Of a stretch of DNA of 64,000 nucleotides, positions 1-64,000 are shown one piece after another. Both the position numbers and the translations under genes were made by a program. Positions within the stretch are counted from its first letter, which is position 1, and each line of letters opens with the position of its first letter. The stretch is from contig JAJRWY010000131.1 in the NCBI GenBank assembly GCA_024276575.1, forward strand, positions 1,268-65,267, given 5' to 3'. The notes beneath the pieces were generated by a model. That model saw nothing but the letters and a program-made list of their open reading frames with translations. It had not been told where the DNA came from and ran no database searches. The stretch comes from Candidatus Binatota bacterium. Lineage in GTDB: Bacteria; Desulfobacterota; Binatia; UBA1149; CAITLU01.

Positions 1-157
1 AGCGCACGGTTGTTGCGCTGGGGTTCATCTCCCAGCCGTGATTACGGGCGATAGGGACCTTCGACGCTGCTGCAACTTGCTTCCCAGGGCGGTCCTGGGG
101 CTTTCGACGCTGCTGTAACCTGCCGGTGTGCCAGCGTTAGCAAAGCTAGCCATTGCC

Positions 158-1069
158 CTACTGGTGACGCAGCGAGTTAAGGTAGCCCGCGCCCAGGTGG
201 TTCATCTGCGAAAGAATCTTTCGCCGCCTTTCGAGCACATAGGCCGAGGGCTCGTCTACCCGGTAAAGATGTGGGTTGGGCAATACGGCTGCCAGTAGGG
301 CGGCGTTGCCCGGACCCACCTGCCGTGCGCTGCGAGCGAAAAAACGCCGGCTTGCGGCCTCGACTCCGAAGACCAAGTCGCCGAGTTCCACGGTGTTCAT
401 GTAGACCTCGAGGATGCGTTTCTTGGTCCACAAGCCCTCCATGATCATCGTGAAGTAGGCCTCGAGCACTTTGCGAAAATAGCTGCGCCCCGGCCACAGA
501 AACAGGTTTTTCGCAAGCTGTTGGCTTATCGTGCTGGCGCCGCGCAGCTTGCCGCCGGCCTCGTAAGCCTTCCTGGCTTCACGAATCGCATCGAAATCGA
601 AACCCTCGTGACGCATAAACTTTTGATCTTCGGCGGCAACGAAAGCGAGCGCGAGGTCGGGGGAAATCTCTTCATAGCGCTTCCATTGGTAGCGGGGGGA
701 TTCCCATCGGCCGCTTTGCAACCAAGCGGCGACACTGCGCTGCAGCATGAACGAGGTAAAAGGAGGTGCGACCCAACCAAACAGCGCTACTGTCAGGTAA
801 GTGCTGCCCAAAAACAATACCGCGAGGGTCAGCACCATACGTAGTATTATCCTTGACGGCGAGGTCTTTTTGTCTTTGGGTGCTGCCGATCTCCCGCTGC
901 GTTCCCAGGCTGAGAATCGCTTACGTACTTCCGAACGGCTGATGGGCCATGGGCTTTCGGATTGCTGTGCCGCTTCCTTCTTGGTGCGGCGCGGCGAAAC
1001 CTTGGATGGGGCAGTATGGCGGCGCGCCCTGTGGGCGCCGGCAGGACCGCTGGAACGCCTCCTGAGCAT
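158..1069 (-). CDS. mtgA: monofunctional peptidoglycan transglycosylase (GT51)
   Basis: Translated ORF carries the GT51 motifs (AAEDQKFMRHEGFD, RGASTISQQLAKNLFLW) and a single N-terminal TM segment. The true start may be the internal Met near 840, since the N-terminal extension is Arg-rich and low-complexity. Confidence 0.75.
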   Translation of the reverse strand: MLRRRSSGPAGAHRARRHTAPSKVSPRRTKKEAAQQSESPWPISRSEVRKRFSAWERSGRSAAPKDKKTSPSRIILRMVLTLAVLFLGSTYLTVALFGWVAPPFTSFMLQRSVAAWLQSGRWESPRYQWKRYEEISPDLALAFVAAEDQKFMRHEGFDFDAIREARKAYEAGGKLRGASTISQQLAKNLFLWPGRSYFRKVLEAYFTMIMEGLWTKKRILEVYMNTVELGDLVFGVEAASRRFFARSARQVGPGNAALLAAVLPNPHLYRVDEPSAYVLERRRKILSQMNHLGAGYLNSLRHQ

Positions 1070-1123
1070 GTCCGTATTGTACTCGCTTGGTGGTCTTGGG
1101 ACGAGACGTATGGCGTTGTAGAT

Positions 1124-3036
1124 TCAGCGAGGAGGCTTCATGCCCATGGTGAAGCTCATGCTCATGGTCCGTCCGTTGCGCAAGATGTCGAGAATCCGGC
1201 TTTGACCTACCAGGGACGTAGTTTCCCATTCACGCAACTGATTTCGTTCGTCGAAATGTTCGCCCGGAGGCCCCAGAATAATGTCGCCGGCCAGCAAGCC
1301 GGCTTCGAGCGCGGGTGAACCCGGGTAGACTCTGCTTACGGTTACCGCACCGTCGCGGAGCTGATGCTCCCGGCGGATGCGGGCATCCACGCCGCGATAC
1401 TCGACACCAAGCCACCCCGGTAGCAGGGAAGCGAGCAGTTGCAACTCGTCGACCAAGGGCGGAAAGGGCCTGCGTAGCGAGTCGCTGCCGGTGGCTCTAC
1501 GCCGCTGGCGCCTTCGGGTCGTTGCGCTCGCTAGTTCCAGGTTCTCGCAGGCTTCCAGAGCTTCCCAAGCTGCTCTTTCTTGATCGCTTCCGAAGCGGTC
1601 AAGATATACCTGGCCGGCTATTCGGGTGAGCAGGGTGCGCATTCTCAGTACCGCGGCCAGCCGGACTTCCATCCGGTAAGCTGCGGCTTCAGCTTCCTTC
1701 TCGAACTTGGCCAGGGCTTCCAGCCGCTCGAGTGTGGCGGTGTCGGCCGAGCTGAACTCCCATAAATCTGCCAGTAACCAGGCTCCGAGTTCGCGCTTGT
1801 CCTCGTCGTCCAGGCTGTCTATGAAGCCGGTCTCCACGTACTCCGCCCAGAAGGGATAGGCTTCTAGGAAGCGTGAGAAGTTCTCACGCTTTAGCGTGTT
1901 GTGAGCTGTTCGCCAGCTTCCCGCGTAAGACTTGAGGTCTTTGCTCAGGTTGGGAAGTATCTTGGCACGCTCCGAGAGTTCAGCCAGCGAGCGAGGGCCG
2001 AAAGCGCCGAACGCCTCTCCTATGCGATCAATCAAATCGAACTCACCGATATAGTGAAACTCGTCGGCCCAGGCCTGGCGAAGATATGTGTCAATGAGTT
2101 CATCGGGGTCAGTGTGCTCACTGCGCGCCTGTCGTAGCAGCAGGCGTTCGATGTAGAAGTCTGAACTGCGCAATGGGACATCCGGGGTCTGGTCTTCAAG
2201 CAGGGTGCGTTGGTGGGCCTCGGCAAGGCTCGAGCCGTCGCGCAACGCATTCAGGAAATGAAAAGAGTGCCCGACTCCGTCTTTGTCTCGATTTTCAGGG
2301 TAGCATCCGTAGGCGGGGCGGGAGGGAGTGGATGAGAAGTATCCGCAGACTCTGCCGTCGGGAATATTGCCATGCCGGTAGGCCAGATTTGCGAAGGAAC
2401 CCGAGTAACACTGGGACATCAGTGCGACTGTACGCACGCCCTTCGGCAGCTTGGCGAGCATCGCTGCGACTTCGTTTACGTAAAGGTCTTCACCCCATAG
2501 CGAAATGGTGTTGTTGTCGATGTCGGCTACGTTCTTGCTCCCGTGGTCGGTGACATAGAGCAACAGAGTGTCGCCTGCCCGCATGAAATCCTCAGTGGAT
2601 TCGAACCACCGCCGCAAGCCCTGCTTGGTCGCCGCCTCGGTTCGCCATCCGTCAATACGCGAGTCGGTGTAGTAGAGTTTGGTTCTCAAGGTGGCACCCA
2701 CCGGTAGCGAGTCGATCAGTTCGAAGTGCTTTTCCGGCTGCCGGTCTCTTACCGCGAGATCCGGGGAGGGGTCGTCTCCATCGCTCGCAAAAACAGTTAT
2801 ATTCTCCTTGGGCAGGCCCGCGGCGGTCAGTATCTCGATTGCGTTTCGTATGTGGACGAGGTGCGAGTGGTAGTTTTTTTCGGGGCGCGATCCACCGTTG
2901 ATCAAAAGTGCATAGATTCGTCCCGGCACGGCCTTGGGGGAGGCAACGTTCGGCATTTCAGTGCGGCTTGCTGCCTGGCGGCCATCGTCGCAACCGCCGG
3001 CCGTGAGCAGCGATGCAGTTACAATCAACGGCATGA
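1124..3036 (-). CDS. legumain-like (peptidase C13) lipoprotein with C-terminal PDZ domain
   Basis: Lipobox LLTAGGC follows an internal Met. His/Cys dyad contexts (LLLYVTDHGS and MSQCYSGSF) resemble C13/caspase-fold peptidases. A PDZ-like segment (GAVTVSRVYPGSPALEAGLLAGDIILG) lies at the C-terminus. The track ORF extends to 3289, but that extension overlaps the cupin gene at 3112-3453, so the start was trimmed. Confidence 0.5.
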
Positions 3037-3111
3037 GTATCCTCGAGCTTCGCCCGCTGCGGCAGTTGAAGATACGGTGGAGCGATCGGAAGCTCTTTAA
3101 TACGGCGTTTA

Positions 3112-3453
3112 TCAAGCGCCGGGATCGAAATGCAGAGCCAGCCATACACTGGGTTGTCCGGCGTCGCTCGCTTCTACTCGGTGGCGCCGGTGGGCGGGAA
3201 TAAGCAGGTAGTCGCCGGGACGGAGCATCCTTGGCTGCGGTTCTTCTTCGAAGAGTATGGCCGCGCTTCCGCTCAACAGTACTACCCACTCGTCGGTGTC
3301 TTGATCGTACCAGTAGCCGGGTGGGCTACAATGGTTGAACGAGACGATACGGTGAAGACTCAAGGCTCCTGTGTCGAGCAGCGTGTCGGTCAACTCGCCG
3401 CCGGCTGGGTTATCGGCATGAATGAACAAATTGCCCTGCGTAATTTCCTTCAT
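3112..3453 (-). CDS. cupin-domain protein
   Basis: 113-aa ORF with cupin-like conserved-barrel motifs (GDYLLIPAHRRHRVEA). Confidence 0.5.
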   Translation of the reverse strand: MKEITQGNLFIHADNPAGGELTDTLLDTGALSLHRIVSFNHCSPPGYWYDQDTDEWVVLLSGSAAILFEEEPQPRMLRPGDYLLIPAHRRHRVEASDAGQPSVWLALHFDPGA

Positions 3454-3457
3454 TGAG

Positions 3458-3558
3458 CCTGCATTATTGATGAAAGTTGGTCACGAGAGTAGCGGGCGGC
3501 GAACGGCCCGAGATGGCGGGCGGTTGCGGCTCGTAGCAGAGCTTTCATGAACTTTGCA
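3458..3558. repeat. truncated copy (C) of the MITE/REP-like intergenic repeat
   Basis: Shares both ends (GCATTATTGATGAAAG ... GGCGAACGGCCCGAGATGGCGGGCGGTTGCGGCTCGTAGCAGAGCTTTCATGAACTTTGCA) with the full-length copies at 5723-5911 and 11298-11489. The internal segment is deleted. Confidence 0.6.
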
Positions 3559-3573
3559 AGTCAAGAGCGCAGG

Positions 3574-4605
3574 TCAGGAAATCATGCGCATAACTCTCTC
3601 CAGGGTCCAGAAGGCCGCGATCGACCCAATGGCGTGAGACGGCAGTGTCGCCGGGAAGGTGCGTTGCACCGCCTGGAAATAGTGAAGGGGTAGGGACCCG
3701 GCGTCCCAGGGCAGTGAGTTCCAAGCCCTGCGCAGGGACAACACGCATGCAATGAACGCGATCTGTCCGAGTTCGATTCCGACATTGAAACTCAGCAAGG
3801 CCGACGGTATGTCGGAAGCCGGCAATCCAGCTTGCCGCAGTGCTCCGGCGAAACCGAAACCGTGCAATAGCCCGAATAGTAATGCCATTGTCCAGGGCCG
3901 TCGTGACAGCAGTCCTGGGCTCTTGCCTTGACGCTCCAACTCGGCCGCTAGCGCGACGATGCTCAGTGCGATACCGATTTCTATGAGATCCACCGGAGCC
4001 GCGACCCAGCCCAGCGCTGCGGCCGATAGGGTGACGCTGTGGCCGGCGGTGAAAGCGCTGACAGTGGTGCACAGTCGTCTGAAGTCGCCGATGAGCAGGA
4101 CCAACGCGAACACGAAAAGTAGGTGGTCGAAGCCGCCGCTTATATGGTGCAATCCGAGCATCAGATAAGCCAAGAATACTTCGGTGGAGTTTTGCTCCAT
4201 AGGGACGACGGCTGAGGATTTCGAGCCGTTGAGGATGGTCCTGAACGATAGGCCTTGCGCGGTGCGCACCTGGAGCAGGACGTTCGCGTTGCTGCCTTCC
4301 AGGCCCGTAACGTTGATGCGTTTCCCGTTGAGCTTGCCGTCGCATACCAGCGTACTGCGGTAGGTGATACTGGATGCGCCGTGTTCTTGCCCGGTGGGTC
4401 CCAGCGTCTTGCATCCTTCGGGCAGTCGTGGCCGGATCGCCGGGCCGCCGGGCCGGAACGTCGAGATCTTCCACTTCATCGCGATGGTTCCGGTGTCGCT
4501 CGCTATGAACTCGAGCAGCGATGGGGCGAGACGATGGGCGTGAGCGGGTGCTGCGGGACACAGCGCAAACACGGCTGCCAAGATGAAGGCTGTAGTGGTC
4601 TTCAT
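3574..4605 (-). CDS. HupE/UreJ family Ni/Co transporter
   Basis: Signal peptide MKTTTAFILAAVFAL and a His-rich periplasmic start (AHAHRLAPS), followed by a HupE/UreJ-like 6-TM core. The start codon overlaps the upstream gene's stop as ATGA. The track ORF extends to 4899, and that extension is rejected. Confidence 0.65.
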   Translation of the reverse strand: MKTTTAFILAAVFALCPAAPAHAHRLAPSLLEFIASDTGTIAMKWKISTFRPGGPAIRPRLPEGCKTLGPTGQEHGASSITYRSTLVCDGKLNGKRINVTGLEGSNANVLLQVRTAQGLSFRTILNGSKSSAVVPMEQNSTEVFLAYLMLGLHHISGGFDHLLFVFALVLLIGDFRRLCTTVSAFTAGHSVTLSAAALGWVAAPVDLIEIGIALSIVALAAELERQGKSPGLLSRRPWTMALLFGLLHGFGFAGALRQAGLPASDIPSALLSFNVGIELGQIAFIACVLSLRRAWNSLPWDAGSLPLHYFQAVQRTFPATLPSHAIGSIAAFWTLERVMRMIS

Positions 4606-5675
4606 CCCGCTGCCCCGATCCAGGGGTAGAATCGCTCGAGTTGCCCGATCGCCCCCGCCCGGTCGGCTGCGGTCAAAGACCCGGGCCACTCGATCTCGAT
4701 TCGGTAGTTTTCGCGAAAGCGTCGCAAGCGCTTTTCCAATTCGGCTTGGCGTTGGCGGCGCGACCAAGCGTAAGTGACTTCGGATCGGACTTGTTCCAGA
4801 GACGGCGCTTGCGGCAGAGTCTTTTCGTATATCCACAGCAGGTGAAAGCCGTAGGCAGATTCCACAGGGTCGCTCCACTGACGGGTTTCCAGAGACCACA
4901 GGCGGCGGGTGAATCCCGGCCCGAAATACTTGGCGATTTCGGCTCGAGATCCTGTCATCCGTGCTGGGCCGAAGCGCCAGGGATCACCGGGTCCGGCCGT
5001 CCACGGCACGTATTTGCCCTCGAGTTTGCTTGCGAGTTGCTCCGCGTCCGTTCGTGCGGCGCTACCTCGCTGGTCCTTGCTGAAGAAAATCTGGGTGAAG
5101 TCAATGGTTGCCGGCAACGCGAAACGGGAAGCGGATTCGCCGAGAAAACTCAGCAGCTCGTCTCGAGACGGAGAGCGGCGGTCGGCCGCTTGGTAGGCGA
5201 GCCTTTTCATAGTTTCGATCATGCGACGGCGTACCACGGGGTCGCTGGACGGCATGTCCAGGTCCAGAGCGCTTGCTAGCAAGCTTTGGACTTCCACTGA
5301 GCTGTCCGAACCCTCGTGGTCGGAGACGAAGCGCATGTTATTGATCAGCCGCCGCTCGCTTACCGCATCGTCGAGATAGAGCCGTCTTTTCAAGGCTTCC
5401 CTGAGCAGAATTTCATCGTCGAGTTCACGAGCGAGAATACGGCCGAACTCGGCGCCGCCGGGCAAGTGGCCCGCGGCGCGCAGATTATCGCGCAGGATCG
5501 ACGCCGCCCGGGCAGCGTCGATCTTGATGACGGGCGAGGGGCCTCCCCCGAAAATCGGACCGTCGAGCGTAGCGAGCCCGTTGCGAATGAGTAGCGCGAT
5601 CGCGCCGAGTGCGAAGAAGCGCAGTACGGGCGAGTGGCGCAAGAACAGCCATTTCTTTCGATCGATAGTTTCCAT
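4602..5675 (-). CDS. parvulin-type peptidyl-prolyl isomerase (PpiC/SurA-like)
   Basis: The C-terminal segment (AYGFHLLWIYEKTLPQAPSLEQVRSEV) resembles a PpiC-type PPIase domain. There is an N-terminal TM/signal segment after METIDRKKW. The track's N-terminal extension (to 5789) translates repeat copy A, so the start was trimmed. Confidence 0.5.
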   Translation of the reverse strand: METIDRKKWLFLRHSPVLRFFALGAIALLIRNGLATLDGPIFGGGPSPVIKIDAARAASILRDNLRAAGHLPGGAEFGRILARELDDEILLREALKRRLYLDDAVSERRLINNMRFVSDHEGSDSSVEVQSLLASALDLDMPSSDPVVRRRMIETMKRLAYQAADRRSPSRDELLSFLGESASRFALPATIDFTQIFFSKDQRGSAARTDAEQLASKLEGKYVPWTAGPGDPWRFGPARMTGSRAEIAKYFGPGFTRRLWSLETRQWSDPVESAYGFHLLWIYEKTLPQAPSLEQVRSEVTYAWSRRQRQAELEKRLRRFRENYRIEIEWPGSLTAADRAGAIGQLERFYPWIGAAG

Positions 5676-5722
5676 CGGGCGTCGCTCTCGATCCTCGCAA
5701 CAGTGTAGCTTAGCCGGCGTTA

Positions 5723-5911
5723 GCCCGCATAATTCAGGAAACCTCGTCGCGAGAGTCGCAAGCGCCCGTGAGATCGGCCAGATAGGCATACGCGCAGCGA
5801 TGGGGCCAACAGTACGTCGAGTGCCGAAAAGTGGTGAGCCGGCGAGCGGCGAACGGGCCGAGATCGCGGGCGATTGAGGCTTGTAGCAGAGCTTTCATGA
5901 ATTATGCGCTC
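5723..5911. repeat. MITE/REP-like intergenic repeat, full-length copy A with ~20-bp terminal inverted repeats
   Basis: Left end GCCCGCATAATTCAGGAAACCTC; reverse complement of right end GAGCGCATAATTCATGAAAGCTC. About 85% identical over ~190 bp to copy B at 11298-11489. Confidence 0.65.
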
Positions 5912-7937
5912 TAGGGGGCCGGTACCAGAGCGGGGAACTCCAGGCTCGCTCTTGGATGACCTTACGGTGTTCTTCGCTACAGCAAGCTTGCAGGCCCTCC
6001 GGCACCTCGCCCAATTTGTCGCAGTCCACATGGTTGGCTACGCATATGTGCTGGCTCCATCTGCAGACCGGGTTCTCCAGCACGCGTACATAGTAGAAAG
6101 CACGCTCTTGCCGGTCGAAGTCGGGGTCCGTCCACACCGTGCACAACTCGTTGAATCCGGGGCCTCCGCTTTGGCAGCTTCGCGGGTTTACCCATGCCCC
6201 GTTGCCGGGATCCCCCGCTATCTCGTAGACCTTTTCGTGGGTCTTTCCGTCCGCAAGCCAGCCTTTGACGATCTGTAGATGCTGCAGAGGGGTTCCTTGC
6301 GCATGCTCGCTCCCGGGGTCTTTCAAGGCCAGAACCGCGAAACTTGGGGCCTGCGGCTGATCACCTTCCCTGCTGTCTTCGTGGCTGTGGGGACCCAGGG
6401 AAGCGGCGGGCTGGGCGGGGAGGTCGGCCCCCATGGGAACGCCGAGACGATAGCCTAGTTCCACGAAATCGGGCCGCTTGCACATGTCGTCAGGAAAACG
6501 CCAGCCACCGAAAACGCGTAGTAGAGGGCGGGTGCCACTGGTTGCATAGGCTTCGCGGCGCTTCATGGCCGCGAACAGGGAGTCGCGGGTGTTCTCCTCT
6601 GCCCACAGTACGGCCAATCCTCCGGGATTGAGTTCCAGTTCATCCGGTAGGGACGGCGCTTGGTTGGCATCAGCTGGTGCCCCCGCGCCGCCGTGCCCCT
6701 TGTAATTATCTTCCTCGACCGCACCGGGGGTGCCCAGGTGAGTGTCGGTGCTACCCACGAAGCCGAACTTGAAGGGGTTGACGCCGAGTTTCTGCTCTTG
6801 TGCCAATCCTTGCTTGAGGGCCTCGCGCAGGAAAGAGGAAGGCTTGGGATCTTCGGCGAGCCAACTCACGTAGTTCCCCGCAAAATTCGAGTAGGGCAGC
6901 TTTTCGAAGCCGCACAACTCGTCTTCGGCGCTACCGGTGATGATGCATTCCGAGTCGCCTTTGTGCTGCGTGATCTCGACCAGGGGCTCGTTGGCAGCGC
7001 GCTCGGCCGCGTCGCCGGCATCGATCTCGGACCCGTCGGGGTTGACGGTCTGGAACATCAGCCCGTTGCTGAGGTTCGAGTTGTGGGGGATGGTGAGCGC
7101 TTCGCAGGCGCCTTTGCACTGCGTGGCCAGCTGGCGCCATAGGCTCTGCGGCGTGACCGCTTCGTAGTAGCTTATCGGAAGCCGCAGAGTGTGCTTGTTA
7201 CGGAAAATGACGTTTCTATGGAGGTTGTTCGAAGCCGGAGACCCGGTCCATTCATAAGCGACGAAACTGCTGAAACTACAGGCGGCGCTGCGATCGTATG
7301 CGCCTTCGGCTGCTTTCTGTATCTCTTCCCACATGCTGCCGGCCGCACGAAGGCAGTTGGCTCCGTCTTCCCCACAGAAATCATAGCGAGTCGGAGATCG
7401 AGAGTTGGAACTGCGGTTGTTCATCAAGAAAAAGGCGGCGCGCGGCCAGTAGCGAAATATCTTGCAGATGAGAGAATCGTGGCCGGGAAGGCCGGGGGTC
7501 AAACAGATGTGGGTTTCTCCAAGCATCTCGGCATGATCGGTAACCGCCGCGAAATCCAGCGGACGCGAAAGCTTGAGCGAACGCAAGGGGCGGCCGGAGT
7601 CGTCGTAGGGCTGCAAGCCGAGCGTCTCGCCTCGTGCGAAGCGGTAGGCGTCGTAAGGGGTGTTGCGCGTTCCTTGAGAACTGGCGTCTTGGGAAAACGC
7701 GGTGTGAACATGCAGGTCGCCGAAGAACGGGCGGCGCCAAGGATCGTAAGAGTTGCAGGGTTCGCGCTGTTCGCTTATCGAGTAAGGGCGGCGCGGATCC
7801 TTTGCCACATCAGCGGCTGCGTTACTTGCCAGCGGCAGCAGCAGCGGGATCAGCAGTGTCGGCAGCGCTGCCGACAGCAGCAACCTCGGTATTCGGAGCA
7901 GCCCCGGTCTTGCTGAGCACCGTTCGAAGATTCCCAT
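5895..7937 (-). CDS. secreted DUF3604-family protein (PHP-like metallo-phosphoesterase fold)
   Basis: Signal peptide, then the FFGDLHVHTAFSQDA motif typical of DUF3604. The stop codon lies inside the right terminal inverted repeat of repeat copy A. Confidence 0.55.
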   Translation of the reverse strand: MGIFERCSARPGLLRIPRLLLSAALPTLLIPLLLPLASNAAADVAKDPRRPYSISEQREPCNSYDPWRRPFFGDLHVHTAFSQDASSQGTRNTPYDAYRFARGETLGLQPYDDSGRPLRSLKLSRPLDFAAVTDHAEMLGETHICLTPGLPGHDSLICKIFRYWPRAAFFLMNNRSSNSRSPTRYDFCGEDGANCLRAAGSMWEEIQKAAEGAYDRSAACSFSSFVAYEWTGSPASNNLHRNVIFRNKHTLRLPISYYEAVTPQSLWRQLATQCKGACEALTIPHNSNLSNGLMFQTVNPDGSEIDAGDAAERAANEPLVEITQHKGDSECIITGSAEDELCGFEKLPYSNFAGNYVSWLAEDPKPSSFLREALKQGLAQEQKLGVNPFKFGFVGSTDTHLGTPGAVEEDNYKGHGGAGAPADANQAPSLPDELELNPGGLAVLWAEENTRDSLFAAMKRREAYATSGTRPLLRVFGGWRFPDDMCKRPDFVELGYRLGVPMGADLPAQPAASLGPHSHEDSREGDQPQAPSFAVLALKDPGSEHAQGTPLQHLQIVKGWLADGKTHEKVYEIAGDPGNGAWVNPRSCQSGGPGFNELCTVWTDPDFDRQERAFYYVRVLENPVCRWSQHICVANHVDCDKLGEVPEGLQACCSEEHRKVIQERAWSSPLWYRPPRAHNS

Positions 7938-7969
7938 CTTCAACTCCCCGTCTCGTTTCGTTCGCCGCC

Positions 7970-8740
7970 TCAAAGGCAGCCGGACATACCCCCGTCCACC
8001 GGGATGACAGTGCCGGTTAGGTACGAACCGGCGCGTGAAGCCAAGTAGATGGCGATGCCGGCCATGTCCTCGGGCTCGCCGATACGAGACAAGGGGACCT
8101 GCGCTACTATCATGTCTCCGAAGTTGTCGAGAGTTTCCGCCATCATCTTGCTGCGGAATGGCCCCGGCGCGATCGCGTTTACGGTTACCTTGGAGGCCGC
8201 CAAGCGTTTGGCAAGAACGCGGGTGAGGTGATGCACGGCCGCTTTGCTCGAAGAGTAAGAATAGGTGTCGAGAGCGGGAACGTGAAGGCCGTCGATGGAC
8301 CCGATGTTGATCACTCGCGACGGGTCGTCGGGCGACGCGTTTTTCTCCAACTCCGGGGCCAGTTCACGGGTGAGGAATAAGATTGCTTTCAGGTTGAGCG
8401 CCAGCACTTTGTCCCAGGCCGAGTCCGGAAAATCTTCGAATGAAGCACCCCAGTTGGCTCCGGCGTTGTTGACCAGTACATCGAGCCCGTCTTCATGCGC
8501 CCTGTACGCAGCGGCGAGTTGCTTGCATCCCGCTTCGCTGCCCAAGTCGGCTGGCAAGGATACGCATTTCCCCGCTTGCGACAGGCGTCCGGCGACTTCG
8601 TCGCAAACTTTCTGCTTGCGAGAGGATATATAAACCCGTGCGCCGGCCTCCACGAAACCGGTGGCTATCATTTCGCCGATGCCGCGCGACCCTCCGGTGA
8701 CCAGCACTGTTTTTCCTTCGACTGAGAACAGATCTTTCAT
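7970..8740 (-). CDS. SDR-family oxidoreductase (3-oxoacyl-ACP reductase/RhlG-like)
   Basis: TGGSRGIG Rossmann motif, NNAG, and a catalytic S...YxxxK (YSSSK). Start trimmed to MKDLFS. Confidence 0.75.
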   Translation of the reverse strand: MKDLFSVEGKTVLVTGGSRGIGEMIATGFVEAGARVYISSRKQKVCDEVAGRLSQAGKCVSLPADLGSEAGCKQLAAAYRAHEDGLDVLVNNAGANWGASFEDFPDSAWDKVLALNLKAILFLTRELAPELEKNASPDDPSRVINIGSIDGLHVPALDTYSYSSSKAAVHHLTRVLAKRLAASKVTVNAIAPGPFRSKMMAETLDNFGDMIVAQVPLSRIGEPEDMAGIAIYLASRAGSYLTGTVIPVDGGMSGCL

Positions 8741-8790
8741 AGATCCAAAGCTTAGCCGAGGCTGCTCATCGAGCGAAACGCCCGGAATTC

Positions 8791-9393
8791 TCAACAGCGC
8801 TTGAGTGCTTCGCCGACGAGGCTCAGGCGGTCGTTGCCGAAGTACATGTCGTCGCGATTTACGAAAATGGTCGGAGACCCGAATCCGCCGCGCTCGATCA
8901 ATTCGTCGGTGTTGGCCCGGAGCTTTTCCTTGTAGGGTGGGGAAGAGATCTTCTCAAAGAACTCCCGGCTGTCGAGTTCGGCCTGCTCGGCCACGATCAG
9001 CAGCACGTCATCGTCGGAAATATCTTGCCCGGCGCTCCAGTAGATTTCGAAAACGCGGCGCACATAGGTGGACATCTTCCCATGTTCCTCCGCGACCAGG
9101 GATCCGCGCATGGCTTTAGCGCTGTTTACCGGGAAGACCTCAGGCTGCCCGATCTCGAGCCCGTAAACGCGGGCCCAGTCCTGCATGTCCTTGAGTGCGT
9201 AGCGCAACTTGGGCATTACCGGATTGCTGCGTTGTTCGTAGACCGATGGATTTACGGAGTTGAACACCCCGCCCACCAGGATCGGTTTCCACATCAATTC
9301 CGCGCTGTGATCGAGAGCCAACTCTTCAATCTTGTGGAAGGCCAAGTAGGTCCAGGGACTCGAACAATCGAAAAAGAACTCCAACGTAGGCAT
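8791..9393 (-). CDS. 2-hydroxychromene-2-carboxylate isomerase/DsbA-like thioredoxin-fold protein
   Basis: FFFDCSSPWTYLAF N-terminal motif typical of the HCCA isomerase family; 200 aa. Confidence 0.65.
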   Translation of the reverse strand: MPTLEFFFDCSSPWTYLAFHKIEELALDHSAELMWKPILVGGVFNSVNPSVYEQRSNPVMPKLRYALKDMQDWARVYGLEIGQPEVFPVNSAKAMRGSLVAEEHGKMSTYVRRVFEIYWSAGQDISDDDVLLIVAEQAELDSREFFEKISSPPYKEKLRANTDELIERGGFGSPTIFVNRDDMYFGNDRLSLVGEALKRC

Positions 9394-9607
9394 CTATAGT
9401 CTCTCCGGGTGAGGCGCTTGGCCGGGCTTTGTCGGGTTGGTGCCGACGAGAAAGCTGAGCCGCCATGCTGCCACAGCTTCAGCTACTGAGAAAGGAACGC
9501 TGGTGCAAGGGGTCTCCTGGGCGCAAGCTTGGGTGCCGCTGATGCCGGTGCAAGGGAGCCTCCCGGCGGGATTGTCCAAAGATGGGCGCAAAAGATATGG
9601 TGCCGTT

Positions 9608-10375
9608 ATGGCGGCTCGTAATATCGCGTTCTTGGCCGGAGACAGCCCCCAGGCGCTCCGCGCTCTGGAGCGGCTCAGCGAGCGCTACGGCCAGACCGAT
9701 CCCGACAGTGCGGAAGTGGTCGTTGCCTTGGGTGGGGACGGTTTCATGCTGCAGATTCTTCATCGATTCGCCAACCGCAAAGTGCCGGTTTATGGGATGA
9801 ACCGTGGCAGTGTTGGCTTTCTGATGAACGACTACGATGAGGAGGGGTTGCCGCAGCGTCTCGATGCGGCGGAGTTGACCTCGCTTCACCCACTGCGCAT
9901 GCACGCGGTGTCGGTCTCTGGAGCGGAGGCCGAGGCCTTGGCGATCAACGAAGTGTCGTTGCTTAGGCAGACTCATCAAGCCGCCAAGATCAAGGTGTCG
10001 GTTGACGGTCAAGTGCGCTTGGAACAGTTGATATGCGACGGCGTACTGATCGCTACGCCTGCGGGAAGCACTGCCTACAACCTGTCTGCCCACGGCCCTA
10101 TTCTGCCGATCGATTCGGGGATTCTCGCACTTACGCCGATAAGCGCTTTTCGCCCGCGGCGTTGGCGCGGTGCGCTGCTACCCTCGCGGGCGGAGGTTTC
10201 TTTCGAGGTTCTGGATGCCGCCCGCCGGCCGGTCAGTGCCGTTGCCGATACCACCGAGGTTCGCGACATTTCGCGCGTGCAGGTGAGTAAGGATCAGAGT
10301 ATCGATCTCGACATACTCTTCGATCCCGGCCACGGCCTCGAAGAGCGGATTTTGAAAGAGCAGTTCTTCCCCTGA
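9608..10375 (+). CDS. nadK: NAD+ kinase
   Basis: GGDGF(M) motif, NRGSVGFL, and a [17 protein letters not shown]-terminal motif. Start taken at MAARNIAFL rather than the track's 9437. Confidence 0.8.
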
Positions 10376-10478
10376 CGCTTTCGGTGCCGTCGGGCGTATA
10401 TCGTGCGGCGGCTGTAGCGCGGCGAGAGCCGGGTAGTAGGGATGGGGTCGGGGAAAGGGGGAGATCCAAGGAGTTGTC

Positions 10479-11273
10479 ATGAGTTTCAAAGATATCTTGG
10501 TCGACCGCAGCGACGGGGTCGAGTGGATACGCATCAATCGTGAGGAACGCGGGAACCGCTTCACATACACCACTGTGCGCGAAATGATCGACGCGCTCGA
10601 GCGTGCGCGTCGTGATATCGAGTGCCGCAGTATCGTCATCAGCGGCGTCGGGAACAAATTCTTCTGTATCGGCGGGGATCATGAAGGAGCCCACGTAGAA
10701 GACGAAGAGATGTTACTGCACTACGGTAACACTTTCCCGGTGGTCGACCTTTACGATCTGATCGACAAGACTCCCAAACCGGTCATCGCCATGGTCAACG
10801 GGTATGCGGTGGGCGGCGGCAACGTCCTGGCCCTGATTTGCGATCTCACCATCGCTTCATCGAAAGCCGTGTTTCGACAAGTGGGCCCTTTGATGGGGAG
10901 TTTCGACGCGGGTTTCGGTACCTGGTACCTGGAGGCGGCGGTCGGGCGTAAGAAGGCCAAAGAGATATGGATGTTGAATCGTAAGTACAGCGCGGCGCAA
11001 GCGCTCGACATGGGGTTGATCAACGAAGTGGTCGAACCTGAGGAGCTACGCGATCACGTCGCTGCACTTTGCGCCGAATTGGCCGAGCGTGGGCCGCAGG
11101 CCCTTGCTGCTCTGAAAGCCTCCTTTCATGCTTGCCACAACGGCGTGGCCGGACTGTCGCGGGTGGCCCTGGATTTACTTACTCCGAACTATTATCGCAG
11201 CCAGGAGTCGGGCGAGCTTGGCCGTTCTTTTGCTGCTGGAGAACCGCCGGACCAGGGCAAGTTCCACCGCTAG
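10479..11273 (+). CDS. enoyl-CoA hydratase/isomerase (crotonase superfamily)
   Basis: Crotonase-fold motifs (ISGVGNKFFCIGGD, VNGYAVGGGNVLALICD). Confidence 0.75.
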   Translation: MSFKDILVDRSDGVEWIRINREERGNRFTYTTVREMIDALERARRDIECRSIVISGVGNKFFCIGGDHEGAHVEDEEMLLHYGNTFPVVDLYDLIDKTPKPVIAMVNGYAVGGGNVLALICDLTIASSKAVFRQVGPLMGSFDAGFGTWYLEAAVGRKKAKEIWMLNRKYSAAQALDMGLINEVVEPEELRDHVAALCAELAERGPQALAALKASFHACHNGVAGLSRVALDLLTPNYYRSQESGELGRSFAAGEPPDQGKFHR

Positions 11274-11297
11274 CCCGACCCGGGTTTCCCCGCCTGG

Positions 11298-11489
11298 CCC
11301 GCATAATCAATGAAACCTCGTCGCGAGAGTGGCGAGCGTCAATGAGATCGGCCAGATAGGCACACGCGCATCGATGAGGCCCGCAGGCGTACTAACGAGT
11401 GCCGAGAAGTGGTGAGCCTTGAGTCGGCGAACGGGCCGGGATTGCGGGCGATTGAGGCTCGAAGCAGAGGTTTCATTAATAATGCGGGC
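11298..11489. repeat. MITE/REP-like intergenic repeat, full-length copy B
   Basis: Terminal inverted repeats GCCCGCATAATCAATGAAACCTC / reverse complement CGCCCGCATTATTAATGAAACCTC. The internal sequence (GGCGAACGGGCCGGGATTGCGGGCGATTGAGGCTCGAAGCAGAGG) is shared with copies A and C. Confidence 0.65.
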
Positions 11490-12201
11490 GAGCTGAGTAT
11501 AGGAGCCGGCGTGACTGACTTTCGTCGAGTCCGAAGGAATCGGCCAGGATGAGTTCCATGTTGCGCTCGACGTAGGTGCTCGAGAGAGCAAGCGTGACTG
11601 ACGGATGCTTGGCCACGATTAGCGATGCTGGTGGGGAGCCGTCGAGTTCGACCTGTGACAACACCACCCAAGCCCCAGGCGGGTCGGAAATGAACTCGAT
11701 CGCGATCTTTACCTGGCGGTGGTGCTGCTTGATCGAAGCAGCGGACCGCGGCATTGCTGCCCCACGGGGTGGGGCGGAGTCCTCGCCGAATCTCTCCAGG
11801 GCCTCTATGTAGGATTTCGCATCTTCATGCCCGATTTTACCGGCCGGCCAATTCGATAGTTCGGCCTCACGCAGTTTGGCGGTGACTCGCGAGTAGAGAA
11901 ATGTGCTCAGTACCGTCTCGACCACCAAGGCGTTTCCGCGTCGTATGAGGCGAACCTCTCCTATGGGCTTACGCTCGCGCGGGACCGCGCTGCGGGCGAT
12001 TATGATCTGCTTGCTTTCGTCGAGCTGGACCGCGCCGCCGGCGTCCCCGTAAGCTATGTTGCCGGTGTCGTCCGTAGCGGTTTCCGCCAAGGCGGGACGG
12101 TCGTGGCCAGCAAAAACATATGCACAGACGGCCGCGACGAGGATTCGACTCGCCGTGAGAAGCGCGGTGCTGTTGGCTTCGTGGGTTCGGAAGGTATTCA
12201 T
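11476..12201 (-). CDS. secreted hypothetical protein
   Basis: Signal peptide after MNTFRTHE; no recognisable domain; last gene of the minus-strand cluster. Confidence 0.35.
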   Translation of the reverse strand: MNTFRTHEANSTALLTASRILVAAVCAYVFAGHDRPALAETATDDTGNIAYGDAGGAVQLDESKQIIIARSAVPRERKPIGEVRLIRRGNALVVETVLSTFLYSRVTAKLREAELSNWPAGKIGHEDAKSYIEALERFGEDSAPPRGAAMPRSAASIKQHHRQVKIAIEFISDPPGAWVVLSQVELDGSPPASLIVAKHPSVTLALSSTYVERNMELILADSFGLDESQSRRLLYSARPHY

Positions 12202-14516
12202 GCCGGCGGCCGCCGAGGGCCGGTAACGATCAAGAGAGCGGGCAAGACGAAGAGATCGCATAAAAGAGCCGTGAGCATCGACAGGCCGGCCAGGAACGAG
12301 AACTGAACGGTTGGTTGAAAGCTGCCTAAACAGCCGACCCAGAAACCCGAAGCCAGTACCAGCGAAGATACTACCAGCGCGGCTCCGATACGTGTGGTTG
12401 TCGCTTCGATCGCGGCGGACTCGCCGCCGCCGCGCTCGCGCAGGAAATTCATGAGGTAGTGGACAGTGTCGTCCACCGCGATGCCGATTACCACGGACGC
12501 GATCATCACCGTGCCACTACTCAACTCGACGCCCGCATAACCCATCATCCCAGCCGTCCATAGCACGGGCAACAGGTTGGGCACTACCGCGACGAACATC
12601 AAGCGGCGCGATCGAAACAGAACGCCGATCGTGCCGAATGCCAGAGCAAAGGCCAGCGCGAAAGATTTTATCTGCGTCGCGACAAGGCGGTTGGAGTCGC
12701 GTGCCACTTGATAGAAAGATCCCGTTGCGATGAGCTTGTAGGTGTTCCCCAACGTAGCGCGGGCAGACGAACGTACACGGCGAACGATTCGGGCCGCTTG
12801 TGCCGTACCGGCGACATGGACCGAGACGCGTAAGCGCGCAGTAACGTGATCGGGGGAAAGTAAACGGCGAAGCATTTCGACCTCGTCGCTTGACTCGAGG
12901 ATCTCGAGATAGGCGGCGAGAGAGTCGTCGTCTGCCGGCAGGGCGAGTGTAGTGGCTCCGCTTTCGGCCCGGTGCAACTGTTTGAGCAATGGCAGCAGGC
13001 TCCACACCCCGGTGATGGCGGGATCACCATGCAGGGACTTGGCAAACTCATCGAGTGTGATGAAGTCGGCAGCGTTCAACGGGGCATGGTCGCGTCGTGC
13101 GACGGTCAGTTCCAGATTGTTAGGCCCGGTGAGACTGCGATCCACGAATAAAGTATCGACTCTCAAACGGCTGTCGTTGCGCAAGAAGCGGATAAGGTCG
13201 GTGTTGTTGCGAATCTGTGGAACTCCTGCCGCCGAGATTATGGCGAGTAGAGCTGCGATCTTCAGAATGTCTCGCGGCCGGTTTCGGCAGATCCGAGCCA
13301 CGCCACGCAACATGGGCTCGAGCAACCGACCCAGGGGGGCTTGTGAGCCGGGCACCGCAGGGGATGGCGGAGTAAGAAAACTCAGAGCGGCCGGCGTAAG
13401 GGTGATTCCCACGAGGAAGGAGAGCATCACCCCGAAGGCCGCAAATGTACCAAAATAGCGGATTGCCGGGATATCGCTCAACGCCAAGGAGCCGAATCCG
13501 AAGGCGGTGGTGAGTGCGGCTACGAAGCAAGGCGCCCGGAGTTTTACGACGATCTGCGCGAGCCGTCGTAGAGGATCGCGTGTCGTGGAGTGAATCCAAG
13601 CGTAATAGATATGAACGCTGGTACTGATCGAAAGTACGGTGACCGCCGGGGCAAGCAGCGAGGTGATCGGATTGAGTTTGAGCCCGGCCAGGCTGTAGCA
13701 TCCGAGAGTAGCGGCTAGGCTGACCACGGTGACCAGTAGCGGCAGGAATACTCCTGAAAAGCGGCCGAACGAAAGCGCCAGCACCAATGCGATCACTACC
13801 AACGATACCGGCAACAACAGTAACTCATCTCGCCGGACTTGCACGGCGACATCGTGTTTCTGCAACGCTATACCCGTGAGGTGCAGCTCGGTTTCCGCGC
13901 TTTCGGACTCCGCGACTATGCCGCGCAAAGCCGTGATAAGGCCGTTTGGGGACGCTACGCTTTGCGAGTCCGGTTGAATCAGAATCGCTGCCGTCGAACG
14001 GTCCGCCGAAATCAGCAGCCCGGTCAGATGAGGATTGCGGTCTAGTGCCTCTTCGATGCTGTGCCTGAAGCTTTCCGGCGAAGAAGCATACGCTGGTTTC
14101 TGCGGTGTCCCATCGATGGGCGTAAGAGGGACGCTTTCGGCGCCGCTAGGGCCACTTATTATCTGGCTGGCGTTGGCTAGGCTGTATACCCGTTCGACCG
14201 AGCCCAGCGCTGCGATTCGCGAGCTGATGGACGCCAGGGTTCGCAAACCTTGGGGAGACAGTAAGTCCTCTCGAGTCACGGTCAGCAGGAACTCCTCGTC
14301 ATCCCCGAAGACCTGCTTGAAGTGTGGGTATATGCGTAGTTGTTGGCGGCTACGAGCGTTCAGCGCCTCGCTGCCGTGATCTATCTCGAGATCTCGCAGT
14401 TGTAGCGCGCAGAAGACCGTGAATAGGGCTATCGCGAGCAGATATAGGTAGCGCCAACGTAGGAACGCTAGGGATTCATTTCGTAAGCCCCTGAAAGAGC
14501 GTGGACTTGGTGCCAT
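12198..14516 (-). CDS. MMPL/RND-superfamily exporter (HpnN-like)
   Basis: 772 aa with two 6-TM bundles around large periplasmic loops, typical of SSD/MMPL transporters. Its start overlaps the acyl-CoA dehydrogenase end, so the true start may be an internal alternative codon. Confidence 0.65.
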   Translation of the reverse strand: MAPSPRSFRGLRNESLAFLRWRYLYLLAIALFTVFCALQLRDLEIDHGSEALNARSRQQLRIYPHFKQVFGDDEEFLLTVTREDLLSPQGLRTLASISSRIAALGSVERVYSLANASQIISGPSGAESVPLTPIDGTPQKPAYASSPESFRHSIEEALDRNPHLTGLLISADRSTAAILIQPDSQSVASPNGLITALRGIVAESESAETELHLTGIALQKHDVAVQVRRDELLLLPVSLVVIALVLALSFGRFSGVFLPLLVTVVSLAATLGCYSLAGLKLNPITSLLAPAVTVLSISTSVHIYYAWIHSTTRDPLRRLAQIVVKLRAPCFVAALTTAFGFGSLALSDIPAIRYFGTFAAFGVMLSFLVGITLTPAALSFLTPPSPAVPGSQAPLGRLLEPMLRGVARICRNRPRDILKIAALLAIISAAGVPQIRNNTDLIRFLRNDSRLRVDTLFVDRSLTGPNNLELTVARRDHAPLNAADFITLDEFAKSLHGDPAITGVWSLLPLLKQLHRAESGATTLALPADDDSLAAYLEILESSDEVEMLRRLLSPDHVTARLRVSVHVAGTAQAARIVRRVRSSARATLGNTYKLIATGSFYQVARDSNRLVATQIKSFALAFALAFGTIGVLFRSRRLMFVAVVPNLLPVLWTAGMMGYAGVELSSGTVMIASVVIGIAVDDTVHYLMNFLRERGGGESAAIEATTTRIGAALVVSSLVLASGFWVGCLGSFQPTVQFSFLAGLSMLTALLCDLFVLPALLIVTGPRRPPA

Positions 14517-16162
14517 ACTTTTTGGTAGCGCTCGGGGTCGACGGCCGGTTTCTTGATCATACGCATGCAGCAGTCCATTTGAGTCTCGGAGGTGCTGGCT
14601 TTGCCGTAGAGTGTCAGCGCGTGTTTGGAGACGTCACGGATCATGAAGTCGAAGATTTGATCGACCAGCGCATCTTCGATGCCGTAGATTCGCGCATTTT
14701 CCAGTATCAACTGCCCGTAGACCACACAGACGAAGATCTCGCCGGCAGCCATGAGCAGATCGACGTCTTTGCGCTGCTGTTCGTCTGGCGGCGCGGTCAT
14801 CAGCATTTCCTTGAATACTTCGATTTGCTCCTTGAACAGTGCGACGTTGGGGAGGTCGAATTCGTCGAATATCGGGGCGGGGTCATGGAAACGGATCTTA
14901 CCCAGTCCCCGTGTGGGCGCTTGCCGGAACAAGTAGGAGTCGTCCGAGGGATCGTCACGGCGCTCGACCAAGGGGTACTCGGCACTGTTGAAGAAATAGT
15001 TCGGCATGAACTTCAAGATCAGCGCGATATTGACGTGGACGGTACCTTCCAGTTTCGGAAGAGCACGGATATCGCGTGCCGCCGCTTCGAAGTAGGTGTC
15101 TTCTTCGAAGCCCTTGGCGGCGATGGCATCCCACATACTGTTGATCACATCCTCTCCCTGAGTGGTCACTTTCATTTTGACCACCGGGTTGTAGAGCAGG
15201 TAACGCCGGTCGTCGTCCGAAGCGCTGCGCATGTAGTCCGCTGCGCGCAAAGCTACCAGTTTCATCGCGACCAGCCGTGTGTAGGCGTCAACGAACATCT
15301 GCTGCACGTGGGAAAAGTCGGTGACGTACATGCCGTAAAGGCGGCGGTTGGCCGCGTGAGTGATCGCTTCATACAGAGCGTGGGTGCAGATTCCTATAGA
15401 TGCCCAGCCGAGGTTGAATTTGCCGATGTTGACCGTGTTCAACGCGGCATTCCAGGCGTCGTCTCCACGGTGGAGAATATCCGTTTCTTTTACCGGGTAG
15501 TCGTGTAGCGCGAAGTGGGCAACGAAATTCTGGCTGTTACATACGTTCTTCACGACCTCGAAGCATTCGTGCTGCGAGTCGGCAACAAAGAACACGTAGT
15601 CTCCACTGCCGGCCATTTTGCCGAATACCGAAACCATGCGTGCCTTGTTGGCGTTCCCGATGTAGTACTTCTCGCCGTTCGCGCTAAAGCCGCCGTCCGG
15701 GTTCGGGCTCAGTGTCATTGCGGTGGAGTAGACGTCGGCGCCATGATCTTTCTCCGACAAGCCGAAGGCGAAGATCTCTCCCTGTCGTAGTAGCTCGGCT
15801 GCCCGTTCTTTCTGCTCCTCGTTGCTGCTCATCCACACCGGTCCCAGGCCAAGGACCGAGACCTGCCATGTGTACCAGTACTGGAGCCCGTAAAAGCCGA
15901 GGATTTCCGCGAATTCGCAGATCCTCCAGGTGTCCCAGCGCGCGTCGGGCTTGCCGTATCCGGAGGGAGTCAAGATGTCGGCGAACAGTGACTCGGCTCC
16001 GGCGTGTTCGAGGAAATCTCCGTACCACTCGCGCTCGTGATCGGCATCCTTTAGTTTCCTCTTCCCTCGCTCTTCGAAAAAGTCGATGGTGCGGAGCATC
16101 AGCTCGCGCGAGCGCTGGTCGGGATAAGGACGCACATGTTGCTTGGGATTGAGAAGAATCAT
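14468..16162 (-). CDS. acyl-CoA dehydrogenase family protein
   Basis: About 560-aa ACAD fold (EKDHGADVYSTAM, GEKYYIGNANKA). Confidence 0.7.
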   Translation of the reverse strand: MILLNPKQHVRPYPDQRSRELMLRTIDFFEERGKRKLKDADHEREWYGDFLEHAGAESLFADILTPSGYGKPDARWDTWRICEFAEILGFYGLQYWYTWQVSVLGLGPVWMSSNEEQKERAAELLRQGEIFAFGLSEKDHGADVYSTAMTLSPNPDGGFSANGEKYYIGNANKARMVSVFGKMAGSGDYVFFVADSQHECFEVVKNVCNSQNFVAHFALHDYPVKETDILHRGDDAWNAALNTVNIGKFNLGWASIGICTHALYEAITHAANRRLYGMYVTDFSHVQQMFVDAYTRLVAMKLVALRAADYMRSASDDDRRYLLYNPVVKMKVTTQGEDVINSMWDAIAAKGFEEDTYFEAAARDIRALPKLEGTVHVNIALILKFMPNYFFNSAEYPLVERRDDPSDDSYLFRQAPTRGLGKIRFHDPAPIFDEFDLPNVALFKEQIEVFKEMLMTAPPDEQQRKDVDLLMAAGEIFVCVVYGQLILENARIYGIEDALVDQIFDFMIRDVSKHALTLYGKASTSETQMDCCMRMIKKPAVDPERYQKVWHQVHALSGAYEMNP

Positions 16163-16230
16163 GCAGAGCCTCCACTGCGGACTGGCGGCAATCCTTACAC
16201 GGGCGTTCTGCGGAGTTTAACGGCGAAGCT

Positions 16231-16300
16231 CTGCGCTGCGACGGTACTGGACCCGATACGACGGTACTGGATCCGATACGGCGGACGGTGCCGGCCCCGA
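16231..16300. repeat. 20-bp tandem direct repeat (GACGGTACTGGAYCCGATAC x2 plus a degenerate third unit)
   Basis: Seen directly between the diiron-oxygenase gene and the acyl-CoA dehydrogenase gene. Confidence 0.7.
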
Positions 16301-16332
16301 TGCGGCGGAGAGCTTCGGTGTAGTATTGTTTG

Positions 16333-17481
16333 CTACTGGAGTTGTGTTGCGGACTCCCCGCTACGGACTCTGCGCTCCTCTTCAATGTCAGCGTCAACGT
16401 CGGAAGTGGTGTTGTGCTCGTGCTGAAGTATGTCCAATGCGGCGAAGCGCTCTCTTTGACGATCCGAAAGCAGCCCGAGGCTTTTTACGTTGGGCACGAT
16501 CTTCGAAAACAGCCGGTGTCTGAACTCCTTGGCCAGCGGAGACTGCATGGTCGCTTCTATGCAAGCGTCGGCGTCGAGCCCCATGCGCTCCCAAACTTCC
16601 CGGTTCAGAATCCTGTCGCGCATCAAGACCGCGGCCTCAAAGATGAAGTCCTCGCGCTCGAGCCGGTCCTTCTCGCTTAGATCTTCGCAGAACTCACGTA
16701 GGCTCAGGACACCGAAAGCCACGTGGCGGGTCTCGTCTTCCATCACGGCAGCGGTAAGATCGCGTAGAAGCGCATTGGTAGTAGTGTCGCGGATGGTTCC
16801 GAACGCTGCCAGTGCCAATCCCTCCACCATTATCTGCATGCCCAGAAACTTCATGTCCCAGCGCGAGTCGGTGAGGATGATGTCGAGAAGCTTCCTCAAC
16901 TCGGGGTTGATCGGATATTCGTGTTCGAGTTTTTCGGTCAGGAAGCGGCGGTAGACTTCGACGTGCCGTGCTTCGTCCATGACCTGCGTGGAGGCGTATT
17001 GCTTGCCTTCGTACCACGGCACCGTGTCCACGAGTTGCGCGGTGGCCAGTAGAGCACCCTGCTCACCGTGCAGAAACTGCGCAAGCTGCCAGGTGACCGC
17101 TTCATGTCGCAAGCGGCGTTTTTCCTTGTCGGTCATCTTGTTCCACATGTCGGTGCCGTAGATACCGATGCCCATGTCGGGGATGAGTTCGCTCTCAGGG
17201 TCCACGTCGATACTCCAGTCGAGCCGGTCGGTGGAATTCCACTGGTAGCGCTTCGCGTTCTCGTACAAACGCATGAGCTTTTCCCGGTCGGCGTCGTAAC
17301 ACCAGTTGTAGGCAACGCTTTGTGAGACCTCGAGTTGCTCTACTGCGGGGTCGGCGGTGAGGTGAAATGTTCGGGGTGTGCTGTTCATGTCCTGTCTCCT
17401 GCTTGGGGTGTTGCCCTTGTACCATTGGGCCCTTGTACCATTGGGATCGGGTGGGGATGTCTCGCGCATGTTTTGCTCCAT
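16333..17481 (-). CDS. ferritin-like diiron oxygenase (AurF-like)
   Basis: Two ExxH motifs (MDEARHVEVY, MEDETRHVAFG) plus additional carboxylates in a four-helix arrangement. Confidence 0.5.
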   Translation of the reverse strand: MEQNMRETSPPDPNGTRAQWYKGNTPSRRQDMNSTPRTFHLTADPAVEQLEVSQSVAYNWCYDADREKLMRLYENAKRYQWNSTDRLDWSIDVDPESELIPDMGIGIYGTDMWNKMTDKEKRRLRHEAVTWQLAQFLHGEQGALLATAQLVDTVPWYEGKQYASTQVMDEARHVEVYRRFLTEKLEHEYPINPELRKLLDIILTDSRWDMKFLGMQIMVEGLALAAFGTIRDTTTNALLRDLTAAVMEDETRHVAFGVLSLREFCEDLSEKDRLEREDFIFEAAVLMRDRILNREVWERMGLDADACIEATMQSPLAKEFRHRLFSKIVPNVKSLGLLSDRQRERFAALDILQHEHNTTSDVDADIEEERRVRSGESATQLQ

Positions 17482-17513
17482 TGCTCAGCTCGTGAGCCGG
17501 CGCTCTCGCCGGT

Positions 17514-18170
17514 TCAAACGACCCCCAGGTAAGCCGTAAATAAACGTCCCAGCTCGCCGGCCAGACCTTCGTCGTCGTCGACCAGTTCCGCGACCGGTAT
17601 GCGTACCGGATTGGTCAACGCTCCGATAACTACATGCAGCCCCAAGGCTGCCGCTAGGGATGGGTCGGGGTGGGAAATGTGTTCCCGATGGTCGATCAGC
17701 AGGTCGTTTAGACGGCCGCAAATGTACTCGAGCAATTCTTCGGTGCTTTCACGCATCGCCGCATCACAAGAGCTACGCTGCATGAAGGCGCTGAACAGGC
17801 CGTCTCGCTCGCGGTGGATCTGCACCAGGAAACTCGTGAAGGCGTAAACGATATTTTCCAGGCTGGCCCCGGCCCAGCGTGTGGGTTCGAGGGCCACGTC
17901 GGTGGTCGCGCGCGCGTCGGCCGAAAAGCGGGCGTGCAGGGCGTGGAGCAGGCCTTCTTTGTCGCGGAAACGGCGATAGAAAGCTCCAACCGAGGATCCG
18001 GCGTGTTTGGCGATCTCGGCGATGGAGATCTCATCAAAGCTTTTCTCGGCCAGGAGTTCTTCGGCCGCGTCGAGGATGCGGGTAAGTCCCGCCCGCGTGC
18101 GCTCTTGTTGCGGTGCGCGCACCCATTGGAGCACGGCGGGAGATTGTATTGTTGCTACTTGCGCCATCAC
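17514..18170 (-). CDS. TetR-family transcriptional regulator
   Basis: N-terminal TetR HTH (RILDAAEELLAEKSFDEISIAEIAKHAGSSVGAFYRRF). Confidence 0.8.
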   Translation of the reverse strand: MMAQVATIQSPAVLQWVRAPQQERTRAGLTRILDAAEELLAEKSFDEISIAEIAKHAGSSVGAFYRRFRDKEGLLHALHARFSADARATTDVALEPTRWAGASLENIVYAFTSFLVQIHRERDGLFSAFMQRSSCDAAMRESTEELLEYICGRLNDLLIDHREHISHPDPSLAAALGLHVVIGALTNPVRIPVAELVDDDEGLAGELGRLFTAYLGVV

Positions 18171-18176
18171 GAAAGC

Positions 18177-18196
18177 GGAACCGAAGTTTCGGTTCC
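18177..18196. promoter_or_regulatory. perfect 9-bp inverted repeat GGAACCGAA-GT-TTCGGTTCC, candidate TetR operator
   Basis: Sits immediately upstream of the TetR start in an AT-rich divergent intergenic region (18171-18503). Confidence 0.4.
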
Positions 18197-18503
18197 TGTT
18201 TAGAGAAAAAACACGATACTGTCAAGAAGAGTTCTCAGAAACGTAAAACAGACCATAAAACCACAAGGTTAGCTGAACCTACATACTGAAGGTAAAATGC
18301 GATAATTTGCGAATGCCGCATTGCGTTACCGATGTTCAGGGCTTATTGTTTGTTAGCGGGGATCGTTACGGTGAGAAGCATTCTCCTGGGACGAAGGCTG
18401 GCTCCCCTGTACGGGCTTGCCGCGCGGTGGGCAATCAGGCTAGGAAGGCGCAACTCGTAAGGAGCGAAGCCGGGCCTCGCGGTGGTGGAGGGGAGAAGAG
18501 ATT

Positions 18504-19169
18504 ATGGATATCAAGAGTGAACTTGACAAGTACATGCCGCCCGCATGGCGCGGTTTGCTGGGTTTGGGCGCTGGTCTACGCGAGCCCTTCGAACCCGTGG
18601 ACTTGACGATAATGTTCACGGATATCGACAATTACGCTGCGATCACCGACGAACACGGAGACCGTCGCTCACATAACCTAGTGGGCAGGCATAATCGCAT
18701 CGTGCGCCGGGCTTTGCGCCATAACGGGGGCCATGAGGTCAAGCACACCGGCGACGGAATAATGAGCTATTTTCTGTCGGCGGCGCGGGCGATCGAGTGC
18801 GCCATCGAGATTCAAAGGGAAGTGGCGGAGTCCAATCTGGAGGGCAAGGCGCCGGAGCTTCACATAGCCATAGGCCTCAATACTGGGGCGCCTGTATTCG
18901 AAGACGGCGATTTGTTCGGCACCGCGGTGATAACTGCTGCGCGGGTGACCGATGCCGCAAGGGGTGATGAGATATTGGCCTCCGAGGTGGTGCGGTTGCT
19001 GGCTGCCGGCAAGGGATTCACATTCCTGCCACGCGGGCGCCGGCTGCTCGAGGGACAGCGCGAGCCCGTGGGCCTGTTCGAAGTGGACTGGCATCGCCGC
19101 GAGGCCGCCGCGCTGGAGCAAATGGAGGAAGTGGAGCAAGGCGCAGTCAAAGCGCTTTCTTCCGTTTAG
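18504..19169 (+). CDS. class III nucleotidyl cyclase (CHD) domain protein, possibly degenerate
   Basis: MFTDIDNYAAIT ... HTGDGIMSYF ... resembles an adenylyl/guanylyl cyclase catalytic domain, but the usual GFT motif is altered. Confidence 0.55.
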   Translation: MDIKSELDKYMPPAWRGLLGLGAGLREPFEPVDLTIMFTDIDNYAAITDEHGDRRSHNLVGRHNRIVRRALRHNGGHEVKHTGDGIMSYFLSAARAIECAIEIQREVAESNLEGKAPELHIAIGLNTGAPVFEDGDLFGTAVITAARVTDAARGDEILASEVVRLLAAGKGFTFLPRGRRLLEGQREPVGLFEVDWHRREAAALEQMEEVEQGAVKALSSV

Positions 19170-19189
19170 GGGGGGTACCCCTGCCGGCT

Positions 19190-19624
19190 TCAGGCAAGCG
19201 TTGCGGTCGTGGCTTTCAGTGGCCGGCGGGGCCGGTCCACCCGCAGAGGGCGCAATCCGCTGATATTGCCTTCAAAAAGCCATTGCCAAGCTTTGTCGAT
19301 GTCACGACAGCGGTAGTGCCGGAGCTGAGCGGGCACGAAAGGCCGGAGCACGGCGACATAGGCGGCGTGCCAGCGGGCATCGCCGACTAGCGCGAGGCGG
19401 TCCAGGTCTCCGAAATGCCGCAGGGAAAAACGTATGTCGGCGCAGAATGCCGATAGATCCATGGCCGGGAAAGACTGGAGATGGACCAGCAAGCGTAGGG
19501 ATCCGTATTCCTCTATGATGTGCTCCGAGCGTTGGGCAATCTCATCGAATGCGGGTCTAGTGATTCTCCCGTTCACGCGGACGCCCAAAACCAGCCCGTC
19601 GCTTTCCTCGAGTACTAGCAGCAT
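19190..19624 (-). CDS. STAS/SpoIIAA-like DUF3478 protein
   Basis: MLLVLEESDGLVLGVRVNGRITRPAFDEI ... VGDARWHAAYVAVL fits the DUF3478 pattern. The track's N-terminal extension was rejected. Confidence 0.5.
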   Translation of the reverse strand: MLLVLEESDGLVLGVRVNGRITRPAFDEIAQRSEHIIEEYGSLRLLVHLQSFPAMDLSAFCADIRFSLRHFGDLDRLALVGDARWHAAYVAVLRPFVPAQLRHYRCRDIDKAWQWLFEGNISGLRPLRVDRPRRPLKATTATLA

Positions 19625-19852
19625 CGTTGCAATCCTGAACGCGTCGCGGCCGCCCAAAGGCGCCGCTGCGATTCCGCCGAACATTGCTGCCCGGCGCGGA
19701 GTCCGGTCTGCCTCGGCCAGGGACTCTCGAAATGCAACTGCCAAGTTAGCACATTTCGCGCCGGGCTTCCGCATCGGCAGGCACGGCGTGCACTCGGAAT
19801 TTCCCGGGGCAGTCTGGGGCTGGTTTTCTCGGCTCCAAGGAGTCAGCATAAC

Positions 19853-21244
19853 GTGATGGAGATGACTCTGGCTGAACTTGCTGAGACTACCGGGGAATCG
19901 CTGGCGGATCTCGAACGTTGGCGCGCGCTGGGGCTACTCGGCTCCGGCGACCGTTTTGACCATGTCGACGTCGAGCGCGTCCGGCTGTGTCGTTTGTTTT
20001 TGCGCTGCGGGGTTTCCCTAGAGGATATAGTTAGCGAGTTGCGCGACGGCTCTTTGGCGCCGCGGCTCGAGCGCTACTTGAGCGCGCGCTTTCCCGGTAG
20101 CGGGCGCCGGGCATGTTCAGTGGCGCAGGCCGCAGAACGTGTGGGTATGGAACTAGAACTCTTCACACGGCTGTGGAACTCGGCCACCGTCGGTAAGCAA
20201 CTGGCGGTTTTGAACGAGAAAGACATCGAGATGATGCGCGGAGTGAAGGCTGCCATGGAGGCCGGTTTTCCCGAAGAGGCCTTGACCCAACTGCTGCGTG
20301 TCTACGCCGATACGCTGGGCCGCGCGGCGGGCGCGGCGGGCGCTCTGTTCCATTTTTATGTCGACGGGCGGGCCGGTGGGCCCGCAGAGAAGCTCAGCAT
20401 CGGAGATCATGAGGCGCAGCGCCTGGAAGCTAGGCTGGTGGAGTTGAGCGAGCCCGCGGTTTTGTATTTCCATCGCCGTGGGGCGACCCGCGCCATGCGT
20501 GAGGACATGGTATGGCATCTGGCCAGCGCGACCGGCCTAGTCGAGCCCTCCGATGTTCCGGGGCAGCTTCTGCTTGCCATGGCGTTCGTTGATCTGTCGA
20601 GCTTTACGCCGTTGGCCGAGGCGATGGGCGATCTCAAGACGGCGGAGGTGCTGCAGCGCTTCGGTGCGTTGGTGCGGGAGTCCGTCAGCCCTCTCGACGG
20701 GCGCGTGATCAAGCAAATCGGCGACGCGTTCATGCTGAGTTTTCCTGAACCGGGTTCGGCGGTCAGTGCGATGCTGAACATCGTCGAACGAGCGGGGAGT
20801 GAATCTCAGTTCCCGGCGGTGCGGGGCGGGGTTCACTGGGGGCCGGTGCTTTACCGCGAAGGAGATTACTTGGGGAGCAGTGTCAACATTGCCTCTCGTA
20901 TCGCCGAAGCGGCTGGACGTAGGCAAGTGCTGGTTACGGCTGCCGTGCGCCAACAGGTTCGCGATCTCGTCGGGGTCGAGTTCGCTGCTATCGGCAAGAA
21001 GAAGCTGAAAGGTGTGGTGGACGAAATCGAGCTGTTCGAAGCGCGCCGCGAGCGCTGGAGCGATGTAGTGAAAGGCGTGGACCCGGTGTGCGGCATGGAA
21101 CTAAGGCCGGCTGAGGTGAGCGCCCGTGTGGAAATCAGCGGCCATGAGAGCGTGTTCTGTTCGCAGGAGTGCCTGCGACGCTATGTCGCGGCCCCGGAAC
21201 GCTATCCTCACGGAAGTTCCGGGCCGGCCAACCTGCGTTGTTAG
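19853..21244 (+). CDS. MerR-like HTH / class III nucleotidyl cyclase / YHS (TRASH) fusion protein
   Basis: N-terminal MerR-type HTH. A CHD domain follows (AFVDLSSFTPLAE ... IKQIGDAFML). The C-terminus has a CGMEL ... FCSQEC YHS/TRASH metal-binding motif. Confidence 0.6.
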   Translation: MMEMTLAELAETTGESLADLERWRALGLLGSGDRFDHVDVERVRLCRLFLRCGVSLEDIVSELRDGSLAPRLERYLSARFPGSGRRACSVAQAAERVGMELELFTRLWNSATVGKQLAVLNEKDIEMMRGVKAAMEAGFPEEALTQLLRVYADTLGRAAGAAGALFHFYVDGRAGGPAEKLSIGDHEAQRLEARLVELSEPAVLYFHRRGATRAMREDMVWHLASATGLVEPSDVPGQLLLAMAFVDLSSFTPLAEAMGDLKTAEVLQRFGALVRESVSPLDGRVIKQIGDAFMLSFPEPGSAVSAMLNIVERAGSESQFPAVRGGVHWGPVLYREGDYLGSSVNIASRIAEAAGRRQVLVTAAVRQQVRDLVGVEFAAIGKKKLKGVVDEIELFEARRERWSDVVKGVDPVCGMELRPAEVSARVEISGHESVFCSQECLRRYVAAPERYPHGSSGPANLRC

Positions 21245-21392
21245 TGATGCGTGAAGGCTCGTAGCAAGAATTTTGCGAATAATGCAGCCGAAGGCTTCCG
21301 AGAAGTTCTCTTTGGCCGTGCCGGTGCCGGGCACCGCCGATGTTACCTTGTGCTTTACCGGGGTTTGGAGAATCCCAGCGCCGTCGCCGCTG

Positions 21393-22979
21393 TCACTGCG
21401 CCGTACTCGTCGTCTGCCGCGCAGGCATCGGGCCGGCAAGCGATTGTCGGCCTTGTTGCCAAACCGCCAGTGCTCTGGATTCGAACTGCCGCGAGGTTTC
21501 GATATCTCCACGCAGCAGATGGACATAGCCGATGTTACGTAATGCCCAAGCGCGATCAGGGCTGCCGGGCGGCCGTGCCTTGCGTACGCGGTCGTAAAAG
21601 CGCCTGGCGTAGTCGAGAGCGGGCTGCAATTCGCCCATTTCACGATACACGGTGGCGAGGTTGGCAAACTCATTTAGATAAAGTGCGTCGCCGGGATCGA
21701 GGTTGCGAGCCGCCACCTGCAGGGCTCTTCCGTAAAGCCGTACGGCATTGCTATAGCGCCGCGTGGAACGCTCTATAACCGCCAGGTTGTCGTAGTTGGC
21801 GAGGTAGTCCGCAAGCATCTCTCGGTGGCCGAGCACGTCGAGTTGTGTCCACAACGCCTCGAGTTTGACCAGAGCTTTGGAGTAATAGTTGGCGGCTCGT
21901 GTATAGCGCCCCTTGTTGAAGTACGCATAGCCGACCGTTTGCAAAGCGCGGATCTGCGCAAGGGCGTCCGACGAGCGGTCGGCTTCGGCCAGAACGTCGA
22001 GGGCGCTTTGTTCGGCTCGAGTGTCCGCCATCCACAGGTTCTTTTGCAGTTCCAGGGCTTTTGCCGCGTCGGCGGAGCGGTTGAGCCGCGTAAGGACGGT
22101 GGCTTGGGAATCCAGGCCGAAAGGAACCGTGAACGGGAAATGTCCTTGCCGGGGAGTCACGAAGCGTGCTGAGAAAGGACTCGGCAGCCCTGCCTGTATG
22201 GCAGCATAATGCATGTCCCGCGCTTCCTCATGCACGTTCGTCCAGATCGCCAATCCACGTGCGAACAAAGGCTGTGACAAGCGGTACTTGCCCTGGCGCG
22301 AGTAAAACCCGGCCGCTTCTGCCAGTACCTGCGCCAGCCTGATGTCATGGGCGCCGTGGGCGTATTGGGCGCTGGCCACGCGTTTGAGAACCAACGGCTC
22401 GGCGTCCTTGTAGCGGCCATTGGCGACGAACACACGGATGAGGGCGGATCTTTCGATGTTGCATTCTCCGCGATCCTCATATTCGGGGTCGTCCTGGCAC
22501 ACTTGCAGGCCCTTGTAGTAATGCTCTTCGGCGTCGGCGTCATGCCCGGCCGCTTCATAGCCGCGTCCCAGCCGAAAATGGGCACTGCGTTGCGAACTCG
22601 GTTCGTCGAGCGGTCCGGTGGGATTCGCGATAACCAGCGCGCGCGTAATCACCGAGCGTGCCATCTCGAAACGGCCCTTACGGAGATGCGTTTCAGCAAG
22701 CAGCACCAGTAAGCTTACGGTTTCGTCATCGCCGGGTTCGAGCTTGCCTCGACGCCGCTCCAGAGCACCGAGTAGAATACGCTCGGCGGTGTCGTAGTCC
22801 TTGCGCGCGACCGCTGCGGCTGCAATATCGACCTCCTGGCGCAAGACTTGTTTCTCGTCGGGTAGCGGGGCGCTCGGCGCCGGCATCGCAATATAGATCT
22901 CTCCGCTTTGCTTATCGACGGTTATGCAGCCGGAGGCGAGTAGCAGCAGCAAAGAAGCACTCGCGAATGCTGCCATGGC
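21393..22979 (-). CDS. TPR-repeat lipoprotein
   Basis: Lipobox LLLASGC after the internal Met MAAFASAS; multiple TPR-like repeats. Confidence 0.55.
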   Translation of the reverse strand, partial: AMAAFASASLLLLLASGCITVDKQSGEIYIAMPAPSAPLPDEKQVLRQEVDIAAAAVARKDYDTAERILLGALERRRGKLEPGDDETVSLLVLLAETHLRKGRFEMARSVITRALVIANPTGPLDEPSSQRSAHFRLGRGYEAAGHDADAEEHYYKGLQVCQDDPEYEDRGECNIERSALIRVFVANGRYKDAEPLVLKRVASAQYAHGAHDIRLAQVLAEAAGFYSRQGKYRLSQPLFARGLAIWTNVHEEARDMHYAAIQAGLPSPFSARFVTPRQGHFPFTVPFGLDSQATVLTRLNRSADAAKALELQKNLWMADTRAEQSALDVLAEADRSSDALAQIRALQTVGYAYFNKGRYTRAANYYSKALVKLEALWTQLDVLGHREMLADYLANYDNLAVIERSTRRYSNAVRLYGRALQVAARNLDPGDALYLNEFANLATVYREMGELQPALDYARRFYDRVRKARPPGSPDRAWALRNIGYVHLLRGDIETSRQFESRALAVWQQGRQSLAGPMPARQTTSTAQ

Positions 22980-23248
22980 CCGGCTTCGGCGAAGCGGGGC
23001 CGGAGGGGCGGACAGTGTCGATGATACGGCTCGTCTCGACGAGTCGGAGCGTGTTGACGGGTAATGCAGCACTTTCATCGGATCGGATACGTCGGCGCAG
23101 TGTAGCAGAAATCCCCCTGGATCGTCTCAAAGAAACTTCGCTATCGCCGCTACAGGGTTAGAAATGGAACCCGATTCCATCCTAAAATCAATATTCGGAA
23201 GCGGCCCAGGTGTCCAGCACCATGTTTTCGCTTCAGGGCCGCCGTAAA

Positions 23249-24304
23249 ATGACCAGTTCCAGTCTTCATCAAGCCCAACGGATTCTGATACTGCGTTTGG
23301 GGGCAATCGGGGATGCCCTGCGCGTGCTGCCCGCCCTGGCGCGGATTCGCCGCACTCGTCCCCGGGCTTTCATCGGTTGGGCCGTGGAACACTGGGTCCA
23401 TCCCGTGTTAGCCGCCAATTCCGCGGTGGACCGGTTTCACATACTTGACCGGCGCCTTGTCAAAGCCGGGGGGATTGCTGCGCTCCAGGAGTTGCGCCGC
23501 CACGCCGCGGAGATTCGTGATTGCGGTTACGATGTGGTTCTGGATTTCCATGGCCGTTTCAAGAGCGGGGTGATCTCGAGGATGTCCGGCGTCTCCGCTC
23601 GTGTGGGCTTTGCCGCCGGAGACAGTACCGAGGCCAACCACCTGTTCAACAACGTACATGTGCGGCTAGAGGATCGATGGGAGAACCGGGTCTTGCGTTT
23701 CCTTCATCTGCTCGAACCCCTGGGCATGGATACCGGTTTCGATCCCGACGATATGGGCATAGTACTCGACCGCGAGTCTCTCGAAGCCGCACGGTCGTGG
23801 TATCTCGAAGCCGGCAAACCGCCCCTTGCGCTCTATCCGGGCTGCAGTGCGGTGCGTAGCGGCGAGCGTTGGCCTTTGGATAAATGGCAATCCTTACTAC
23901 GTGAACTTGATCAACGCAGTGTCGAGTCAGTAGTTTTCTGGGGGCCGGCCGAGCAGGACTTAGCGGCGGCCGTTGCTGCGGCGGGGCCGAACAGGTGTCG
24001 CTTGGCCCCGGCCACTTCACTGCCCGAGATGATGGCCATGCTCGGCTGTTTCCGAGCGTTTCTGGGCTCGGATACCGCGGCCATGCATATGTCGTGGATG
24101 CAGAAAGTCGCGACGGGCGTGTTCGTAGGGCCCAAGCCACCACGCACGGTAGCGCCGCTGCCGCCGGTGAGTTCACGCATACTGCGGGTGGAATCTCACT
24201 ATCGCGAGGGGTTGGGAAGGCGTAAACAGCCCGTTGAGATCATCAGTGAAGTGCCGGTTCCCGACGCTTTGGAAGCGGTGGATTACTTGTTGCAAGGCGA
24301 TTGA
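23249..24304 (+). CDS. glycosyltransferase family 9 (LPS heptosyltransferase-like)
   Basis: ILILRLGAIGDALRVLPAL N-terminal motif and overall GT9 architecture. Confidence 0.7.
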   Translation: MTSSSLHQAQRILILRLGAIGDALRVLPALARIRRTRPRAFIGWAVEHWVHPVLAANSAVDRFHILDRRLVKAGGIAALQELRRHAAEIRDCGYDVVLDFHGRFKSGVISRMSGVSARVGFAAGDSTEANHLFNNVHVRLEDRWENRVLRFLHLLEPLGMDTGFDPDDMGIVLDRESLEAARSWYLEAGKPPLALYPGCSAVRSGERWPLDKWQSLLRELDQRSVESVVFWGPAEQDLAAAVAAAGPNRCRLAPATSLPEMMAMLGCFRAFLGSDTAAMHMSWMQKVATGVFVGPKPPRTVAPLPPVSSRILRVESHYREGLGRRKQPVEIISEVPVPDALEAVDYLLQGD

Positions 24305-24481
24305 ATCTTAGCTGCCAGCCTGGCGCTGCTTCAGCCTGCATTAGCCAGGAAAGTTTGCTACGAGTCGCATGCGGCTCTCGCGGCGAGTTTTCATGAAACA
24401 TGAAGGTTAGCGGATAGACGACCGCGGGCCGGCTGTGCAAGGGTGGTCGCTTGCAAGCTTGGCCCGGCGGCGCGATACGAA

Positions 24482-25084
24482 GTTATGGAACTTTCCGACC
24501 TTGACGTTGTTTCTCTGCACGATGAAGCTCTCCGGCAATGGTATGCCTTATCAGAGCAACCCGAAGTCGAGGCCGGCGATTCTTTGGAGTCGGTGGTCCT
24601 CGCCCAGCATTTTTGCAATTTCTCGTTGTGGAATCTCGAAGATGAAGCCCGCCGCATCGACGTGGACGACTCCTATATTGCGAACATCAAACGGGCCATC
24701 GATGCGCGTAACCAGAAGCGTAACGATTTGGTCGAAAGGGTTGATGAACGGTTGCTGGCAGAACTTGAAGGTGTCGATGTTTCCGCAGCCGAGCGCCATT
24801 CGGAAACCGCCGGCGCGATCATCGACCGGCTGTCTATTCTGTCTCTTAAAATATGGCACATGAGCCTGAATGCCCGGCGCGAGGACGATGCCGGGTTGGC
24901 GTCGGAGTGCCGGGAGAAATTGAAGGTGTTGGAGAGACAGCGTTCGGACCTTGCGTCTTGTCTGCGCCGTTTGCTTGAAGACTTTGCGGCCGGCCGGCGT
25001 TTCTTTTGCGTCTACAGGCAGTACAAAGCCTACAACGATGAGCGTTTGAACCCCTCGCTTTACAAGAACAAGGCCGGCGCATAG
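24482..25084 (+). CDS. DUF4254-like hypothetical protein
   Basis: About 200-aa protein following the GT9 gene; the pattern FCNFSLWNLEDEAR resembles DUF4254, which is often linked to heptosyltransferases. Confidence 0.4.
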   Translation, partial: VMELSDLDVVSLHDEALRQWYALSEQPEVEAGDSLESVVLAQHFCNFSLWNLEDEARRIDVDDSYIANIKRAIDARNQKRNDLVERVDERLLAELEGVDVSAAERHSETAGAIIDRLSILSLKIWHMSLNARREDDAGLASECREKLKVLERQRSDLASCLRRLLEDFAAGRRFFCVYRQYKAYNDERLNPSLYKNKAGA

Positions 25085-25121
25085 CGGCTGTGGAGTTGGT
25101 GCGGAGCCGACACGGAGGCTG

Positions 25122-25210
25122 GGCCCGCACGTGACCGGTAAGGGCGCGGCACGTGACCGGAAAGGGGCCCGCACGTAGCCGGTAAGGGGGCGGCACGTGG
25201 TTGGCACGGA
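25122..25210. repeat. four tandem ~23-bp repeats with CACGTG/CACGTA cores
   Basis: Units: GGGCCCGCACGTGACCGGTAAGG / GCGCGGCACGTGACCGGAAAGGG / GCCCGCACGTAGCCGGTAAGGGG / GCGGCACGTGGTTGGCACGG. Confidence 0.7.
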
Positions 25211-25251
25211 CGGCGGCATGAGAATGGCCGGTTGAAGGAGCACACTCGAGA

Positions 25252-26130
25252 ATGAAATCAGTAGAAACGATCAAACTTTCCGCCAATGGGCTCGATTTTA
25301 CTGCGTTGATGGCAGGACAAGGGCCTTTGTTGCTGTGCCTGCACGGCTTTCCTGACAACGCGAAGAGTTTCCGCTTCCAGTTCGAAGCGCTGGCCGGGGC
25401 CGGCTACCGGGTAGTTGCGCCCTACATGCGCGGTTACGCGCCGACCCAAGCCTGCCCCCGGGGCCGTTATCAAAGCGCGGTGCTGTCTCGCGATGTAATT
25501 GCTCTCATCGATGCCCTGGGTGCAGACAAAGCGCATGTGCTCGGCCACGATTGGGGAGCGGTTGCAGCATACGGGGCCGCACTCGCCGAGCCCTCGCGCT
25601 TTGAGAGCCTCATCGCGGCGGCCGTTCCTTACGGACCTGCAGTGGGGCAGGCGCTGATGAGCGATTTCGATCAACAGAAGCGCTCCTGGTACATGTATTT
25701 TTTCCAGACTCCGTTCGCCGAGGCAGCGCTTGCCCATGAAGATTTCGCTTTCATAAAGCACCTGTGGCGAGATTGGTCTCCCGACTACCATTGTCCCGAT
25801 GCCGATATGGAGGCGTTGATCGAGACCTTCAAGGAACCCGGAGTAGTCGAGGCTGCGCTGGGATACTACCGCTGTATGTTCCAGCCCGAGCTTCAGGACC
25901 CGGCTTTGGCTGATGAGCAGATGCAGTTTGGTTTTGCGCCCATTGCGGTGCGTACGCTGTATCTGCACGGGGCCAACGACGGGTGTATTGGCGGCTACCT
26001 AGCTGCCGGCATGGAGGAGATGTTGCCTGCCGGACTGACGAAGGTGACGATCGAGGGCGCCGGCCACTTCATGCACGTAGAGAAGCCCGATGAAGTCAAT
26101 CGTGCCGTAATGGAGTTCCTGGCGCGATAG
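25252..26130 (+). CDS. alpha/beta hydrolase (epoxide-hydrolase-like)
   Basis: HGFPD oxyanion motif, a GHDWG nucleophile elbow and a C-terminal HF.H motif. Confidence 0.75.
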   Translation: MKSVETIKLSANGLDFTALMAGQGPLLLCLHGFPDNAKSFRFQFEALAGAGYRVVAPYMRGYAPTQACPRGRYQSAVLSRDVIALIDALGADKAHVLGHDWGAVAAYGAALAEPSRFESLIAAAVPYGPAVGQALMSDFDQQKRSWYMYFFQTPFAEAALAHEDFAFIKHLWRDWSPDYHCPDADMEALIETFKEPGVVEAALGYYRCMFQPELQDPALADEQMQFGFAPIAVRTLYLHGANDGCIGGYLAAGMEEMLPAGLTKVTIEGAGHFMHVEKPDEVNRAVMEFLAR

Positions 26131-26607
26131 GAGCTGGCCGCGGCGGGCTCATACTGGAACGCCTTCCCCTTTAGCGAGTCGGTCGGGGTCCGGTCTTCCT
26201 TGCGAGGATCGGTCCGGCGGACGGGGAAGGCGTCCTTGCCATGCGCCAGGCGGCGCGGTGACAATCCTTTGAAAACACGGATTAGATAGCAGCCGTAGCC
26301 CCGCGTCTGCTACCACAAAATCGTTTTTTCTTTTGTCCAGGGCTCGCCCCTTGCGCTTAGCGCTTCCCCGGATTGCGTTTTCCGCCCGGGTTAGAAGGCT
26401 GCTGGGAGCGTTGCCGTTTCCCTTGGTTTGGACAAACCATGCTTCCGTTCTATGTGTTGAACATCCGAGCGGGCATCCGGTCGCTGCTGGATGCCGGGCC
26501 AAGATCTTGAAAAGTATAGATAAAATGAGGGGTGAGGGTATCTCGGTGAGGTAAGGGAGTAGCTCGGCGTCTAGCAGGGCCGGTTCGCTGCGCATTGGGG
26601 AGTAGGA

Positions 26608-27333
26608 ATGGAGACACAAGCAAGGATTGACGGACGCGGCCCTTCAGACCTGCGCCGGGTAAAGATAACTCCGGGTTTCATCGAGCAGGCCGAGGGCTCG
26701 GTTTTGATCGAGGCCGGGCGCACCAAGGTCATCTGTACCGCCAGCGTGGAGGACGGGGTGCCTCCGTTCCTGGAAGGCAAGGGGCGCGGATGGGTGACTG
26801 CCGAGTACGGGATGCTCCCGCGTGCTACCAACACGCGCAATGACCGGGAGGCTGCGCGTGGCAAGGTCGGCGGCCGCACCATGGAAATTCAGCGCTTGAT
26901 CGGGCGCAGTATACGCGCGGCGGTTGATATGGCCGCCCTGGGAGAGCGCACCATAAAGCTCGACTGTGATGTCATTCAAGCCGACGGCGGCACACGAACT
27001 GCCTCGATCACCGGAGCCTGGGTTGCGTTGGCGCTTGCCTGCCGTCATTTGCAGGCCGAGGGCCGCATGGACCGCGACCCGCTACTGCTCGGAGTGGCGG
27101 CGGTAAGCGTTGGTATCGTTGAAGGCCGTGCGTTACTCGACTTGTGCTACCAGGAGGATTCCGCCGCTGGTGTGGACATGAACGTGGTGATGACATCGGG
27201 GCGGCAGTTCGTGGAGATACAAGGAACTGCCGAGGGGGAAACCTTCAACAAGGCCGAACTCGAGGTGCTGACCGATTTGGCTTGGTCGGGAATACAGCGC
27301 CTGCTGCTTGCGCAAAGGACTGCGCTTGGCTGA
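26608..27333 (+). CDS. rph: ribonuclease PH
   Basis: [11 protein letters not shown] ... [22 protein letters not shown]; classic RNase PH. Confidence 0.85.
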
Positions 27334-27940
27334 GCGCATAGCTAAGCTGGTCTTGGCCAGTGGCAACCGCGGCAAGCTCGAAGATTTCCGCGCGCTGTTG
27401 TCGGGCAGCGCTATCGAATGCCTGCTCCCCGAGGATTTGGGATTGCGTTTCGAAGTCGAGGAGAGTGGCAGCAGCTTTGCGCAAAATGCCCTGCTGAAGG
27501 CTCGCGCTTGCGCCGGACTCCTTGGCGACCACCGCCTGCCCGTTCTTGCCGACGATTCAGGATTGGAAGTCGACGCGCTCGGAGGCCGCCCCGGTATCCA
27601 TTCCGCACGTTTCGCCGGCGACGCCGCGACCGACGCCGACAATAATGCCAAGTTGTTGCGTGAACTGGCTGACAGTTCTGATCGCTCTGCCTCTTTCGTC
27701 TGCGTGCTCGCCTTGCTGTTGCCCGGGGGTGGCGAACTGCTGTTAGAAGGCCGCTGCCGGGGCCGCATTCTCCACCAACCAAAAGGGCAGGGGGGCTTTG
27801 GCTATGATCCTCTGTTCTTTCAGGAGGACATTGCCTGCAGTTTCGGCGAGGCCACCCACGCGTTGAAGAATGCCAACAGCCACCGCGCTGCAGCAGTTGC
27901 CGAACTGCTGCGCGAACTGTACCTTCGGGGCCTACTGTGA
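27308..27940 (+). CDS. rdgB: dITP/XTP pyrophosphatase (Ham1/RdgB)
   Basis: [14 protein letters not shown] ... FGYDPLF motifs. The true start is probably an alternative codon just after the rph stop near 27334. Confidence 0.75.
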
Positions 27941-27962
27941 GAGCCGCTTCTCATCCCTGACC

Positions 27963-29114
27963 ATGGCCTTCCCTTCTTCTTCATCCCACGTCCCCAACAC
28001 ATACTCATGGCGCGAGTTTTCCGGGTCCTTGGGAGATCTCGGCTTGTTCGTCCCACTGTGCGTGGCGATGGCCGCAGTCGGCGGTTTGGATTTCGGAACC
28101 ATATTGGTCGCCGCCGGTTTGATGAATATAGCCACTGGTTTGTTTTTCCGGCAGCCGATCCCCGTGCAGCCCATGAAAGCCATTGCGGTAGTGGTCATCA
28201 CCGAAGGGCTCAGCAAGGGTGAAGTCATGGCTTCGGGCCTGGTGATGGGATTGCTTATGTTGCTGCTAGCAGTCACCGGCTCGATAGAGCTGATTGATCG
28301 CAGAATCCCTGCCGCGCTGGTACGCGGCATTCAGCTTGGCGTAGGCCTCAAACTGGCGGCTAAGGGGGTAGAGTGGGTCTCCGAGTTGCCGCTGCTTGGA
28401 TGGGACAGCGTCCTTGTCGCCTTGCTCGCGGGACTGGCGCTCTTGCTTTTCATCGCCCGCGAGAAGCCCTGGCTACCCTTGATCTTCTCGGCAGGCTTTG
28501 TCGTCATCTATTTTGCCCATCCCGAAGCGTATGCGGGTATCGATTGGTCTTTTTCGTTGTCTCTTCCCTCCTGGCCCGCACTCCCCGACTGGGAAGCAGG
28601 TTTCTTGCGTGGTGCCCTGCCGCAGTTGCCTCTGACTTTGCTCAACTCGGTAGTCGCCGTTTGCGCGCTTAGCTCCGCCTACTTCCCCGGGCGTGGGATA
28701 AGGCCGCGCGAGATGGCTATCAGCGTAGCCCTGATGAATCTGTTGTGCTGCCCCTTCGGAGCCGTTCCAATGTGCCACGGTTCGGGCGGTTTGGCCGCGC
28801 AGTACCGCTTCGGTTCGCGCAGTGGCGGTAGTGTAGTGATGCTGGGGATCGCGAAGACCGTGGTCGGATTGTGTTTCGGAGGAGCGCTTCTCGGCTTGCT
28901 CGGCGGCTATCCTAAAGCGATCTTGGGGCCTATGTTGGTTTTTGCCGGCGTGGAGCTTGCCCGCGCTTGTGCCGACCTTGCCGGCGACAAGCGTGCCCTT
29001 CCGGTGCTACTTCTGACCGCAGCGGCCATCGTGGGCAGCAACACTTTCATCGGCTTCATGGTCGGTGCGGGTTATTACTTACTCTCTTCGCAGCATGAAC
29101 GGCGTACGCAGTAG
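27963..29114 (+). CDS. MOT1-like putative molybdate/sulfate transporter
   Basis: WREFSGSLGDLGLFVPL motif; a polytopic membrane protein; start taken at the internal Met. Confidence 0.5.
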   Translation: MAFPSSSSHVPNTYSWREFSGSLGDLGLFVPLCVAMAAVGGLDFGTILVAAGLMNIATGLFFRQPIPVQPMKAIAVVVITEGLSKGEVMASGLVMGLLMLLLAVTGSIELIDRRIPAALVRGIQLGVGLKLAAKGVEWVSELPLLGWDSVLVALLAGLALLLFIAREKPWLPLIFSAGFVVIYFAHPEAYAGIDWSFSLSLPSWPALPDWEAGFLRGALPQLPLTLLNSVVAVCALSSAYFPGRGIRPREMAISVALMNLLCCPFGAVPMCHGSGGLAAQYRFGSRSGGSVVMLGIAKTVVGLCFGGALLGLLGGYPKAILGPMLVFAGVELARACADLAGDKRALPVLLLTAAAIVGSNTFIGFMVGAGYYLLSSQHERRTQ

Positions 29115-29189
29115 GCAGCATGAACGGCGTACTCGGTAGGCAGCATGAACGGCGTACGCGGTAGGCAGCATGAAGGGTGCATGCGGTAG
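29090..29189. repeat. 4 x 25-bp tandem repeat (GCAGCATGAACGGCGTACGCAGTAG) spanning the transporter stop codon
   Basis: Unit 1 encodes the last residues and the TAG stop of the transporter; three more copies follow. Confidence 0.75.
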
Positions 29190-29245
29190 CATTCGAGCAG
29201 TCTTAGTCTTGGATAGCGTTTGAGCGGCGCAGAGAAGCGCGATAT

Positions 29246-29353
29246 CGAACCGTCGAACCGTTGCTTGGTTCGTCTGCTACGGCGAGTCCTGTTGAGAAAA
29301 GGGAGGCGGGCTAGGCCTATAGAACCGTTGTTTGATTCGTCTGCTAACGCGAG
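29246..29353. promoter_or_regulatory. two ~32-bp direct repeats, each containing the palindrome GAACCGTTGYTTGRTTCG
   Basis: GAACCGTTGCTTGGTTCGTCTGCTACGGCGAG and GAACCGTTGTTTGATTCGTCTGCTAACGCGAG lie 20-120 bp upstream of the rhodanese start. Confidence 0.4.
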
Positions 29354-29372
29354 ATGGCGGGAGGTGGTTGCA

Positions 29373-29879
29373 ATGAAAGTCTTTTCAAGTGTTTCGGGCG
29401 TTTTGCCGGCAGTTTTGCTCTTTGCCGTTTCGACCACGTCGCTTTGCTTCGCGAAAGGAGGCGGGGCCGAAGTGCTAGGCGGCGGTAGCGGCGGTAACGG
29501 CGGTGCTGCGGTGGCGGGTGTTGCCGGGGGTGCCTCGGGAGGTACTGCGGCCGCTGCCCTTGAAGCCGCCGAGGTGGATGTGGACGAGGCGCGCCGTTTA
29601 CACGATGCGGGCGTTTACTTGCTCGATGTAAGATCGCAAGAAGAGTGGGATACCCGGCATGTTGCCGGTGCGGTGCTCATTCCGCTTGATCAGCTTGCCA
29701 AGCGCAGTGGCGAACTGCCGCGTGACCGGCGTATTCTGCTGATCTGCCGTTCCGGGAGGCGCAGCAAGGCCGCCCGCGAGATCCTTGTGCAAGCGGGCTT
29801 CAAGAACGTAAGCAGCGTGACCGGCGGCTTGAATGCCTGGATTGCGAAGGGATTCCCCGTGGTGGGCGATACGCGCTAA
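29373..29879 (+). CDS. periplasmic rhodanese-domain sulfurtransferase
   Basis: GGAGG RBS, a signal peptide and a Gly-rich linker. Rhodanese motifs YLLDVRSQEEW and the active-site loop CRSGRRS are present. Confidence 0.7.
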   Translation: MKVFSSVSGVLPAVLLFAVSTTSLCFAKGGGAEVLGGGSGGNGGAAVAGVAGGASGGTAAAALEAAEVDVDEARRLHDAGVYLLDVRSQEEWDTRHVAGAVLIPLDQLAKRSGELPRDRRILLICRSGRRSKAAREILVQAGFKNVSSVTGGLNAWIAKGFPVVGDTR

Positions 29880-29968
29880 GAGAAGTGTCCCGGGCCAGGA
29901 TATCCTGTGGCGGGCTTGCGCGCTTGGCCTTGAAACCGGCGCGAGGCTAGGAAACAATCCCCGCACTT

Positions 29969-30045
<77 letters not shown>

Positions 30046-30082
30046 CTTTCCGGCGGTTCCGATTCTCGAGGTTCCGCCGAGC

Positions 30083-30159
30083 GCGCCAGTAGCTCAGTTG
30101 GATAGAGCATCGGCCTTCTAAGCCGGTGGTCGCAGGTTCGAGTCCTGCCTGGCGCGCCA
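30083..30159 (+). tRNA. tRNA-Arg (anticodon TCT)
   Basis: Acceptor GCGCCAG/CTGGCGC, D-arm AGCTCAGTTGGATAGAGC, anticodon loop CTTCTAA, T-loop GGTTCGAGTCC, and an encoded CCA. Confidence 0.85.
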
Positions 30160-30561
30160 AATTCAGGCAAGGTCTCGCGGAGGCTAGCTTTTCTCGCAAA
30201 CAGTGCGAACTCGAAGCGCTGTGTCAGCGAGACCAAATAGCCCTCATTTCTGCGCTCGTTAGCGGTCTCGCTCCGGTGTGTTTCGGCGCGCCGGTTGGGG
30301 CCTGTGTCGAACTGCACTTTGACCGTTTGGTCCCTCTTTGCGGCGCCGCGGATGGCGGATGGTTGTGGGAGCGTTGTGGCGGCGCGTTTGGGGGTTATGC
30401 CCCGTCTCAGGAAATGTTCGCATCTCCCGAGGCGGGGCTTCTTTTTTTCGGGGATACCCCGTTCCCCGGCGGTGGGCAGCCGGCAGAGTCCCCTCCTTTC
30501 TTTGCTCCTGTGGGGCAATCCCATGGGGCCCACCGATTCTTTCCTGACTCGGAGGTATCTC

Positions 30562-30750
30562 ATGAAGGTCATAATCAATGTTTCTACGGGCAACTCCGAC
30601 TGGCCAGCTCTAAAACGCGAGCTCGAGTTCGACGGCGAGATGAGCGATCAAGAGTGCAAGGCCATCGCGGACTCTTTCGCCGTCGCAGTGAAGGCGAAGG
30701 TCTACGAGCTGCTCGGCGGCAAGCCCGATCTACCCGACGAAGCTGCATAA
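30562..30750 (+). CDS. small hypothetical protein (62 aa)
   Basis: GGAGG RBS then ATG; MKVIINVSTGNSDWPALKRELEFDGEMSDQECKAIADSF ... Confidence 0.35.
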   Translation: MKVIINVSTGNSDWPALKRELEFDGEMSDQECKAIADSFAVAVKAKVYELLGGKPDLPDEAA

Positions 30751-30893
30751 CTTCTCCTCCCGCGGTGACTGTCCCCCCCGTACGTCACCGACGGGACACG
30801 GCCCAGGCAAGGGTGGCGACCCGATCCACGACCGTGCAACTGACCGCCTGTGAAAGCCTGATAGCGGGCGGTCACCAATTCTTGGGGGCTCCA

Positions 30894-30983
30894 TGAAAGT
30901 GTACATCTGCTTGACCGGGCTTCTTCTGATCATTGCCGGCGCTCTGTATTACCTCGGCGCGATCTCGATGAGGGAAGAGTGAT
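30894..30983 (+). CDS. small single-TM peptide (29 aa)
   Basis: MKVYICLTGLLLIIAGALYYLGAISMREE; its stop overlaps the next small ORF's start. Confidence 0.3.
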
Positions 30984-31101
30984 GGCGAACCCGTTCTTCC
31001 ATGTACTCGTTTATCCGCCGTGGTGGGCGGGTTGGATCCTGCCGGTGCTTCTGGGGCCGGTGATGCTGGTCACTCTCATCTACAGGGGGTATCGGCCATG
31101 A
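30982..31101 (+). CDS. small single-TM peptide (39 aa)
   Basis: MANPFFHVLVYPPWWAGWILPVLLGPVMLVTLIYRGYRP; ATGA overlap with the next gene. Confidence 0.3.
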   Translation: MANPFFHVLVYPPWWAGWILPVLLGPVMLVTLIYRGYRP

Positions 31102-31454
31102 GACACATCGATTTTGTCCGGTGCTGTCCGTGCTGGGTGTGCGGCAAGGTTTCTTCTGATCGTCAGCCCACCCACGCCGATCATCGTCCTACTCGTGGAT
31201 CCGGCCAGTCGCGAGACGACCATACCTGGCCGCTGTGTGCCGACCACCACATCGGACCGCAGGGGATCCACAGCTTGGGCGAAGACACTTTCCAGGAGCG
31301 CTACGGCGTCGGCTACGTGACGGCGATCTACTACCTGATCAGCGTCTACCAGGTGGCGTGGGTGTCCGAGGTCAAGGATCGCGACAAGGCGCGCGAGATC
31401 GGATACCGCGCGGTCAGCCTCGTGCGTGAGTCGGCTTGGAGGGAGGCGGCATGA
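31098..31454 (+). CDS. putative HNH-like nuclease (DUF968-like CxxC...HH motif protein)
   Basis: CPCWVCGK ... THADHRPTRGSG ... PLCADHH. Start taken at MRHIDF, coupled via ATGA. Confidence 0.4.
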   Translation: MRHIDFVRCCPCWVCGKVSSDRQPTHADHRPTRGSGQSRDDHTWPLCADHHIGPQGIHSLGEDTFQERYGVGYVTAIYYLISVYQVAWVSEVKDRDKAREIGYRAVSLVRESAWREAA

Positions 31455-31777
31455 GAGCGAGTCGTCCCTACTACGGTCGTGACCAGGATCTACAGCCTGA
31501 GCTGTTCGCTCCCCACAACCACACGGACACGAGCAAGGCCGCGGCCAAGTACATCGCCATCACATCCCAGACCAAGCGGGAGCGCATTTACCGGCTGCTC
31601 TGCGAGCTCGGGATCGAGGGGGCAACAAACGAAGAGATGTCGCGCGCGCTCGGCATGCCGATTCAGACGGTGTGCGGGCGGGTAGCGGAGCTACGGGAAG
31701 AAAAACGGGTGGTTGATTCCGGCCGGCGTCGTCCGGGCGCGTCTGGAGTCAACGCGAAAGTATGGAGGGCCACATGA
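31451..31777 (+). CDS. winged-helix DNA-binding protein
   Basis: RERIYRLLCELGIEGATNEEMSRALGMPIQTVCGRVAELREEKRV is wHTH-like; ATGA overlap. Confidence 0.4.
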   Translation: MRASRPYYGRDQDLQPELFAPHNHTDTSKAAAKYIAITSQTKRERIYRLLCELGIEGATNEEMSRALGMPIQTVCGRVAELREEKRVVDSGRRRPGASGVNAKVWRAT

Positions 31778-32184
31778 GCGAACTACTAGATACGGTTCTT
31801 GAGCGCATTTACGACGATAACAGCCGCCGACGTGACGTCACCATGGCGCCAGAGCGGATGCTGCAACTCGCGATCCTCGAACAGGCGATCGAGGACTATG
31901 CGTATCTGAAATTCCGTCGTTTCGGCTACACGACCGGTCGCTCATATCGCGATCTGAGTGACGTTGAAACGTGGATCGAGGCGGACGGCCCCAATGACAA
32001 TCCGATGAGCCAAGCTTGCCCGGAGATGGGCACATTCGTCGGGATTTGCGAGAGCCTGGGCATCAACGCCGACAGTTTGCGCGAGAAGATCCGCGCGCGA
32101 ACCACCTTCGGCCGACGCCGCAACCGCCTCGCGAGTACTGGTCGGGTCCATAAGATCGTGCCGCTGGAGCCGAGGACTGCGTGA
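31774..32184 (+). CDS. hypothetical phage protein
   Basis: 136-aa ORF in the coupled early operon. Confidence 0.35.
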   Translation: MSELLDTVLERIYDDNSRRRDVTMAPERMLQLAILEQAIEDYAYLKFRRFGYTTGRSYRDLSDVETWIEADGPNDNPMSQACPEMGTFVGICESLGINADSLREKIRARTTFGRRRNRLASTGRVHKIVPLEPRTA

Positions 32185-32347
32185 GTCCTATTCGCGGTGC
32201 GCTCGCGCGCGAACTCGCCAAGAAGGCGGGGATCCGCGTGTCGGGAAAGCCCAAGACGGTGACTGAAAAGACGATCGAAGCGGAGAAGAAGAGACGGGCT
32301 GACGAGCTCGAAAGGAAGTGGTTGGAGAGGGGGAAGAGAGATGTTTG
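32180..32347 (+). CDS. small basic/acidic hypothetical protein (GTG start; not in ORF track)
   Basis: GTG overlaps the previous stop (GTGA). It encodes about 55 aa (VSPIRGALARELAKKAGIRVSGKPKT ...), and its stop overlaps the next ATG. Confidence 0.25.
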
Positions 32348-32610
32348 AGCAACAGACGCTGCCTTTAAAACGTCGCCGAGAAGTGCCGGCATTCATGGTT
32401 CTACGGCCGATCGGCCGCTTCCGTGGGGAAGATGACGTCTACGAGCGAAAAGACGCTTACGGCGCCTGGAAATACGCGCGCGTGGACTGCGGGACGCACG
32501 TCGAGTGGTACGCCTGGTCTAAAGGCCAGTGGGCCTACATGCCGGGCAAGGACTTAGATGGCCAGGTGGTGGTTGCGGATGCGGTGGAGGAGCTGGAGCG
32601 ATGTCACTGA
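32341..32610 (+). CDS. hypothetical phage protein
   Basis: 89 aa, coupled to its neighbours. Confidence 0.35.
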   Translation: MFEQQTLPLKRRREVPAFMVLRPIGRFRGEDDVYERKDAYGAWKYARVDCGTHVEWYAWSKGQWAYMPGKDLDGQVVVADAVEELERCH

Positions 32611-33380
32611 AAGCGTACGCATGGGCTTGGGAACAACACGACATCAAGGGGACAGACAAGCTGGTGCTTCTTGCTTTGGCGGATAGTGCCGACAACACGG
32701 GCAAATGTTGGCCCAAGCAGGGCACTATCGCGCTCAAGGCCGGCGTTCATCGGGTGACCGTTTCGAAGACGATCGCGCGCCTGGAAGAGGGTGGAGAGTC
32801 GGCGCCGGTGCGCTCTGTCCAGACCCGTAAGACGAACGGCGACTTTGGTGGAAAGGAGTACTATCTCAACCTTTCACGTGTAGCGCAGGACTACACGCCG
32901 CGTGTAGCGGAGGACTACACGCGCGAGCAACCCACGGCTACACGCGCGTGTAGCGCAGGACTACATGCGCGTGTAGCGGACGGCTACAGCAAAGAACCGT
33001 CATATGAACCGTCATTAGAACCGTCAGAGGGAACCAGCCCCCCTTACACCCCCCCTCGAACCGATTTGGAACTCCGGGAGGGAGTCAAAGCCGTCAATCG
33101 GGCAGCCGGCCGTCACGGGAAGGCGGCGATCCCATACCAGCAACTCGGAGCCGAGCGCTTACACCGAATGTGCCGCGGAGATCTCGACGAGCTCGGCCTA
33201 GTCGTCAAATGGCTGGTCGAGCGGGAAATGCCTACCTGGCCGGGAGGCTCGAAGTTGAGTCTTGCGCTGCTGGCTCGCAACTACGAGACCTACTGCGCCA
33301 ACGCGTATGCCGATAGCGACGGCGCCGGCGGGACGTGGGCCGATACGGTGGCGGCTCTTACTGGGGGCGGCCATGCCTGA
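32601..33380 (+). CDS. phage replication initiation protein (HTH_36/O-like N-terminal domain)
   Basis: MSLKAYAWAWEQHDIKGTDKLVLLALADSADNTGKCWPKQGTIALKAGVHRVTVSKTIARLEEGG; iteron-like repeats lie inside the gene. Confidence 0.55.
   Translation: MSLKAYAWAWEQHDIKGTDKLVLLALADSADNTGKCWPKQGTIALKAGVHRVTVSKTIARLEEGGESAPVRSVQTRKTNGDFGGKEYYLNLSRVAQDYTPRVAEDYTREQPTATRACSAGLHARVADGYSKEPSYEPSLEPSEGTSPPYTPPRTDLELREGVKAVNRAAGRHGKAAIPYQQLGAERLHRMCRGDLDELGLVVKWLVEREMPTWPGGSKLSLALLARNYETYCANAYADSDGAGGTWADTVAALTGGGHA
32878..32990. repeat. iteron-like repeat array (candidate phage origin) inside the replication gene
   Basis: GTGTAGCG occurs four times. GACTACA and GGCTACA repeats and the palindrome CTACACGCGCGTGTAG are also present. 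This mirrors lambda ori within O. Confidence 0.5.
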
Positions 33381-33840
33381 TTCTACGAAGGATGTCTTTC
33401 TGCGTGAGTTCGAGCGGCTGGCCAAGCGGTATCGCGTAAACCTGGACGACATCGTCTACCGCGAGCAGGTGGCGATGCTGCTAGACGACTTCGGGTCAAG
33501 CGGCCCGGAAACGATTTCGCTGGCGTTCGAGCTGCTACGCCGGCAAGGCCACGAGTTCTTTCCCAACTATGGACAGATCGCCGCGGCGATCTCGCGCGCG
33601 CGGCAGGTCATCGCTGATCGCCGGGCCGCGGATGAGCGCCGGCGGTGGTCCCGGCCTCAAGCCCGGATAAGCGGCGCCTTGGGCAAAGCGGTCAGCTACG
33701 CGATCCGAAATCAGCGGCTCTTATCCAAGCCGGAAATGTCGCATCAGATCGAGAAGATCCTTTCCGGAGACGAGCCGGGAGTGGATCCAGGGCAAGCGAG
33801 TGCAGACGTCTGCACTGCCGACGGAGGAACCCAGATATGA
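33374..33840 (+). CDS. hypothetical phage protein (replication-module)
   Basis: 155 aa; ATGA-coupled. Confidence 0.35.
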
Positions 33841-35351
33841 TCGAAGCTGCAGAATTACCTGAAGAGTCGGCCACTCGAGTGGACATGATTCCGCTGTGTG
33901 CGATCGCGGAATCGCCGAGCAACCCTCGAAAGACGTTCGGAGATCTCAGCGAGCTGACCGAGAGCGTGAAGGCCTGCGGAGTACTTCAACCGATCTTGGT
34001 AAGGCCCGACGCTGACGGCTACGAACTCGTCTTTGGCCACCGCCGTGTTCGAGCCGCGCGCGCGGCCGGTCTCGAACAAGTGCCGGCGATGATTCGAGAT
34101 CTCGACGACACTCAAGTCCTCGAGGCCCAAATCATCGAGAACTGCCACCGCGAGGACATCCACCCGCTGGAAGAGGCCGACAGCTACCGGATCTTGCATG
34201 AGGAGCACGGCTACGAGGTCGAAGAGCTTGCGGCGAAAGTCGGGCAATCAAAAAGCTACATCTACGCCAGGATGAAGTTGTGTGCTTTGGGTGAAGAAGG
34301 GCGCAAGGCCTTCATTGAGGGGAAACTCACTGCGTCGACAGCGCTGCTTGTGGCGCGGATTCCGAACACAGAGCTGCAAGTCGAGGCAACCAACGACATT
34401 ACCAGGGAGACCGAGTGGAGTTCTCCTATGTCGTATCGCTACGCCAAGGAGTATGTTCGCAGGACCTACATGCTGCAGCTCAAAGGGGCGCCGTTCTCGA
34501 GGAAAGCCGAAGATCTTGGCGCCGGCGCTTGTACTACTTGCCCTAAGAGGACCGGCAACCAGAGCGAATTGTTCGAGGACGTTGGTAGTGCAGACGTCTG
34601 CACGGATCCGCCCTGCTACCAGCGCAAGGTCGACGCGACGTGGCAAAAGACGGCTGAGCGATACCGCAAGAAGGGTATAACCGTTATCGACGACCCCAAG
34701 GAGATCAAGAAGATCTTCCCCTACGGTGACAATTTGGCTTGGAACTCGGGTTACGTCGATCTTCATGACCGATGTGAGGACGATCCCGAAAACCGGCAAT
34801 ATGCCAAGCTGCTTGGAAAACGGGCCATCGGAGACATGGTGCTGGCGCGCGATCCAGACGGCAAAGCACGCCAGCTCTTCCCCAACGACAAGCTCGTTGA
34901 GGCGCTCAAGGCGGTGGGCCACGATTTCTCGACAAGCAGCTCTGACGAGGATGGTCCCGAGGACCCACATGAAACCATAGATAGCGAGTTCGAAGCTCGG
35001 CTCTGCAATCGTGTAATGGAGCGCCTAGTAGCGGCCGTTGAAGCGAGAGAGCCCGACGAGGCATTCTGGCGCGCGTGTCTGGCTGATCACGACATGATCG
35101 ATTGCGTGATCGACCGACGCCAGTGGAATAGTGACGAATATCCGGGTCCAGAAGAGATCGATGCTCGATTAGCCGAGATAACGGTTCCGCAACTGCGAGG
35201 CCTTGTGTTCGAGACCTGCGTTACCGGGCTTGTGCTGCCGGTTTGGCGCGAAGAGCAACGTCAGAAAACCTCTGGGTTCTGTGCGCGTCTTGGACTCGAT
35301 TACGAGCAGATTAGGGAAGAGCTGCGCCAAGAAGAGGCGGATACGGCATGA
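33837..35351 (+). CDS. ParB-like nuclease domain protein
   Basis: ParB N-terminal domain (VLQPILVRPDADGYELVFGHRRVRAARAAG ... IIENCHRED) with a C-terminal Cys cluster (CTTCPKRTG ... CTDPPC). Confidence 0.6.
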   Translation: MIEAAELPEESATRVDMIPLCAIAESPSNPRKTFGDLSELTESVKACGVLQPILVRPDADGYELVFGHRRVRAARAAGLEQVPAMIRDLDDTQVLEAQIIENCHREDIHPLEEADSYRILHEEHGYEVEELAAKVGQSKSYIYARMKLCALGEEGRKAFIEGKLTASTALLVARIPNTELQVEATNDITRETEWSSPMSYRYAKEYVRRTYMLQLKGAPFSRKAEDLGAGACTTCPKRTGNQSELFEDVGSADVCTDPPCYQRKVDATWQKTAERYRKKGITVIDDPKEIKKIFPYGDNLAWNSGYVDLHDRCEDDPENRQYAKLLGKRAIGDMVLARDPDGKARQLFPNDKLVEALKAVGHDFSTSSSDEDGPEDPHETIDSEFEARLCNRVMERLVAAVEAREPDEAFWRACLADHDMIDCVIDRRQWNSDEYPGPEEIDARLAEITVPQLRGLVFETCVTGLVLPVWREEQRQKTSGFCARLGLDYEQIREELRQEEADTA

Positions 35352-35899
35352 CGAAGATTGAGCGGACTGACGAGACGTGCCCGAAGTGTGGCGGGAGCGG
35401 CGAGATCGGCGGCGACTGTGGGGACTTTGGCAGTTATATGTCGCCGCAAAACCAGCCGACGCCTTGCCCCACATGTTTTCCACGCAACGAACCAAAGAAC
35501 CGGTCTCAGTTGCGGGCGAAGGAAGAATACCGTTCGCACTTCATTTCGTATTTGCATGCTGGCCGGGCTGACAGGTCTCTGCAGGCTGAGGACAGCCACG
35601 ATAAGCGGCTACCAGGGCGCATCACTGGTCAGCATTGGTGGCAGGTGATGTGCGAGCGATTGAGCACGGGTGAGGACGAAGCGGCCGTGCTTAATGACTA
35701 CGGACTTAGGCGTGGGTCCGGGAACCGTCATGACATGGGAGTACGGTGCGGGACCATCGGAGAGTGCATTGCTGTGGTTGAGGCTGACAAGACGTTGGGT
35801 GATCTGACCAAGGACCGGCTTGTGAAGCGACTAGAGGCGCTGACCTACGATGTGTACTGGTCGGCGGGTCCTTCCAGCGGAAGTGACATACGCAGTTGA
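35348..35899 (+). CDS. zinc-ribbon hypothetical protein
   Basis: CPKCGGSG ... CPTCF motifs. Confidence 0.35.
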   Translation: MTKIERTDETCPKCGGSGEIGGDCGDFGSYMSPQNQPTPCPTCFPRNEPKNRSQLRAKEEYRSHFISYLHAGRADRSLQAEDSHDKRLPGRITGQHWWQVMCERLSTGEDEAAVLNDYGLRRGSGNRHDMGVRCGTIGECIAVVEADKTLGDLTKDRLVKRLEALTYDVYWSAGPSSGSDIRS

Positions 35900-36014
35900 A
35901 GGGGGGCCCGCTAGGTCAGCCATTTTAGCTCTGGAAAAATCACTAAATTAAATTTCAGTTACTTCGAGGTGACGATGGAGGCTGTGAACGCGGTGCGGAT
36001 GGCGGAAGAGGTGG
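35900..36014 (+). promoter_or_regulatory. AT-rich intergenic region, candidate late promoter
   Basis: TTTTAGCTCTGGAAAAATCACTAAATTAAATTTCAGTTACTTCGAGG is the only strongly AT-rich stretch in the module. Confidence 0.3.
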
Positions 36015-36530
36015 ATGGGGACCAGCAAGAAAAAGGCTACGAAGAAAGCTTCGACGAAGAAATCGACGAAGAAGAAAGTCGCCAAGAAGAAAGTCGCCAA
36101 GAAGAAGGTCACCAAGAAGAAGGTCACCAAGAAGAAGGTTGCTGCGAAAGCGGCTACGCCCGCGAAGCGAGGCCGAAAGCCCGGCCAAGTTGATACCGAA
36201 CCGCGCAAGCTGCGCGAGGATCCGGTACAGCCGTCCCTGGATCTTACCTACGAAACAGATCGCAAGCGTAAGCTCAAAGCTGAGGCGGACCTCAAAGAGG
36301 CCCAGGCCGCCAAAGCGAAGCTTGAGCGTGATGCAACGCTCGGTCGGCTGATCTCGTTGGAAGACCATGAGGCCGCGCTGGTCGAGCGCGTGCGCGTGTT
36401 GAAGAAGGCGCTACTGCGTCAGGCTCAGCGCTTGGGGCCCATGGTTGCCGGGCTAGATCCACGTGAAGCCACGGCACTGATTCAGCGTGAGAACGAAGGG
36501 CTCATCCGGGAGTTCGCGGGGCAGTTGTAG
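36015..36530 (+). CDS. Lys-rich DNA-binding protein, candidate terminase small subunit
   Basis: N-terminal (A/T)KKKV repeats encoded by a 15-bp tandem DNA repeat; a C-terminal helical domain; sits immediately upstream of the terminase large subunit. Confidence 0.35.
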   Translation: MGTSKKKATKKASTKKSTKKKVAKKKVAKKKVTKKKVTKKKVAAKAATPAKRGRKPGQVDTEPRKLREDPVQPSLDLTYETDRKRKLKAEADLKEAQAAKAKLERDATLGRLISLEDHEAALVERVRVLKKALLRQAQRLGPMVAGLDPREATALIQRENEGLIREFAGQL

Positions 36531-36532
36531 CG

Positions 36533-38515
36533 ATGGCCGGAAGTGCACTAGCGCGAGTCTGGACCGAGCCCGAGCGCGATGCGTGGAAGCTGCCAGGAGA
36601 GATCACTCCGAGTGAGTGGGCCGATGAGAACCGCCGGCTGAATCCGAAGTTCTCAAATGAAAGCGGCCGATGGCGGACGGCTCGCACTCCATATCTGCGT
36701 GAGATCATGGATACCCTGATCGACCCTCTTGTCGAGCAGGTCACGTTCATGAAGGCGACTCAGATCGGCGCCACGGAGGCAGTGCAGAACCTCGTGGGCT
36801 ACACGATCGATCAAATGCCGTCCCCCCTGCTGTACGTGATGCCCACCGAAGAAGATGCCAAGGGTATCGCCGGCGAGCGTCTGAAGTCACTGGTCAACGA
36901 GACGCCGGCGGTGGCGGCACACAAAACCGATCGATCCAACGATCTACGCGGGTCCCTGTGGATGCTCGACGAAATGGTCATGCGGCTGGCGTGGCCGACG
37001 GCCTCAAAGCTTGCGTCGATGCCGGTGCGGATTGTCATCATCGACGAGGTCGACAAGATCGAGAAGTTCACGGGGAAAGAGGCCAACCCGCTTGAGCTCG
37101 CCCGCGACCGCACCGACACCTTCAAATCTACCCGGAAGCTCTACGTGGTCTCGAGCCCGACCAACGAAGACGGCCATGTGCATCTGGAGTTCGAGGATTC
37201 CGACAAGCGGCGCTACTGGGTGCCTTGCCCGCACTGCCACGGCTATCAGCCGCTTGTGTTCGGCGGCAAGGGCGGTGGTGGCGGGATCAAGTGGCCGGTA
37301 GACGAGCGGGATCCGGAACGCATCAAGGCGCTCGACCTGGCTTACTACGAGTGTGATCTGTGCGCCGGCGAGATCCGCGATCACTACAAACCGTTGATGC
37401 TCGAGGCCGGCGTATGGTGCCCGGAAGGCTGCGAAGTCGGGCCCGGCGGGAAGATCAAGGGGGATATTCCGCAGACGACCCACCGCGGCTATCACCTGTC
37501 GGCACTGTACTCGCCGTGGAAGGATTTCTCCGAGCTCGTTGCCGAGTGGCTGAAGGCCAAGTCGCGCCCGGACAAGCTGCAGAACTTCCTAAACTCGCGG
37601 CTTGCTCAGGTTTGGCGTGAAAAGCTAGACTCGACGAAGACCTCAGAAGTCGAACACCTGGAGCTGCCTTACAGAAAGGCCGGTGAGGATCCGATTGTGC
37701 CGGCCGATGCCATTGTGATCACGGCTGCGATCGACGTGCAGAAAGATCATGTCTGGGTGGAGATCCGTGCGTGGGGCGTCGGTGAGACGTCCTGGCTTGT
37801 TCAGTGGCTGCGCCTACCGCGTTACTTGCATCCCTTTGAGGGCGAGACCGAGCACGACCAGTGGCGCGACGTTGTGAGATACGTGATCCGTTCCGAGTTT
37901 GAGCGCGAAGACGGCGGACCGGCGATGACTCCGCGGCTCATCGGAATCGACTCCGGCCACTTTACAGACGAGGTCTATGCGTTCAGCCGGCGCTTTTCTC
38001 CGTTACTGATTCCTTTGAAGGGCAGCAATCAACCGATGAGAGGGGCTCACTACCGGGCCAGCCACATAGAGAAGGATCGCCGCGGCCGAGTTCGCCAGCG
38101 TGGCATTGTGCTGTGGTGGGTGGATCCCTTCTACTACAAGCCGAAGCTGCACCGGATGATGCAGACCGAGCCGGGAATGCCGGGTCGCTGGCACGTCTAC
38201 CAGGACGTCGAGCAGGAATTCAAGGACCAGGTGACGGCCGAGGAGCTCGTCATCGAGCGCAATCGCCGAACAGGCGCCGCGAAGACAGTGTGGCGGCTCA
38301 AGGAAGGCCGCAACGCGAACCATCTCGGAGACTGTGCGGTCTACAACCTCGCTCTGGCCGACATTGTGGGCGTGGGGATGCTGACCGAGGCTCATCTGGA
38401 GCAGGTTCGCCGGGTACCAACGAGTGGCCGCTCGACCGAACCGGAGGAATCGCGCTCTCGGCGTGGCGGTAGCGGCTGGATCAATCGTGGCGGCGGGAAG
38501 TGGCTGGATCGGTGA
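36533..38515 (+). CDS. terminase large subunit (gpA-like)
   Basis: 660 aa; Walker-B-like IIDEVDK; central CPHCHGYQ ... CDLCAGEI Cys cluster. Confidence 0.8.
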   Translation: MAGSALARVWTEPERDAWKLPGEITPSEWADENRRLNPKFSNESGRWRTARTPYLREIMDTLIDPLVEQVTFMKATQIGATEAVQNLVGYTIDQMPSPLLYVMPTEEDAKGIAGERLKSLVNETPAVAAHKTDRSNDLRGSLWMLDEMVMRLAWPTASKLASMPVRIVIIDEVDKIEKFTGKEANPLELARDRTDTFKSTRKLYVVSSPTNEDGHVHLEFEDSDKRRYWVPCPHCHGYQPLVFGGKGGGGGIKWPVDERDPERIKALDLAYYECDLCAGEIRDHYKPLMLEAGVWCPEGCEVGPGGKIKGDIPQTTHRGYHLSALYSPWKDFSELVAEWLKAKSRPDKLQNFLNSRLAQVWREKLDSTKTSEVEHLELPYRKAGEDPIVPADAIVITAAIDVQKDHVWVEIRAWGVGETSWLVQWLRLPRYLHPFEGETEHDQWRDVVRYVIRSEFEREDGGPAMTPRLIGIDSGHFTDEVYAFSRRFSPLLIPLKGSNQPMRGAHYRASHIEKDRRGRVRQRGIVLWWVDPFYYKPKLHRMMQTEPGMPGRWHVYQDVEQEFKDQVTAEELVIERNRRTGAAKTVWRLKEGRNANHLGDCAVYNLALADIVGVGMLTEAHLEQVRRVPTSGRSTEPEESRSRRGGSGWINRGGGKWLDR

Positions 38516-38790
38516 CGGCCTGGATCGACAGAGACGGCCCGTGGCTCGGAGATCGCCGGCGCCGGTCAGAACCTGAGCCTCAGAAGGCCAAAACAGAGGC
38601 TGAAGACTACGCTGTGCCGTATCTGCCGGCCTATTGCCCGAAGTGCAACCGCGATGACAAGGTCACGGTGACCACTACACGCCGTTCCGAGCCGCCGGTG
38701 ACCCGCTACCTGCACTGTCACCGCTGCGGACACAATTTCCGCTCCTTTCAGTGCAAACTGGGCCCAAATGGCACTTTGGTCGTAACTTAG
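38500..38790 (+). CDS. small zinc-ribbon protein
   Basis: CPKCN ... CHRCGH; overlaps the terminase end. Confidence 0.3.
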   Translation: MAGSVTAWIDRDGPWLGDRRRRSEPEPQKAKTEAEDYAVPYLPAYCPKCNRDDKVTVTTTRRSEPPVTRYLHCHRCGHNFRSFQCKLGPNGTLVVT

Positions 38791-38817
38791 TACTACGTTG
38801 TAGTACGTACTTTCCCC
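38787..38817. promoter_or_regulatory. conserved palindromic motif copy 1 (TAGTACTACGTTGTAGTACGTACTTTCCCC)
   Basis: Near-identical to the motifs at 52687-52730 and 60071-60112. It begins at the stop codon of the preceding gene, ~45 bp upstream of gpW. Confidence 0.55.
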
Positions 38818-38859
38818 AAAAACCCGTCACGAGAACCCGAAATCGGCAATTCTTGGCTC

Positions 38860-39090
38860 GTGGCGACGAGTGTATCCACATTTCAGACGCGGCTTGAGGC
38901 CGCTGAGACGGCCTATGACCAGATGATGACGGACGGTCGTGGGATCGTGCGCTATCGCGAGCCCGGCGGGAACTTCATCGAGAAGGATCCGGCGGCCATG
39001 CAGGCCTACATCGAGTACCTACAGCGCCGTATTGCAGCGAAGACGGCCGGTTCGACCACTACGGTTGTCAGCCTAGGTAGGGTCGGATGA
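38860..39090 (+). CDS. gpW-like head-tail joining protein
   Basis: 76 aa between terminase and portal, as in lambda. Confidence 0.45.
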   Translation: MATSVSTFQTRLEAAETAYDQMMTDGRGIVRYREPGGNFIEKDPAAMQAYIEYLQRRIAAKTAGSTTTVVSLGRVG

Positions 39091-40700
39091 GCGTACAGAC
39101 GGCCACTCCTACGGTCACGGATCGTGTGATCACCCGCTATTGGCCTGGTTGGGGTCTCAAGCGGCTTCGGGCCCGCACAGCGGCCGCGGCCATTGGTGCC
39201 ATGGCCAGTGGCTTCCGTTCTGCGAGACAGACCCGGCTGCAATCGGATTGGGTTCCCACCTTGGGATCGGCCGACACTGACGCTCTCCGTGACCTCGACA
39301 CCTTGCGCGCGAAGAGTCGAGATCTCGTCCGAATGGACTCTTACGCCCAGGTATTGGGATCGATTGTCGACCATGTCGTGGGTACTGGGCTCGTTCCGCA
39401 CTCTCGCGTAAACGCGAAGGCACTTGGAATTACCGAGGCCGTGGCCGAGGATTTCCAGGAGCAGGCTGAACTAGCGTTCTCGGTGTGGATGCCGTTTGCC
39501 GACGCAAGACGCCAGCTCGATTTCTACGGGCTCCAAGAACTGGCCTACAGGTCAATGCTCGAGGACGGCGAGTGGTTCGGCCGACGAATCTCGGTCGACG
39601 AAGTCTCGATGCAGGCGCTTGGTATGCCGTACTCGGTTGCCTACGAGATGATCGATCCCGACCGGGTCGTTTCACCAAACAAGGCGGTATTCCAGAAGCT
39701 CGGGGGAAGGACAGAACATACCGTTCGCCATGGCATCGAAGTCAACGTCTTCGGAGCTCCGGTGGCGTATTGGGTACTCAAGCGTCATCCGGCAGAGCGC
39801 GGCTTCGTTGCGCTCAGGGGCCGTAGCAACAGTGAGTTCGTCCGCGTTCCTGCCAGCCGGATGATTCATCTCTTTCGGCCGCTTCGGGTGGGCCAGACTC
39901 GCGGCATTCCGCACATGGCTCCGGAGCTCAACACCTTCGAAATGATCAATCGGTTGTTCGAAGCCGAGCTCGTGACTGCTCTGGTGGTCGCTTGCCACTC
40001 GATCTTTATCAAGAAGGACTCTGCTGCCGAGTACGCGGCGACGGTTGCTCCAATCACGAACGACAGGGGACAGCGAGAGGAAACGCTGGAACCCGGAACG
40101 AAACAGTATCTGAACCCGGGCGAGGATGTTGTTGCCTTTAGCCCGAATCGACCGAGCAATACCTTCCCGCCGTTTGTCGAGATCTTGCTCAGGAAGATGG
40201 CTACCGGTTTGGGAATTACCTACGAGCAGCTCGCCAAGGACTTTACGAAGACCAACTTCTCCAGTGGTCGACAAGCCGCGATGCTCGCCCAGAAGTTCTT
40301 CAATCGCGAGCAGCGAATGGTGGCGCGGGTGTTGGCGCAGCCTGTCTGGCGTGACGTGCTTCGCGAAGCGGCCCAGGCGGGCGATCTACCTCGTATCAGC
40401 GAGATAAACCGCTCTCGTGAGCCCTTCTACTTCAATGCGACATGGAGCGGTCCTGGCTACGGCTACATCGAGCCGACCAAAGAGGTCGCAGCGGCCAAGG
40501 CCGGCGTCGATATGGGAATTTCTACGCTCGAGCGCGAGTGCGCAAAGCTTGGTCTTGATTGGCGCGATGTACTGGCCCAGCGAGCTCGTGAGCAGCGGAA
40601 GGCGGAGGAATTGGGGGTGACCTTGGACGGCCCTGCTGCAGTTGTGGAGACTTTGGGCGCGGTTCGCGGTTATGACGACGAAGATAGGCAAGCAGCATGA
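39087..40700 (+). CDS. portal protein (lambda gpB family)
   Basis: 537 aa; position and size; ATGA coupling. Confidence 0.75.
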   Translation: MSVQTATPTVTDRVITRYWPGWGLKRLRARTAAAAIGAMASGFRSARQTRLQSDWVPTLGSADTDALRDLDTLRAKSRDLVRMDSYAQVLGSIVDHVVGTGLVPHSRVNAKALGITEAVAEDFQEQAELAFSVWMPFADARRQLDFYGLQELAYRSMLEDGEWFGRRISVDEVSMQALGMPYSVAYEMIDPDRVVSPNKAVFQKLGGRTEHTVRHGIEVNVFGAPVAYWVLKRHPAERGFVALRGRSNSEFVRVPASRMIHLFRPLRVGQTRGIPHMAPELNTFEMINRLFEAELVTALVVACHSIFIKKDSAAEYAATVAPITNDRGQREETLEPGTKQYLNPGEDVVAFSPNRPSNTFPPFVEILLRKMATGLGITYEQLAKDFTKTNFSSGRQAAMLAQKFFNREQRMVARVLAQPVWRDVLREAAQAGDLPRISEINRSREPFYFNATWSGPGYGYIEPTKEVAAAKAGVDMGISTLERECAKLGLDWRDVLAQRAREQRKAEELGVTLDGPAAVVETLGAVRGYDDEDRQAA

Positions 40701-42097
40701 ACGACGAGGGAATCTTGCAACTATTCGCGCGACCTTGGGCGATCGAGCCGAGCGCACTGCGGCTCATCGTTGAGTCTGTAGTTAACGTAACGAAGGGGAC
40801 GGAACCAGCCGCTGCCAAAACGGCTTCACGCGGGACGTCGGCGGGTTCGGAAGCCGCCGCAGGAGACTTTGGCGGTTCGGGTCGCCCCTTCCGGCTTGAG
40901 GGAAGCACGGCCGTCATTCCCATCGAAGGAACCATCTCGAAACGGCTTTCTCCGATTTTCGCGTTCTTCTTCGGGGGCACCAGCGTTGAAAGCGTTCGCA
41001 CGGCGCTGCAGGCCGCAGAGGCGGACGACCAGGTCGAGCGCATACTGCTCGACATCGATTCGCCCGGAGGATCCGTCAACGGGATTTCCGATCTGGCCGA
41101 TGAAATCAGGGCCACGAGCAAGCCGGTCATTGCCTACAGCGATGGCTTGATGGCATCCGCAGCGTATTGGCTCGGCGTCGCTGCAGACCAGGTTTTTGCG
41201 AGTGCGGCCTCCCAGGTCGGATCCATTGGCGTGCTTGCCGTCGTCGACGACATTTCCGTTGCCCTCCACAACCACGGGATCAAGACGACCATCATCAAAG
41301 CCGGTGAGCATAAGGCGGCCGGTCATCCAGACCAGCCTTTTACCGAGAAGGATCGGGAGGTCATCCAGGAAGAGGTCAACGACTTCTATGAGCTGTTTAC
41401 CGGCGCGGTGGGACGCTTCCGATCCATGTCACGCGACGACGTGCTGAGCGCGGCTGACGGTCGTGTGTTCATAGGCAGCAAGGCTCTGGAGAAGGGCCTC
41501 ATTGACGGCATTCGCAGCCGGGGCGAACTCGGCGTGATGCTTGCGGATAACGAGACAGGAGTAACGACGATGAAAGAGAAGCAAGCCAAGGCCGAAGCGG
41601 CCGAGCAGGAACGATTGGAGGCAGAAGAGGCCGAAAAGGTGAAGGCAGAGGAGCAAGCCAAGGCCGAAGCGGCCGCTCGTGCCAAAGAAGTCGATGCTGG
41701 CGGTTTGGACGAGGAGGCGTTGAAGCTCAAGGCTCGCGAGGAAGAGCGCGAGCGGCTGTGTGCTTTGGATGCCATTGCAACGGACTGGCCCTCGCACAAG
41801 GAGCTCGTTGATCAATGCAAGGCCGACGGGACTAGCGCCGAGGAGACGAAGCAACTCGTGTTCGCTGCGGCGACCAAGCTGAATCGTGCCGAACTCGCGG
41901 CGGCTCGTAAGGGCGAGGAAGAACCCCTCGGCGGCGGAAACACCGACCACGAGGCCAAGGCCTTCAGTGAGGAGGCCGTCAAGGAGCGGTGGGAGGCCGG
42001 AGACACCTACCTCCACCGGTACTACTCGGACGTCAATCAGGCGATTCGATACGAGAGAGCCAAGCATGGCGCGGCTCAGCAAAGGGCGCAGGCGTAG
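40697..42097 (+). CDS. S49-family prohead protease with C-terminal scaffold-like coiled coil (gpC/Nu3-like)
   Basis: SppA/S49 motifs (LLDIDSPGGSV ... SAAYWLG ... GSIGV); C-terminal KAEAAEQERLEAEEAEKVKAEEQ. Confidence 0.8.
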   Translation: MNDEGILQLFARPWAIEPSALRLIVESVVNVTKGTEPAAAKTASRGTSAGSEAAAGDFGGSGRPFRLEGSTAVIPIEGTISKRLSPIFAFFFGGTSVESVRTALQAAEADDQVERILLDIDSPGGSVNGISDLADEIRATSKPVIAYSDGLMASAAYWLGVAADQVFASAASQVGSIGVLAVVDDISVALHNHGIKTTIIKAGEHKAAGHPDQPFTEKDREVIQEEVNDFYELFTGAVGRFRSMSRDDVLSAADGRVFIGSKALEKGLIDGIRSRGELGVMLADNETGVTTMKEKQAKAEAAEQERLEAEEAEKVKAEEQAKAEAAARAKEVDAGGLDEEALKLKAREEERERLCALDAIATDWPSHKELVDQCKADGTSAEETKQLVFAAATKLNRAELAAARKGEEEPLGGGNTDHEAKAFSEEAVKERWEAGDTYLHRYYSDVNQAIRYERAKHGAAQQRAQA

Positions 42098-42115
42098 CCT
42101 GCAGGAGGTGACAAG

Positions 42116-42676
42116 ATGACGACTCTTGCTGCAAATGTAGCTCGTCGGATCGATCTCAAGGGCCGGGTTCTCAACCCGCCCGTGATTGCGTCCGACATCA
42201 TCTGGGGTGGCGCCGCGGTCGGTGACAATGGCAGCGGCTATGCGCGTCCCCTGGTAGCCGGGGATCCGTTCCTCGGATTCGCCAACGAGAAAGTAGACAA
42301 CAGTCTCGGCGCCGCCGGCGATAAGGCTGTCGAGGTTTGGGCGGACGGCTATGCCTGGCTGTCGGTAAGCGGCATCAGCGGCGTCGGTAATGCGCTGCTG
42401 CCGGTCTATGCGAGCGATGACGACACGTTTACTGCAACGCGGTCGGGGAACTCGTACATCGGCCAAGCGGTTTACTACGACACAGCCACGGGCCTGGCCC
42501 TGGTTCGATTCAAGGCCAACTCGCCGCAGTCGGCGATTGCGGATGCGGTCGTCGCGCACGATGCGAACCCGACGTTCTCGGATACCGAGATCGAGGGCTT
42601 CCTCGATGCCTTGGGCACGAAGATCAACGCGATCATCGATGCGCTCGAACTCGCCGGCATCATAGTACCGAGCTAG
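42116..42676 (+). CDS. head decoration-like protein
   Basis: 186 aa between the protease and the capsid; by position only. Confidence 0.35.
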   Translation: MTTLAANVARRIDLKGRVLNPPVIASDIIWGGAAVGDNGSGYARPLVAGDPFLGFANEKVDNSLGAAGDKAVEVWADGYAWLSVSGISGVGNALLPVYASDDDTFTATRSGNSYIGQAVYYDTATGLALVRFKANSPQSAIADAVVAHDANPTFSDTEIEGFLDALGTKINAIIDALELAGIIVPS

Positions 42677-42695
42677 TCGGAGGAGGACGAAGAAA

Positions 42696-43652
42696 ATGTA
42701 CGAGATTCTCAAGAGCACGGAAATAAAGCGTCTTATCGCCGACATGATCGGTGCGACTACGCTCGAGTCGTGGGTAGGGCGCATCGCCATGGGACCTGTC
42801 GGGTCCAACTCGGCGTCGGAGACGTATGCAGGGCTGCAAGTGCCGCCTGTGATGCGCAAGTGGCTCTCGGGTCGATCGCCGAAGGAACTCCGCGAGGATT
42901 CCATCACGATCGTCAATGATGAGTACGAGGCTTCGATCATCATCCCGAAGCGTTTCATGCGGCGGGACAAGATCGGCGCCATAGATCCCATCATTCAGGG
43001 CCTGGCCGATCGTTCGGTACAGCATTGGCGCTCGCTGATCGCGACACTGATCGTCAACGCCCAGTCGACCAACTGTTACGACGGTCAGTACTTCTTCGAT
43101 ACGGATCACCCCATCGGAGATACGGGGTCGACGCAGTCCAACGACATCAGCGCCGACATTTCGACGTATCCCGTGGTGAAGGCCGGCACCACGACCAATC
43201 CGTCGGTCGAGGAGGCGTCGTTCGCTCTGCTCGATGGTATCAACCAGATCTTGTCGTTGAAGGACGGCGAGGGTGAGCCGATGAACGAGGATGTCAGCGA
43301 CTTCGTCGTGGTCTGTCCTTTGAGCCTGCGAGCGGCGTTGGCTGCCGCTGTAGGTGGAGCACCGGCGTCCACGTCGGGAGCTCCCGAGGCGTTGAGGGCT
43401 CTGGGTACGAATATCCAGGTCGTCGGAACGCCCCGGCTGAGCTCGTGGATCACGAAGTTCGCGGTGTTCGCGGCCGACGTGCCGAACCGTCCCTTCATCA
43501 TGCAAGAAGAGCCGGAGGCCGAGGAAGTCAATGTCAAGGCGGAAGGGTCGGACTTCGAGTTCGATCACAACGCCCACCAGTACGGCGTGAGCGCTTCCCG
43601 CGGCGTCGGTTACGGGGCTCCGCAGAGCGCGTGCCTCGTGACGCTGGTCTAG
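42696..43652 (+). CDS. major capsid protein
   Basis: 318 aa following protease and decoration genes; Shine-Dalgarno GGAGGAGG. Confidence 0.55.
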   Translation: MYEILKSTEIKRLIADMIGATTLESWVGRIAMGPVGSNSASETYAGLQVPPVMRKWLSGRSPKELREDSITIVNDEYEASIIIPKRFMRRDKIGAIDPIIQGLADRSVQHWRSLIATLIVNAQSTNCYDGQYFFDTDHPIGDTGSTQSNDISADISTYPVVKAGTTTNPSVEEASFALLDGINQILSLKDGEGEPMNEDVSDFVVVCPLSLRAALAAAVGGAPASTSGAPEALRALGTNIQVVGTPRLSSWITKFAVFAADVPNRPFIMQEEPEAEEVNVKAEGSDFEFDHNAHQYGVSASRGVGYGAPQSACLVTLV

Positions 43653-43662
43653 GGAGGCGGTC

Positions 43663-44070
43663 ATGAGCACGGAGATCCAGTTGGTCGCAGCTTCGGCGGT
43701 GAGGTCGATCGAGGAAGGGCAACTCCTCTTCGTAGGCAATCTCGTCGAGGGCTGTGATCTCAAGCGCACGGTGAACTGTGCCACCGGTGGCCACCTCATG
43801 GTGGTCGCCGGCGGTGCCGGTGCCGGCGCATTGGCTTTGACCATCCCGCTGATCATCAACGGCTCCAAGTGTGCTCCCGGCCACGCCTTGGCTCGCGGTG
43901 AGTTAGTCGACGACGTAAGTGCCGACGATGTCACCGAGGCCATCCGAACTGGCGCGGTGCGATTCGTCACCGTCGAGGGTGGCAAGTCCGCCGGCGAGTC
44001 ACCGGCTAAGGAGCCGCAGGAAGAGAAGTCTTCCCGTGGGAAGGGTAAAGGCAAGGGCAAGGGAAAGTAG
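43663..44070 (+). CDS. head completion/hypothetical protein with C-terminal (GK)n tail
   Basis: Position. Confidence 0.3.
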   Translation: MSTEIQLVAASAVRSIEEGQLLFVGNLVEGCDLKRTVNCATGGHLMVVAGGAGAGALALTIPLIINGSKCAPGHALARGELVDDVSADDVTEAIRTGAVRFVTVEGGKSAGESPAKEPQEEKSSRGKGKGKGKGK

Positions 44071-44073
44071 GCC

Positions 44074-44406
44074 ATGGCCTGGGCTGACGCTGTCAAGGCC
44101 GATGCCGAGGCCGTAGCCAACCCCGCCGAGCTCGGGGAGGAGATCACCTATACGCCGCACAACGGCTCACCGACGACTGTCAGAGCCGTCGTGCGGCGTA
44201 ATCCCGAGGAGATCGCCGGTAACGTCAAGCGTGACGCGGTTGAGATCACCGTCCCCAATTCCGCGACCTATGGAGTGACCAGCATCACCCGTGGCCAAGA
44301 CACGGTGACGCTAGAACCCATACTCGGCGCCGGAAATGAAACCCTACGCGTAGTGGAGATCTTGGCGCACGGCCAAGGGTGGTGGCACCTGCGGTGTCAT
44401 AGGTAG
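44074..44406 (+). CDS. head-tail adaptor-like protein
   Basis: Position and size (110 aa). Confidence 0.3.
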   Translation: MAWADAVKADAEAVANPAELGEEITYTPHNGSPTTVRAVVRRNPEEIAGNVKRDAVEITVPNSATYGVTSITRGQDTVTLEPILGAGNETLRVVEILAHGQGWWHLRCHR

Positions 44407-45057
44407 ATGGCAGACCTCGAGGTAAAGATTCACAGCGACAACGTGATTACGGCCATGCGGCTGTTTCCGGTCACGTTCGCCAGGTACATGCGCGGTGAGC
44501 TGTGGGGCCTCGGTGAGCAGTTTTGGCGAAAGGCCGGCAAAGCCTTTGGTGCGCAATCTCCGCATAAGCAGAGGCTTGCCCGCTTCTGGTTCATGGACCG
44601 GATCGGCAAGTACCTGCAGGGCAAGTACCTCAGCCAAGTCGAGATGGGGCTGTTTACTCATTCGCCGGCGATGGAGGCGCATGAGCAGGGTGCCTTAATC
44701 AGTGCGAACAGCGGAAGTCTTGCGATTCCGATTGCTGATGCTCTGGATCGGCTTGGCCGAGTGCGCACCCGTTTCAACCCCGGTAAGCGCTTCAAGCTCA
44801 AGGGCGAAGGGGGCTTTGATACGAGACTGTTGCCGTCGGACACGGAAGCGATTCCTATGCGCGGCAAGCTCTTCTTGGTCAAGAAGGACTCCTACGGTGA
44901 GGTGGCGGAGATTTACGCCCGCCTGGTCAAAGAGACTCGGCTTCGGGCCCGGCCGAGTTTCTTCAAGACTTGGGACCAGATGGGCCCGGCGAAAGCGCGG
45001 GCGATCAACAAAGCGGCTGAGCGCACTCTGCGCAAGATGGGCTTGTCTACGAGGTAG
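44407..45057 (+). CDS. head-tail connector/tail completion-like protein
   Basis: Position. Confidence 0.3.
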   Translation: MADLEVKIHSDNVITAMRLFPVTFARYMRGELWGLGEQFWRKAGKAFGAQSPHKQRLARFWFMDRIGKYLQGKYLSQVEMGLFTHSPAMEAHEQGALISANSGSLAIPIADALDRLGRVRTRFNPGKRFKLKGEGGFDTRLLPSDTEAIPMRGKLFLVKKDSYGEVAEIYARLVKETRLRARPSFFKTWDQMGPAKARAINKAAERTLRKMGLSTR

Positions 45058-45059
45058 CC

Positions 45060-45530
45060 GTGCTCAATACCGTCCAACAGCTCATCATCGACGACCTGGT
45101 TACGACTCTGCAGGGGGTTACTGCGGCCAACGGGTACGAGTTCACGGTAAAGGCCGTCGAGGAATTCGAGGTCGAAGGCGTCGGGTCGGCACTGCGGCCG
45201 CTCATCGTGGTCTGGTCTGGCGCGATGGATCTGGAGAATGAGGCCGGTGGGCGGTCTCACTGGCGGTTTCGCGTCGAGCTCGACTGCTACCTGGTTCACA
45301 ACCCCAACGAGGACTCCGATGCCTCAAGCAAGGTGCTCACTCGCTTCACCGGCGACGTAGTCAAGGCGGTGATGGCCGATCGTACTCGTGGAGGCAACGC
45401 GTTGGATTGCAAGGTGGTGGGTGTGGACCCCATCCCCATGCTTCAGAACGAGGGTCTCGACATCAATGTGGGGATCACTCTTGAGATCCGGTATCGCCAC
45501 GTGGCCACGAACCCGGCGCAGGGGGGCTGA
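45060..45530 (+). CDS. tail terminator-like protein
   Basis: Position. Confidence 0.3.
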   Translation: MLNTVQQLIIDDLVTTLQGVTAANGYEFTVKAVEEFEVEGVGSALRPLIVVWSGAMDLENEAGGRSHWRFRVELDCYLVHNPNEDSDASSKVLTRFTGDVVKAVMADRTRGGNALDCKVVGVDPIPMLQNEGLDINVGITLEIRYRHVATNPAQGG

Positions 45531-45533
45531 TGA

Positions 45534-45869
45534 ATGCCTTCGCTGACACTGGTGCCGGAGTTCCAATACGACGTGACCGAGGAGTACTCGGTGATCGAAT
45601 CGCCGGATCTCGCCATTATCCATCGCCGGCCGAAACACACGCAGAAACGACGTGTGCTCAAGCTCGTGTGGCGCAATCTTACCAAGGCCGACAAGGACAC
45701 GCTCCGAGCGTTGTTTCTTGCGGTGAAGGGATCCGCCGGAGAATTCACCTACACGCCGGTCGACGAAGTCACTTCATCGACGTGGAAGTTCAAAGACGAC
45801 GAAGCCGCGTGGTCGATGCTTTCGGCCCGCCAACGGGCGGTGGAATTGGAAATCAGAGAGGCGCTGTGA
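45534..45869 (+). CDS. hypothetical structural protein
   Basis: Position. Confidence 0.3.
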   Translation: MPSLTLVPEFQYDVTEEYSVIESPDLAIIHRRPKHTQKRRVLKLVWRNLTKADKDTLRALFLAVKGSAGEFTYTPVDEVTSSTWKFKDDEAAWSMLSARQRAVELEIREAL

Positions 45870-45887
45870 GCGCCCGGAGGTAGAGCA

Positions 45888-47267
45888 ATGCCTGAAGTAA
45901 CAAAGATCTCTCAGCTTGCGATGGCGCTCGAGGCGGCCGAGGGGACGGCCGAGACTCTGGCGGCTAGCGATGTCCGCGAAGTATTCGATCCGTCTCTTAG
46001 CTGGGACGTCTCGATGTTTGAGCGCAACCCGGTGCGTAGCCATATGGGCCGCAAGAAATCCAAGGTCGGGACGAAGGCCTTGGGCTTTGCCTACACGGAG
46101 GAGTTTCGCGGTAGCGGTTCCGCCTCTGCGGCGCCGGATTTCTTCAAGGATCTACAGTTGGCCGGATTCCAGCTCGAGGCGGCGAAATCGATCACGATCG
46201 GCGCGATCAGTGGCGGGCCTTTTCAGCACAACGAAACCGTCACCGGCGGTACCAGCGGAGCCACGGGCCGGGTTGTTTTCGACACCGCCGACGGCGCCGC
46301 AGCTCTCTACGTCGTGCCGATCGCCGGTACCTTCCAGAGCGGTGAGGTATTGACGGGCGGCACCAGTGGCGCCACGGCGACTTCGAGTGCAATCCCGGCA
46401 AGCCTCGGCGTGTTGGCGCGGCCGAGCTCGGCAAGGCAGATCTACTCGATGGGGATCGGCGCGATCAGCGGCGGGCCGTTTACGGGCGGAGAGCGAGTCA
46501 CGGGCGGTACCTCGAGCGCGAAGGGCCGGGTGCTCTTTGATACCAAGAACGGAGCCTCTACGCTGTACTTGCAGGTCCTGTCCGGTACGTTCCAAAGCGG
46601 TGAGACTCTCACCGGTGAGGACTCTGGCGCCACCGCGACCTCGAGCAGTACGGCTTCTCTGTCGGAACTCGTATGCCCGGCCGGCACGATGGCCTTCTAC
46701 GGTGGTCTCACCGTCCACAAGGTGCGTGGGGCGCGTTCCGGCGTGAAGTTCTCGTTTAAGGCCGGTGAGGTGCCTTCCGCGGCATTTGACGCCAAGGGGA
46801 TCTATGTGAGTGTCGTAGACGGTGCGTTGTTCTCTTCGGGGCTGCCGTCGATCACCAACGAGGGGCCGGTATTCTTGGGTAGCGGGGTAACTGTCGGTAG
46901 CTACCAGCCGGTGCTCGATCAGATCGAGATCGACATGCAGAACCAGGTGTCCGCTCACGCGTCAGCGGCCGAAGCCTCGGGGATGTTGCCGTTCTTGATT
47001 ACGGACCGTCAGCCCCAAATCACGCTGGACCCGGATGTAGTGGCCGAGGCTACGCATCCTTTCGTCGCGGATTGGCACGGCGAGGTCGAGCGGGCCGTGG
47101 ATTTCTCTTGGGGATCCTCGGCCGGCAACCGCTTCCGGGTCTTGGTGCCGGAGGTCCAGCCCAACGAGTTCTCGCCGGGAGACCGCGAGAACATCCGCAC
47201 CAGGCAAATCACCGGGCAGATCAACAGCTCGGCCGTGGATCAGGATCTTGTGATTCTGTCGTACTAG
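45888..47267 (+). CDS. major tail protein with two inserted GGPF ... TGGTSGAT repeat modules
   Basis: Position before G/GT and the tape measure; internal ~85-aa tandem duplication. Confidence 0.5.
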   Translation: MPEVTKISQLAMALEAAEGTAETLAASDVREVFDPSLSWDVSMFERNPVRSHMGRKKSKVGTKALGFAYTEEFRGSGSASAAPDFFKDLQLAGFQLEAAKSITIGAISGGPFQHNETVTGGTSGATGRVVFDTADGAAALYVVPIAGTFQSGEVLTGGTSGATATSSAIPASLGVLARPSSARQIYSMGIGAISGGPFTGGERVTGGTSSAKGRVLFDTKNGASTLYLQVLSGTFQSGETLTGEDSGATATSSSTASLSELVCPAGTMAFYGGLTVHKVRGARSGVKFSFKAGEVPSAAFDAKGIYVSVVDGALFSSGLPSITNEGPVFLGSGVTVGSYQPVLDQIEIDMQNQVSAHASAAEASGMLPFLITDRQPQITLDPDVVAEATHPFVADWHGEVERAVDFSWGSSAGNRFRVLVPEVQPNEFSPGDRENIRTRQITGQINSSAVDQDLVILSY

Positions 47268-47275
47268 GGGGACAG

Positions 47276-47698
47276 ATGCCCATAACAGTCGGAAGAGAAA
47301 CCTATAAGTACGCTGTGACCGACAAGGCGTCTGGTGAGAGTTTTGAGGTCACGCTCGAAACTCTTAACCAGCGCCAATACGGCGAATGCATGCAGCGTTT
47401 CAGCCGATACCTGCCAGGCACCGGCGGCGTTCTCGATGCGGATACGATCATGGGTGATTTCGCTCGGTTCATCGAGGACATGACCCACGTGGTGGCGTTG
47501 AGTCTGCGCGCAGTGCGTGGACTCAACGACCGCGGTGGCAATGACCTTGAAGTGCCCAAGGACTTCGATCAGCGCGTGGGCTTCATCGAGGAGTATTTCA
47601 CGACGGACTGGACCCAGGAGTTGGCCACGGAAGTGTTTGAGAGAAACACGGTTACGGAGGCGGAAGCGGGAAACTCCGCCTCGCCGCCCAACTCCTGA
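47276..47698 (+). CDS. tail assembly chaperone (gpG-like)
   Basis: 140 aa, acidic, immediately upstream of the tape measure. Confidence 0.6.
   Translation: MPITVGRETYKYAVTDKASGESFEVTLETLNQRQYGECMQRFSRYLPGTGGVLDADTIMGDFARFIEDMTHVVALSLRAVRGLNDRGGNDLEVPKDFDQRVGFIEEYFTTDWTQELATEVFERNTVTEAEAGNSASPPNS
47668..47674 (+). other. -1 programmed frameshift slippery heptamer G_GGA_AAC (gpG to gpGT)
   Basis: XXXYYYZ heptamer in the G frame 22 nt before the G stop. The -1 frame is open from here to about 48000, overlapping the tape-measure start. Confidence 0.55.
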
Positions 47699-47983
47699 CG
47701 GGAGGGTTTCCGGAGCACTCGGGAGGGTGCCCCTCGGATCTGGAGCAGAGGCGGCGTTTCGGATGTGACGAGGATGCACCCACGGCGACATGGAGAGATG
47801 AGCACGGAAAGCGTCATTACCGATGCCCTATGCATTACCTTGACCGGGGGATCTGGCTCTTCCTATCGGGCTATTCCCATTACAAGGCAGGACACCTACC
47901 CGAGGGGGGCGGTGTCTTGGATCAATCGGCGACCTTTCTGCAGGCAACCGAGATTCTCGGGGGAGCAATAGCGAGGCTGACCG

Positions 47984-50053
47984 ATGGCGGAAAGAAAGAC
48001 TCTTGAGATAGTCGCCAAGCTCAAAGATCTGGTTTCGAAGAACACGGGCCGGATCCGCGAGTCGATCTCGCGAATGTCGCTGGGGATCAGCCGGTCGTTT
48101 CAGTCGGCGACCCGGGCGGTCTTCAACATGCGCACGGCGCTTCTCGGCCTGGCCGGCGGCGCGGTAGCGCGTGAGTTTGTGTCGGCCGGTGCTTCGGTAC
48201 AGCGATTCCGGGTACAGCTCGAGGCCTTGATGCAAGACGAGGCGCGAGCGGCCAAGGTGTTGAACGACATCCGTCGCTTTGCCGCTGAATCTCCGCTGGA
48301 AACCGAGAACCTGGTCGAGGCCTTCGTGAACTTGGAGGCCGTTGGAGTGCCGGCCGCCGAGCGGGCCGTGAAGCAACTCGGCAACGTGGCTGTCATCTTC
48401 AACCGTGACATACGCGACGTCGCCTCCGGCTTTATCGGAGTGGAAACGGAGGTACTTCGCCGACTCGGCGTCGAGTTGAAGCGAGCCGGGGACACGGCGG
48501 TCCTGCAGTCGGGGAAGATCCGTATCGAGACCGAAAACACGACGGTTGCGATTAGAGAAGCGCTACTGGAGTTGTGGGGCAAGCGCTTTCCTAACGCTAT
48601 GGAGCGGGCCGGAACGATGTGGGACGCCCAAATGGCCAAGTTCCGCGGCGCGCTCTTCGAGTTGAGAGCCGATATGGTCGCACACGTCATGCCGTCGATC
48701 GGTAAGACGCTCGATCGGCTAAGCGATGCGATAAACCGCAACCGTGACCGCATTGTGGCCATGGCGCGGTCGATGGGCCAGGTCTGGTCTCTTGCCGTCG
48801 AGTTTATCAAGAAGAAGTTCGACAACACGCTAGGCTCCACGGCATGGTGGGCGCGCGTTCCGGAACGAGCTGTTAAGGCGACGTGGGGCATCGTTAGCGC
48901 CTTCCTCGGCGCTTTGCAGATCATCATGAAGAACTGGCGCGAGGTCGGGTCGCTGATCTTCCAGCCGATCCTTACGGCTGTAGCTATAGGTTTCCGCACC
49001 CTGTTCACCCAGATACAGGAGTCGATTCGCGCGCTGGTCAACTGGATGAGCTTTGCTTTGCCGGATTCCTGGGTTGAGGCGGTTAACTCGATGCGCCTTA
49101 CCTGGGATGAGGCCGCAAGATTCAACCAGGACGCGATCGAAGACATGCTCACCAAGGTGAAGGCGTCATTCGATGTTATCATCGGCGAGATTCGTGATGC
49201 CGGAGTCAACAGCGAGAATATCGGTGGCGCGCTCGAGGAAGCCGGCCGAAGTACAGGATTGCTCGCGCTGGTTCAGCGGATAAATGCTGTCGTCGAGCGA
49301 AACCTAGAGGCGGTAAAGAAGACGCGGGCGGCGTTGGGTGGTGGGGCACCGGCGACGGGAGGAGGTCCTGTTCTCGGTAGCGCTGGCGCCGGGGGGCAAG
49401 AGGGCGATAGAGACCCTAACAAGAAGACTTTCTGGCAGGAACTGAAAGAGTCTATCGCGAATACGCTTACGGAGCTTTCGAAGTTCGAGATCAAAGCCTC
49501 CGAGATAGCGCAGAATGTGGGTGAAGCGTTCCAGACGAGCTTTGGAAGAGCGTTCAAGAATGTCGCCAAGGGGATGCAGTCAGTTGGTGACGCTATGAAG
49601 AGCATCCTTGATTCTGTGTTGGAACGAATAGCCGACGTGCTTCTTCAGATTGCAGCCATGAAGGCCCAGGCGTTGGCCTCGAGGGCACTTCTTGGTGCGG
49701 GCTTCAATCTCGGGTTTACGGCGGCCAACGGTGCGATCATGGCGGGCGGGTGGCAGCCGGCGGCCAGTTTTGCGGCAGGTGGGATCGTTCGCGGGCCGAC
49801 ACTCGGGATTCTTGGTGACAACTCCAGTCGCGTCGAAGCGGCGGTGCCCATGCCGGACGGGAAACACATTCCCGTTGATCTACGTGGCGGCGGTCAGAGT
49901 GAGATCAACGTGAATTTCACTGTCGTGGCGACGGATCCTCGCGGGATTCAGCAGATGCTTGTCGGCGAGAAGCGAACCATCATAGATCTATTTCGGGAAG
50001 CCTTGGCGACGGAACCGGGCCTGCGGAACGAAGTTCGCGGGATACGACGCTAG
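47984..50053 (+). CDS. tail tape measure protein
   Basis: 689-aa helical protein after G/GT. Confidence 0.8.
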   Translation: MAERKTLEIVAKLKDLVSKNTGRIRESISRMSLGISRSFQSATRAVFNMRTALLGLAGGAVAREFVSAGASVQRFRVQLEALMQDEARAAKVLNDIRRFAAESPLETENLVEAFVNLEAVGVPAAERAVKQLGNVAVIFNRDIRDVASGFIGVETEVLRRLGVELKRAGDTAVLQSGKIRIETENTTVAIREALLELWGKRFPNAMERAGTMWDAQMAKFRGALFELRADMVAHVMPSIGKTLDRLSDAINRNRDRIVAMARSMGQVWSLAVEFIKKKFDNTLGSTAWWARVPERAVKATWGIVSAFLGALQIIMKNWREVGSLIFQPILTAVAIGFRTLFTQIQESIRALVNWMSFALPDSWVEAVNSMRLTWDEAARFNQDAIEDMLTKVKASFDVIIGEIRDAGVNSENIGGALEEAGRSTGLLALVQRINAVVERNLEAVKKTRAALGGGAPATGGGPVLGSAGAGGQEGDRDPNKKTFWQELKESIANTLTELSKFEIKASEIAQNVGEAFQTSFGRAFKNVAKGMQSVGDAMKSILDSVLERIADVLLQIAAMKAQALASRALLGAGFNLGFTAANGAIMAGGWQPAASFAAGGIVRGPTLGILGDNSSRVEAAVPMPDGKHIPVDLRGGGQSEINVNFTVVATDPRGIQQMLVGEKRTIIDLFREALATEPGLRNEVRGIRR

Positions 50054-50058
50054 ACGGA

Positions 50059-50595
50059 CTACTTCCGAGCCGTCCGCGTTTCGTCTTCACGGACCTTCAG
50101 TCCCCACGGGCTTTTGTACATGCGGCCCTCGCTCCATGCACGATAGAGATCCTCTTGTTCCAGCAACCAGCCCGTCTGGCCGGCGGTAAGGTCGAAGTAC
50201 GCGACCGCAGTAAATGGGACCGTGGAAATGGTCCCGCCGAACGTATTGGTCCCGTAGACATGTGATTTGCCCGGATGTCCCAGCACGTAAACCTTATGAC
50301 CTTCAAGGATAACGGTTCCCCCACGGACCGGATACTCGACGAGAACGGTGGATCCTTCGGCGCGGCTCCCAAAGCCTTCGACATAGAGTTGGAACGTTGC
50401 GCCGGTGTCCAAATCCTCACGGATCCAGAGTACCTCTCCGGAAAAAGCGTACAGCTCATCCGCATGCGCTTCGGGATTCTTTTGAATCCTCACTAGATCT
50501 TCGAAGCCATGGAGTGGATAGGACCTGACGGCCTTCTGCATTACAGCGCAACCAGAGAGAAGAGTGAGCGTGAGAAATAGAGCTATACGTTTCAT
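50059..50595 (-). CDS. lipoprotein (weak Slp-like), candidate superinfection-exclusion factor
   Basis: Lipobox LTLLSGC; ATGA-coupled to the upstream WYL gene. Confidence 0.5.
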   Translation of the reverse strand: MKRIALFLTLTLLSGCAVMQKAVRSYPLHGFEDLVRIQKNPEAHADELYAFSGEVLWIREDLDTGATFQLYVEGFGSRAEGSTVLVEYPVRGGTVILEGHKVYVLGHPGKSHVYGTNTFGGTISTVPFTAVAYFDLTAGQTGWLLEQEDLYRAWSEGRMYKSPWGLKVREDETRTARK

Positions 50596-51098
50596 GCTGT
50601 GTCCTCCATCCACCGTTTGTAGGCCCGGCGTCCTCGGCCGCTGCGCTCCGTAAGCGAGACCTTCCTCATCCGTGCGAGTTTGAAGGTTCGCTCCTCATTA
50701 CGAAGTCGGCAGAAGGCGACAAGGTAATCGTTGCCTTCAAGCTCCAAGGGGGTAACCGATCTCGTGTTCCATTCTCCCGTGCCGCCGGTGTAGTACTCCA
50801 TGGTTATGTCTTGTTGAGACTCCATCGCTTCCTCGATGATCTTCCGGTTGGGCGCTACAACATCCTGATCGTCGTAGCGATTGCGGACGTCATCTGCGTC
50901 GTCGTAGAGCTGTGGCAATTCTTCGGTTTCGACTTCTGTGGGTGCTTCTCCAGAGCGTTGGCTGCGTCGGGTCCGCCACAAGTAAAAGAATATCCCCAGT
51001 GCAACGAGCGACGCTACAGGGTTGAGTCCCGGTTGGGCGCTCGTACTCAAAGCGACTATTGCGATGAGGAAAAGAAGCACTCTCCAAAGAAATCGCAT
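50592..51098 (-). CDS. two-TM membrane-anchored WYL-domain protein
   Basis: TM1 and TM2 in the first 45 aa. A C-terminal segment (ITMEYYTGGTGEWNTRSVTPLELEGNDYLVAFCRLRNEERTFKLARMRKV) matches the WYL consensus. Confidence 0.5.
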   Translation of the reverse strand: MRFLWRVLLFLIAIVALSTSAQPGLNPVASLVALGIFFYLWRTRRSQRSGEAPTEVETEELPQLYDDADDVRNRYDDQDVVAPNRKIIEEAMESQQDITMEYYTGGTGEWNTRSVTPLELEGNDYLVAFCRLRNEERTFKLARMRKVSLTERSGRGRRAYKRWMEDTA

Positions 51099-51116
51099 GT
51101 GTTCCCCCCTCCGAAC

Positions 51117-51758
51117 TTATTCCGCCGAGCCTAGAATCGCGGCTGCGGCGCCATAGATAGTGAGTGTGCGTCTACAGTCTCCCAAGGCTCGGTGCTCTCG
51201 GTCCAGGGAAAGTCCTCTAGCTTGGGCCAAATCAGAAAGGCGGTAGCTATCCCGGCCGGGCCAAGCCCTGCGAGACATTTTCAGGGCGCAGGATACGGGA
51301 TTATGAAGTTCCCGGCCCGGCTGGCACTGACTTACCGCTTCTCTCAGAAACCCCATATCGAACGGTGCATTGAAAGAGACCAAGGGGAGGTCTCCAATGA
51401 AGTCGAGAAAAGCGCCAAGTGCGTCTTCAAGCGAGTCTCCGTCGCGGTCCACCATCCGTTGGGTGATGCCGGTGAGTTTGGTGATCTTCTTCGGAATCTT
51501 CGCCTTGGGCCGGATCAGGGCCTCGAAGCTCTGATGGTGAACAGAGTCACGGGAGACGCGGATCGCGCCGATTTCGATGATCTCATTCTGCGTTGGGCTC
51601 AGGCCTGTAGTTTCAAGATCGAACACCACGAACTGTTCCGGGAGGGCGGAGAGATCGGTAGGGGGCGGCGACGCCCTCTTACGCGAGGCTCGTCTGGCCA
51701 AAGCAACGGTTGCGATGACTAGAAAGGCGATTCCGAATAGCGTTGCCGTGACGGTCAT
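51117..51758 (-). CDS. membrane-anchored DEDDh 3'-5' exonuclease (DnaQ-like)
   Basis: N-terminal TM helix followed by a basic stretch. Exo I is FVVFDLETTG, Exo II is SFNAPFDMGFL, and Exo III is EHRALGDC. Confidence 0.65.
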   Translation of the reverse strand: MTVTATLFGIAFLVIATVALARRASRKRASPPPTDLSALPEQFVVFDLETTGLSPTQNEIIEIGAIRVSRDSVHHQSFEALIRPKAKIPKKITKLTGITQRMVDRDGDSLEDALGAFLDFIGDLPLVSFNAPFDMGFLREAVSQCQPGRELHNPVSCALKMSRRAWPGRDSYRLSDLAQARGLSLDREHRALGDCRRTLTIYGAAAAILGSAE

Positions 51759-51955
51759 CGCGCGTTCCTCGGATTCTTCAGTTCCAACCCTAAATGCTTG
51801 GCTAGCACCGAGGCATTGGAAAGCTTCATGTCGGTTCCGGACAGGAACCTAGAAATCGTGGATTGAGGTATTCCGGTCTCGCCGGCGAGAGTCCGCGCGG
51901 ACTTCCCGGAAGTCTTGATGGCGGCCCGGAGTGTGTCTGCCAGGTCTTTCGGCAT
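51755..51955 (-). CDS. XRE-family HTH regulator
   Basis: SARTLAGETGIPQSTISRFLSG is a Cro/C1-type HTH; 4-nt overlap with the exonuclease gene. Confidence 0.65.
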   Translation of the reverse strand: MPKDLADTLRAAIKTSGKSARTLAGETGIPQSTISRFLSGTDMKLSNASVLAKHLGLELKNPRNAR

Positions 51956-51972
51956 GCCTCCCCCTACGGGCT

Positions 51973-51992
51973 ATGATGCATACATGCATATA
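51973..51992 (-). promoter_or_regulatory. ATGCAT-ACATGCAT repeat upstream of the XRE gene, candidate operator/promoter
   Basis: Two ATGCAT hexamers and a TATAT box lie 20-40 nt upstream of the XRE start. Confidence 0.3.
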
Positions 51993-52015
51993 GGGTGTCA
52001 AGGGGCGGTAGACGT

Positions 52016-52282
52016 CTATCTTATTAGCTTTAGTCGTCGCAAGTCGGTCTCGGTCCAGCCGATGTCTGTTAGTAGGCTGGCCAACAAGCTCCAGCCGTAG
52101 GTCTTTGTCTTGCTTGGGTGATAGTGAATTACTACTCGTTTCGACGCGCTAGAGGTCTTGACGAACGCCCGGGTCGCGCCTCGGGTGACGTCTTCTTGCC
52201 ACCCATCTTTTTTGAGCGCTCGGATCAGGTCTTTCGGCGTAAGCTTTTTTAGCTGATCCCGTATGTTCCGGGAGAATGGCAT
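52016..52282 (-). CDS. HicA-like (YcfA fold) toxin homolog
   Basis: DLIRALKKDGW ... RVVIHYHPSKTKTYGWSLLASLLTDIGW fits HicA, but the canonical GSH catalytic His is replaced (RGAT). Confidence 0.45.
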   Translation of the reverse strand: MPFSRNIRDQLKKLTPKDLIRALKKDGWQEDVTRGATRAFVKTSSASKRVVIHYHPSKTKTYGWSLLASLLTDIGWTETDLRRLKLIR

Positions 52283-52572
52283 CCGACCGTTATGTGGTGA
52301 AGCAAGGCTCCTTCCGGTATTTCAGGAATCTCGCGCTGTTCAAGCGTAAGGTTGGGACCTACGGGGAGTGGGTCTCCGTGCTGGGCGAGCGAGTCTAGGT
52401 AGACCTTAATTGCCTCAGTGGCGTTCTGGAGCGCGTCGTTGATGGTGTCACCGGGCACATGCAGCCCTTTCAAACCCGGACAGAAAGCGTGATACGTACC
52501 ATCCTCTTCCTTCTCGACGACAACCGTCACACTCAAGCGCAACTCCACCCGTCGACGACCCAAAAGAGTCAT
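52249..52572 (-). CDS. HicB-like antitoxin (UPF0150 domain)
   Basis: VELRLSVTVVVEKEEDGTYHAFCPGLKGLHVPGDTINDALQNATEAIKVYLD matches the HicB N-domain consensus. Confidence 0.55.
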   Translation of the reverse strand: MTLLGRRRVELRLSVTVVVEKEEDGTYHAFCPGLKGLHVPGDTINDALQNATEAIKVYLDSLAQHGDPLPVGPNLTLEQREIPEIPEGALLHHITVGCHSPGTYGIS

Positions 52573-52686
52573 GAGACGTTGAAACATCCGGACCTCCCTG
52601 ATTGCGGCTGGACAACTCCCGCTAGGTCATTTATGGGGCTAATCTATCACCAGAGTCAAGATAAGTAGCAACTTCTTGCAGGCAAG

Positions 52687-52730
52687 CTAGGTACTACGTT
52701 GTAGTACCTACTTGAGCTAGATTCCCGCCA
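52687..52730. promoter_or_regulatory. conserved palindromic motif copy 2 (CTAGGTACTACGTTGTAGTACCTACTT ... GATTCCCGCC)
   Basis: Lies in the divergent region between the hicB start and the M-like tail gene. Confidence 0.55.
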
Positions 52731-52777
52731 ATAATCACGAATTTGCGCCACAGTAGGGGCTGAACCCGATCCAGTGG

Positions 52778-55288
52778 GTGCTGGAAACCCCAATGGCGAC
52801 GATTCCACGAACAGACGCTTTTCCCTCCCTTGTGGGGGGTATCCCCAGCGACGGGGCCGCCTATCTCCTCGGTGACCACATAGCCGTCGATAAGGCCTCG
52901 GATGCCTACGGAGAGGCCAACCGCTACGGTTCCAGGGACGCCGGCGTCATCTGGACCGATGCCTCGAAGGCCGCTGCGGCTTGGCTGGCCTATCGCGGGA
53001 TCGGCGCCGAGGAGAACGAGATCATCACGGGCAAGTTCTTCTGGCGGCATGTGAGCGGTGCCACCCGGCAGTCTGTCTCGCTTGGTCTCATGGCGCGCTT
53101 GGGCAATATCTCCTCGTCGTCGGCCGGGCCCCCTGAGCACTGGTATAAGGCAGACGCTTACGTCTTCGAGGCGGAGATCGACCCGGACGCCGAGACGGCC
53201 GACTTCTATCTGAGGCGCGTGGACCAAGGGGTGAAGACCACGCTGACGAGCTCGCTGGCGGTGTCCTGGCCGGAGTTTCGCAACTATGAGCTCGAACTCA
53301 GGTGCTTGTCGCTGTCCGATGGGAAGGTGGTGCTGTTCGCCAAGTTGGACGGGGACAACTTGTTATCTGCCGTCGACGCAGTAGGCAGCGCGCTTACGGG
53401 CGCTGGCCACTACGGTTTTCTGACGTCCAGCGGCAAGGCCGCGGCTGGTGAAACCAGGGCCTCAATCCGGAATTTCAAGGCGGCTGCGCTCTCCGACGGC
53501 TCGGTCTGGCTCGACGACGATTTCGACCGTCCCAACAGGGTAGGGGCGGATGACTACTACGTCCGGTCGTTTTGGAGCCACACGGAGGCTGTAACGACCG
53601 CCGGTGGGCAGATTTCGTATGGATCCGAGTCTGGAATCGAGCGCGTCTCGATGTACCAGGCCGTGCCTACGGACGAGGACTACACCGTTCGGGCCGACCT
53701 CACCTACCCGAACACCGCTGATGCGCACTGGTGCGGCGTAGTCGCGCGCGGCGGCAAGGGGTCGTCGGGCGGAGATCTCGATTCCTTCACCGGGTATCTC
53801 GCCCGGCTACGGATCGACACCTCGACCAACAACCTCGAACTCAAGAAGGTTATCAACGGGGCGGTTATCTGGACGCAGCAGGCGGACGTGTCCGGGCTGT
53901 CGGCGAGTACGCCGATCGAGCTCAAGCTCGATGTGAGCGGAAGCGGAGACGTGACGCTGAAGGTCTACGTCGACACGGTTCTCAAGCTGACAGTGACCGA
54001 CCAAGACGCCAACCGGCTACTGCAAAAGGGCCAGTCCGGGATTTACCTGAATCGTGCGTCAGGCGGATCCGGTGCGCTTGTCGCCGATGATTTCGTTCTC
54101 GGGGATCCGCCGGCGTCGGCGAGCTCGTTTACACGAGTCGCGGTGGCGGATGAGGACGTCGGTGGGATCACTCGATACTTTGTCCAGGGGGAAGATCTGA
54201 CGGGGCAAATAGACGGCGCCACGGCCACCTTCACACTGGCTCAGACACCGGCGAGCGCGGCGGAGACGGCAGTGTTTCGAAACGGGATCCGTATGGAGCG
54301 TGTGGCATCATCTCCCGGCGAGAATCAGTACACGGTCAACACGGGCGCGGCGAGTATTACGATCGGCGGAACTGTGCCGGCAAGTGGCGAGACGCTAGTG
54401 ATCGACTACCCGCTTGTCGGCAATACGGACCTGGTCATCGGTGAAGAGCCGTCCGGGACGAAAAACGGCCTGAACTACATCTTTACGTTGGCCAGCACGC
54501 CGAAGCGTTTGGAAGCGATCCGCGTTTATCTGGCCGGGGTCCGCTTGAGCTATGTGGCTGCGGGAAATCCCGGCATAGGCCAGTTTGCTGTTCCGAACCC
54601 CACCACGATCGTCGTGGGCCTGGCGCCGACTTCCACAACGGCGTTGGTAGCTGACTACGTGTCCGGCGGAAGTCTGGTCATTGAGACTCCGACCTACGGA
54701 GAGGTGCCCACGGGTGCGATCGACGGCTCGAACCGGGTATTCGAGCTCGTTGCAGCTCCGAATTCGCCGGCCGAGTGCGCGCCGGCGGTAAACGGGGTGC
54801 ATCTGAAGTACTCGGCCGCGAGCCCCGGGGCCATGGAGTTCTCTTTGGTGGATAAGACGATCACGCTGGGAGAGGCACCGCCTGCGGGTGCGGAGGTCCG
54901 GGTCGACTATGTTCGCTCTGATCTCTTCGAGCTGCTCTTCAACTACGTGCCGGATTATCCGTTCCGGGCGATCGACCGCTTCCAGACCATCAAGTACGGG
55001 TTTGAGTACGGCTACGAGCAGAGCTGGCCGGTCCGGGCTCAGAGCCGGCGGCGCTTCGAGTGCGTATTTGGCAATCGAGACAAAGCGGAGCGAGACGCCA
55101 TCATGAGCTTCATCGAGGCCCGGGTGGGCTCTCACCAGCAGTTTTCGTGGGTTCCTCCGGACGAGACCGATCCGATCACGGTGCATCTCAAGGGAGTCTC
55201 GGCCAGGGCCTCAAAGACCAACCCTGACAACTACTCGATTCACCTGGTGCTCGAGGAACTCATTACCTTCACGGCGGCCGCAGCATGA
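52778..55288 (+). CDS. minor tail protein M-like domain fused to a large N-terminal lectin/Ig-like extension
   Basis: The C-terminal ~110 aa show a gpM pattern (FSWVPPDE ... EELI). Upstream are three ~75-aa Ig-like repeats and two beta-sandwich-like modules. Confidence 0.55.
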   Translation: MLETPMATIPRTDAFPSLVGGIPSDGAAYLLGDHIAVDKASDAYGEANRYGSRDAGVIWTDASKAAAAWLAYRGIGAEENEIITGKFFWRHVSGATRQSVSLGLMARLGNISSSSAGPPEHWYKADAYVFEAEIDPDAETADFYLRRVDQGVKTTLTSSLAVSWPEFRNYELELRCLSLSDGKVVLFAKLDGDNLLSAVDAVGSALTGAGHYGFLTSSGKAAAGETRASIRNFKAAALSDGSVWLDDDFDRPNRVGADDYYVRSFWSHTEAVTTAGGQISYGSESGIERVSMYQAVPTDEDYTVRADLTYPNTADAHWCGVVARGGKGSSGGDLDSFTGYLARLRIDTSTNNLELKKVINGAVIWTQQADVSGLSASTPIELKLDVSGSGDVTLKVYVDTVLKLTVTDQDANRLLQKGQSGIYLNRASGGSGALVADDFVLGDPPASASSFTRVAVADEDVGGITRYFVQGEDLTGQIDGATATFTLAQTPASAAETAVFRNGIRMERVASSPGENQYTVNTGAASITIGGTVPASGETLVIDYPLVGNTDLVIGEEPSGTKNGLNYIFTLASTPKRLEAIRVYLAGVRLSYVAAGNPGIGQFAVPNPTTIVVGLAPTSTTALVADYVSGGSLVIETPTYGEVPTGAIDGSNRVFELVAAPNSPAECAPAVNGVHLKYSAASPGAMEFSLVDKTITLGEAPPAGAEVRVDYVRSDLFELLFNYVPDYPFRAIDRFQTIKYGFEYGYEQSWPVRAQSRRRFECVFGNRDKAERDAIMSFIEARVGSHQQFSWVPPDETDPITVHLKGVSARASKTNPDNYSIHLVLEELITFTAAAA

Positions 55289-55905
55289 AAGACCTTCATC
55301 CCGAACTGACCAAGGAAAAGAGCAAGCTCGCCCAAACCGAGCCCTGGCTTGTGCTGTGGCAGATCGACGCGAACAAGGCTGGAACGAAGAAGTACTGTTT
55401 GGTGGCCCACGACGAGGAAGTGGAGTTCGACGGAGTGGTGTACTCGCCGTTCCCGATCGTAATTGGGGAGAGCTCTGAGAACTCGGAGGGGAACCTGCCT
55501 CAGACCAACGTGACGGTGGTGGATGTCGCCCGGGAAATCACCGCTGATCTAAAGGCCGCCAACGGTTTCGTTGGCCACAACGTCAAGCTGATCATCGTCC
55601 ACAAGTACCACCTCGACGATCCCGAGGCGAAATCCGAAGCTACGGCAAAGGTGCTCTCGTGCTCGAGGACTCAGCAGAACGTGTCGTTTCGCATCGGGCA
55701 CACCAATTTTCTCGGCTTGCCGTTTCCGTCTGAGCGATTCACCGAGCGCTGTCGTTGGGTCTACAAGTCCTACGAATGCGGCTACGCCGGCGCGCTTACG
55801 ACCTGCGACAAGACTTTGAACGGATCCAACGGCTGTGTGGCACACGGTAGTGATTCCAGCATCCATCCTGCCCGCTACGGCGGCTTTCCGACGATACCGC
55901 AATGA
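55285..55905 (+). CDS. minor tail protein L
   Basis: LVLWQIDANK ... CRWVYKSYECGYAG ... CDKTLNGSNGCVAHG matches the lambda gpL pattern, including Cys cluster. Confidence 0.8.
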   Translation: MKDLHPELTKEKSKLAQTEPWLVLWQIDANKAGTKKYCLVAHDEEVEFDGVVYSPFPIVIGESSENSEGNLPQTNVTVVDVAREITADLKAANGFVGHNVKLIIVHKYHLDDPEAKSEATAKVLSCSRTQQNVSFRIGHTNFLGLPFPSERFTERCRWVYKSYECGYAGALTTCDKTLNGSNGCVAHGSDSSIHPARYGGFPTIPQ

Positions 55906-56300
55906 TCCACTACCAAGACCTCATCGGAGTCGAGTACCGAAATGGCGGCAGAGATCCGAACCAGGGCCTCGATTGCTTCGGGGTTGTCATGTTGCTGCTC
56001 GCCCGCTGCGGCGTGCTCATTGAGGACGTCCAGGGCTATCCGGAAGACTGGGACTTGGCAGGCCTCAATCTGATCATCGAGAACTTTCATCGCCCGTGGC
56101 GGGCGGTCGAGAAGCCGTACCGGGCGGGTGATGTTCTTATCGTCCAATGGCCGAACAAGGACCGTCCGACGCATCTGGCCGTCGTTGTGGACGGGATGCG
56201 CGTAGTCCATGCGGTCAAGACTCAACGGGTCTGTGTGTGGCGGATCAGCAAGATCTCTCCGTACATTTACGCGGCCGCGCGACATGAGGAGCTCACGTGA
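55902..56300 (+). CDS. NlpC/P60 tail assembly protein (gpK C-domain-like)
   Basis: NQGLDCFGVV ... H ... H is a C40 peptidase motif; no MPN domain. Confidence 0.65.
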   Translation: MIHYQDLIGVEYRNGGRDPNQGLDCFGVVMLLLARCGVLIEDVQGYPEDWDLAGLNLIIENFHRPWRAVEKPYRAGDVLIVQWPNKDRPTHLAVVVDGMRVVHAVKTQRVCVWRISKISPYIYAAARHEELT

Positions 56301-59300
56301 TTACGGTCAAGACCTGTCGCAATCCGTTCCTGGAGGGTGCGGGTCGAGAGAAGCAAGCCGATCATCGCCCCGGCCAGCCGATTGCGGCCTACCTGCCTGA
56401 ATCCTGGAGCTTGGAGGACACCTACTGCATTTGGAACGGGAAGGGCGTCTACAAGGAAGCCCTGCAGGCCATCGAGCCGCGCGACGGAGATGAACTTATC
56501 TTCGTGTCCACCTTCGGCGATCCCGTCAGCGCTCTGTACGTTCTTGCCAACGCTTTGTATGTTGCCGCGCCTTACCTGGCGACTATCGCGATTAGCACGG
56601 CGGTCTCTTACGGGGTCTCTCTGCTCATAGGCATGCCGGAGCCGCCAGACCTCGAGGACGACGGGAGCGTGTTCTCCCCGCCGCGCAATCGCAGGCGCCG
56701 CGGTGCACCCATCCCGGTCATCTATGGCGAGCATCCTGTCGGTGGCAACATACTGAGCCTGTACACTACGCTAAACGAGCGGGGGGATACTTTTCTCAAC
56801 GTCCTGCTTGCAGTGAGCCAAGGACGGATCGAAGGAATAGGGTCGCGAACTGATGCTTTCGATGCCGTGGCTCACGACGACCCTGACCTCCAGGACATCA
56901 AGCTGAACGGCAACCCCCTGTCGTCGTACTCCGGGGTGGACGTTTCCTTTCGTCCTGGCGAGATAGTCCAGAGCGTGATTCCTGGCTTCAACCAGACTCA
57001 TGATCTGCACGCGATTGGATCTGAGCTCGACCAGCCGATGGATGCCAACGGTAAGGGGATAGCTGGCCCGGGGCCCTGGTTCTCGTATTCGACGACGAAG
57101 GCGGTTGATGCGGCGGTGATCAACATCTCGCATTCGCGAGGCCTCTACTACCAGAACGGACAGGGGAAGATTCGCTCGACGCCGGTATTCTATGAGGTGC
57201 GTTATCGCTTGAGCGATGCCGGCGGCGGCTCGCCGGGTCCATGGAACTACGTGGTGTATGGAATGCCGGCGATCCCCGGTGTGCAGTTCACAGCGCAGGG
57301 CTCACAGTACACGACCTCGCTCGATCCAAACGACGCTCGCGCGATCATGGTGGAGGCAAAGAGGACAGCTCCCTTTGCCTCAGCTTTTCGCTTGACCTTT
57401 CCCACACGCGACTCCTACGACATCGACGTCCGGCGTCGCAACCGAAACACCGCGAACACGGCGGATTCCGACAAACACCGTCACGAGCCTACGAAGCGAA
57501 ACAATCTGATCCAGTTGGGATCGATCGATGAGATCCTCGACGAGGCTCTCTCGTACCCGGGAGTTGCGCTACTGGCTCTGCGTAACATTGATGTGAAACA
57601 AACGAACGGTGGCCTTCCAACCATCGTAGCGAAAGTCAAAGGGGTAAGGGTGCCGGTCTGGGACGGTGTGGATGCTGACAATCCGGTGTACGCCTACGAG
57701 TGGTCGAACAACCCTGCCTGGATCGCCCTCGATGTACTTACGAACAAGCGCTACTCGGTCGGGAACTACCTGTCGGCCACCGACCCGGACCTCGAGAGTC
57801 TCAAGGACTGGGCCGATTACTGCGACTCATTAGTGGATGACGGCCAAGGCGGGACCGAGCCGCTGGGACGTTGGGACGGGGTAATCTTTCAGGAGAAGGA
57901 AGCCTGGGAGACGCTGCGGCAAATCTGTCTGACGGCACGTTGCGCCCCGATCCTTTCGGGCCGCAAGATCAAGTTCAAAGCGGAGAAAGCGCGTCCGCGC
58001 ACTCAGCAGTTCGGGATGGGCAATATCGTGACCGACAGTTGGGAGCACCAATACCTCGGCGCTGAGGAAGATTCTCCGAACCAGGTGATAGTTCAGTATC
58101 TGAACGCTGACAAAGACTACACGGAGGACGCCGCGATCTTCGAGCTCGACGAGGTCAAGGACAACTCCGAGCCGCTTAGATCCAAGACGGTTCCGCTTCC
58201 CGGTGTGACGCGCCCGGGCCAGGCGATGCGCGAGGCGAAGCTGATAGCCTTACTTGGCCGGCGTACTGTCGAAGCTGCGGGCTTTCGCTGTGGGTTGGAT
58301 GCGTTGGCGGCTGAGGCTGGAGACCGCATTGTTCTGGCCGAGGATTACACGGAGTGGGGCATGACCGGCCGCGTGGCTGCGGGCAGCTCGTCTACGACCG
58401 TGGTTCTGGACCGGTCAGTGACCTTGGATACCGGGAAGACCTACGAGTTCGAGATTCAGTTTGATACGGGCGATCGCGAGACACGCACGGTTACTTCGCC
58501 GGCCGGCACCTACCCCGCCGGCACCGCGATCTCGGTGGCCACCGCGTGGTCTCGCCTGCCGCAAAAACACGACCTGTTCCTGCTGGGAGAGCAGGGCCAG
58601 GATAAGCTCGATTGGATCATTTATCGCATCGGTCGACGGGCGGATCTGACTCATGCCATTAAGTGCGTCAACTACGACGAGTCGATTTACACCGACTCAC
58701 TTGTGATCGGGCAGGTTATCGAGGCTAACCAAAACGCCTCGGTGCCGCAGTCCACTCTCATACCTCCGGACGTTACGGGGCTCACGTTACGGGCGGATCC
58801 ACAGGTCGCGCGGGACGGAACCGAGATCCATGCTTTGCGCGCGAGCTGGGCACCAGCCTCGGCGGCGGGTGCGCGACGCTACGAGGTATTTTACCGGCAG
58901 CAGGGGGACACCGCCTGGATCTCGGCCGGAGAAACGCTGGACGATGAGTTGCTCTTGAGCTCGGACATCAGCCCTGGAGACGCCTACGAAGTTGCAGTAG
59001 TTGGTGTCGCGGAGGCTGGCGATAAGGGGCATCCGGAAAGTTCACCGCAATCAAGCGCGACTTACGATCCGGTGGCTGAACGGCCGGTCAGACCGGTCAA
59101 CCTGTCGTACACTCGGGTCGAGAACACGTTGGTTTTGGCCTGGGACGATCCGGGTAACGACGCAGATGGTCAACCACTGAACCGCAACCTGGCCTTCTAC
59201 CGGGTAAAGCGGGGCTGGGATTGGCGCACGGCGGCCTTCGTGGGGGAGGTCAAGGGCACCCAGCTCGAGACCTCGAACTGGACTCCTGGTGGCGAGTTAT

Positions 59301-60073
59301 TCTTGGTGAAGGCCGTGGACACCCAGGGGCGGGAGTCCTACACGGCGGCTTCGGTCTGGGTCGATATGGATCTGACCTACGGGGCGCCATCATTTAGCTA
59401 CAGCGAGCGCGACTCTGGCTGGGTGGGCTCGAAGGTAAACACCGTGAAGGATTCTCAGGGCCGGTTAGCCAAGACGGGAGCGTTCGCGGGCCTGTACGCC
59501 AGCGTACTTCACGATCTTGGCCAGGAGCGGGATTGGCAGCTTTCGGTGAGCGGAGGTGCTACTCGCAACGCGTCTGCGTTTACCTCGCAGGCCAGCCGCT
59601 TTGTTATCGGGGCGGTAACCGGAGGGCCGTTCACGGCCGGAGAGACGGTGACCGGCGGGACGAGTGGCGCGACGGCTACGGTGTTGGTGGCAGCTTCGGA
59701 CGGTGACTACGCGATCTATGTAAAGCCCGTCAGCGGAACATTCCAGGCCAACGAAACTGTCACCGGCGGGACCTCTTCAGCGAGTTGCACCATCAAGACG
59801 GCAGCGTTGGCGGTGTTGGGTGACGACCTCGAGGCGGGTCGCTGGGACGCCACCGGGCGGGGAGATTTCGATAATCTCTCGTATTCGCTCGTTCTTACGG
59901 CGTTAAACGACGACCAGGAGACGGTTGGGTCCTACCAGGGCTTTTCTCAGGGCGTTGTGCGCGCTCGCTACCTACGAGTGGATCTGTCGCTCGATGAGAG
60001 CGGCGACTCCGCGCTGGGGACCCCGGTGATCCCGGATCTGCGCCTGGCGGCGTGGACGCCGGCAACAAACTAA
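56297..60073 (+). CDS. tail tip/host specificity protein J with gpI-like N-terminal fusion
   Basis: Residues ~60-165 resemble gpI (PIPVIYGEHPVGGNILS). The remainder is gpJ-like (SQGRIEG; NPAWIALDVLTNKRYSVG ... YCDSLVDDGQGGTEP). Confidence 0.8.
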   Translation: MITVKTCRNPFLEGAGREKQADHRPGQPIAAYLPESWSLEDTYCIWNGKGVYKEALQAIEPRDGDELIFVSTFGDPVSALYVLANALYVAAPYLATIAISTAVSYGVSLLIGMPEPPDLEDDGSVFSPPRNRRRRGAPIPVIYGEHPVGGNILSLYTTLNERGDTFLNVLLAVSQGRIEGIGSRTDAFDAVAHDDPDLQDIKLNGNPLSSYSGVDVSFRPGEIVQSVIPGFNQTHDLHAIGSELDQPMDANGKGIAGPGPWFSYSTTKAVDAAVINISHSRGLYYQNGQGKIRSTPVFYEVRYRLSDAGGGSPGPWNYVVYGMPAIPGVQFTAQGSQYTTSLDPNDARAIMVEAKRTAPFASAFRLTFPTRDSYDIDVRRRNRNTANTADSDKHRHEPTKRNNLIQLGSIDEILDEALSYPGVALLALRNIDVKQTNGGLPTIVAKVKGVRVPVWDGVDADNPVYAYEWSNNPAWIALDVLTNKRYSVGNYLSATDPDLESLKDWADYCDSLVDDGQGGTEPLGRWDGVIFQEKEAWETLRQICLTARCAPILSGRKIKFKAEKARPRTQQFGMGNIVTDSWEHQYLGAEEDSPNQVIVQYLNADKDYTEDAAIFELDEVKDNSEPLRSKTVPLPGVTRPGQAMREAKLIALLGRRTVEAAGFRCGLDALAAEAGDRIVLAEDYTEWGMTGRVAAGSSSTTVVLDRSVTLDTGKTYEFEIQFDTGDRETRTVTSPAGTYPAGTAISVATAWSRLPQKHDLFLLGEQGQDKLDWIIYRIGRRADLTHAIKCVNYDESIYTDSLVIGQVIEANQNASVPQSTLIPPDVTGLTLRADPQVARDGTEIHALRASWAPASAAGARRYEVFYRQQGDTAWISAGETLDDELLLSSDISPGDAYEVAVVGVAEAGDKGHPESSPQSSATYDPVAERPVRPVNLSYTRVENTLVLAWDDPGNDADGQPLNRNLAFYRVKRGWDWRTAAFVGEVKGTQLETSNWTPGGELFLVKAVDTQGRESYTAASVWVDMDLTYGAPSFSYSERDSGWVGSKVNTVKDSQGRLAKTGAFAGLYASVLHDLGQERDWQLSVSGGATRNASAFTSQASRFVIGAVTGGPFTAGETVTGGTSGATATVLVAASDGDYAIYVKPVSGTFQANETVTGGTSSASCTIKTAALAVLGDDLEAGRWDATGRGDFDNLSYSLVLTALNDDQETVGSYQGFSQGVVRARYLRVDLSLDESGDSALGTPVIPDLRLAAWTPATN

Positions 60074-60112
60074 GTACTACGTTGTAGTACCTACTTTCCC
60101 CCGATTCCCGTC
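60071..60112. promoter_or_regulatory. conserved palindromic motif copy 3 (TAAGTACTACGTTGTAGTACCTACTTTCCCCCGATTCCCGTC)
   Basis: Begins at the J stop codon, 30 bp upstream of the next gene. Confidence 0.55.
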
Positions 60113-60143
60113 TCAAAAAGAGGGATCTGGCTACGATCGACTC

Positions 60144-61733
60144 ATGATGAGTCGACAGTTTGCAGCCCTGGTTCTTGGCTTGAGTCTTGTAATCCCCTTT
60201 ACGGCGCCTGGTCAGGTGCTGCCGCAACAAGGCGGTACCGGGTATCCGAATTCCGGGACCGATGATTCGGTCCTTCTCGGTGAGGGCGGCGCGTTTCGCG
60301 AAGCCCAAATCCCGGATTGTCCAGATTCTGCGGGTCAGCATCTGAACTACACTCAGTCCACGAATCTCTTTGCCTGTGGTGTATCCGGCGCGGTCGGTAC
60401 CGATACGATTGGCACTGACGAGCTTGACGATGGGGCCGACGTCCCGGTGGCTGGCGAGTGCCTGAAAGTGCCTGCCGACACGTCGAAAATCGAGTATTCG
60501 AGCTGCGGCGCCGCCGGCCACGGCGATGGTGCGAACTGCGCCGCCGGCAACTATCCCCTTGGAGTCGATGCGGCCGGTGCGGTGCAGTCTTGTACGGCGG
60601 ACGACGACCAACCCGACGATGACTCCGAGGTTCCTGACGCCATCACTATCGACAATTCGAGCAGCGGATGGATCATCTTGGAGCAGGGGATTACGCCCGG
60701 AAACACCACCGAGGGTCGGATCCAATGGGACACCGCTACGAGTCAGTTGGCGGTGGGCAACGGTTCGTCTGTTTCTCGATTCACGCCGAGCGGCTCGGCC
60801 ATCGCCGGCAAACTGTGCGCATACGACGGAACGGCTGGGGAGATCGACTGCATTACCTCGCCTGGTATCGAGATCGAGAATCAGAACATCTCCGTGGCGA
60901 CCAACGTTGAGCGGCTCGATTTCGGGACGGATTTCTCGTGCGCACCCGATGGTAGCGGGGAGGTCGACTGCTCGCTCAACTCCACCGTGTACAAGCAGGG
61001 GGACACCATACAGAAGGCCGATTTGCCTACTGAGGCCATGCGCACAGATGCCTCTAGGACCATGAGCGCTGGCGTGACTTGGACCGGCAACTCGACGGGG
61101 TTTGCTGGCACCTGGGACATCACCGGCACGGTGAACGCGCAAAACGGTAACCTTGCGATTCCACAGCGCAGCTCATGCGCGAGTGAATCCAACGTCGGCG
61201 GGGTGTGTATCAGCACGACCAACGACGTGCCGTCGATCAAGACAACCTCCAGCGGAATTCAAGACATCCTGACGGCGCGAGATCACCGGCGGTGTCAGTT
61301 GGTGACCTGGGCGTCGTCACAGAACAGCTTTTGCACGGCGAATACGCGGCGACCGCTAAATGGCCTGGGCTCCTACTGTGTGGACAACATCGCGCCACGG
61401 ATGTCGACGAAGGTGACGATAGAAGACGCCAAGTTTGTCCTCTACTACGATTTGGCCACCGGTGAGTCTCAGACGTTCAACTTTCAGTCCGGGACTGGAT
61501 CGATAGCGGCCGCGAGTGATGGCGGCGCCGCGACCGCACCAACTTGGGTAACGGAGGGCAGTTGCACTGTTACAGGTAGTTCTGGGCTTTCGGATCTCGA
61601 GTGTACGATCACGGGGCCGCTGACCTGGGAAGCCGGGGAATTTGGCCGGATCAAGGTCACGACAGGGGGGACTCCTCCGCAAACCTGGGCGTCGGCCAGC
61701 TACGTGATTTGTGTCGAAGAGGTGACGTTGTGA
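60144..61733 (+). CDS. secreted Cys-containing protein (tail-fibre-position gene with Sec signal peptide)
   Basis: MMSRQFAALVLGLSLVIPFTAPGQ signal peptide; 529 aa. Confidence 0.45.
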   Translation: MMSRQFAALVLGLSLVIPFTAPGQVLPQQGGTGYPNSGTDDSVLLGEGGAFREAQIPDCPDSAGQHLNYTQSTNLFACGVSGAVGTDTIGTDELDDGADVPVAGECLKVPADTSKIEYSSCGAAGHGDGANCAAGNYPLGVDAAGAVQSCTADDDQPDDDSEVPDAITIDNSSSGWIILEQGITPGNTTEGRIQWDTATSQLAVGNGSSVSRFTPSGSAIAGKLCAYDGTAGEIDCITSPGIEIENQNISVATNVERLDFGTDFSCAPDGSGEVDCSLNSTVYKQGDTIQKADLPTEAMRTDASRTMSAGVTWTGNSTGFAGTWDITGTVNAQNGNLAIPQRSSCASESNVGGVCISTTNDVPSIKTTSSGIQDILTARDHRRCQLVTWASSQNSFCTANTRRPLNGLGSYCVDNIAPRMSTKVTIEDAKFVLYYDLATGESQTFNFQSGTGSIAAASDGGAATAPTWVTEGSCTVTGSSGLSDLECTITGPLTWEAGEFGRIKVTTGGTPPQTWASASYVICVEEVTL

Positions 61734-63964
61734 AGCGTGCCCTCTTGTGCACGCTGCTCATATTGCTTCCGATTGAGGCCACCGCAGCGCGCGTATTCCT
61801 GACGGGGTTCGAGTATTGCGACTACAACGCCGGCGACGAGCTCTTCATCCTGGAGGCGGACTCGTGGAGCAATCCGATAATCACGGCCACGAGCCCGACG
61901 CCTAGAGGAAACTTCTGCGACTACGTCAGCCACGATGATCGAGGCAAAGCCTGCTCGAGCAACGCGGACTGCAACGCAGGGCAAGGGACCTGCGTGAGCG
62001 AGCCCAACAACGGCTGTTCCCTCGAGGTCAGCCCGACGACCTCGGTCGAGTGGGCGCGTGTGGGCACGGACATAATCTCGGCCACGGATACGCTCTACAC
62101 CCACCTGTTGGTGAACGTGACGACGGTGGGAGACAGCGGCGATCCGCTCAAGCTGCTCACGTACAAGCAGGGCTCCAATGTAGGGATGTTTCTGCGGCTG
62201 GAGCGCGCGAGCTCCACGGAATACCAGGCGCGATTGTACTTCGAGGATGATGGGAAGGAGTGCGCCGGCGGGACCAACGATGGTACGGAGGCAACGTCCG
62301 ATGCTGACTGCACGGCAGAAACGCCGGGGGAGTCGACAGCCTCGGATTCGTCATTCGCTTCAACCCCGGTTTTGAGAACCGGTCAGTGGTACGAGATCAC
62401 CATTGGCCAGGACAACACGGCAGGCGCCGGCGGTGATGTGCGCGGTGAGCTGTGGGAATCCGGGTTCAATAGGGGGGCGCAGACGCGGCCGCAAGGGGCA
62501 TGCACTGGTGATGGCTTCGCCTGCTCGAGCAATGCGGACTGCCCGTCTCGTTGTTCAGATTGGGTGATCTCCGGCGATCCCGAAGGTGACGACACCTGCG
62601 CGACCAATGCTGACTGTTCTGTTACCTGTGACTCCCAGACTTGCTCCACGGCCGACGTTGGCCAGGTCACCGACATTCTGATCGGCCAAGAGGCGGCGAC
62701 GACGTCCGTGTGGCAGGTAAACATCGATGATCTGATCATTGACGACGCTGTGGCGGTAAAGACTGCGCGGATCGCGCGGATGACGCCCGACGGTGAAGTG
62801 GAAGCAAATCTGGCGCGCACCGGATGCTCGAGCTCACGGTGGGAGTGTATTGACGACTTGGCAACGGGGAAATCCGGCCTGGACTACTCCACGACTTATC
62901 TGTCGAGGAACGGTAACCCGAACAATGACATCTTCACGCTGAGCGACATCACGCTGGCCGCCGGCGAGTCAATTTCGACCTCGGCCGGCGTCGCCTTCTC
63001 TGGCCTATACAACGACCACGGTGATGCTGCCTCCGGCAAATATCACCGTCTTTGCGCGCACGACGGCACGAATCGTTCTTGTTGGGGCGGAATCTGCACT
63101 ACCAACGCGGATTGCAATAACGCTCAGGAGTGCAATTCCGGGCTGTGTTACAGCGACATCGCGTATCACAGCACGGGCGGCGTTTTTCTGCCGGATGCCT
63201 ACGCACTGATCACGGATCCCCCGGGGGCAGATACTCAGTGGTGCCGGGCCCCATCATGCAGTGGCTTTGACCTGAACAGCCTCGACGTCGAGGTCGGTAC
63301 GGCCTCCAATGCTTTTCACTTAACCGCCGTAGTGGCCGAGGCCGAGGTTTCTCTGCAATCCCCGACGCTGCCGGGGGTAGCCGTCGACGTGAATGGCGAC
63401 GGCTATGAGACGCTATGCGTGGCCGGGGACTCGACCGCGAACCAGACTGAGTTCCATAATCTGCTGACGGCGTCGCTTGAAGACTTCGACTCGATAATTG
63501 TGTGTACGCGCGGCTCGACCACCATTGGCGACATCGAGCAGAACATCGAGACGATCATGAACGGCCGCTCTTGCTCGAGCAACGCGGATTGCTCAGGTCA
63601 GACACCAACATGCGGATCCGGCCTGTGTAGCCCCAACTACATGCAGTGCCGCACCCTTATCGGCGGTAACCACAAATGCGACTACTTGCTGCTCGTGTCT
63701 GGTGTAAACACGCTTGTTGCGGAAATGCCGCCCCCGCGTATGCACTGCAATGGCGGAACGGATCAAGGGGATCTTTGTAGCACCAACGCCGATTGCACGG
63801 GTGGTATGTGTGAGAGCTATGAGTTCGGGTATTGCCGTGGTGGGACGGATCACGGAGCACCATGCTACTGCGGTCAAAACGGGCTGTGGGTCAACGATAC
63901 CTCCGGCTATCCCGACAGCGCGACCCGGTACTGCATCAACAACAAGGCGAGCCATTGGCTTGCT
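61730..63964 (+). CDS. secreted LamG/ConA-like protein with multiple C[ST][ST]NADC Cys-rich repeats (partial)
   Basis: GTG start overlapping the previous stop. Signal peptide VKRALLCTLLILLPIEATAA. At least six CxxNADC ... C ... C motifs. The ORF remains open to the window end. Confidence 0.45.
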
Positions 63965-64000
63965 ACCAACGTATCGTCCACCTGCCGGACCTGCAGTGAC

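Follow-up and report, generated by a model that had tools for sequence, protein, structure and literature searches.

The locus described here raises the question of whether a tandem repeat array located within a replication-initiator gene is a replication origin, or whether it is better explained as a control site, a centromere, a product of replication slippage or a source of hairpins. The DNA analysed was a stretch of 64,000 nucleotides (referred to below as the window). The array, which lies within the initiator gene of a lambda-like temperate siphovirus, is probably the origin from which this phage replicates; judging from the sequence analysis, the probability of this reading is roughly 0.75. 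It is supported by the presence of an O-like gene in a prophage, the spacing of the dyads, a layout similar to that of ori-lambda, the reading frames of the repeat units, a local decrease in GC content, the layout of the gene family, and the co-inheritance of the iterons with the N-terminal domain of the initiator. Counted against it are the upstream position of the oriV predicted in plasmids with HTH_36 initiators, the modest size of the decrease in GC content, and the possibly defective state of the prophage.

Genomic Context of the Array

To the right of the initiator gene, the window contains a gene encoding a 155-aa protein, a gene located 450 nt downstream and encoding a 504-aa ParB-like protein (ParB_N and HTH_ParB domains), and then genes encoding the lambda-type TerL, portal protein, head protease, major capsid protein, tape-measure protein and J-like tail proteins. 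To the left, tRNA-Pro and tRNA-Arg genes were found, followed by ordinary cellular genes; the gene of a small winged-helix protein (31436–31777) is located upstream of the initiator gene. Since phage genes lie on the right and tRNA and cellular genes on the left, the element is a lambda-like siphovirus prophage that adjoins tRNA-Arg in a genome with a GC content of ~60%.

A search of the window for an att copy of the 3′ end of the tRNA gave no match. The integrase gene and the right-hand end of the prophage are both out of view and iteron 3 is half-degenerate, so the prophage may be defective. As for the product of the 155-aa gene, its position makes it a possible replication partner of the initiator. 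The coordinates of the features are presented in Table 1.

Table 1. Features of the initiator gene, the embedded repeats and the downstream gene (positions in the window).
Feature	Position	Strand	Description
Replication-initiator gene	32601–33380	+	259 aa; HTH_36 / 'O-like'
N-terminal winged-helix DNA-binding domain	32601–32870	+	aa 1–90; AlphaFold model, pLDDT 75–93
Iteron 1	32877–32899	none	CGTGTAGCGCAGGACTACACGC; dyad GTGTAG-N7-CTACAC
Iteron 2	32901–32923	none	CGTGTAGCGGAGGACTACACGC
Iteron 3	32924–32946	none	CGAGCAACCCACGGCTACACGC; left half degenerate; a similar half-degenerate unit occurs in the relative L099
Iteron 4	32947–32969	none	CGTGTAGCGCAGGACTACATGC
Iteron 5	32970–32991	none	CGTGTAGCGGACGGCTACAGCA
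Three 12-nt repeats	32992–33027	+	AAGAACCGTCAT / ATGAACCGTCAT / TAGAACCGTCAG; 3 × nnnGAACCGTCA
C-tract direct repeat	33035–33056	+	CAGCCCCCCT / CACCCCCCCT; Pro-rich coding; 3′ edge of the unstructured segment; only a candidate part of the origin
C-terminal helical domain	33063–33377	+	aa 155–259; helices predicted with low confidence; orphan sequence
Downstream gene	33373–33840	+	155 aa; overlaps the stop codon of the initiator gene (ATGCCTGA); no family match

Structure of the Array

The anatomy of the array can be observed directly. It consists of five tandem units at positions 32877–32991, with start-to-start distances of 24, 23, 23 and 23 nt (TRF score 139–154) and the consensus unit CGTGTAGCGCAGGACTACACGCG. 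The unit represents a dyad, GTGTAG-N7-CTACAC. Units 1, 2 and 4 show a mutual identity of 95–100%; for unit 5 the identity to the reference is 73%, and of unit 3 only the right half remains (CGAGCAACCCACGGCTACACGC). Nine of the ten expected half-sites were recognised; they alternate in orientation and lie about one helical turn apart, with starts separated by 13 and 10–11 nt. The array occupies nt 277–391 of the 780-nt initiator gene (0.355–0.50 of its length), and several features of a lambda-type origin were found together: the array is inside the initiator ORF, after the part encoding the DNA-binding domain and before that encoding the C-terminal helices; it contains at least three direct repeats of ~18–23 bp, approximately two helical turns apart, each of them a dyad; and an AT-rich tract is located directly 3′ of the iterons.

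The sequence-only reading of this DNA had described four GTGTAGCG octamers, repeated GACTACA/GGCTACA elements and the palindrome CTACACGCGCGTGTAG in this region. All these elements were found: the octamers start at 32878, 32902, 32948 and 32971 (five copies in the whole window versus 1.55 expected), the GACTACA/GGCTACA elements are present in the array, and the palindrome occupies positions 32938–32953 at the junction of units 3 and 4. The number of tandem units, however, is five rather than four, and the 12-nt repeat that directly adjoins the array in three copies had not been flagged. A search of the 64 kb for the 18-mer GTGTAGCGSASGRCTACA with up to three mismatches gave four matches, all of them in the array, with 0.29 expected; none of 100 shuffled sequences reached four matches.

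No other array or iteron-like site was found in the prophage part of the window. No DnaA box was detected near the array, and the number of such boxes in the whole window is at the chance level. A consensus promoter/terminator scan revealed no sigma-70-type promoter at positions 30100–36600. Tandem arrays of 20–25 nt units occur elsewhere in the window with a density of 0.11/kb.

According to the folding analysis, the top strand of the region 32870–33035 has a folding energy of −41.5 kcal/mol (z = −4.15 versus shuffled sequences). This value would fit an explanation in which the dyads act as RNA or single-stranded DNA hairpins, for instance as pause sites during transcription or translation of the rep mRNA or as a single-strand origin. 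Hairpin potential, however, arises automatically in dyad-symmetric protein-binding sites, and the only Rfam matches in the window were the two tRNAs, with none for the array. Units placed roughly two helical turns apart, together with the co-variation of the array with the DNA-binding domain (see below), speak for recognition of duplex DNA, and hairpins appear to be the least probable of the explanations considered.

Initiator Protein and Reading Frames

The suggestion that the gene encodes an HTH-containing replication protein was borne out by profile searches. The protein (Rep) matches Pfam HTH_36 (PF13730) with 47.3 bits versus a cut-off of 25 (E = 1.8e-12, aa 14–63), and both conserved HTH_36 motifs, LVLLALAD and CWP, are present. 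It also matches PHROG 1032/391/8540 with the label 'replication initiation (O-like)', the 'O-like' labels of PHROG being functional names only. In the AlphaFold model, which was built from a shallow alignment and is reliable for aa 1–90 only, the winged-helix domain comprises helices 3–11, 17–29, 40–47 and 51–62 and a beta hairpin at 70–89. No secondary structure is predicted for aa 93–154 (pLDDT < 50 from aa 100), and the C-terminal part of the model is unreliable. The top Foldseek matches were MarR-type and other generic winged-helix proteins, all of them weak (best E = 8e-3), and no match with E ≤ 1e-3 was obtained.

As for the C-terminal domain, no Pfam, NCBIfam or PDB match was found, and a search among 1.84e9 representative proteins gave two spurious repeat proteins and no meaningful homologue. 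This domain is presumed to be a module that recruits the helicase or another partner. The full-length initiator is nearly an orphan, with four distant N-terminal homologues among 5.8e9 proteins and one identical protein (P0001, from an NCBI contig). Used as a single-sequence query, it revealed no relatives in viral or genome contigs; the same Rep also matched three Stx2-converting records.

The DNA encoding aa 93–154 consists of the iterons, the 12-mers and the Pro-rich C-tract. The iterons lie where the gene encodes the unstructured linker joining the two protein domains, and a DNA-level signal can be tolerated there for this reason. A period of 23 nt is not a multiple of three, so the units start in different frames: units 1–5 are read in frames 0, 0, 2, 1 and 0 and translated as RVAQDYT, RVAEDYT, (E)QPTAT, ACSAGLH and RVADGYS, respectively. 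The peptides RVAQDYT and RVAEDYT had been noticed earlier, and RVADGYS can be added to them. Since the units are translated in different frames, selection at the peptide level could not have kept the array. The unit is read in three frames and the encoded segment is predicted to be unstructured; therefore, the constraint on the array acts on DNA, not on protein. An embedded origin array would explain the odd repetitive peptide of the initiator.

Arrays in Related Initiator Genes

The survey set comprised 85 genes selected by similarity of the N-terminal domain, to which a profile scan of viral contigs contributed the 80 loci found beyond the four distant homologues; an array was defined by TRF as a repeat with a period of 15–26 nt and a score of at least 50. 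The sequence-only reading had named the absence of repeats from homologous rep genes as a finding that would speak against an origin. Instead, an intragenic array was observed directly in 69 of the 85 HTH_36 O-like genes, lineage-specific in sequence and located in the same relative position. The density of arrays was 1.12/kb in these genes versus 0.010/kb in 202 kb of flanking DNA, which corresponds to a more than 100-fold enrichment. Median positions of the arrays were 0.35–0.46 of the gene length. The periods were mostly 22 nt (33 genes), 23 nt (11 genes) and 15 nt (11 genes), with a mode of 22–23 nt, and in 49 of 68 arrays the period was not a multiple of three. Perfect dyad arms of at least 5 nt were found in 61% of the consensus units versus 9% of shuffled ones.

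The 45 nt that follow the arrays have a mean GC content of 39.5% versus 54.4% in the rest of the gene, and the content was lower in 56 of 57 non-redundant genes. The window conforms to this layout, with the array followed by three GAACCGTCA copies at 12-nt spacing. In the four distant homologues of the initiator, each gene with enough DNA has a different repeat of its own at the array position, followed by GAA-CCN-TCA-type repeats. The same layout was also found in Tardiphaga and Azospirillum replicons.

These data bear on an explanation in which the array is a protein-level or neutral repeat, that is, a low-complexity linker grown by replication slippage and having no function as DNA. The predicted disorder of the segment and the presence of the other 20–25 nt arrays in the window would agree with it. 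On the other hand, the unit is read in three frames, most periods in the family are not multiples of three, arrays are strongly enriched in comparison with the flanks, and dyad symmetry is meaningless at the protein level. In addition, array identity remains at 0.9–1.0 even where the identity of the N-terminal coding DNA is only 0.6–0.8, so the array is more constrained than the adjoining coding DNA. On the basis of frames, enrichment, symmetry and conservation, an explanation by slippage or by a protein-level repeat is strongly disfavoured.

Second Repeat Element

The sequence GAACCGTCA occurs four times in the window versus 0.70 expected, and three of these copies lie within 32992–33027, immediately after the array. 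The GC content has a local minimum over these repeats: it decreases to 50–52% in 60-nt windows versus 61.5% for the gene, and the 45 nt 3′ of the array contain 46.7% GC versus 62.0% in the remaining part of the gene. GC skew is strongly negative over 33000–33100. Easy melting at this site is not obvious, since a dip to ~44–50% GC is modest in a genome with 61% GC.

In the family genes, the related motif AACCNTCA was found 119 times in the sense and 6 times in the antisense orientation; in the flanks, its density is 0.074/kb. The median copy lies at nt 382 of the gene. Neighbouring copies are 10–14 nt apart, with 20 spacings of 11 nt and 17 of 13 nt versus 14 of 12 nt, and all three reading frames are represented (88, 12 and 19 cases). 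Because all three frames are used, the 'EPSxEPS' peptides encoded by it are a by-product of the DNA motif. In genes lacking exact AACCNTCA, two copies of the variant ATACATCAAT followed by AACCACCAAG were found in the same position. The 12-nt repeats of the window are the local form of this family-wide element, and the second repeat occurs in hosts with a GC content from ~40% to ~68%.

As for its function, the chance that the 12-nt repeats at 32992–33027 act as an unwinding or helicase-entry (loading) element is judged to be slightly short of even. A broader proposal is more tentative. The second repeat (GAACCGTCA in three copies here, AGAACC(A/G)TCAAT or ATACATCAAT in relatives) could be an undescribed origin element common to the HTH_36 family that would mark the place of unwinding or helicase loading, and a conserved portion of the initiator might recognise it in single-stranded form. 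Such an element would yield 'EPSxEPS' (or 'NHQ' and 'TI' in the other frames) and would mark the exact recombination boundary between the module formed by the N-terminal domain with ori and the exchangeable C-terminal module. In the open-access literature, no description was found of intragenic origins in the HTH_36 family or of a bipartite origin with AACCNTCA at a module boundary; the family-wide GAACCRTCA element may be undescribed.

Co-Inheritance of the Iterons and the N-Terminal Domain

The co-inheritance of the iterons with the N-terminal domain is directly visible in mosaic pairs of relatives, in which the N-terminal identity is ~0.8–0.99, the C-termini are unrelated (< 30%), and the iteron is the same. 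Examples are L012 with L015, L017 and L035; L019 with L046; and L039 with L050, L073 and L086. In such pairs, a nucleotide identity of 0.9–1.0 extends from the N-terminal coding region over the iterons to the second motif; directly beyond the last copy of this motif it is ~0.4. The C-terminal domain is a separately exchangeable module in these relatives.

More distant relatives were obtained by a half-site scan of metagenomes, in which a relaxed iteron pattern matched 63 loci. An HTH_36 domain was present in two of them only, L099 and L117, both with an array in the equivalent position; a strict two-iteron pattern had given no match in viral or genome contigs. L099 and L117 differ from the window in GC content, and their N-terminal identity to its Rep is 34%. 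Nevertheless, the 19-bp core GTGTAG-CCCAGGA-CTACAC is kept in both, and CTACA is invariant in 14 of 14 units. L099 and the Rep of the window also have in common an HRVTVS motif, which the alignment places at the second HTH helix (helix 51–62). The comparison with related phages suggested in the sequence-only reading thus showed that the array sequence changes together with the N-terminal DNA-binding domain and that its core persists at low N-terminal identity. The remaining 61 loci contain arrays with similar half-sites in other contexts.

The preservation of the iterons across C-terminal exchanges, the sharp module boundary and the retention of the core in distant relatives all point to the N-terminal domain of the initiator itself as the putative iteron-binding part. 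A different possibility is that the array is a centromere or another site for a further protein of the prophage, either the 504-aa ParB-like protein or the small winged-helix protein. Sites of the ParB type are palindromes that may occur in arrays, and a protein with ParB_N and HTH_ParB domains is encoded nearby. However, among 87 related array-bearing loci, tblastn revealed none with a ParB-like gene in the flanking DNA retrieved, and the sequence of the array varies together with the HTH_36 N-terminal domain, which makes a centromere very unlikely.

The repeats might also be bound by the initiator for control rather than for initiation, that is, for autorepression, copy-number 'handcuffing' or exclusion of related phages, with the true start of replication located elsewhere. 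In plasmids, iterons serve both initiation and control (PMC3832669), and co-inheritance with the N-terminal domain speaks to binding specificity, not to firing. Against this, the prophage part of the window offers no alternative array, and a site acting purely as an operator should lie at a promoter rather than 280 nt inside the gene. An origin is favoured over a control site by the invariable coupling of the array to an AT-rich, strand-asymmetric element, as in ori-lambda, and a purely regulatory role is considered improbable, if less so than a centromere.

Proposed Mode of Initiation and Its Implications

By analogy with lambda and iteron plasmids, we infer initiator binding, unwinding at the 12-mers, helicase recruitment and ori activity. 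Dimers of the HTH_36 winged-helix domain would assemble on the five dyad 23-bp iterons into an O-some-like nucleoprotein complex. Stress from this complex would melt the adjoining GC-poor, A+C-rich stretch with its three GAACCGTCA repeats, which are spaced by about one helical turn. The C-terminal domain, possibly together with the product of the neighbouring 155-aa gene, would then recruit the host replicative helicase.

If this reading is correct, the replication origin of the prophage is placed within ~150 bp. HTH_36 'O-like' proteins are among the commonest annotated initiators of temperate phages, including Shiga-toxin phages (phi24B), and are also found in some plasmids. If the origin can be read from the gene as dyad iterons plus AACCNTCA, then origins and incompatibility or specificity groups would be predictable from sequence alone. 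Pairs of initiators and iterons would provide a natural data set for DNA recognition by winged-helix domains, and the conserved second element would offer a testable handle on origin opening.

Comparison with Known Replication Systems

The iteron plasmids RK2, F and R6K, with repeated 13-mers, and E. coli oriC, with its 13-mers, have bipartite origins in which double-stranded initiator sites are combined with short repeats in the region that melts, placed at intervals of roughly one helical turn, as proposed here. The initiators of some of these systems also make contact with one of the two strands in the opened DNA. These origins are intergenic, their initiators belong to the Rep_3, TrfA and DnaA families, and their motif sequences are unrelated to those of the window. 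The Rep of the window has no Pfam match to the Rep_3, TrfA or DnaA families. A Rep_3 or RepA-type identity was rejected given the lack of a Rep_3 match, the single winged helix in the model and the intragenic position of the array.

The HTH_36 Reps of alphaproteobacterial plasmids (Paracoccus pAES7, pMARC3 and pMOS2) carry the Pfam domain found here and are regarded as initiators of the iteron type (PMC3832669). In these plasmids, oriV was predicted upstream of rep, with two direct repeats (PMC3832669). In the searchable literature, no demonstration of binding or origin firing was found for the HTH_36 family.

The HTH_36-type 'O' proteins of the Stx phages phi24B, Min27 and Stx2a_F403 resemble the initiator of the window in the family of the N-terminal domain and in internal layout. 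Matches to the phi24B group came from tblastn with the relative L012 as the query. The phi24B gene contains three copies of GGTGGGGCAGGAGCTGCCC with a period of ~24 nt at nt 292–355, followed by GAACC-type repeats. It differs from the gene of the window in iteron sequence and C-terminal domain, and the next gene in phi24B encodes a helicase-type 'P' protein. An ori is not annotated in the phi24B record, and no paper describing one was found.

A close architectural parallel is ori-lambda. In the lambda genome (NC_001416), four annotated ori iterons with spacings of 20, 24 and 23 nt occupy nt 349–435 of the 900-nt O gene. The iterons are dyads of the form TCCCTC-N5-GAGGGA, and the array is followed by an A-rich tract. 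Lambdoid origins lie in the middle of O and combine O-binding iterons with an AT-rich tract needed for unwinding (PMC7466680). In ori-lambda, and in the 933W and P27 Stx phages, the origin is likewise found in the central part of the initiator gene, between the parts encoding the DNA-binding N-terminus and the C-terminus. It is likewise formed by 4–6 direct repeats that are dyads with 6-bp arms spaced at 20–24 nt and followed on the 3′ side by an AT-rich tract with an A/C-rich strand. The N-terminal part and ori form one specificity module (PMC7466680), as in the mosaic relatives described above.

The differences concern both protein and DNA. The Rep of the window has no detectable sequence similarity to lambda O and belongs to HTH_36 rather than Phage_rep_O; homology to lambda O was rejected, since no Pfam Phage_rep_O match was found and the best BLASTP E-value was 2.5. 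The dyad spacer is 5 nt in lambda versus 7 nt here. The AT-rich part contains the conserved AACCNTCA repeat, which is absent in lambda, and in a genome with 61% GC 'AT-rich' means ~45–50% GC.

The lambda O-ori-like arrangement proposed in the initial reading is therefore upheld as a likeness of layout: the position and layout of the array are nearly superimposable on those of annotated ori-lambda, and every computational test was favourable. Intragenic origins are textbook knowledge for lambdoid phages, and the case of the window is no surprise to a specialist; it resembles lambda in architecture and mechanism, whereas the protein families differ.

Left end and extent of the prophage

The interval between the tRNA-Arg gene and the first recognisable phage gene (see the table) was found to contain no gene matching a known family, and no integrase gene was detected in it. 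A search of the 64-kb window for another copy of the 3' end of the tRNA was negative, indicating that the other end of the prophage lies beyond the 64 kb or that the element is a remnant. The host DNA in the window contains two tandem arrays. The 25-nt array (29090-29189), beyond the prophage junction, overlaps a molybdate-transporter-like gene at the 3' end and also takes in the spacer preceding tRNA-Pro. The 22-nt array (25127-25199) is directly upstream of an alpha/beta-hydrolase gene.

Genes and repeats between rep and terminase

The gene encoding the ParB-like protein has the replication gene on one side and the packaging genes on the other. The match of its product to the ParB of the PRTRC system was below the threshold (130 bits versus a cut-off of 279), and none of the neighbouring genes scanned was ParA-like. 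Downstream, a gene for a 183-aa protein with no assigned function contains a fourth copy of GAACCGTCA, isolated from the three copies beside the iterons. The gap that immediately precedes the large terminase gene contains a further repeat, to which no gene was assigned; its + strand reading would give a charged, E/Q-rich repeat, EESRQEESRQEEGHQEEGHQ.

Features of the window outside the rep gene
Position (nt)	Feature	Repeat unit or domains
25127-25199	Tandem array, 3.3 x 22 nt	GCACGTGACCGGTAAGGGGGCG
29090-29189	Tandem array, 4 x 25 nt, 90% matches	GCAGCATGAACGGCGTACGCGGTAG
30160-31020	Interval from tRNA-Arg, ~850 nt	
33837-35351	ParB-like protein, 504 aa	ParB_N + HTH_ParB
35722-35730	Isolated repeat copy	GAACCGTCA
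36041-36139	15-nt repeat, ~5 copies	

C-terminal domain of Rep

As for the C-terminal part of Rep (query aa 145-259), the search among 1.84e9 representative proteins returned only two "homologues", P0006 and P0007. Both consist entirely of long, perfect tandem repeats and resemble translated repetitive DNA more than true relatives.

Related loci and half-site arrays in metagenomes

In the metagenome relative L099, which has the same iteron core as the window, a stop codon directly follows the array, giving a 153-aa product (2907-3368). Since the frame ends just past the array, the module made up of the N-terminal domain and the ori would constitute a stand-alone gene in L099, unless the contig contains an error. 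A similar array on the opposite strand was noted in locus L132, where no ORF spans it.

Long arrays of 5-10 copies, whose period is 22, 23 or 27 nt, were observed in other metagenome contigs (L091, L115, L121, L123, L152; L113, L135, L148; L093, L116, L150). They belong to at least three sequence families, are situated mostly outside long ORFs and have no adjoining HTH_36 gene. The half-site geometry TGTAG-N7-CTACA is common to these arrays and the window iterons, and the arrays lacking HTH_36 could be the origins of other replicons.

Follow-up and report, generated by a model that had tools for sequence, protein, structure and literature searches.

The window, i.e. the whole 64-kb stretch of DNA that was analysed, harbors host metabolic genes from position 1 to about 29,900, followed by a tRNA-Pro and a tRNA-Arg gene (29969-30159) which mark the border of a prophage. 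This prophage is lambda-like and carries nearly all of its genes on the plus strand. Its early part comprises, in this order, an HNH-like DUF968 gene, a wHTH gene, the gene of an O-like replication initiator and a ParB-like gene, after which terS and terL follow. A small gene for a four-cysteine Zn-ribbon protein is located directly behind terL, and three blocks of tightly packed plus-strand genes, which we regard as putative late operons, make up the rest of the window (Table 1). The first extends from a gpW-like gene through portal, protease/scaffold, capsid and tail genes to the tape measure gene, in synteny with the related locus L101. The second contains the tail-tip genes, and the third starts with a gene for a 529-aa protein (60144-61733) with a signal-peptide-like N-terminus. 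Between the first and the second block, the late genes are interrupted by a cargo block on the minus strand. The M-like gene starts at ATG 52793, with an N-terminus (MATIPRTD) that its relatives share, and not at GTG 52778.

A palindrome repeated at late-gene junctions

The 17-mer GTACTACGTTGTAGTAC is present in exactly three copies in the window, all on the plus strand and each 5' of the gene that opens a tightly packed plus-strand block. Chance would give 0.02 matches in 64 kb, and a count of three was reached in 0 of 100 shuffles. The initial annotation, made from the sequence letters, had pointed to three near-identical palindromes at late-gene junctions, and this count agrees with it. It had also given the arms as 7-8 bp long; the core is indeed identical in all copies, and the arm length needs refinement, with the dyad reaching imperfectly to roughly 10-13 bp per arm and copy 2 showing perfect 10-bp arms (TAGGTACTAC-GTT-GTAGTACCTA). 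Further details described there were found again: the right flank N-TACTT is common to the three copies; copies 2 and 3 have the downstream sequence GATTCCCG in common (52720-52727 and 60103-60110); copies 1 and 3 start at the stop codon of the upstream plus-strand gene (TAG 38788-38790 and TAA 60071-60073, respectively); and copy 2 is located in a divergent region between hicB (start 52587), the first gene of the minus-strand block, and the M-like gene. In copy 1, AACCCG occupies the register of GATTCCCG.

Table 1. Positions of the palindrome copies, their accompanying sequence elements and the surrounding prophage genes in the window
Feature	Position	Strand	Description
terL, gpA type	36533-38515	+	after terS
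Zn-ribbon gene	38512-38790	+	92 aa, four-cysteine; directly after terL; longest ORF start 38500
Palindrome copy 1	38784-38812	+	core GTACTAC-GTT-GTAGTAC at 38790-38806, centre 38798; overlaps the Zn-ribbon stop codon
C-rich box CCCGTC	38823-38828	+	25-30 nt 3' of the centre of copy 1
-10-like hexamer AATTCT	38848-38853	+	centre+50 of copy 1
Putative late operon 1	38860-50053	+	gpW-like, portal, protease/scaffold, capsid, tail genes, tape measure
Cargo block	50059-52587	-	unknown gene, WYL, RNase T-like exonuclease, HicA, HicB
Palindrome copy 2	52685-52713	+	core at 52691-52707, centre 52699; divergent region, hicB / M-like gene
GATTCCCGCC box	52720-52729	+	copy 2; register equal to copies 1 and 3
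-10-like hexamer CACAGT	52749-52754	+	centre+50 of copy 2
Putative late operon 2	52793-60073	+	M-like (about 830 aa), L, K-like and J-like tail-tip genes
Palindrome copy 3	60068-60096	+	core at 60074-60090, centre 60082; starts at the TAA stop of the J-like gene
GATTCCCGTC box	60103-60112	+	copy 3
-10-like hexamer TACGAT	60132-60137	+	centre+50 of copy 3
Putative late operon 3	60144-64000	+	529-aa protein, then an ORF open past the window end

A search for the motif beyond these three sites had been set beforehand as a check. Allowing up to three mismatches, no further match was found elsewhere in the 64-kb window, and the 30 kb of host DNA in it contain no copy. An exact scan of 2.9 million viral contigs (IMG/VR) and of 185,579 species genomes, with one genome per species, gave only isolated single matches in unrelated taxa; the sole viral match falls within a coding ORF, and the N-TACTT flank is absent from every one of these outside matches in viral contigs and species genomes. 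Since the outside matches are single, taxonomically unrelated and devoid of the flank, the motif is not a widespread host repeat. The junctions of related phages carry palindromes of their own.

Such relatives are not found amongst described phages. A BLAST search of phage records with positions 36500-44000 detected no close phage, and none is close in GenBank or IMG/VR. TerL-based locus searches in IMG/VR and in JGI metagenomes returned mostly relatives with at most 39% identity, and no palindrome is repeated within any of these loci, which comprise the head region only. A large protein search led to a handful of nearer relatives, with identities of 49-59% for TerL and 39-53% for J; one of the gene-product relatives bears the source label Candidatus Binatia. 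These phages are known from metagenomes, and the regions covered reach up to 10 kb to each side of terL and J. At the corresponding junctions, they possess a palindrome whose arms are separated by 3 nt. Together with the phage of the window (W), 15 sites in seven phages were collected, 12 of them from phages W, B, D/F, E and G and three from phages A and C; D and F were counted as one phage, as inferred from their common ENA sample.

The shared junctions are three in number, namely after the Zn-ribbon gene (3' of terL), before the M-like gene and after the J-like gene. The half-sites are phage-specific and comprise GTACTAC, GTGCTAC, TTACCAC and TTCCTAC. Phage A (loci L101 and L106) has TTCCTAC-AGC-GTAGGAA after the Zn-ribbon gene and after J, and phage C (L109) carries the same palindrome after J. 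All three junctions are occupied in phage B (L102 and L107) by GTTACCAC-GCC-GTGGTAAC, with a variant centre in the copy before M, and in phage D/F (L103 and L192) by GTGCTAC-GCC-GTAGCAC. Phage E (L191) shows GTACTAC-GCC-GTAGTAC before M and after J, and phage G (L193) has GTGCTAC-ACG-GTAGCAC after the Zn-ribbon gene. Where the late genes are interrupted by reverse-oriented or foreign cargo (W, B, E and F), a copy precedes the M-like gene. Phage A lacks such an interruption: its 43.6-kb contig, almost fully covered by its two loci, has neither a reverse-oriented insertion nor a palindrome before this gene. In phage C cargo is present, yet a different promoter (TACTAT, with a Shine-Dalgarno sequence) is found.

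The identity over the centre ±9 amounts to 0.96 within a phage vs. 0.72 between phages, and in phage A a stretch of 38 nt is identical between its two sites. The left flanks are at random identity, and the flanks of different sites are unrelated (0.24-0.30). For the analysis of symmetry, an alignment of 16 rows was used, i.e. the 15 sites and an additional palindrome from the more distant locus L113, 15 of the rows being distinct. The seven inner pairs are paired in every row with the exception of one cell of the pre-M copy of phage B. Changes on both sides are confined to three alternating positions (7/23, 9/21 and 11/19), within each arm four positions (T-C-AC) never vary, and the core contains no G·T pair at all. 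The covariation score of 0.387 compares with 0.136 for shuffled alignments, none of 500 reaching it, and with values of at most 0.153 for slid registers. The palindrome changes between phages are thus strictly compensatory and Watson-Crick symmetric.

A phased -10-like hexamer downstream of the palindrome

The minimal -10 pattern NANNNT was searched at all offsets from -80 to +100 relative to the palindrome centre. In 11 of the 12 sites of phages W, B, D/F, E and G it is located at centre+50, and in the twelfth at +51. The next-best of the 180 offsets occurs in 4 of 12 sites and the background is 3.2%, which corresponds to a binomial P of about 4e-16 before correction for the 180 offsets. In phages A and C, the hexamer lies at centre+39 in all three sites and is therefore 11 bp, or one helical turn, closer to the palindrome. 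The consensus reads G-N-(T/C)ANNNT, with the G at -14 in 12 of the 15 sites. Between the two elements, the spacer (+31 to +47) shows no more than random similarity (identity 0.26-0.29), also among the copies of one phage, so that the spacing is conserved without the sequence. In copy 1, the CCCGTC box would occupy about -37 to -32 of the putative promoter.

A TTGACA-like -35 element is absent from all 15 palindrome sites, and a promoter scan for two hexamers flags none of them. The divergent cargo genes of phages B and E are preceded by TTGACA-N17-TAGNNT ending 6 nt before their start codons, so these genes appear to be leaderless as well; it follows that the host polymerase uses a -35 element which the palindrome promoters lack. 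A mirrored minus-strand promoter serving the divergent cargo was rejected, as there is no common offset and the cargo of B and E has its own TTGACA promoter.

The distance from the palindrome centre to the next plus-strand start codon is 51-69 nt, with copy 2 of the window as the exception (94 nt). The gap between hexamer and start codon measures 6-7 nt in nine of the 15 sites and 8-13 nt in five. In the window, GTG 38860 of the gpW-like gene and ATG 60144 both come 6 nt after their hexamer and have no Shine-Dalgarno sequence. More generally, the first genes are devoid of such a sequence, and the internal genes of the same operons have sites of the GGAGG type. A start codon 6-7 nt after the hexamer implies a leaderless mRNA. 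Copy 2 alone has a long gap, with 38 nt between the hexamer and ATG 52793, and for this reason its promoter is the least certain of the three.

Among the functions proposed in the initial annotation, the binding site of a late activator dimer and a late-promoter element agree with the phasing, the phage-private sequence and the symmetric variation. RNA processing or antitermination is disfavored by the predicted transcription start, which lies downstream of the hairpin. A symmetric palindrome which is private to each phage and helically phased to a -10 hexamer over an unconserved spacer has the anatomy of a dimeric activator site. With a probability of roughly 0.55, each copy would therefore be the upstream operator of an activator-dependent late promoter, and the Zn-ribbon protein would be the likeliest activator. 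Promoter activity, activation as opposed to repression and the identity of the binder are points which we infer from sequence features.

In detail, a phage-encoded dimeric DNA-binding protein would recognise the 17-23-bp palindrome, the operator centre being situated about 62 bp upstream of the transcription start, or about 51 bp in the sister group and thus on the same helix face; both values assume that the hexamer spans -12 to -7. The bound protein would recruit the host RNA polymerase to a G-N-TANNNT -10 promoter without TTGACA -35, and transcription would begin at the first start codon or a few bases before it, giving a leaderless mRNA. The promoter of copy 1 is predicted to drive the head/tail operon and that of copy 3 the operon behind J. 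The promoter of copy 2 may restart plus-strand transcription after the reverse-oriented cargo and so serve the tail-tip operon. Reverse-oriented cargo (toxin-antitoxin and possible defence genes) would then be tolerated inside the late operon because a promoter copy restarts transcription. The activator itself would be the 92-aa Zn-ribbon protein encoded just 5' of copy 1, a presumed distant relative of Ogr/Delta of P2/P4.

This reading competes with others in which the palindrome acts without activating a promoter. A repressor operator or roadblock, at which the prophage repressor or another phage repressor would stop read-through into the structural operons in lysogeny, as at the conserved inverted repeats of phiC31 or the L5 stoperators, would likewise be expected to repeat as a phage-specific palindrome at operon junctions, and the sites are indeed situated directly 3' of units that are maybe transcribed in a lysogen, i.e. 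cargo with constitutive-type promoters. Nevertheless we regard such a role as unlikely. A roadblock needs neither a fixed distance nor helical phasing, yet 50 or 39 nt are kept across the random spacer, and a centre near -62 lies outside the polymerase footprint. In addition, each genome has just two or three sites, the early regions fetched contain none, and the missing -35 is typical of promoters that depend on activation.

An RNA or single-strand hairpin, be it a terminator that is recognised by a factor or lacks a U-tract, an insulator or a 3'-end stabiliser, which would close the preceding transcription unit beside an unrelated promoter, is in our view as improbable as the roadblock, although it may coexist with the operator role. 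The copies after the Zn-ribbon gene and after J start at the stop codon of the upstream gene, the compensatory changes maintain complementarity, and arms of 10-14 bp in some copies exceed what a protein site needs and hint at a hairpin. The stem of the pre-M copy of phage F, with an outer helix, reaches -36 kcal/mol (z -7.8), and stems of 11 bp occur in E and B. On the other hand, the A+T-rich stems of the window are of low stability (-7 kcal/mol; in copies 1 and 3, z is -1.5 to -2.0) and are not followed by a U-tract, and the pre-M copy of W, B and E lies in a divergent region where no plus-strand gene ends. Both the missing U-tract and the divergent position of copy 2 support the earlier view that an intrinsic terminator is unlikely; a terminator scan of the plus strand flagged none of the three sites, and copy 3 was flagged on the minus strand only, with a count at chance level. 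A search of 30000-64000 against Rfam 15 found no family at the palindromes, and only a tRNA at or above the gathering score. The identity within a phage, the four invariant alternating positions, the lack of G·U and the exact spacing to the hexamer are left unexplained by structure alone. In addition to its operator role, the palindrome may still form a hairpin that closes and insulates the transcription unit upstream of it.

Fainter still are the prospects of a nut/boxB-like antiterminator RNA site or of RNase III processing within one long late transcript. A phage-specific hairpin repeated in one genome does recall lambdoid boxB. Against such a function, the hairpin would lie outside the transcript of the operon which it precedes, the putative transcription start being downstream of it, no boxA-like partner was seen upstream, and the fixed spacing to the hexamer is unexplained. 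RNase III was rejected, as stems of 7 bp are too short for this enzyme. Least probable of all are passive repeats, i.e. scars of module boundaries or recombination, or a small mobile repeat linked to cargo, kept identical by gene conversion: the sites do coincide with variable gene content among relatives (the pre-M slot and the genes after J), but the position is kept in relatives whose J and TerL share as little as 39% and about 50% identity, respectively, and the sequence changes in a symmetric, compensated manner, orientation and distance to hexamer and start codon are fixed between unrelated flanks, and neither the host DNA of the window nor other genomes contain further copies. A terminase-binding or cos site was discarded in view of three dispersed copies, none of them upstream of terS.

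The Zn-ribbon protein and known late activators

For the activator-dependent promoter, the Zn-ribbon protein is the best candidate binder as judged from gene conservation. The conserved candidate encoded at 38512-38790 is not among the binders considered in the initial annotation, which had proposed a wHTH protein (31436-31777) and an XRE protein for binding assays; neither is conserved among the relatives that possess the element. When about 7-10 kb upstream of terL were compared in phages W, A, B, D and G, the Zn-ribbon ORF alone, besides terL and partly terS, was conserved 5' of the first palindrome in five of five phages. Other candidates were rejected on the same grounds: the ParB-like protein is missing from relatives A and B, HicB and the WYL protein belong to cargo that varies between relatives, and the wHTH/DUF3489, O-like HTH_36 and DUF968/HNH proteins are each patchy among them. 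Since the Zn-ribbon gene has a constant position behind terL, a role in packaging is equally conceivable, and another conserved regulator could be encoded beyond the regions seen (up to 10 kb around terL and J).

An exhaustive HMMER search revealed about 30 representative clusters of Zn-ribbon proteins of 70-110 aa, with an N-terminal W..WLG and a CPxC...RYHxC..CG.FKS.E motif. The family of 28 members aligns with P2-type Ogr over 41 columns (hhalign probability 95.6%, E 1.3e-8). Among all Pfam families, Ogr_Delta (PF04606) gives the best E-value (2.2e-8) and is matched by 10 of the 28 members; conversely, Ogr of the P2-type Salmonella phage SW9 matches the family profile at 1.6e-4. The protein of the window itself passes only the TFIIS Zn-ribbon model (24.9 bits) and stays below Ogr_Delta. 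The matches of a fold search were confined to generic Zn ribbons, e.g. NrdR and TFIIS, and the same holds for the solved structure and the viral models that come closest, which are of the archaeal Rpb9/TFIIS type and of the NrdR N-terminal domain. In a word-indexed protein search, the protein was its own sole match. In more distant terL relatives that possess the Zn-ribbon gene, palindromes come directly behind this gene, in part as tandem copies (L113, L128/L043, L030, L038, L023 and L052). The hexamer is located at +50 in L113, where ATG comes 7 nt on, at +40 in L030 and at +24 in L128.

In P2, four late promoters with an upstream dyad TGT-N12-ACA are activated by a group of proteins represented by Ogr, B and Delta in P2/186/P4, with the cysteine motif CX2CX22CX4C (PMC3931495). 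Like these phages, the prophage encodes a small four-cysteine Zn-binding protein whose family is detectably related to Ogr/Delta, and it has several putative late promoters with an upstream dyad and without a good -35, their dependence on an activator being presumed in our case. The dyad span is near that of P2 (GTA-N11-TAC), one base shorter and different in sequence. According to Christie and Calendar, the P2 late-promoter dyad is reportedly situated at about -55. Late promoters of this group possess a -10 but no working -35 and are silent unless the activator is present, which attaches to the dyad and touches the alpha subunit of RNA polymerase. The differences are considerable: the prophage is no P2-like myovirus but lambda-like, as seen from its gpA terminase, its portal of the lambda type and its tail proteins, which belong to the L and J families of lambda; the candidate activator gene directly follows terL, and the cysteine spacing is CX2C-X23-24-CX2C (CPxC-X23-24-CxxC) instead of CX2CX22CX4C, with the N-terminal W..WLG added. 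Moreover, unlike in P2, a full palindrome with arms of 7-10 bp is private to each phage, its predicted centre is at -62 or -51, and the operons would be leaderless. In the strict sense the system thus stands outside the Ogr/Delta-dependent group, and by analogy its workings appear alike.

Other phage and bacterial regulators show partial parallels. In phage Mu, the C protein of the Mor/C family activates four late promoters that have a dyad site upstream of the -10 and a poor -35; C is a helix-turn-helix protein which binds across the -35 region. The sites described here likewise combine a dyad 5' of the -10 with a poor or absent -35, but no Mor/C homologue was seen. The conserved inverted repeats of phiC31 and the stoperators of mycobacteriophage L5 are short, phage-specific intergenic sites bound by one phage regulator. 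They are repressor sites in about 18-30 copies and not phased to a -10, and those of L5 are asymmetric. Our palindromes differ from them by their two or three copies per phage, their absence from the early regions fetched and the strict phasing at 50 or 39 nt. Class I activator sites are palindromic dimer sites, for example that of CRP at -61.5. The resemblance lies in the position about 62 bp upstream, the alternative one helical turn off and the lack of a sequence requirement in the spacer. Unlike CRP, the regulator would be phage-specific and not a global factor of the host, and the half-sites are unrelated to those of CRP/FNR. As related phages share the layout, each with a palindrome of its own, the system is most likely a variant of known late-gene timing.

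A wider view is tentative and, in our estimation, has less in its favor than the activator reading of the window: an unrecognised, widespread branch of Ogr/Delta-like Zn-ribbon proteins, encoded after terL in lambda-like phages of uncultured bacteria, might act on private palindromes as orthogonal pairs and control leaderless late operons. In that case, the T-C-AC positions would be the invariant part of the site, and the three alternating variable base pairs would set the specificity. For phages known only from metagenomes, our results give a testable map of late transcription, with three putative promoters, their operator, a candidate activator and predicted leaderless starts. They further suggest that late activation of the Ogr/Delta type is not confined to P2-like phages. 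The alternation of invariant and variable half-site positions, combined with a small Zn-ribbon protein, offers a simple system for the co-evolution of regulator and site, and it could supply orthogonal promoter/activator pairs.

As a minor observation at the first junction, the Zn-ribbon ORF and the gpW-like ORF share one frame, the TAG being the sole stop between them; a read-through of this codon, which would fuse the two, was considered, and the common frame was judged to be likely due to chance.

The C-rich box and the cargo promoters

A short C-rich box, GATTCC(C)G / CCCGTC, lies downstream of all three copies of the 17-bp palindrome considered as a late-promoter operator (see table), and is also found at sites in four related metagenome phage loci (L102, L107, L191 and L192). 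Since the box recurs in phages with differing palindromes, it is not phage-specific; RNA polymerase, or a part of the activator that is conserved, may make contact there.

Promoters of canonical type precede the reverse-oriented cargo genes in relatives B and E, where they end 6 nt upstream of the start codon. It follows that the cargo genes, too, are leaderless, suggesting that leaderless initiation is common in the host group of these phages.

Coordinates of boxes, promoters and genes in the window and in related loci
Feature	Location	Strand	Description
GATTCC(C)G / CCCGTC box	window 38819-38828, 52720-52729, 60103-60112		21-30 nt downstream of palindrome centre (about -41 to -32)
Cargo block	window 50059-52587	-	5 genes, tape measure to M-like tail gene interval
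Cargo promoter, relative B	L107 about 6305-6333	-	canonical TTGACA-N17-TAGAGT/TAGTCT type
Cargo promoter, relative E	L191 about 6315-6343	-	canonical TTGACA-N17-TAGAGT/TAGTCT type
tRNA-Pro(TGG) and tRNA-Arg(TCT)	window 29969-30159		host gene/prophage junction
Second long post-J ORF	window about 61740 to beyond 64000	+	open past window end

Variable cargo and the prophage border

Besides an unknown 184-aa product, the cargo block encodes a WYL-domain protein, an exonuclease of the RNase T/DEDD type, HicA and HicB. The contents of this slot differ in relatives B (L107), C (L109) and E (L191), and in relative F (L192) a WYL gene occupies it; the slot looks like a hot spot for morons or defence genes.

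At the prophage border, the position of the two tRNA genes at the junction with host genes makes this the likely integration site. The integrase is found at the far end in three relatives (L107, L109 and L191), and that of the window prophage is located past the window end.

Zn-ribbon, tail and capsid-region genes

The Zn-ribbon ORF, whose four-cysteine product is a candidate palindrome binder, shares one reading frame with the gpW-like ORF across window 38788-38860, separated solely by the TAG codon at 38788-38790. Read-through of this codon would join both into a fusion, although the shared frame is probably due to chance. The N-terminal family motif W-I/F-x-x-R-x-G-x-W-L-G (38512-38560) resembles the C-terminal consensus of TerL relatives, RxGWxxxxxGGWxxR (about 38440-38515 in the window).

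The M-like tail protein (52793-55288) comprises about 830 aa in all relatives; matches to minor-tail-protein models are confined to roughly the C-terminal 100 aa, and the large N-terminal part is without any family match. In every relative, the first product encoded after the J-like gene (60144-61733 in the window) has an N-terminus resembling a signal peptide or that of a lipoprotein, and its length varies widely (278-1589 aa). In relative A, tandem coding repeats of 12 and 21 nt (L101 15990-16320) occur inside a 263-aa gene located between those for the protease and the major capsid protein.

Follow-up and report, generated by a model that had tools for sequence, protein, structure and literature searches.

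Between the tape-measure gene and an M-like tail gene of a prophage, four genes on the opposite strand encode a small XRE-type regulator, a membrane-anchored DEDDh exonuclease, a membrane-anchored WYL protein (TM-WYL) and a lipoprotein. The question raised by this locus is whether these genes form a defence or exclusion system, as was proposed in an earlier, sequence-only reading of the DNA, and which of them would belong to it. The locus was analysed within its window, the whole stretch of 64,000 nucleotides, by profile searches, structure prediction and comparison with related loci.

Layout of the insert and its phage setting

The host element is a lambda-like prophage carrying lambda-type terminase, portal, L-like and J-like genes. 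The four tightly packed minus-strand genes described in the sequence-only reading are confirmed by their open reading frames and overlaps (Table 1). From the start of the operon the order is XRE, TM-DEDDh exonuclease, TM-WYL and lipoprotein, with ATGA start/stop overlaps between XRE and exonuclease (51755-51758) and between TM-WYL and lipoprotein (50592-50595), and with an 18-nt gap between TM-WYL and exonuclease (51099-51116). The position is also that of a moron, as had been claimed, with 5 nt between the stop codons of the tape-measure gene (50051-50053) and the lipoprotein gene (50059-50061). The extent of the insert had been underestimated: the four genes stand, but a hicB-hicA pair on the same strand directly upstream had been missed, and the opposite-strand insert (50059-52587) therefore counts six genes, the hicB-hicA pair followed by the XRE-led operon. 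HicAB membership is supported by both profiles scoring above threshold in adjacent genes, and the HicB-like protein also matches PHROG 497 (2.9e-11).

Table 1 Features of the insert and its flanking genes (positions in the window)
Feature	Position	Strand	Basis
Tape-measure protein (TMP) gene, left flank, convergent with insert	47984..50053	+	PHROG tail length tape-measure families, best 2.1e-18; weak Pfam TMP matches
Lipoprotein, 178 aa, ATG start, lipobox LSGC	50059..50595	-	ORF and sequence
Membrane-anchored WYL protein (TM-WYL), 168 aa	50592..51098	-	Pfam WYL, AlphaFold2
Membrane-anchored DEDDh 3'-5' exonuclease, 213 aa	51117..51758	-	Pfam RNase_T, hydropathy
Small XRE/Cro-type HTH regulator, 66 aa, first of four operon genes	51755..51955	-	Pfam HTH_3
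Sigma-70-like promoter candidate, TTGACA-17-CATCAT, 10/12 matches, just upstream of xre	51973..52001	-	Consensus scan
HicA-family toxin gene, 88 aa, 60 nt upstream of xre	52016..52282	-	Pfam HicA_toxin, 32.2 bits (cut-off 27)
HicB-like antitoxin gene, 112 aa, first gene of insert	52249..52587	-	Pfam HicB_lk_antitox, 35.7 bits (cut-off 27)
836-aa tail protein (M-like), right flank, divergent from insert	52778..55288	+	Lambda-M/DUF2460-like C-terminus

The insert has a GC content of 56-57% versus about 60-62% across most of the flanking sequence, and GC3 of the four operon ORFs is 0.61-0.69 versus 0.71-0.76 in the neighbouring structural genes. A search for flanking repeats that would mark a mobile-element insertion gave short, chance-level matches only. 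The insert is best explained as a moron island in the prophage tail module, made up of accessory genes of foreign origin. The M-like protein shares 44% identity with an 825-aa protein that adjoins a TM-WYL relative in locus L168. It has no match in IMG/VR or among 50,697 isolated phages, and a search of metagenome contigs matched one contig and no other. The phage lineage of this prophage is almost unsampled, and the junction between the tape-measure and M-like genes is a cargo slot in it, even if the idea of a defence function fails.

The XRE protein matches Pfam HTH_3 (1.9e-6, 28.3 bits, cut-off 23) and PHROG 4583, transcriptional repressor (4.9e-10). Three sites comparable to the promoter candidate occur in the region against 1.3 expected by chance, and the candidate is therefore a weak indication. 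The promoter spacer and the -10 element contain two ATGCAT hexamers (51976-51981 and 51984-51989), which could be an operator.

At the other end of the operon, the lipoprotein carries the signal MKRIALFLTLTLLSGC, with lipobox LSGC and Ala at +2, and its gene has the ribosome-binding site GGAGGA. Among 5.8e9 proteins its only relative is itself; PADLOC gave no match, nor did Pfam, PHROG, NCBIfam and PDB even at E<=10. A presumed likeness to Slp/OB-fold lipoproteins likewise had no support from Pfam at that level. The single-sequence AlphaFold2 model has a pLDDT of 43.8 and is therefore too poor for a fold search.

The membrane-anchored exonuclease and its genomic neighbours

The exonuclease scores above threshold with Pfam RNase_T (PF00929; 3.9e-32, 112.5 bits, cut-off 24) and with NCBIfam TIGR00573 (89 bits, cut-off 71.5). 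The earlier domain calls, WYL, RNase_T and HTH_3, thus all hold at Pfam thresholds. The DEDDh motifs, read as intact before, are invariant in all five residues over 17 family members (Exo I D47/E49, Exo II D134, Exo III H189/D194; alignment A1). Hydropathy gives one strong N-terminal hydrophobic segment followed by RRASRKR, and a cytoplasmic catalytic domain is therefore predicted by the positive-inside rule. The transmembrane assignments in this protein and in TM-WYL come solely from hydropathy and AlphaFold2. DEDDh enzymes work from a free 3' end, usually with a preference for single-stranded substrates, which counts against their stopping a double-stranded genome during injection.

The nearest PDB sequences are the PolC exonuclease, DnaQ, Cas2-DEDDh and the DinG exonuclease. 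Among solved structures the catalytic domain is closest in sequence to DNA exonucleases, namely the PolC/DnaQ-type proofreaders and Cas2-DEDDh (E 2e-24 to 5e-22), and all five DEDDh residues are present in it. However, these proteins have no N-terminal membrane helix, whereas the window exonuclease has no polymerase or Cas2 partner. A true orthologue of DNA polymerase III epsilon or PolC can be rejected, as the scores fall far below the equivalog cut-offs (78.4 against 222.7 for TIGR01406; 131.9 against 873 for PolC NF001688).

The absence of a match to any known system, anticipated in the sequence-only reading, is borne out: PADLOC matches are at the domain level only (WYL, DEDDh and the first ~160 of 411 PDC-S48 positions). 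PDC-S48 matches the exonuclease at 4.4e-26 over positions 4-163 of 411 and 19-172 of 512; the remaining C-terminal part of the model is absent, and the protein is therefore not a PDC-S48 member. The PADLOC 'Effector/Exonuclease' profile (Cap18-type) matches at 2e-7 over positions 6-108 of 184, and no cyclase family (CD-NTase) matched the six insert and two flanking tail proteins. A Cap18-type CBASS effector is accordingly rejected, on a match of partial length only and no neighbouring CD-NTase.

Relatives of the exonuclease form a widespread family of about 200 residues, usually solitary, whose members are annotated as DNA polymerase III epsilon. Genes of accessory or defence type are frequent neighbours of the close family (AbiJ-like, MmeI-type restriction-modification, Mrr/HNH, HigBA, PIN/Phd and a P4-like element), which suits a defence role, but about half of its contexts resemble housekeeping neighbourhoods, which counts against one. 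For synteny, 87 genome and 80 viral loci with exonuclease relatives were searched with phmmer and with an HMM made from 149 WYL sequences; none of these about 167 loci has a homologue of TM-WYL or the lipoprotein nearby. Any WYL gene occurred nearby at one locus, as an unrelated 355-codon ORF 1.8 kb away on the opposite strand. On this search a conserved exonuclease-WYL gene pair is rejected; a link at the domain level is not.

The recurrent partner of membrane-anchored DEDDh exonucleases in phages is instead an XRE/CI repressor beside an integrase, which the sequence-only reading had not anticipated. Of 52 exonuclease genes parsed on viral contigs, 32 are preceded within 1 kb by an XRE-like ORF on their own strand. 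An N-terminal transmembrane segment is present in 17 of the 52, and each of these 17 has the XRE gene upstream. The order XRE/CI, TM-exonuclease, integrase (tyrosine or serine) was found in all eight loci checked (L114, L134, L121, L123, L124, L118, L103 and L094, of which L121, L123 and L134 are close relatives), interrupted by one additional gene in L114 and L124; in two of the eight the upstream XRE/CI protein has an S24 peptidase domain. The relatives with this pattern are 31-46% identical to the window exonuclease and come mostly from low-GC gut phages. This site belongs to the lysogeny module, as does that of the exclusion gene ltp, which is encoded in and expressed from this module (PMC3952083). 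A search of one literature collection returned no relevant account of TM-DEDDh exonucleases in lysogeny modules or in defence.

The membrane-anchored WYL protein and WYL-nuclease fusions

TM-WYL starts with a hydrophobic hairpin (2-21/27-48), which is followed by the stretch RTRRSQRS. An acidic linker then leads to the WYL beta-barrel (about 87-150), and the C-terminus is a basic helix, ERSGRGRRAYKRW. The barrel is matched by Pfam WYL (PF13280) over residues 87-147 (1.6e-13, 50.9 bits, cut-off 21.8). On a 19-residue Kyte-Doolittle window, hydropathy detects one strong segment and a second, shorter one of about 1.24, below the cut-off of 1.6; AlphaFold2 models segments 2-21 and 27-48 as a helical hairpin (pLDDT 80.9 overall, about 95 in the barrel, strands 97-150). 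The predicted topology of the earlier reading, one helix followed by RRASRKR in the exonuclease and a two-helix anchor in TM-WYL, agrees with the hydropathy and the modelled hairpin. With the TM-WYL model as query, the top 30 Foldseek matches are all WYL domains of PafBC, CapW, BrxR or DriD (rmsd 2.2-3.3 A over 72-90 residues).

TM-WYL shares the WYL fold with CapW, BrxR, PafBC and DriD and has the basic residues R113, R133 and R137, and ssDNA binding via the WYL domain is established for CapW, DriD and PafBC (PMC11662680). Together with R143, these arginines are nearly invariant among relatives (alignment A4), which hints at a predicted binding of ssDNA or another negatively charged ligand. 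However, these regulators have a wHTH-WYL-WCX architecture, whereas TM-WYL has a membrane hairpin at its N-terminus. It matches no HTH family, in line with the earlier claim of a WYL protein without a fused HTH, residues 1-48 being two hydrophobic helices. A WCX domain is absent as well: the protein ends about 18 residues after the barrel, with a single helix (156-167) in this stretch. TM-WYL is therefore not a transcription factor of the wHTH-WYL-WCX type.

A search of 5.8 billion proteins for close relatives of TM-WYL found only itself, and one of 50,697 isolated phages gave no match. Its nearest relative, P0124, is 40% identical over the best-matching stretch and sits between the corresponding tail genes of the one related phage that the searches turned up. 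No homologue of the exonuclease, the lipoprotein or the HTH_3 XRE protein lies beside it, and the exonuclease is also absent at the other TM-WYL loci examined.

The best 150 relatives of the WYL domain include four DEDDh-WYL fusions, two TM-HNH-WYL proteins and about 10 membrane-anchored proteins with no other recognised domain. In all, the DEDDh-WYL fusions recovered are P0266, P0257, P0228 and P0243, plus L186 from a viral contig, and the TM-HNH-WYL proteins are P0231, P0232 and L182. At the viral locus L182, an operon of XRE, a TM protein and TM-HNH-WYL lies beside an integrase. For the fused relatives, too, PADLOC matches were at the domain level only, with no system membership. Fusions of WYL with 3'-5' exonuclease, HNH and Mrr domains were already catalogued by Makarova et al. 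2014 (PMC4012209), and the functional link between exonuclease and WYL protein that had been proposed for this locus is backed by such fusions elsewhere. The WYL subtype to which TM-WYL belongs is, judging from these sequences, repeatedly membrane-anchored or nuclease-fused. The fusions of Makarova et al. combine the same WYL and DEDDh-type exonuclease domains as the cassette, but in a single chain, whereas the window encodes separate proteins, each with its own membrane anchor.

A proposed split nuclease-WYL module and its alternatives

Taken together, the cassette is not a conserved four-gene system but a mosaic that was put together within this phage lineage. Within it, we tentatively favour, at somewhat short of even chances, a split, membrane-anchored nuclease-WYL module in which exonuclease and TM-WYL act on incoming DNA, possibly in the manner of SNIPE (PD-lambda-1; Saxton et al., Nature 2026). 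Such a module would make sense of two recurrent patterns, the lysogeny-module site of TM-anchored DEDDh exonucleases and the repeated membrane anchoring or nuclease fusion of this WYL subtype. In SNIPE, a DNA-binding domain and a nuclease are joined to an N-out TM helix; the protein cuts DNA during injection and becomes toxic upon removal of the helix, and the membrane tether holds the nuclease off the host DNA and near the site of phage DNA injection (PMC13190303). It is the best functional analogue of the cassette. Like SNIPE, the cassette is predicted to have an N-out single-pass anchor in the inner membrane, a cytoplasmic nucleic-acid-binding module and a cytoplasmic nuclease. However, the two are not homologous. 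SNIPE unites DUF4041 and a GIY-YIG endonuclease in a single chain, and neither was detected by Pfam or PADLOC in the four operon proteins, whereas the cassette combines WYL and a DEDDh exonuclease on two polypeptides. In addition, SNIPE is a host defence gene, while the cassette is prophage cargo.

The exclusion proteins Ltp, Sie2009, SieA, Cor and Llp have an N-terminal helix or a lipid as their anchor (PMC3952083); they are expressed from prophages, and it is DNA entry that they act on. TM-exonucleases related to that of the cassette lie between repressor and integrase in the lysogeny module, where ltp is encoded too, and the cassette lipoprotein has a lipobox signal peptide as do Ltp, Cor and Llp. 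However, none of the known exclusion proteins is a nuclease, their action being to block the injection channel or the receptor, and they show no sequence similarity to the four operon proteins. The earlier analogies to Cap18, Cor and Llp thus find no support in homology.

In the split nuclease-WYL module, the sigma-70-like promoter of the operon would drive its transcription in the lysogen, under autoregulation by XRE. The catalytic and sensor domains would both face the cytoplasm, by the positive-inside rule, and exonuclease and TM-WYL would act jointly at the inner membrane as a two-polypeptide version of the single-chain phage DEDDh-WYL and TM-HNH-WYL proteins. WYL would capture single-stranded DNA or frayed DNA ends, which the exonuclease would then digest from the 3' end. 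Tethered to the membrane, the nuclease would be held at a distance from the chromosome and near the place where foreign DNA comes in. Candidate targets are the genome of a superinfecting phage and perhaps conjugative or transforming ssDNA. The lipoprotein would probably be a separate envelope-level exclusion factor or unrelated cargo. If the pair degrades entering DNA, the SNIPE principle, by which a nuclease is safe and specific through its location and not through reading a sequence, would have arisen independently a second time. The large exonuclease family annotated as DNA polymerase III epsilon, the TM-exonuclease genes between repressor and integrase in many gut temperate phages and the long-catalogued WYL-nuclease fusions would then gain a putative function as well.

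A broader generalisation, which we regard as speculative and rather unlikely, is that membrane-anchored DEDDh exonucleases are a widespread, undescribed class of prophage nucleases that destroy incoming DNA at the inner membrane. They would follow the same spatial self/non-self logic as SNIPE with entirely different domains, occurring alone, led by CI/XRE, or paired or fused with WYL, and the window would hold the first split form of exonuclease and WYL.

An unlikely but still considerable alternative is that the exonuclease (with XRE), TM-WYL, the lipoprotein and hicBA are independent morons stacked in a hotspot, each acting alone, with the tight spacing reflecting co-transcription only. This agrees with the nearest TM-WYL relative standing alone in the same slot, with the membrane-anchored WYL proteins that have no other recognised domain, with a close exonuclease family that is solitary in 12 or more loci examined, with the synteny search and with a lipoprotein that has no detectable relatives. 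However, the DEDDh-WYL and TM-HNH-WYL fusions repeatedly tie this WYL subtype to a nuclease, the 18-nt gap and shared operon suit an exonuclease/TM-WYL pair, and both proteins are membrane-anchored.

It is improbable that the four genes together make up a single obligate system of abortive infection or exclusion at the membrane, with WYL as sensor, the exonuclease as effector, XRE as the DNA-binding partner of WYL, and the lipoprotein required. The ATGA overlaps imply translational coupling, no known system was matched and the domain logic resembles HTH-WYL regulators split over two genes. However, the gene order was found at no other locus searched, an outcome that the sequence-only reading had itself named as refuting it, and the lipoprotein and HTH_3 XRE protein are missing beside the nearest TM-WYL relative. 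Furthermore, the membrane tether and the lack of a WCX domain make it unlikely that TM-WYL serves as a transcription factor together with XRE.

Similarly improbable is a role of the exonuclease-WYL pair in the phage's own DNA transactions (recombination, end processing, proofreading), or in limiting natural transformation or conjugation of the host, with no exclusion of other phages. The DEDDh-WYL fusion L186 adjoins RecT in a recombination module, and is therefore a pointer to phage DNA metabolism and not to defence. In addition, the exonuclease matches PHROG 192, 'DNA polymerase exonuclease subunit' (1.3e-45), and its nearest solved relatives are replicative proofreaders. A membrane tether, however, fits replication or recombination poorly, the pair lies in a reverse-strand moron of the tail module with its own candidate promoter, and the TM forms in other phages belong to a lysogeny operon and not to replication modules.

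We consider it quite improbable that xre and the exonuclease form an addiction module of the type II toxin-antitoxin kind, in which XRE would be the antitoxin and the nuclease the toxin, and which would stabilise the prophage together with hicBA. The antitoxin-first order with its 4-nt overlap and the adjacent hicBA would suit this, as would the toxin-antitoxin pairs that adjoin members of the close exonuclease family. However, this family normally has no XRE partner, and the upstream XRE protein in phages is a true CI-type repressor with an S24 domain. Lastly, decaying or neutral cargo that is functionless at present is very improbable: two of the four proteins have no close relatives and the phage lineage is almost unsampled, but all four ORFs are intact, each with a Shine-Dalgarno-like sequence and with GC1/2/3 values typical of coding DNA, the catalytic residues are invariant throughout and the WYL fold is modelled at high confidence.

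Setting and layout of the insert

The right half of the window is filled by a lambda-like prophage adjoining tRNA-Pro and tRNA-Arg (29969-30159), which carries genes for a gpA-type large terminase, a lambda-family portal, an S49 protease and a gpT-like capsid protein. The tail genes run from the tape-measure protein through the insert to a protein with a lambda-M/DUF2460-like C-terminus and on to L- and J-like proteins. From these gene calls, the placement of the cassette between the tape-measure and M tail genes by the sequence-only reading is correct, and its moron position holds. The N-terminal part of the M-like protein (~700 residues) is without a family match; the protein is conserved in a related phage (44% identity overall), including this part.

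The coordinates first given for the four minus-strand ORFs are reproduced exactly, together with the two ATGA start/stop overlaps (50592-50595 and 51755-51758), the 18-nt gap between the TM-WYL and TM-exonuclease genes (51099-51116) and the 5 nt separating the convergent stops of the lipoprotein and tape-measure genes. A GC3 of 0.61-0.69 in the cassette ORFs compared to 0.71-0.76 in the adjacent structural genes, and a drop in regional GC from about 60-62% to 56-57% at the insert, indicate a foreign origin. Directly upstream on the same strand lies a hicB-hicA toxin-antitoxin pair that had been overlooked, so that the opposite-strand insert comprises six genes (50059-52587). Within this pair the antitoxin gene comes first, and the called ORFs overlap by 34 nt.

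A sigma-70-like site (TTGACA-17-CATCAT, 52001-51973, minus strand), which is a consensus match only, is found directly upstream of xre. Within it, two self-complementary ATGCAT hexamers spaced 8 bp apart (51976-51989) could form an XRE operator. A 20-nt direct repeat (51048-51067 and 51699-51718, 85% identical) lies in the parts encoding the membrane helices of TM-WYL (LIAIVAL) and the exonuclease (VIATVAL), and could be due to chance or hint at related or interacting anchors.

Features of the insert and of the surrounding prophage (positions in the window)
Feature	Position	Strand	Basis or remark
ParB-like protein, 568 aa (ParB_N + HTH_ParB)	33645-35351	+	Prophage early region, upstream of terminase genes
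Lipoprotein ORF	50059-50595	-	ORF read from sequence
TM-WYL ORF	50592-51098	-	ORF read from sequence
TM-exonuclease ORF	51117-51758	-	ORF read from sequence
XRE ORF	51755-51955	-	ORF read from sequence
hicA	52016-52282	-	Pfam, above threshold
hicB	52249-52587	-	Pfam, above threshold
M-like tail protein, 836 aa	52778-55288	+	Lambda M/DUF2460 likeness limited to last ~100 residues

The encoded proteins and their relatives

Profile searches uphold the assignment of XRE, DEDDh exonuclease and WYL domains. The XRE protein matches Pfam HTH_3 (1.9e-6) and PHROG 4583, a transcriptional repressor (4.9e-10). The exonuclease matches Pfam RNase_T (3.9e-32) and lies above the cut-off of the NCBIfam epsilon-family domain model, with all NCBIfam DnaQ and PolC equivalog models far below theirs. 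An alignment of 17 relatives shows no variation at D47, E49, D134, H189 and D194, and the nearest solved sequences (PolC exonuclease, DnaQ, Cas2-DEDDh and DinG exonuclease) are all DNA enzymes. Hydropathy reveals a single strongly hydrophobic N-terminal segment followed by RRASRKR, from which we infer by the positive-inside rule that the catalytic domain is cytoplasmic; the membrane topology proposed earlier thus stands as a prediction.

TM-WYL matches Pfam WYL (1.6e-13). Its structure model, built from a 90-sequence alignment (mean pLDDT 80.9), starts with a hairpin of two helices (2-21 and 27-48). An acidic linker of poor order leads to a further helix (77-93), after which come a five-stranded barrel (pLDDT about 95) and a basic C-terminal helix. 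A Foldseek search of the PDB gives WYL domains for each of its 30 best matches (PafBC, CapW, BrxR, DriD); unlike these regulators, TM-WYL carries neither a wHTH nor a WCX domain. Binding of ssDNA through the WYL domain has been reported for CapW, DriD and PafBC (PMC11662680). The lipoprotein has a canonical lipobox (LSGC), from which it could be a Cor- or Llp-like receptor blocker; no relative or family was detected for it, and its structure model (pLDDT 43.8) is unusable.

The best 150 WYL relatives, sampled at one per 50% cluster, include four DEDDh-WYL fusions (P0266, P0257, P0228, P0243), two single-chain TM-HNH-WYL proteins (P0231, P0232) and about ten membrane-anchored WYL proteins without another recognised domain. 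The nuclease-WYL link, backed by the fusions, is genuine. On the viral contig L182, an operon of XRE, a small multi-TM protein and TM-HNH-WYL (2973-5252), convergent with a tyrosine integrase gene, follows the same logic as the cassette with a different nuclease. The domain association itself is not new: Makarova et al. 2014 (PMC4012209) had catalogued fusions of WYL to a 3'-5' exonuclease, to HNH, to Mrr and to TerB. The cassette would be a split, doubly membrane-anchored form of the WYL-exonuclease combination. Neither the WYL-nuclease fusions nor the membrane-anchored WYL relatives match any full-length PADLOC system model, and the expected lack of a match between the cassette and a known system holds against the PADLOC models.

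Lysogeny modules and a proposed mode of action

A same-strand XRE-like ORF lies less than 1 kb upstream of 32 of the 52 exonuclease genes parsed on IMG/VR contigs, including all 17 that encode an N-terminal hydrophobic anchor; on genome contigs, mostly with PolC or housekeeping genes, this holds for 2 of 71. The order XRE/CI, TM-DEDDh exonuclease, tyrosine or serine integrase on one strand was found by Pfam at all eight loci checked, three of which (L121, L123, L134) are close relatives, while one extra gene intervenes in L114 and L124. Two of the eight repressors contain an S24 peptidase domain and are therefore true CI-type repressors. This position is the lysogeny module, and no description of the arrangement was found in the literature searched. 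The ltp exclusion gene of phage TP-J34 is also sited in the lysogeny module and transcribed there in the prophage, and in known exclusion proteins the anchor is an N-terminal helix or a lipid (PMC3952083). The pattern is suggestive rather than proof. Identity between these phage exonucleases and that of the window is just 31-46%, and some of the loci nearly duplicate one another. The order was seen on the IMG/VR temperate phage contigs L114, L134, L121, L123, L124-L132, L118, L103 and L094; several of these derive from gut metagenomes.

Under the mechanism that we propose, expression of the XRE-led operon in the lysogen is probable. TM-exonuclease and TM-WYL plausibly divide between two polypeptides what the single-chain nuclease-WYL proteins combine in one, and both would sit on the inner membrane, facing the cytoplasm. 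Single-stranded DNA or frayed DNA ends would be captured by the WYL domain and degraded by the exonuclease from the 3' end. The tether would hold the nuclease away from the circular chromosome and from the integrated prophage and position it where linear foreign DNA appears. Such spatial tethering has been demonstrated for SNIPE, an unrelated membrane-anchored anti-phage nuclease consisting of an N-out TM helix, the DNA-binding domain DUF4041 and a GIY-YIG nuclease. SNIPE cuts lambda DNA as it is being injected and associates with the tape-measure protein; removal of the TM helix makes it toxic (PMC13190303). The window proteins have no domain in common with SNIPE and are not members of its family, but may work like it. 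A SNIPE-like logic of the split form is possible by analogy, as a function that we infer in its entirety. The overall picture of an XRE-led operon with a split, membrane-held exonuclease-WYL pair is tentative, at somewhat below an even chance, and the specific step, degradation of incoming DNA by the cassette, is rather doubtful. For a large and uncharacterised protein family, the comparative patterns yield a hypothesis that is concrete and can be tested.

Distribution of the genes and competing explanations

With TM-WYL or the lipoprotein as query, the only match in 5.8 billion clustered proteins is the query itself. A full HMMER search yields one true TM-WYL relative, P0124 (33% identity when aligned over the full length, 40% in the best-matching stretch), which shares the two hydrophobic segments and a C-terminal ER-GRGRRA--RW motif. 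Its contig is the single related phage found, with an M-like protein 44% identical to that of the window followed by L-, K- and J-like genes. There, the TM-WYL gene occupies the same slot, convergent with the end of the tape-measure gene, with no exonuclease, lipoprotein or HTH_3 regulator beside it. The slot is thus a cargo site in this lineage in which TM-WYL can stand alone. It is conceivable, if on the unlikely side, that the cassette genes are independent morons merely sharing one transcript; the nuclease-WYL fusions stand on the other side.

The sequence-only reading of an obligate four-gene system is unlikely. The exonuclease has more than 1,800 matches. They include a close family of proteins about 200 residues long from Sedimentisphaera, Sulfurimonas, Novosphingobium, Stutzerimonas, Acidobacteriota and others, which are 55-68% identical and without exception share the N-terminal hydrophobic helix. 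Their genes are solitary, with neighbours varying from defence or mobile genes at some loci (AbiJ-like, MmeI-type restriction-modification, Mrr with HNH, HigBA, PIN/Phd with a group II intron, a P4-like element) to plain housekeeping genes at others. Searches of ~167 exonuclease loci, by phmmer and with a WYL HMM made for the purpose, detected no TM-WYL, lipoprotein or close XRE homologue, the sole WYL gene nearby being a 355-codon ORF on the opposite strand. The four-gene set is therefore not conserved but a one-off mosaic, found once: of the original interpretation, the domains, topology, moron position and nuclease-WYL link survive, whereas the conserved system does not.

About as improbable as the obligate four-gene system is that the genes serve the DNA metabolism of the phage itself or block transformation or conjugation. 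In its favour, the viral contig L186 encodes a 280-aa DEDDh-WYL fusion (3980-4822) two genes downstream of a RecT gene, which suggests recombination modules as the setting of at least some exonuclease-WYL proteins. A toxin-antitoxin-like addiction pair of xre and the exonuclease beside hicBA is very unlikely. Neutral, decaying cargo is hardly credible; each of the four cassette ORFs has a Shine-Dalgarno-like sequence and a coding-type GC1/2/3 pattern.

In the related phage, TM-WYL shares the tape-measure/M-like slot with three small tail-strand genes (locus L168, 6871-8000, on one contig with L176). One of them is ribbon-helix-helix-like by appearance and one cysteine-rich, so slot cargo differs from phage to phage; a small RHH-like ORF possibly lies upstream of TM-WYL. 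Several exonuclease loci, L010 (769-2923), L016 (6600-7259) and L012 (5722-6900), have a BRCT-like extension at the C-terminus or neighbours whose likeness to BRCT was judged by eye, and in L010 a second exonuclease gene (302 aa) lies nearby.
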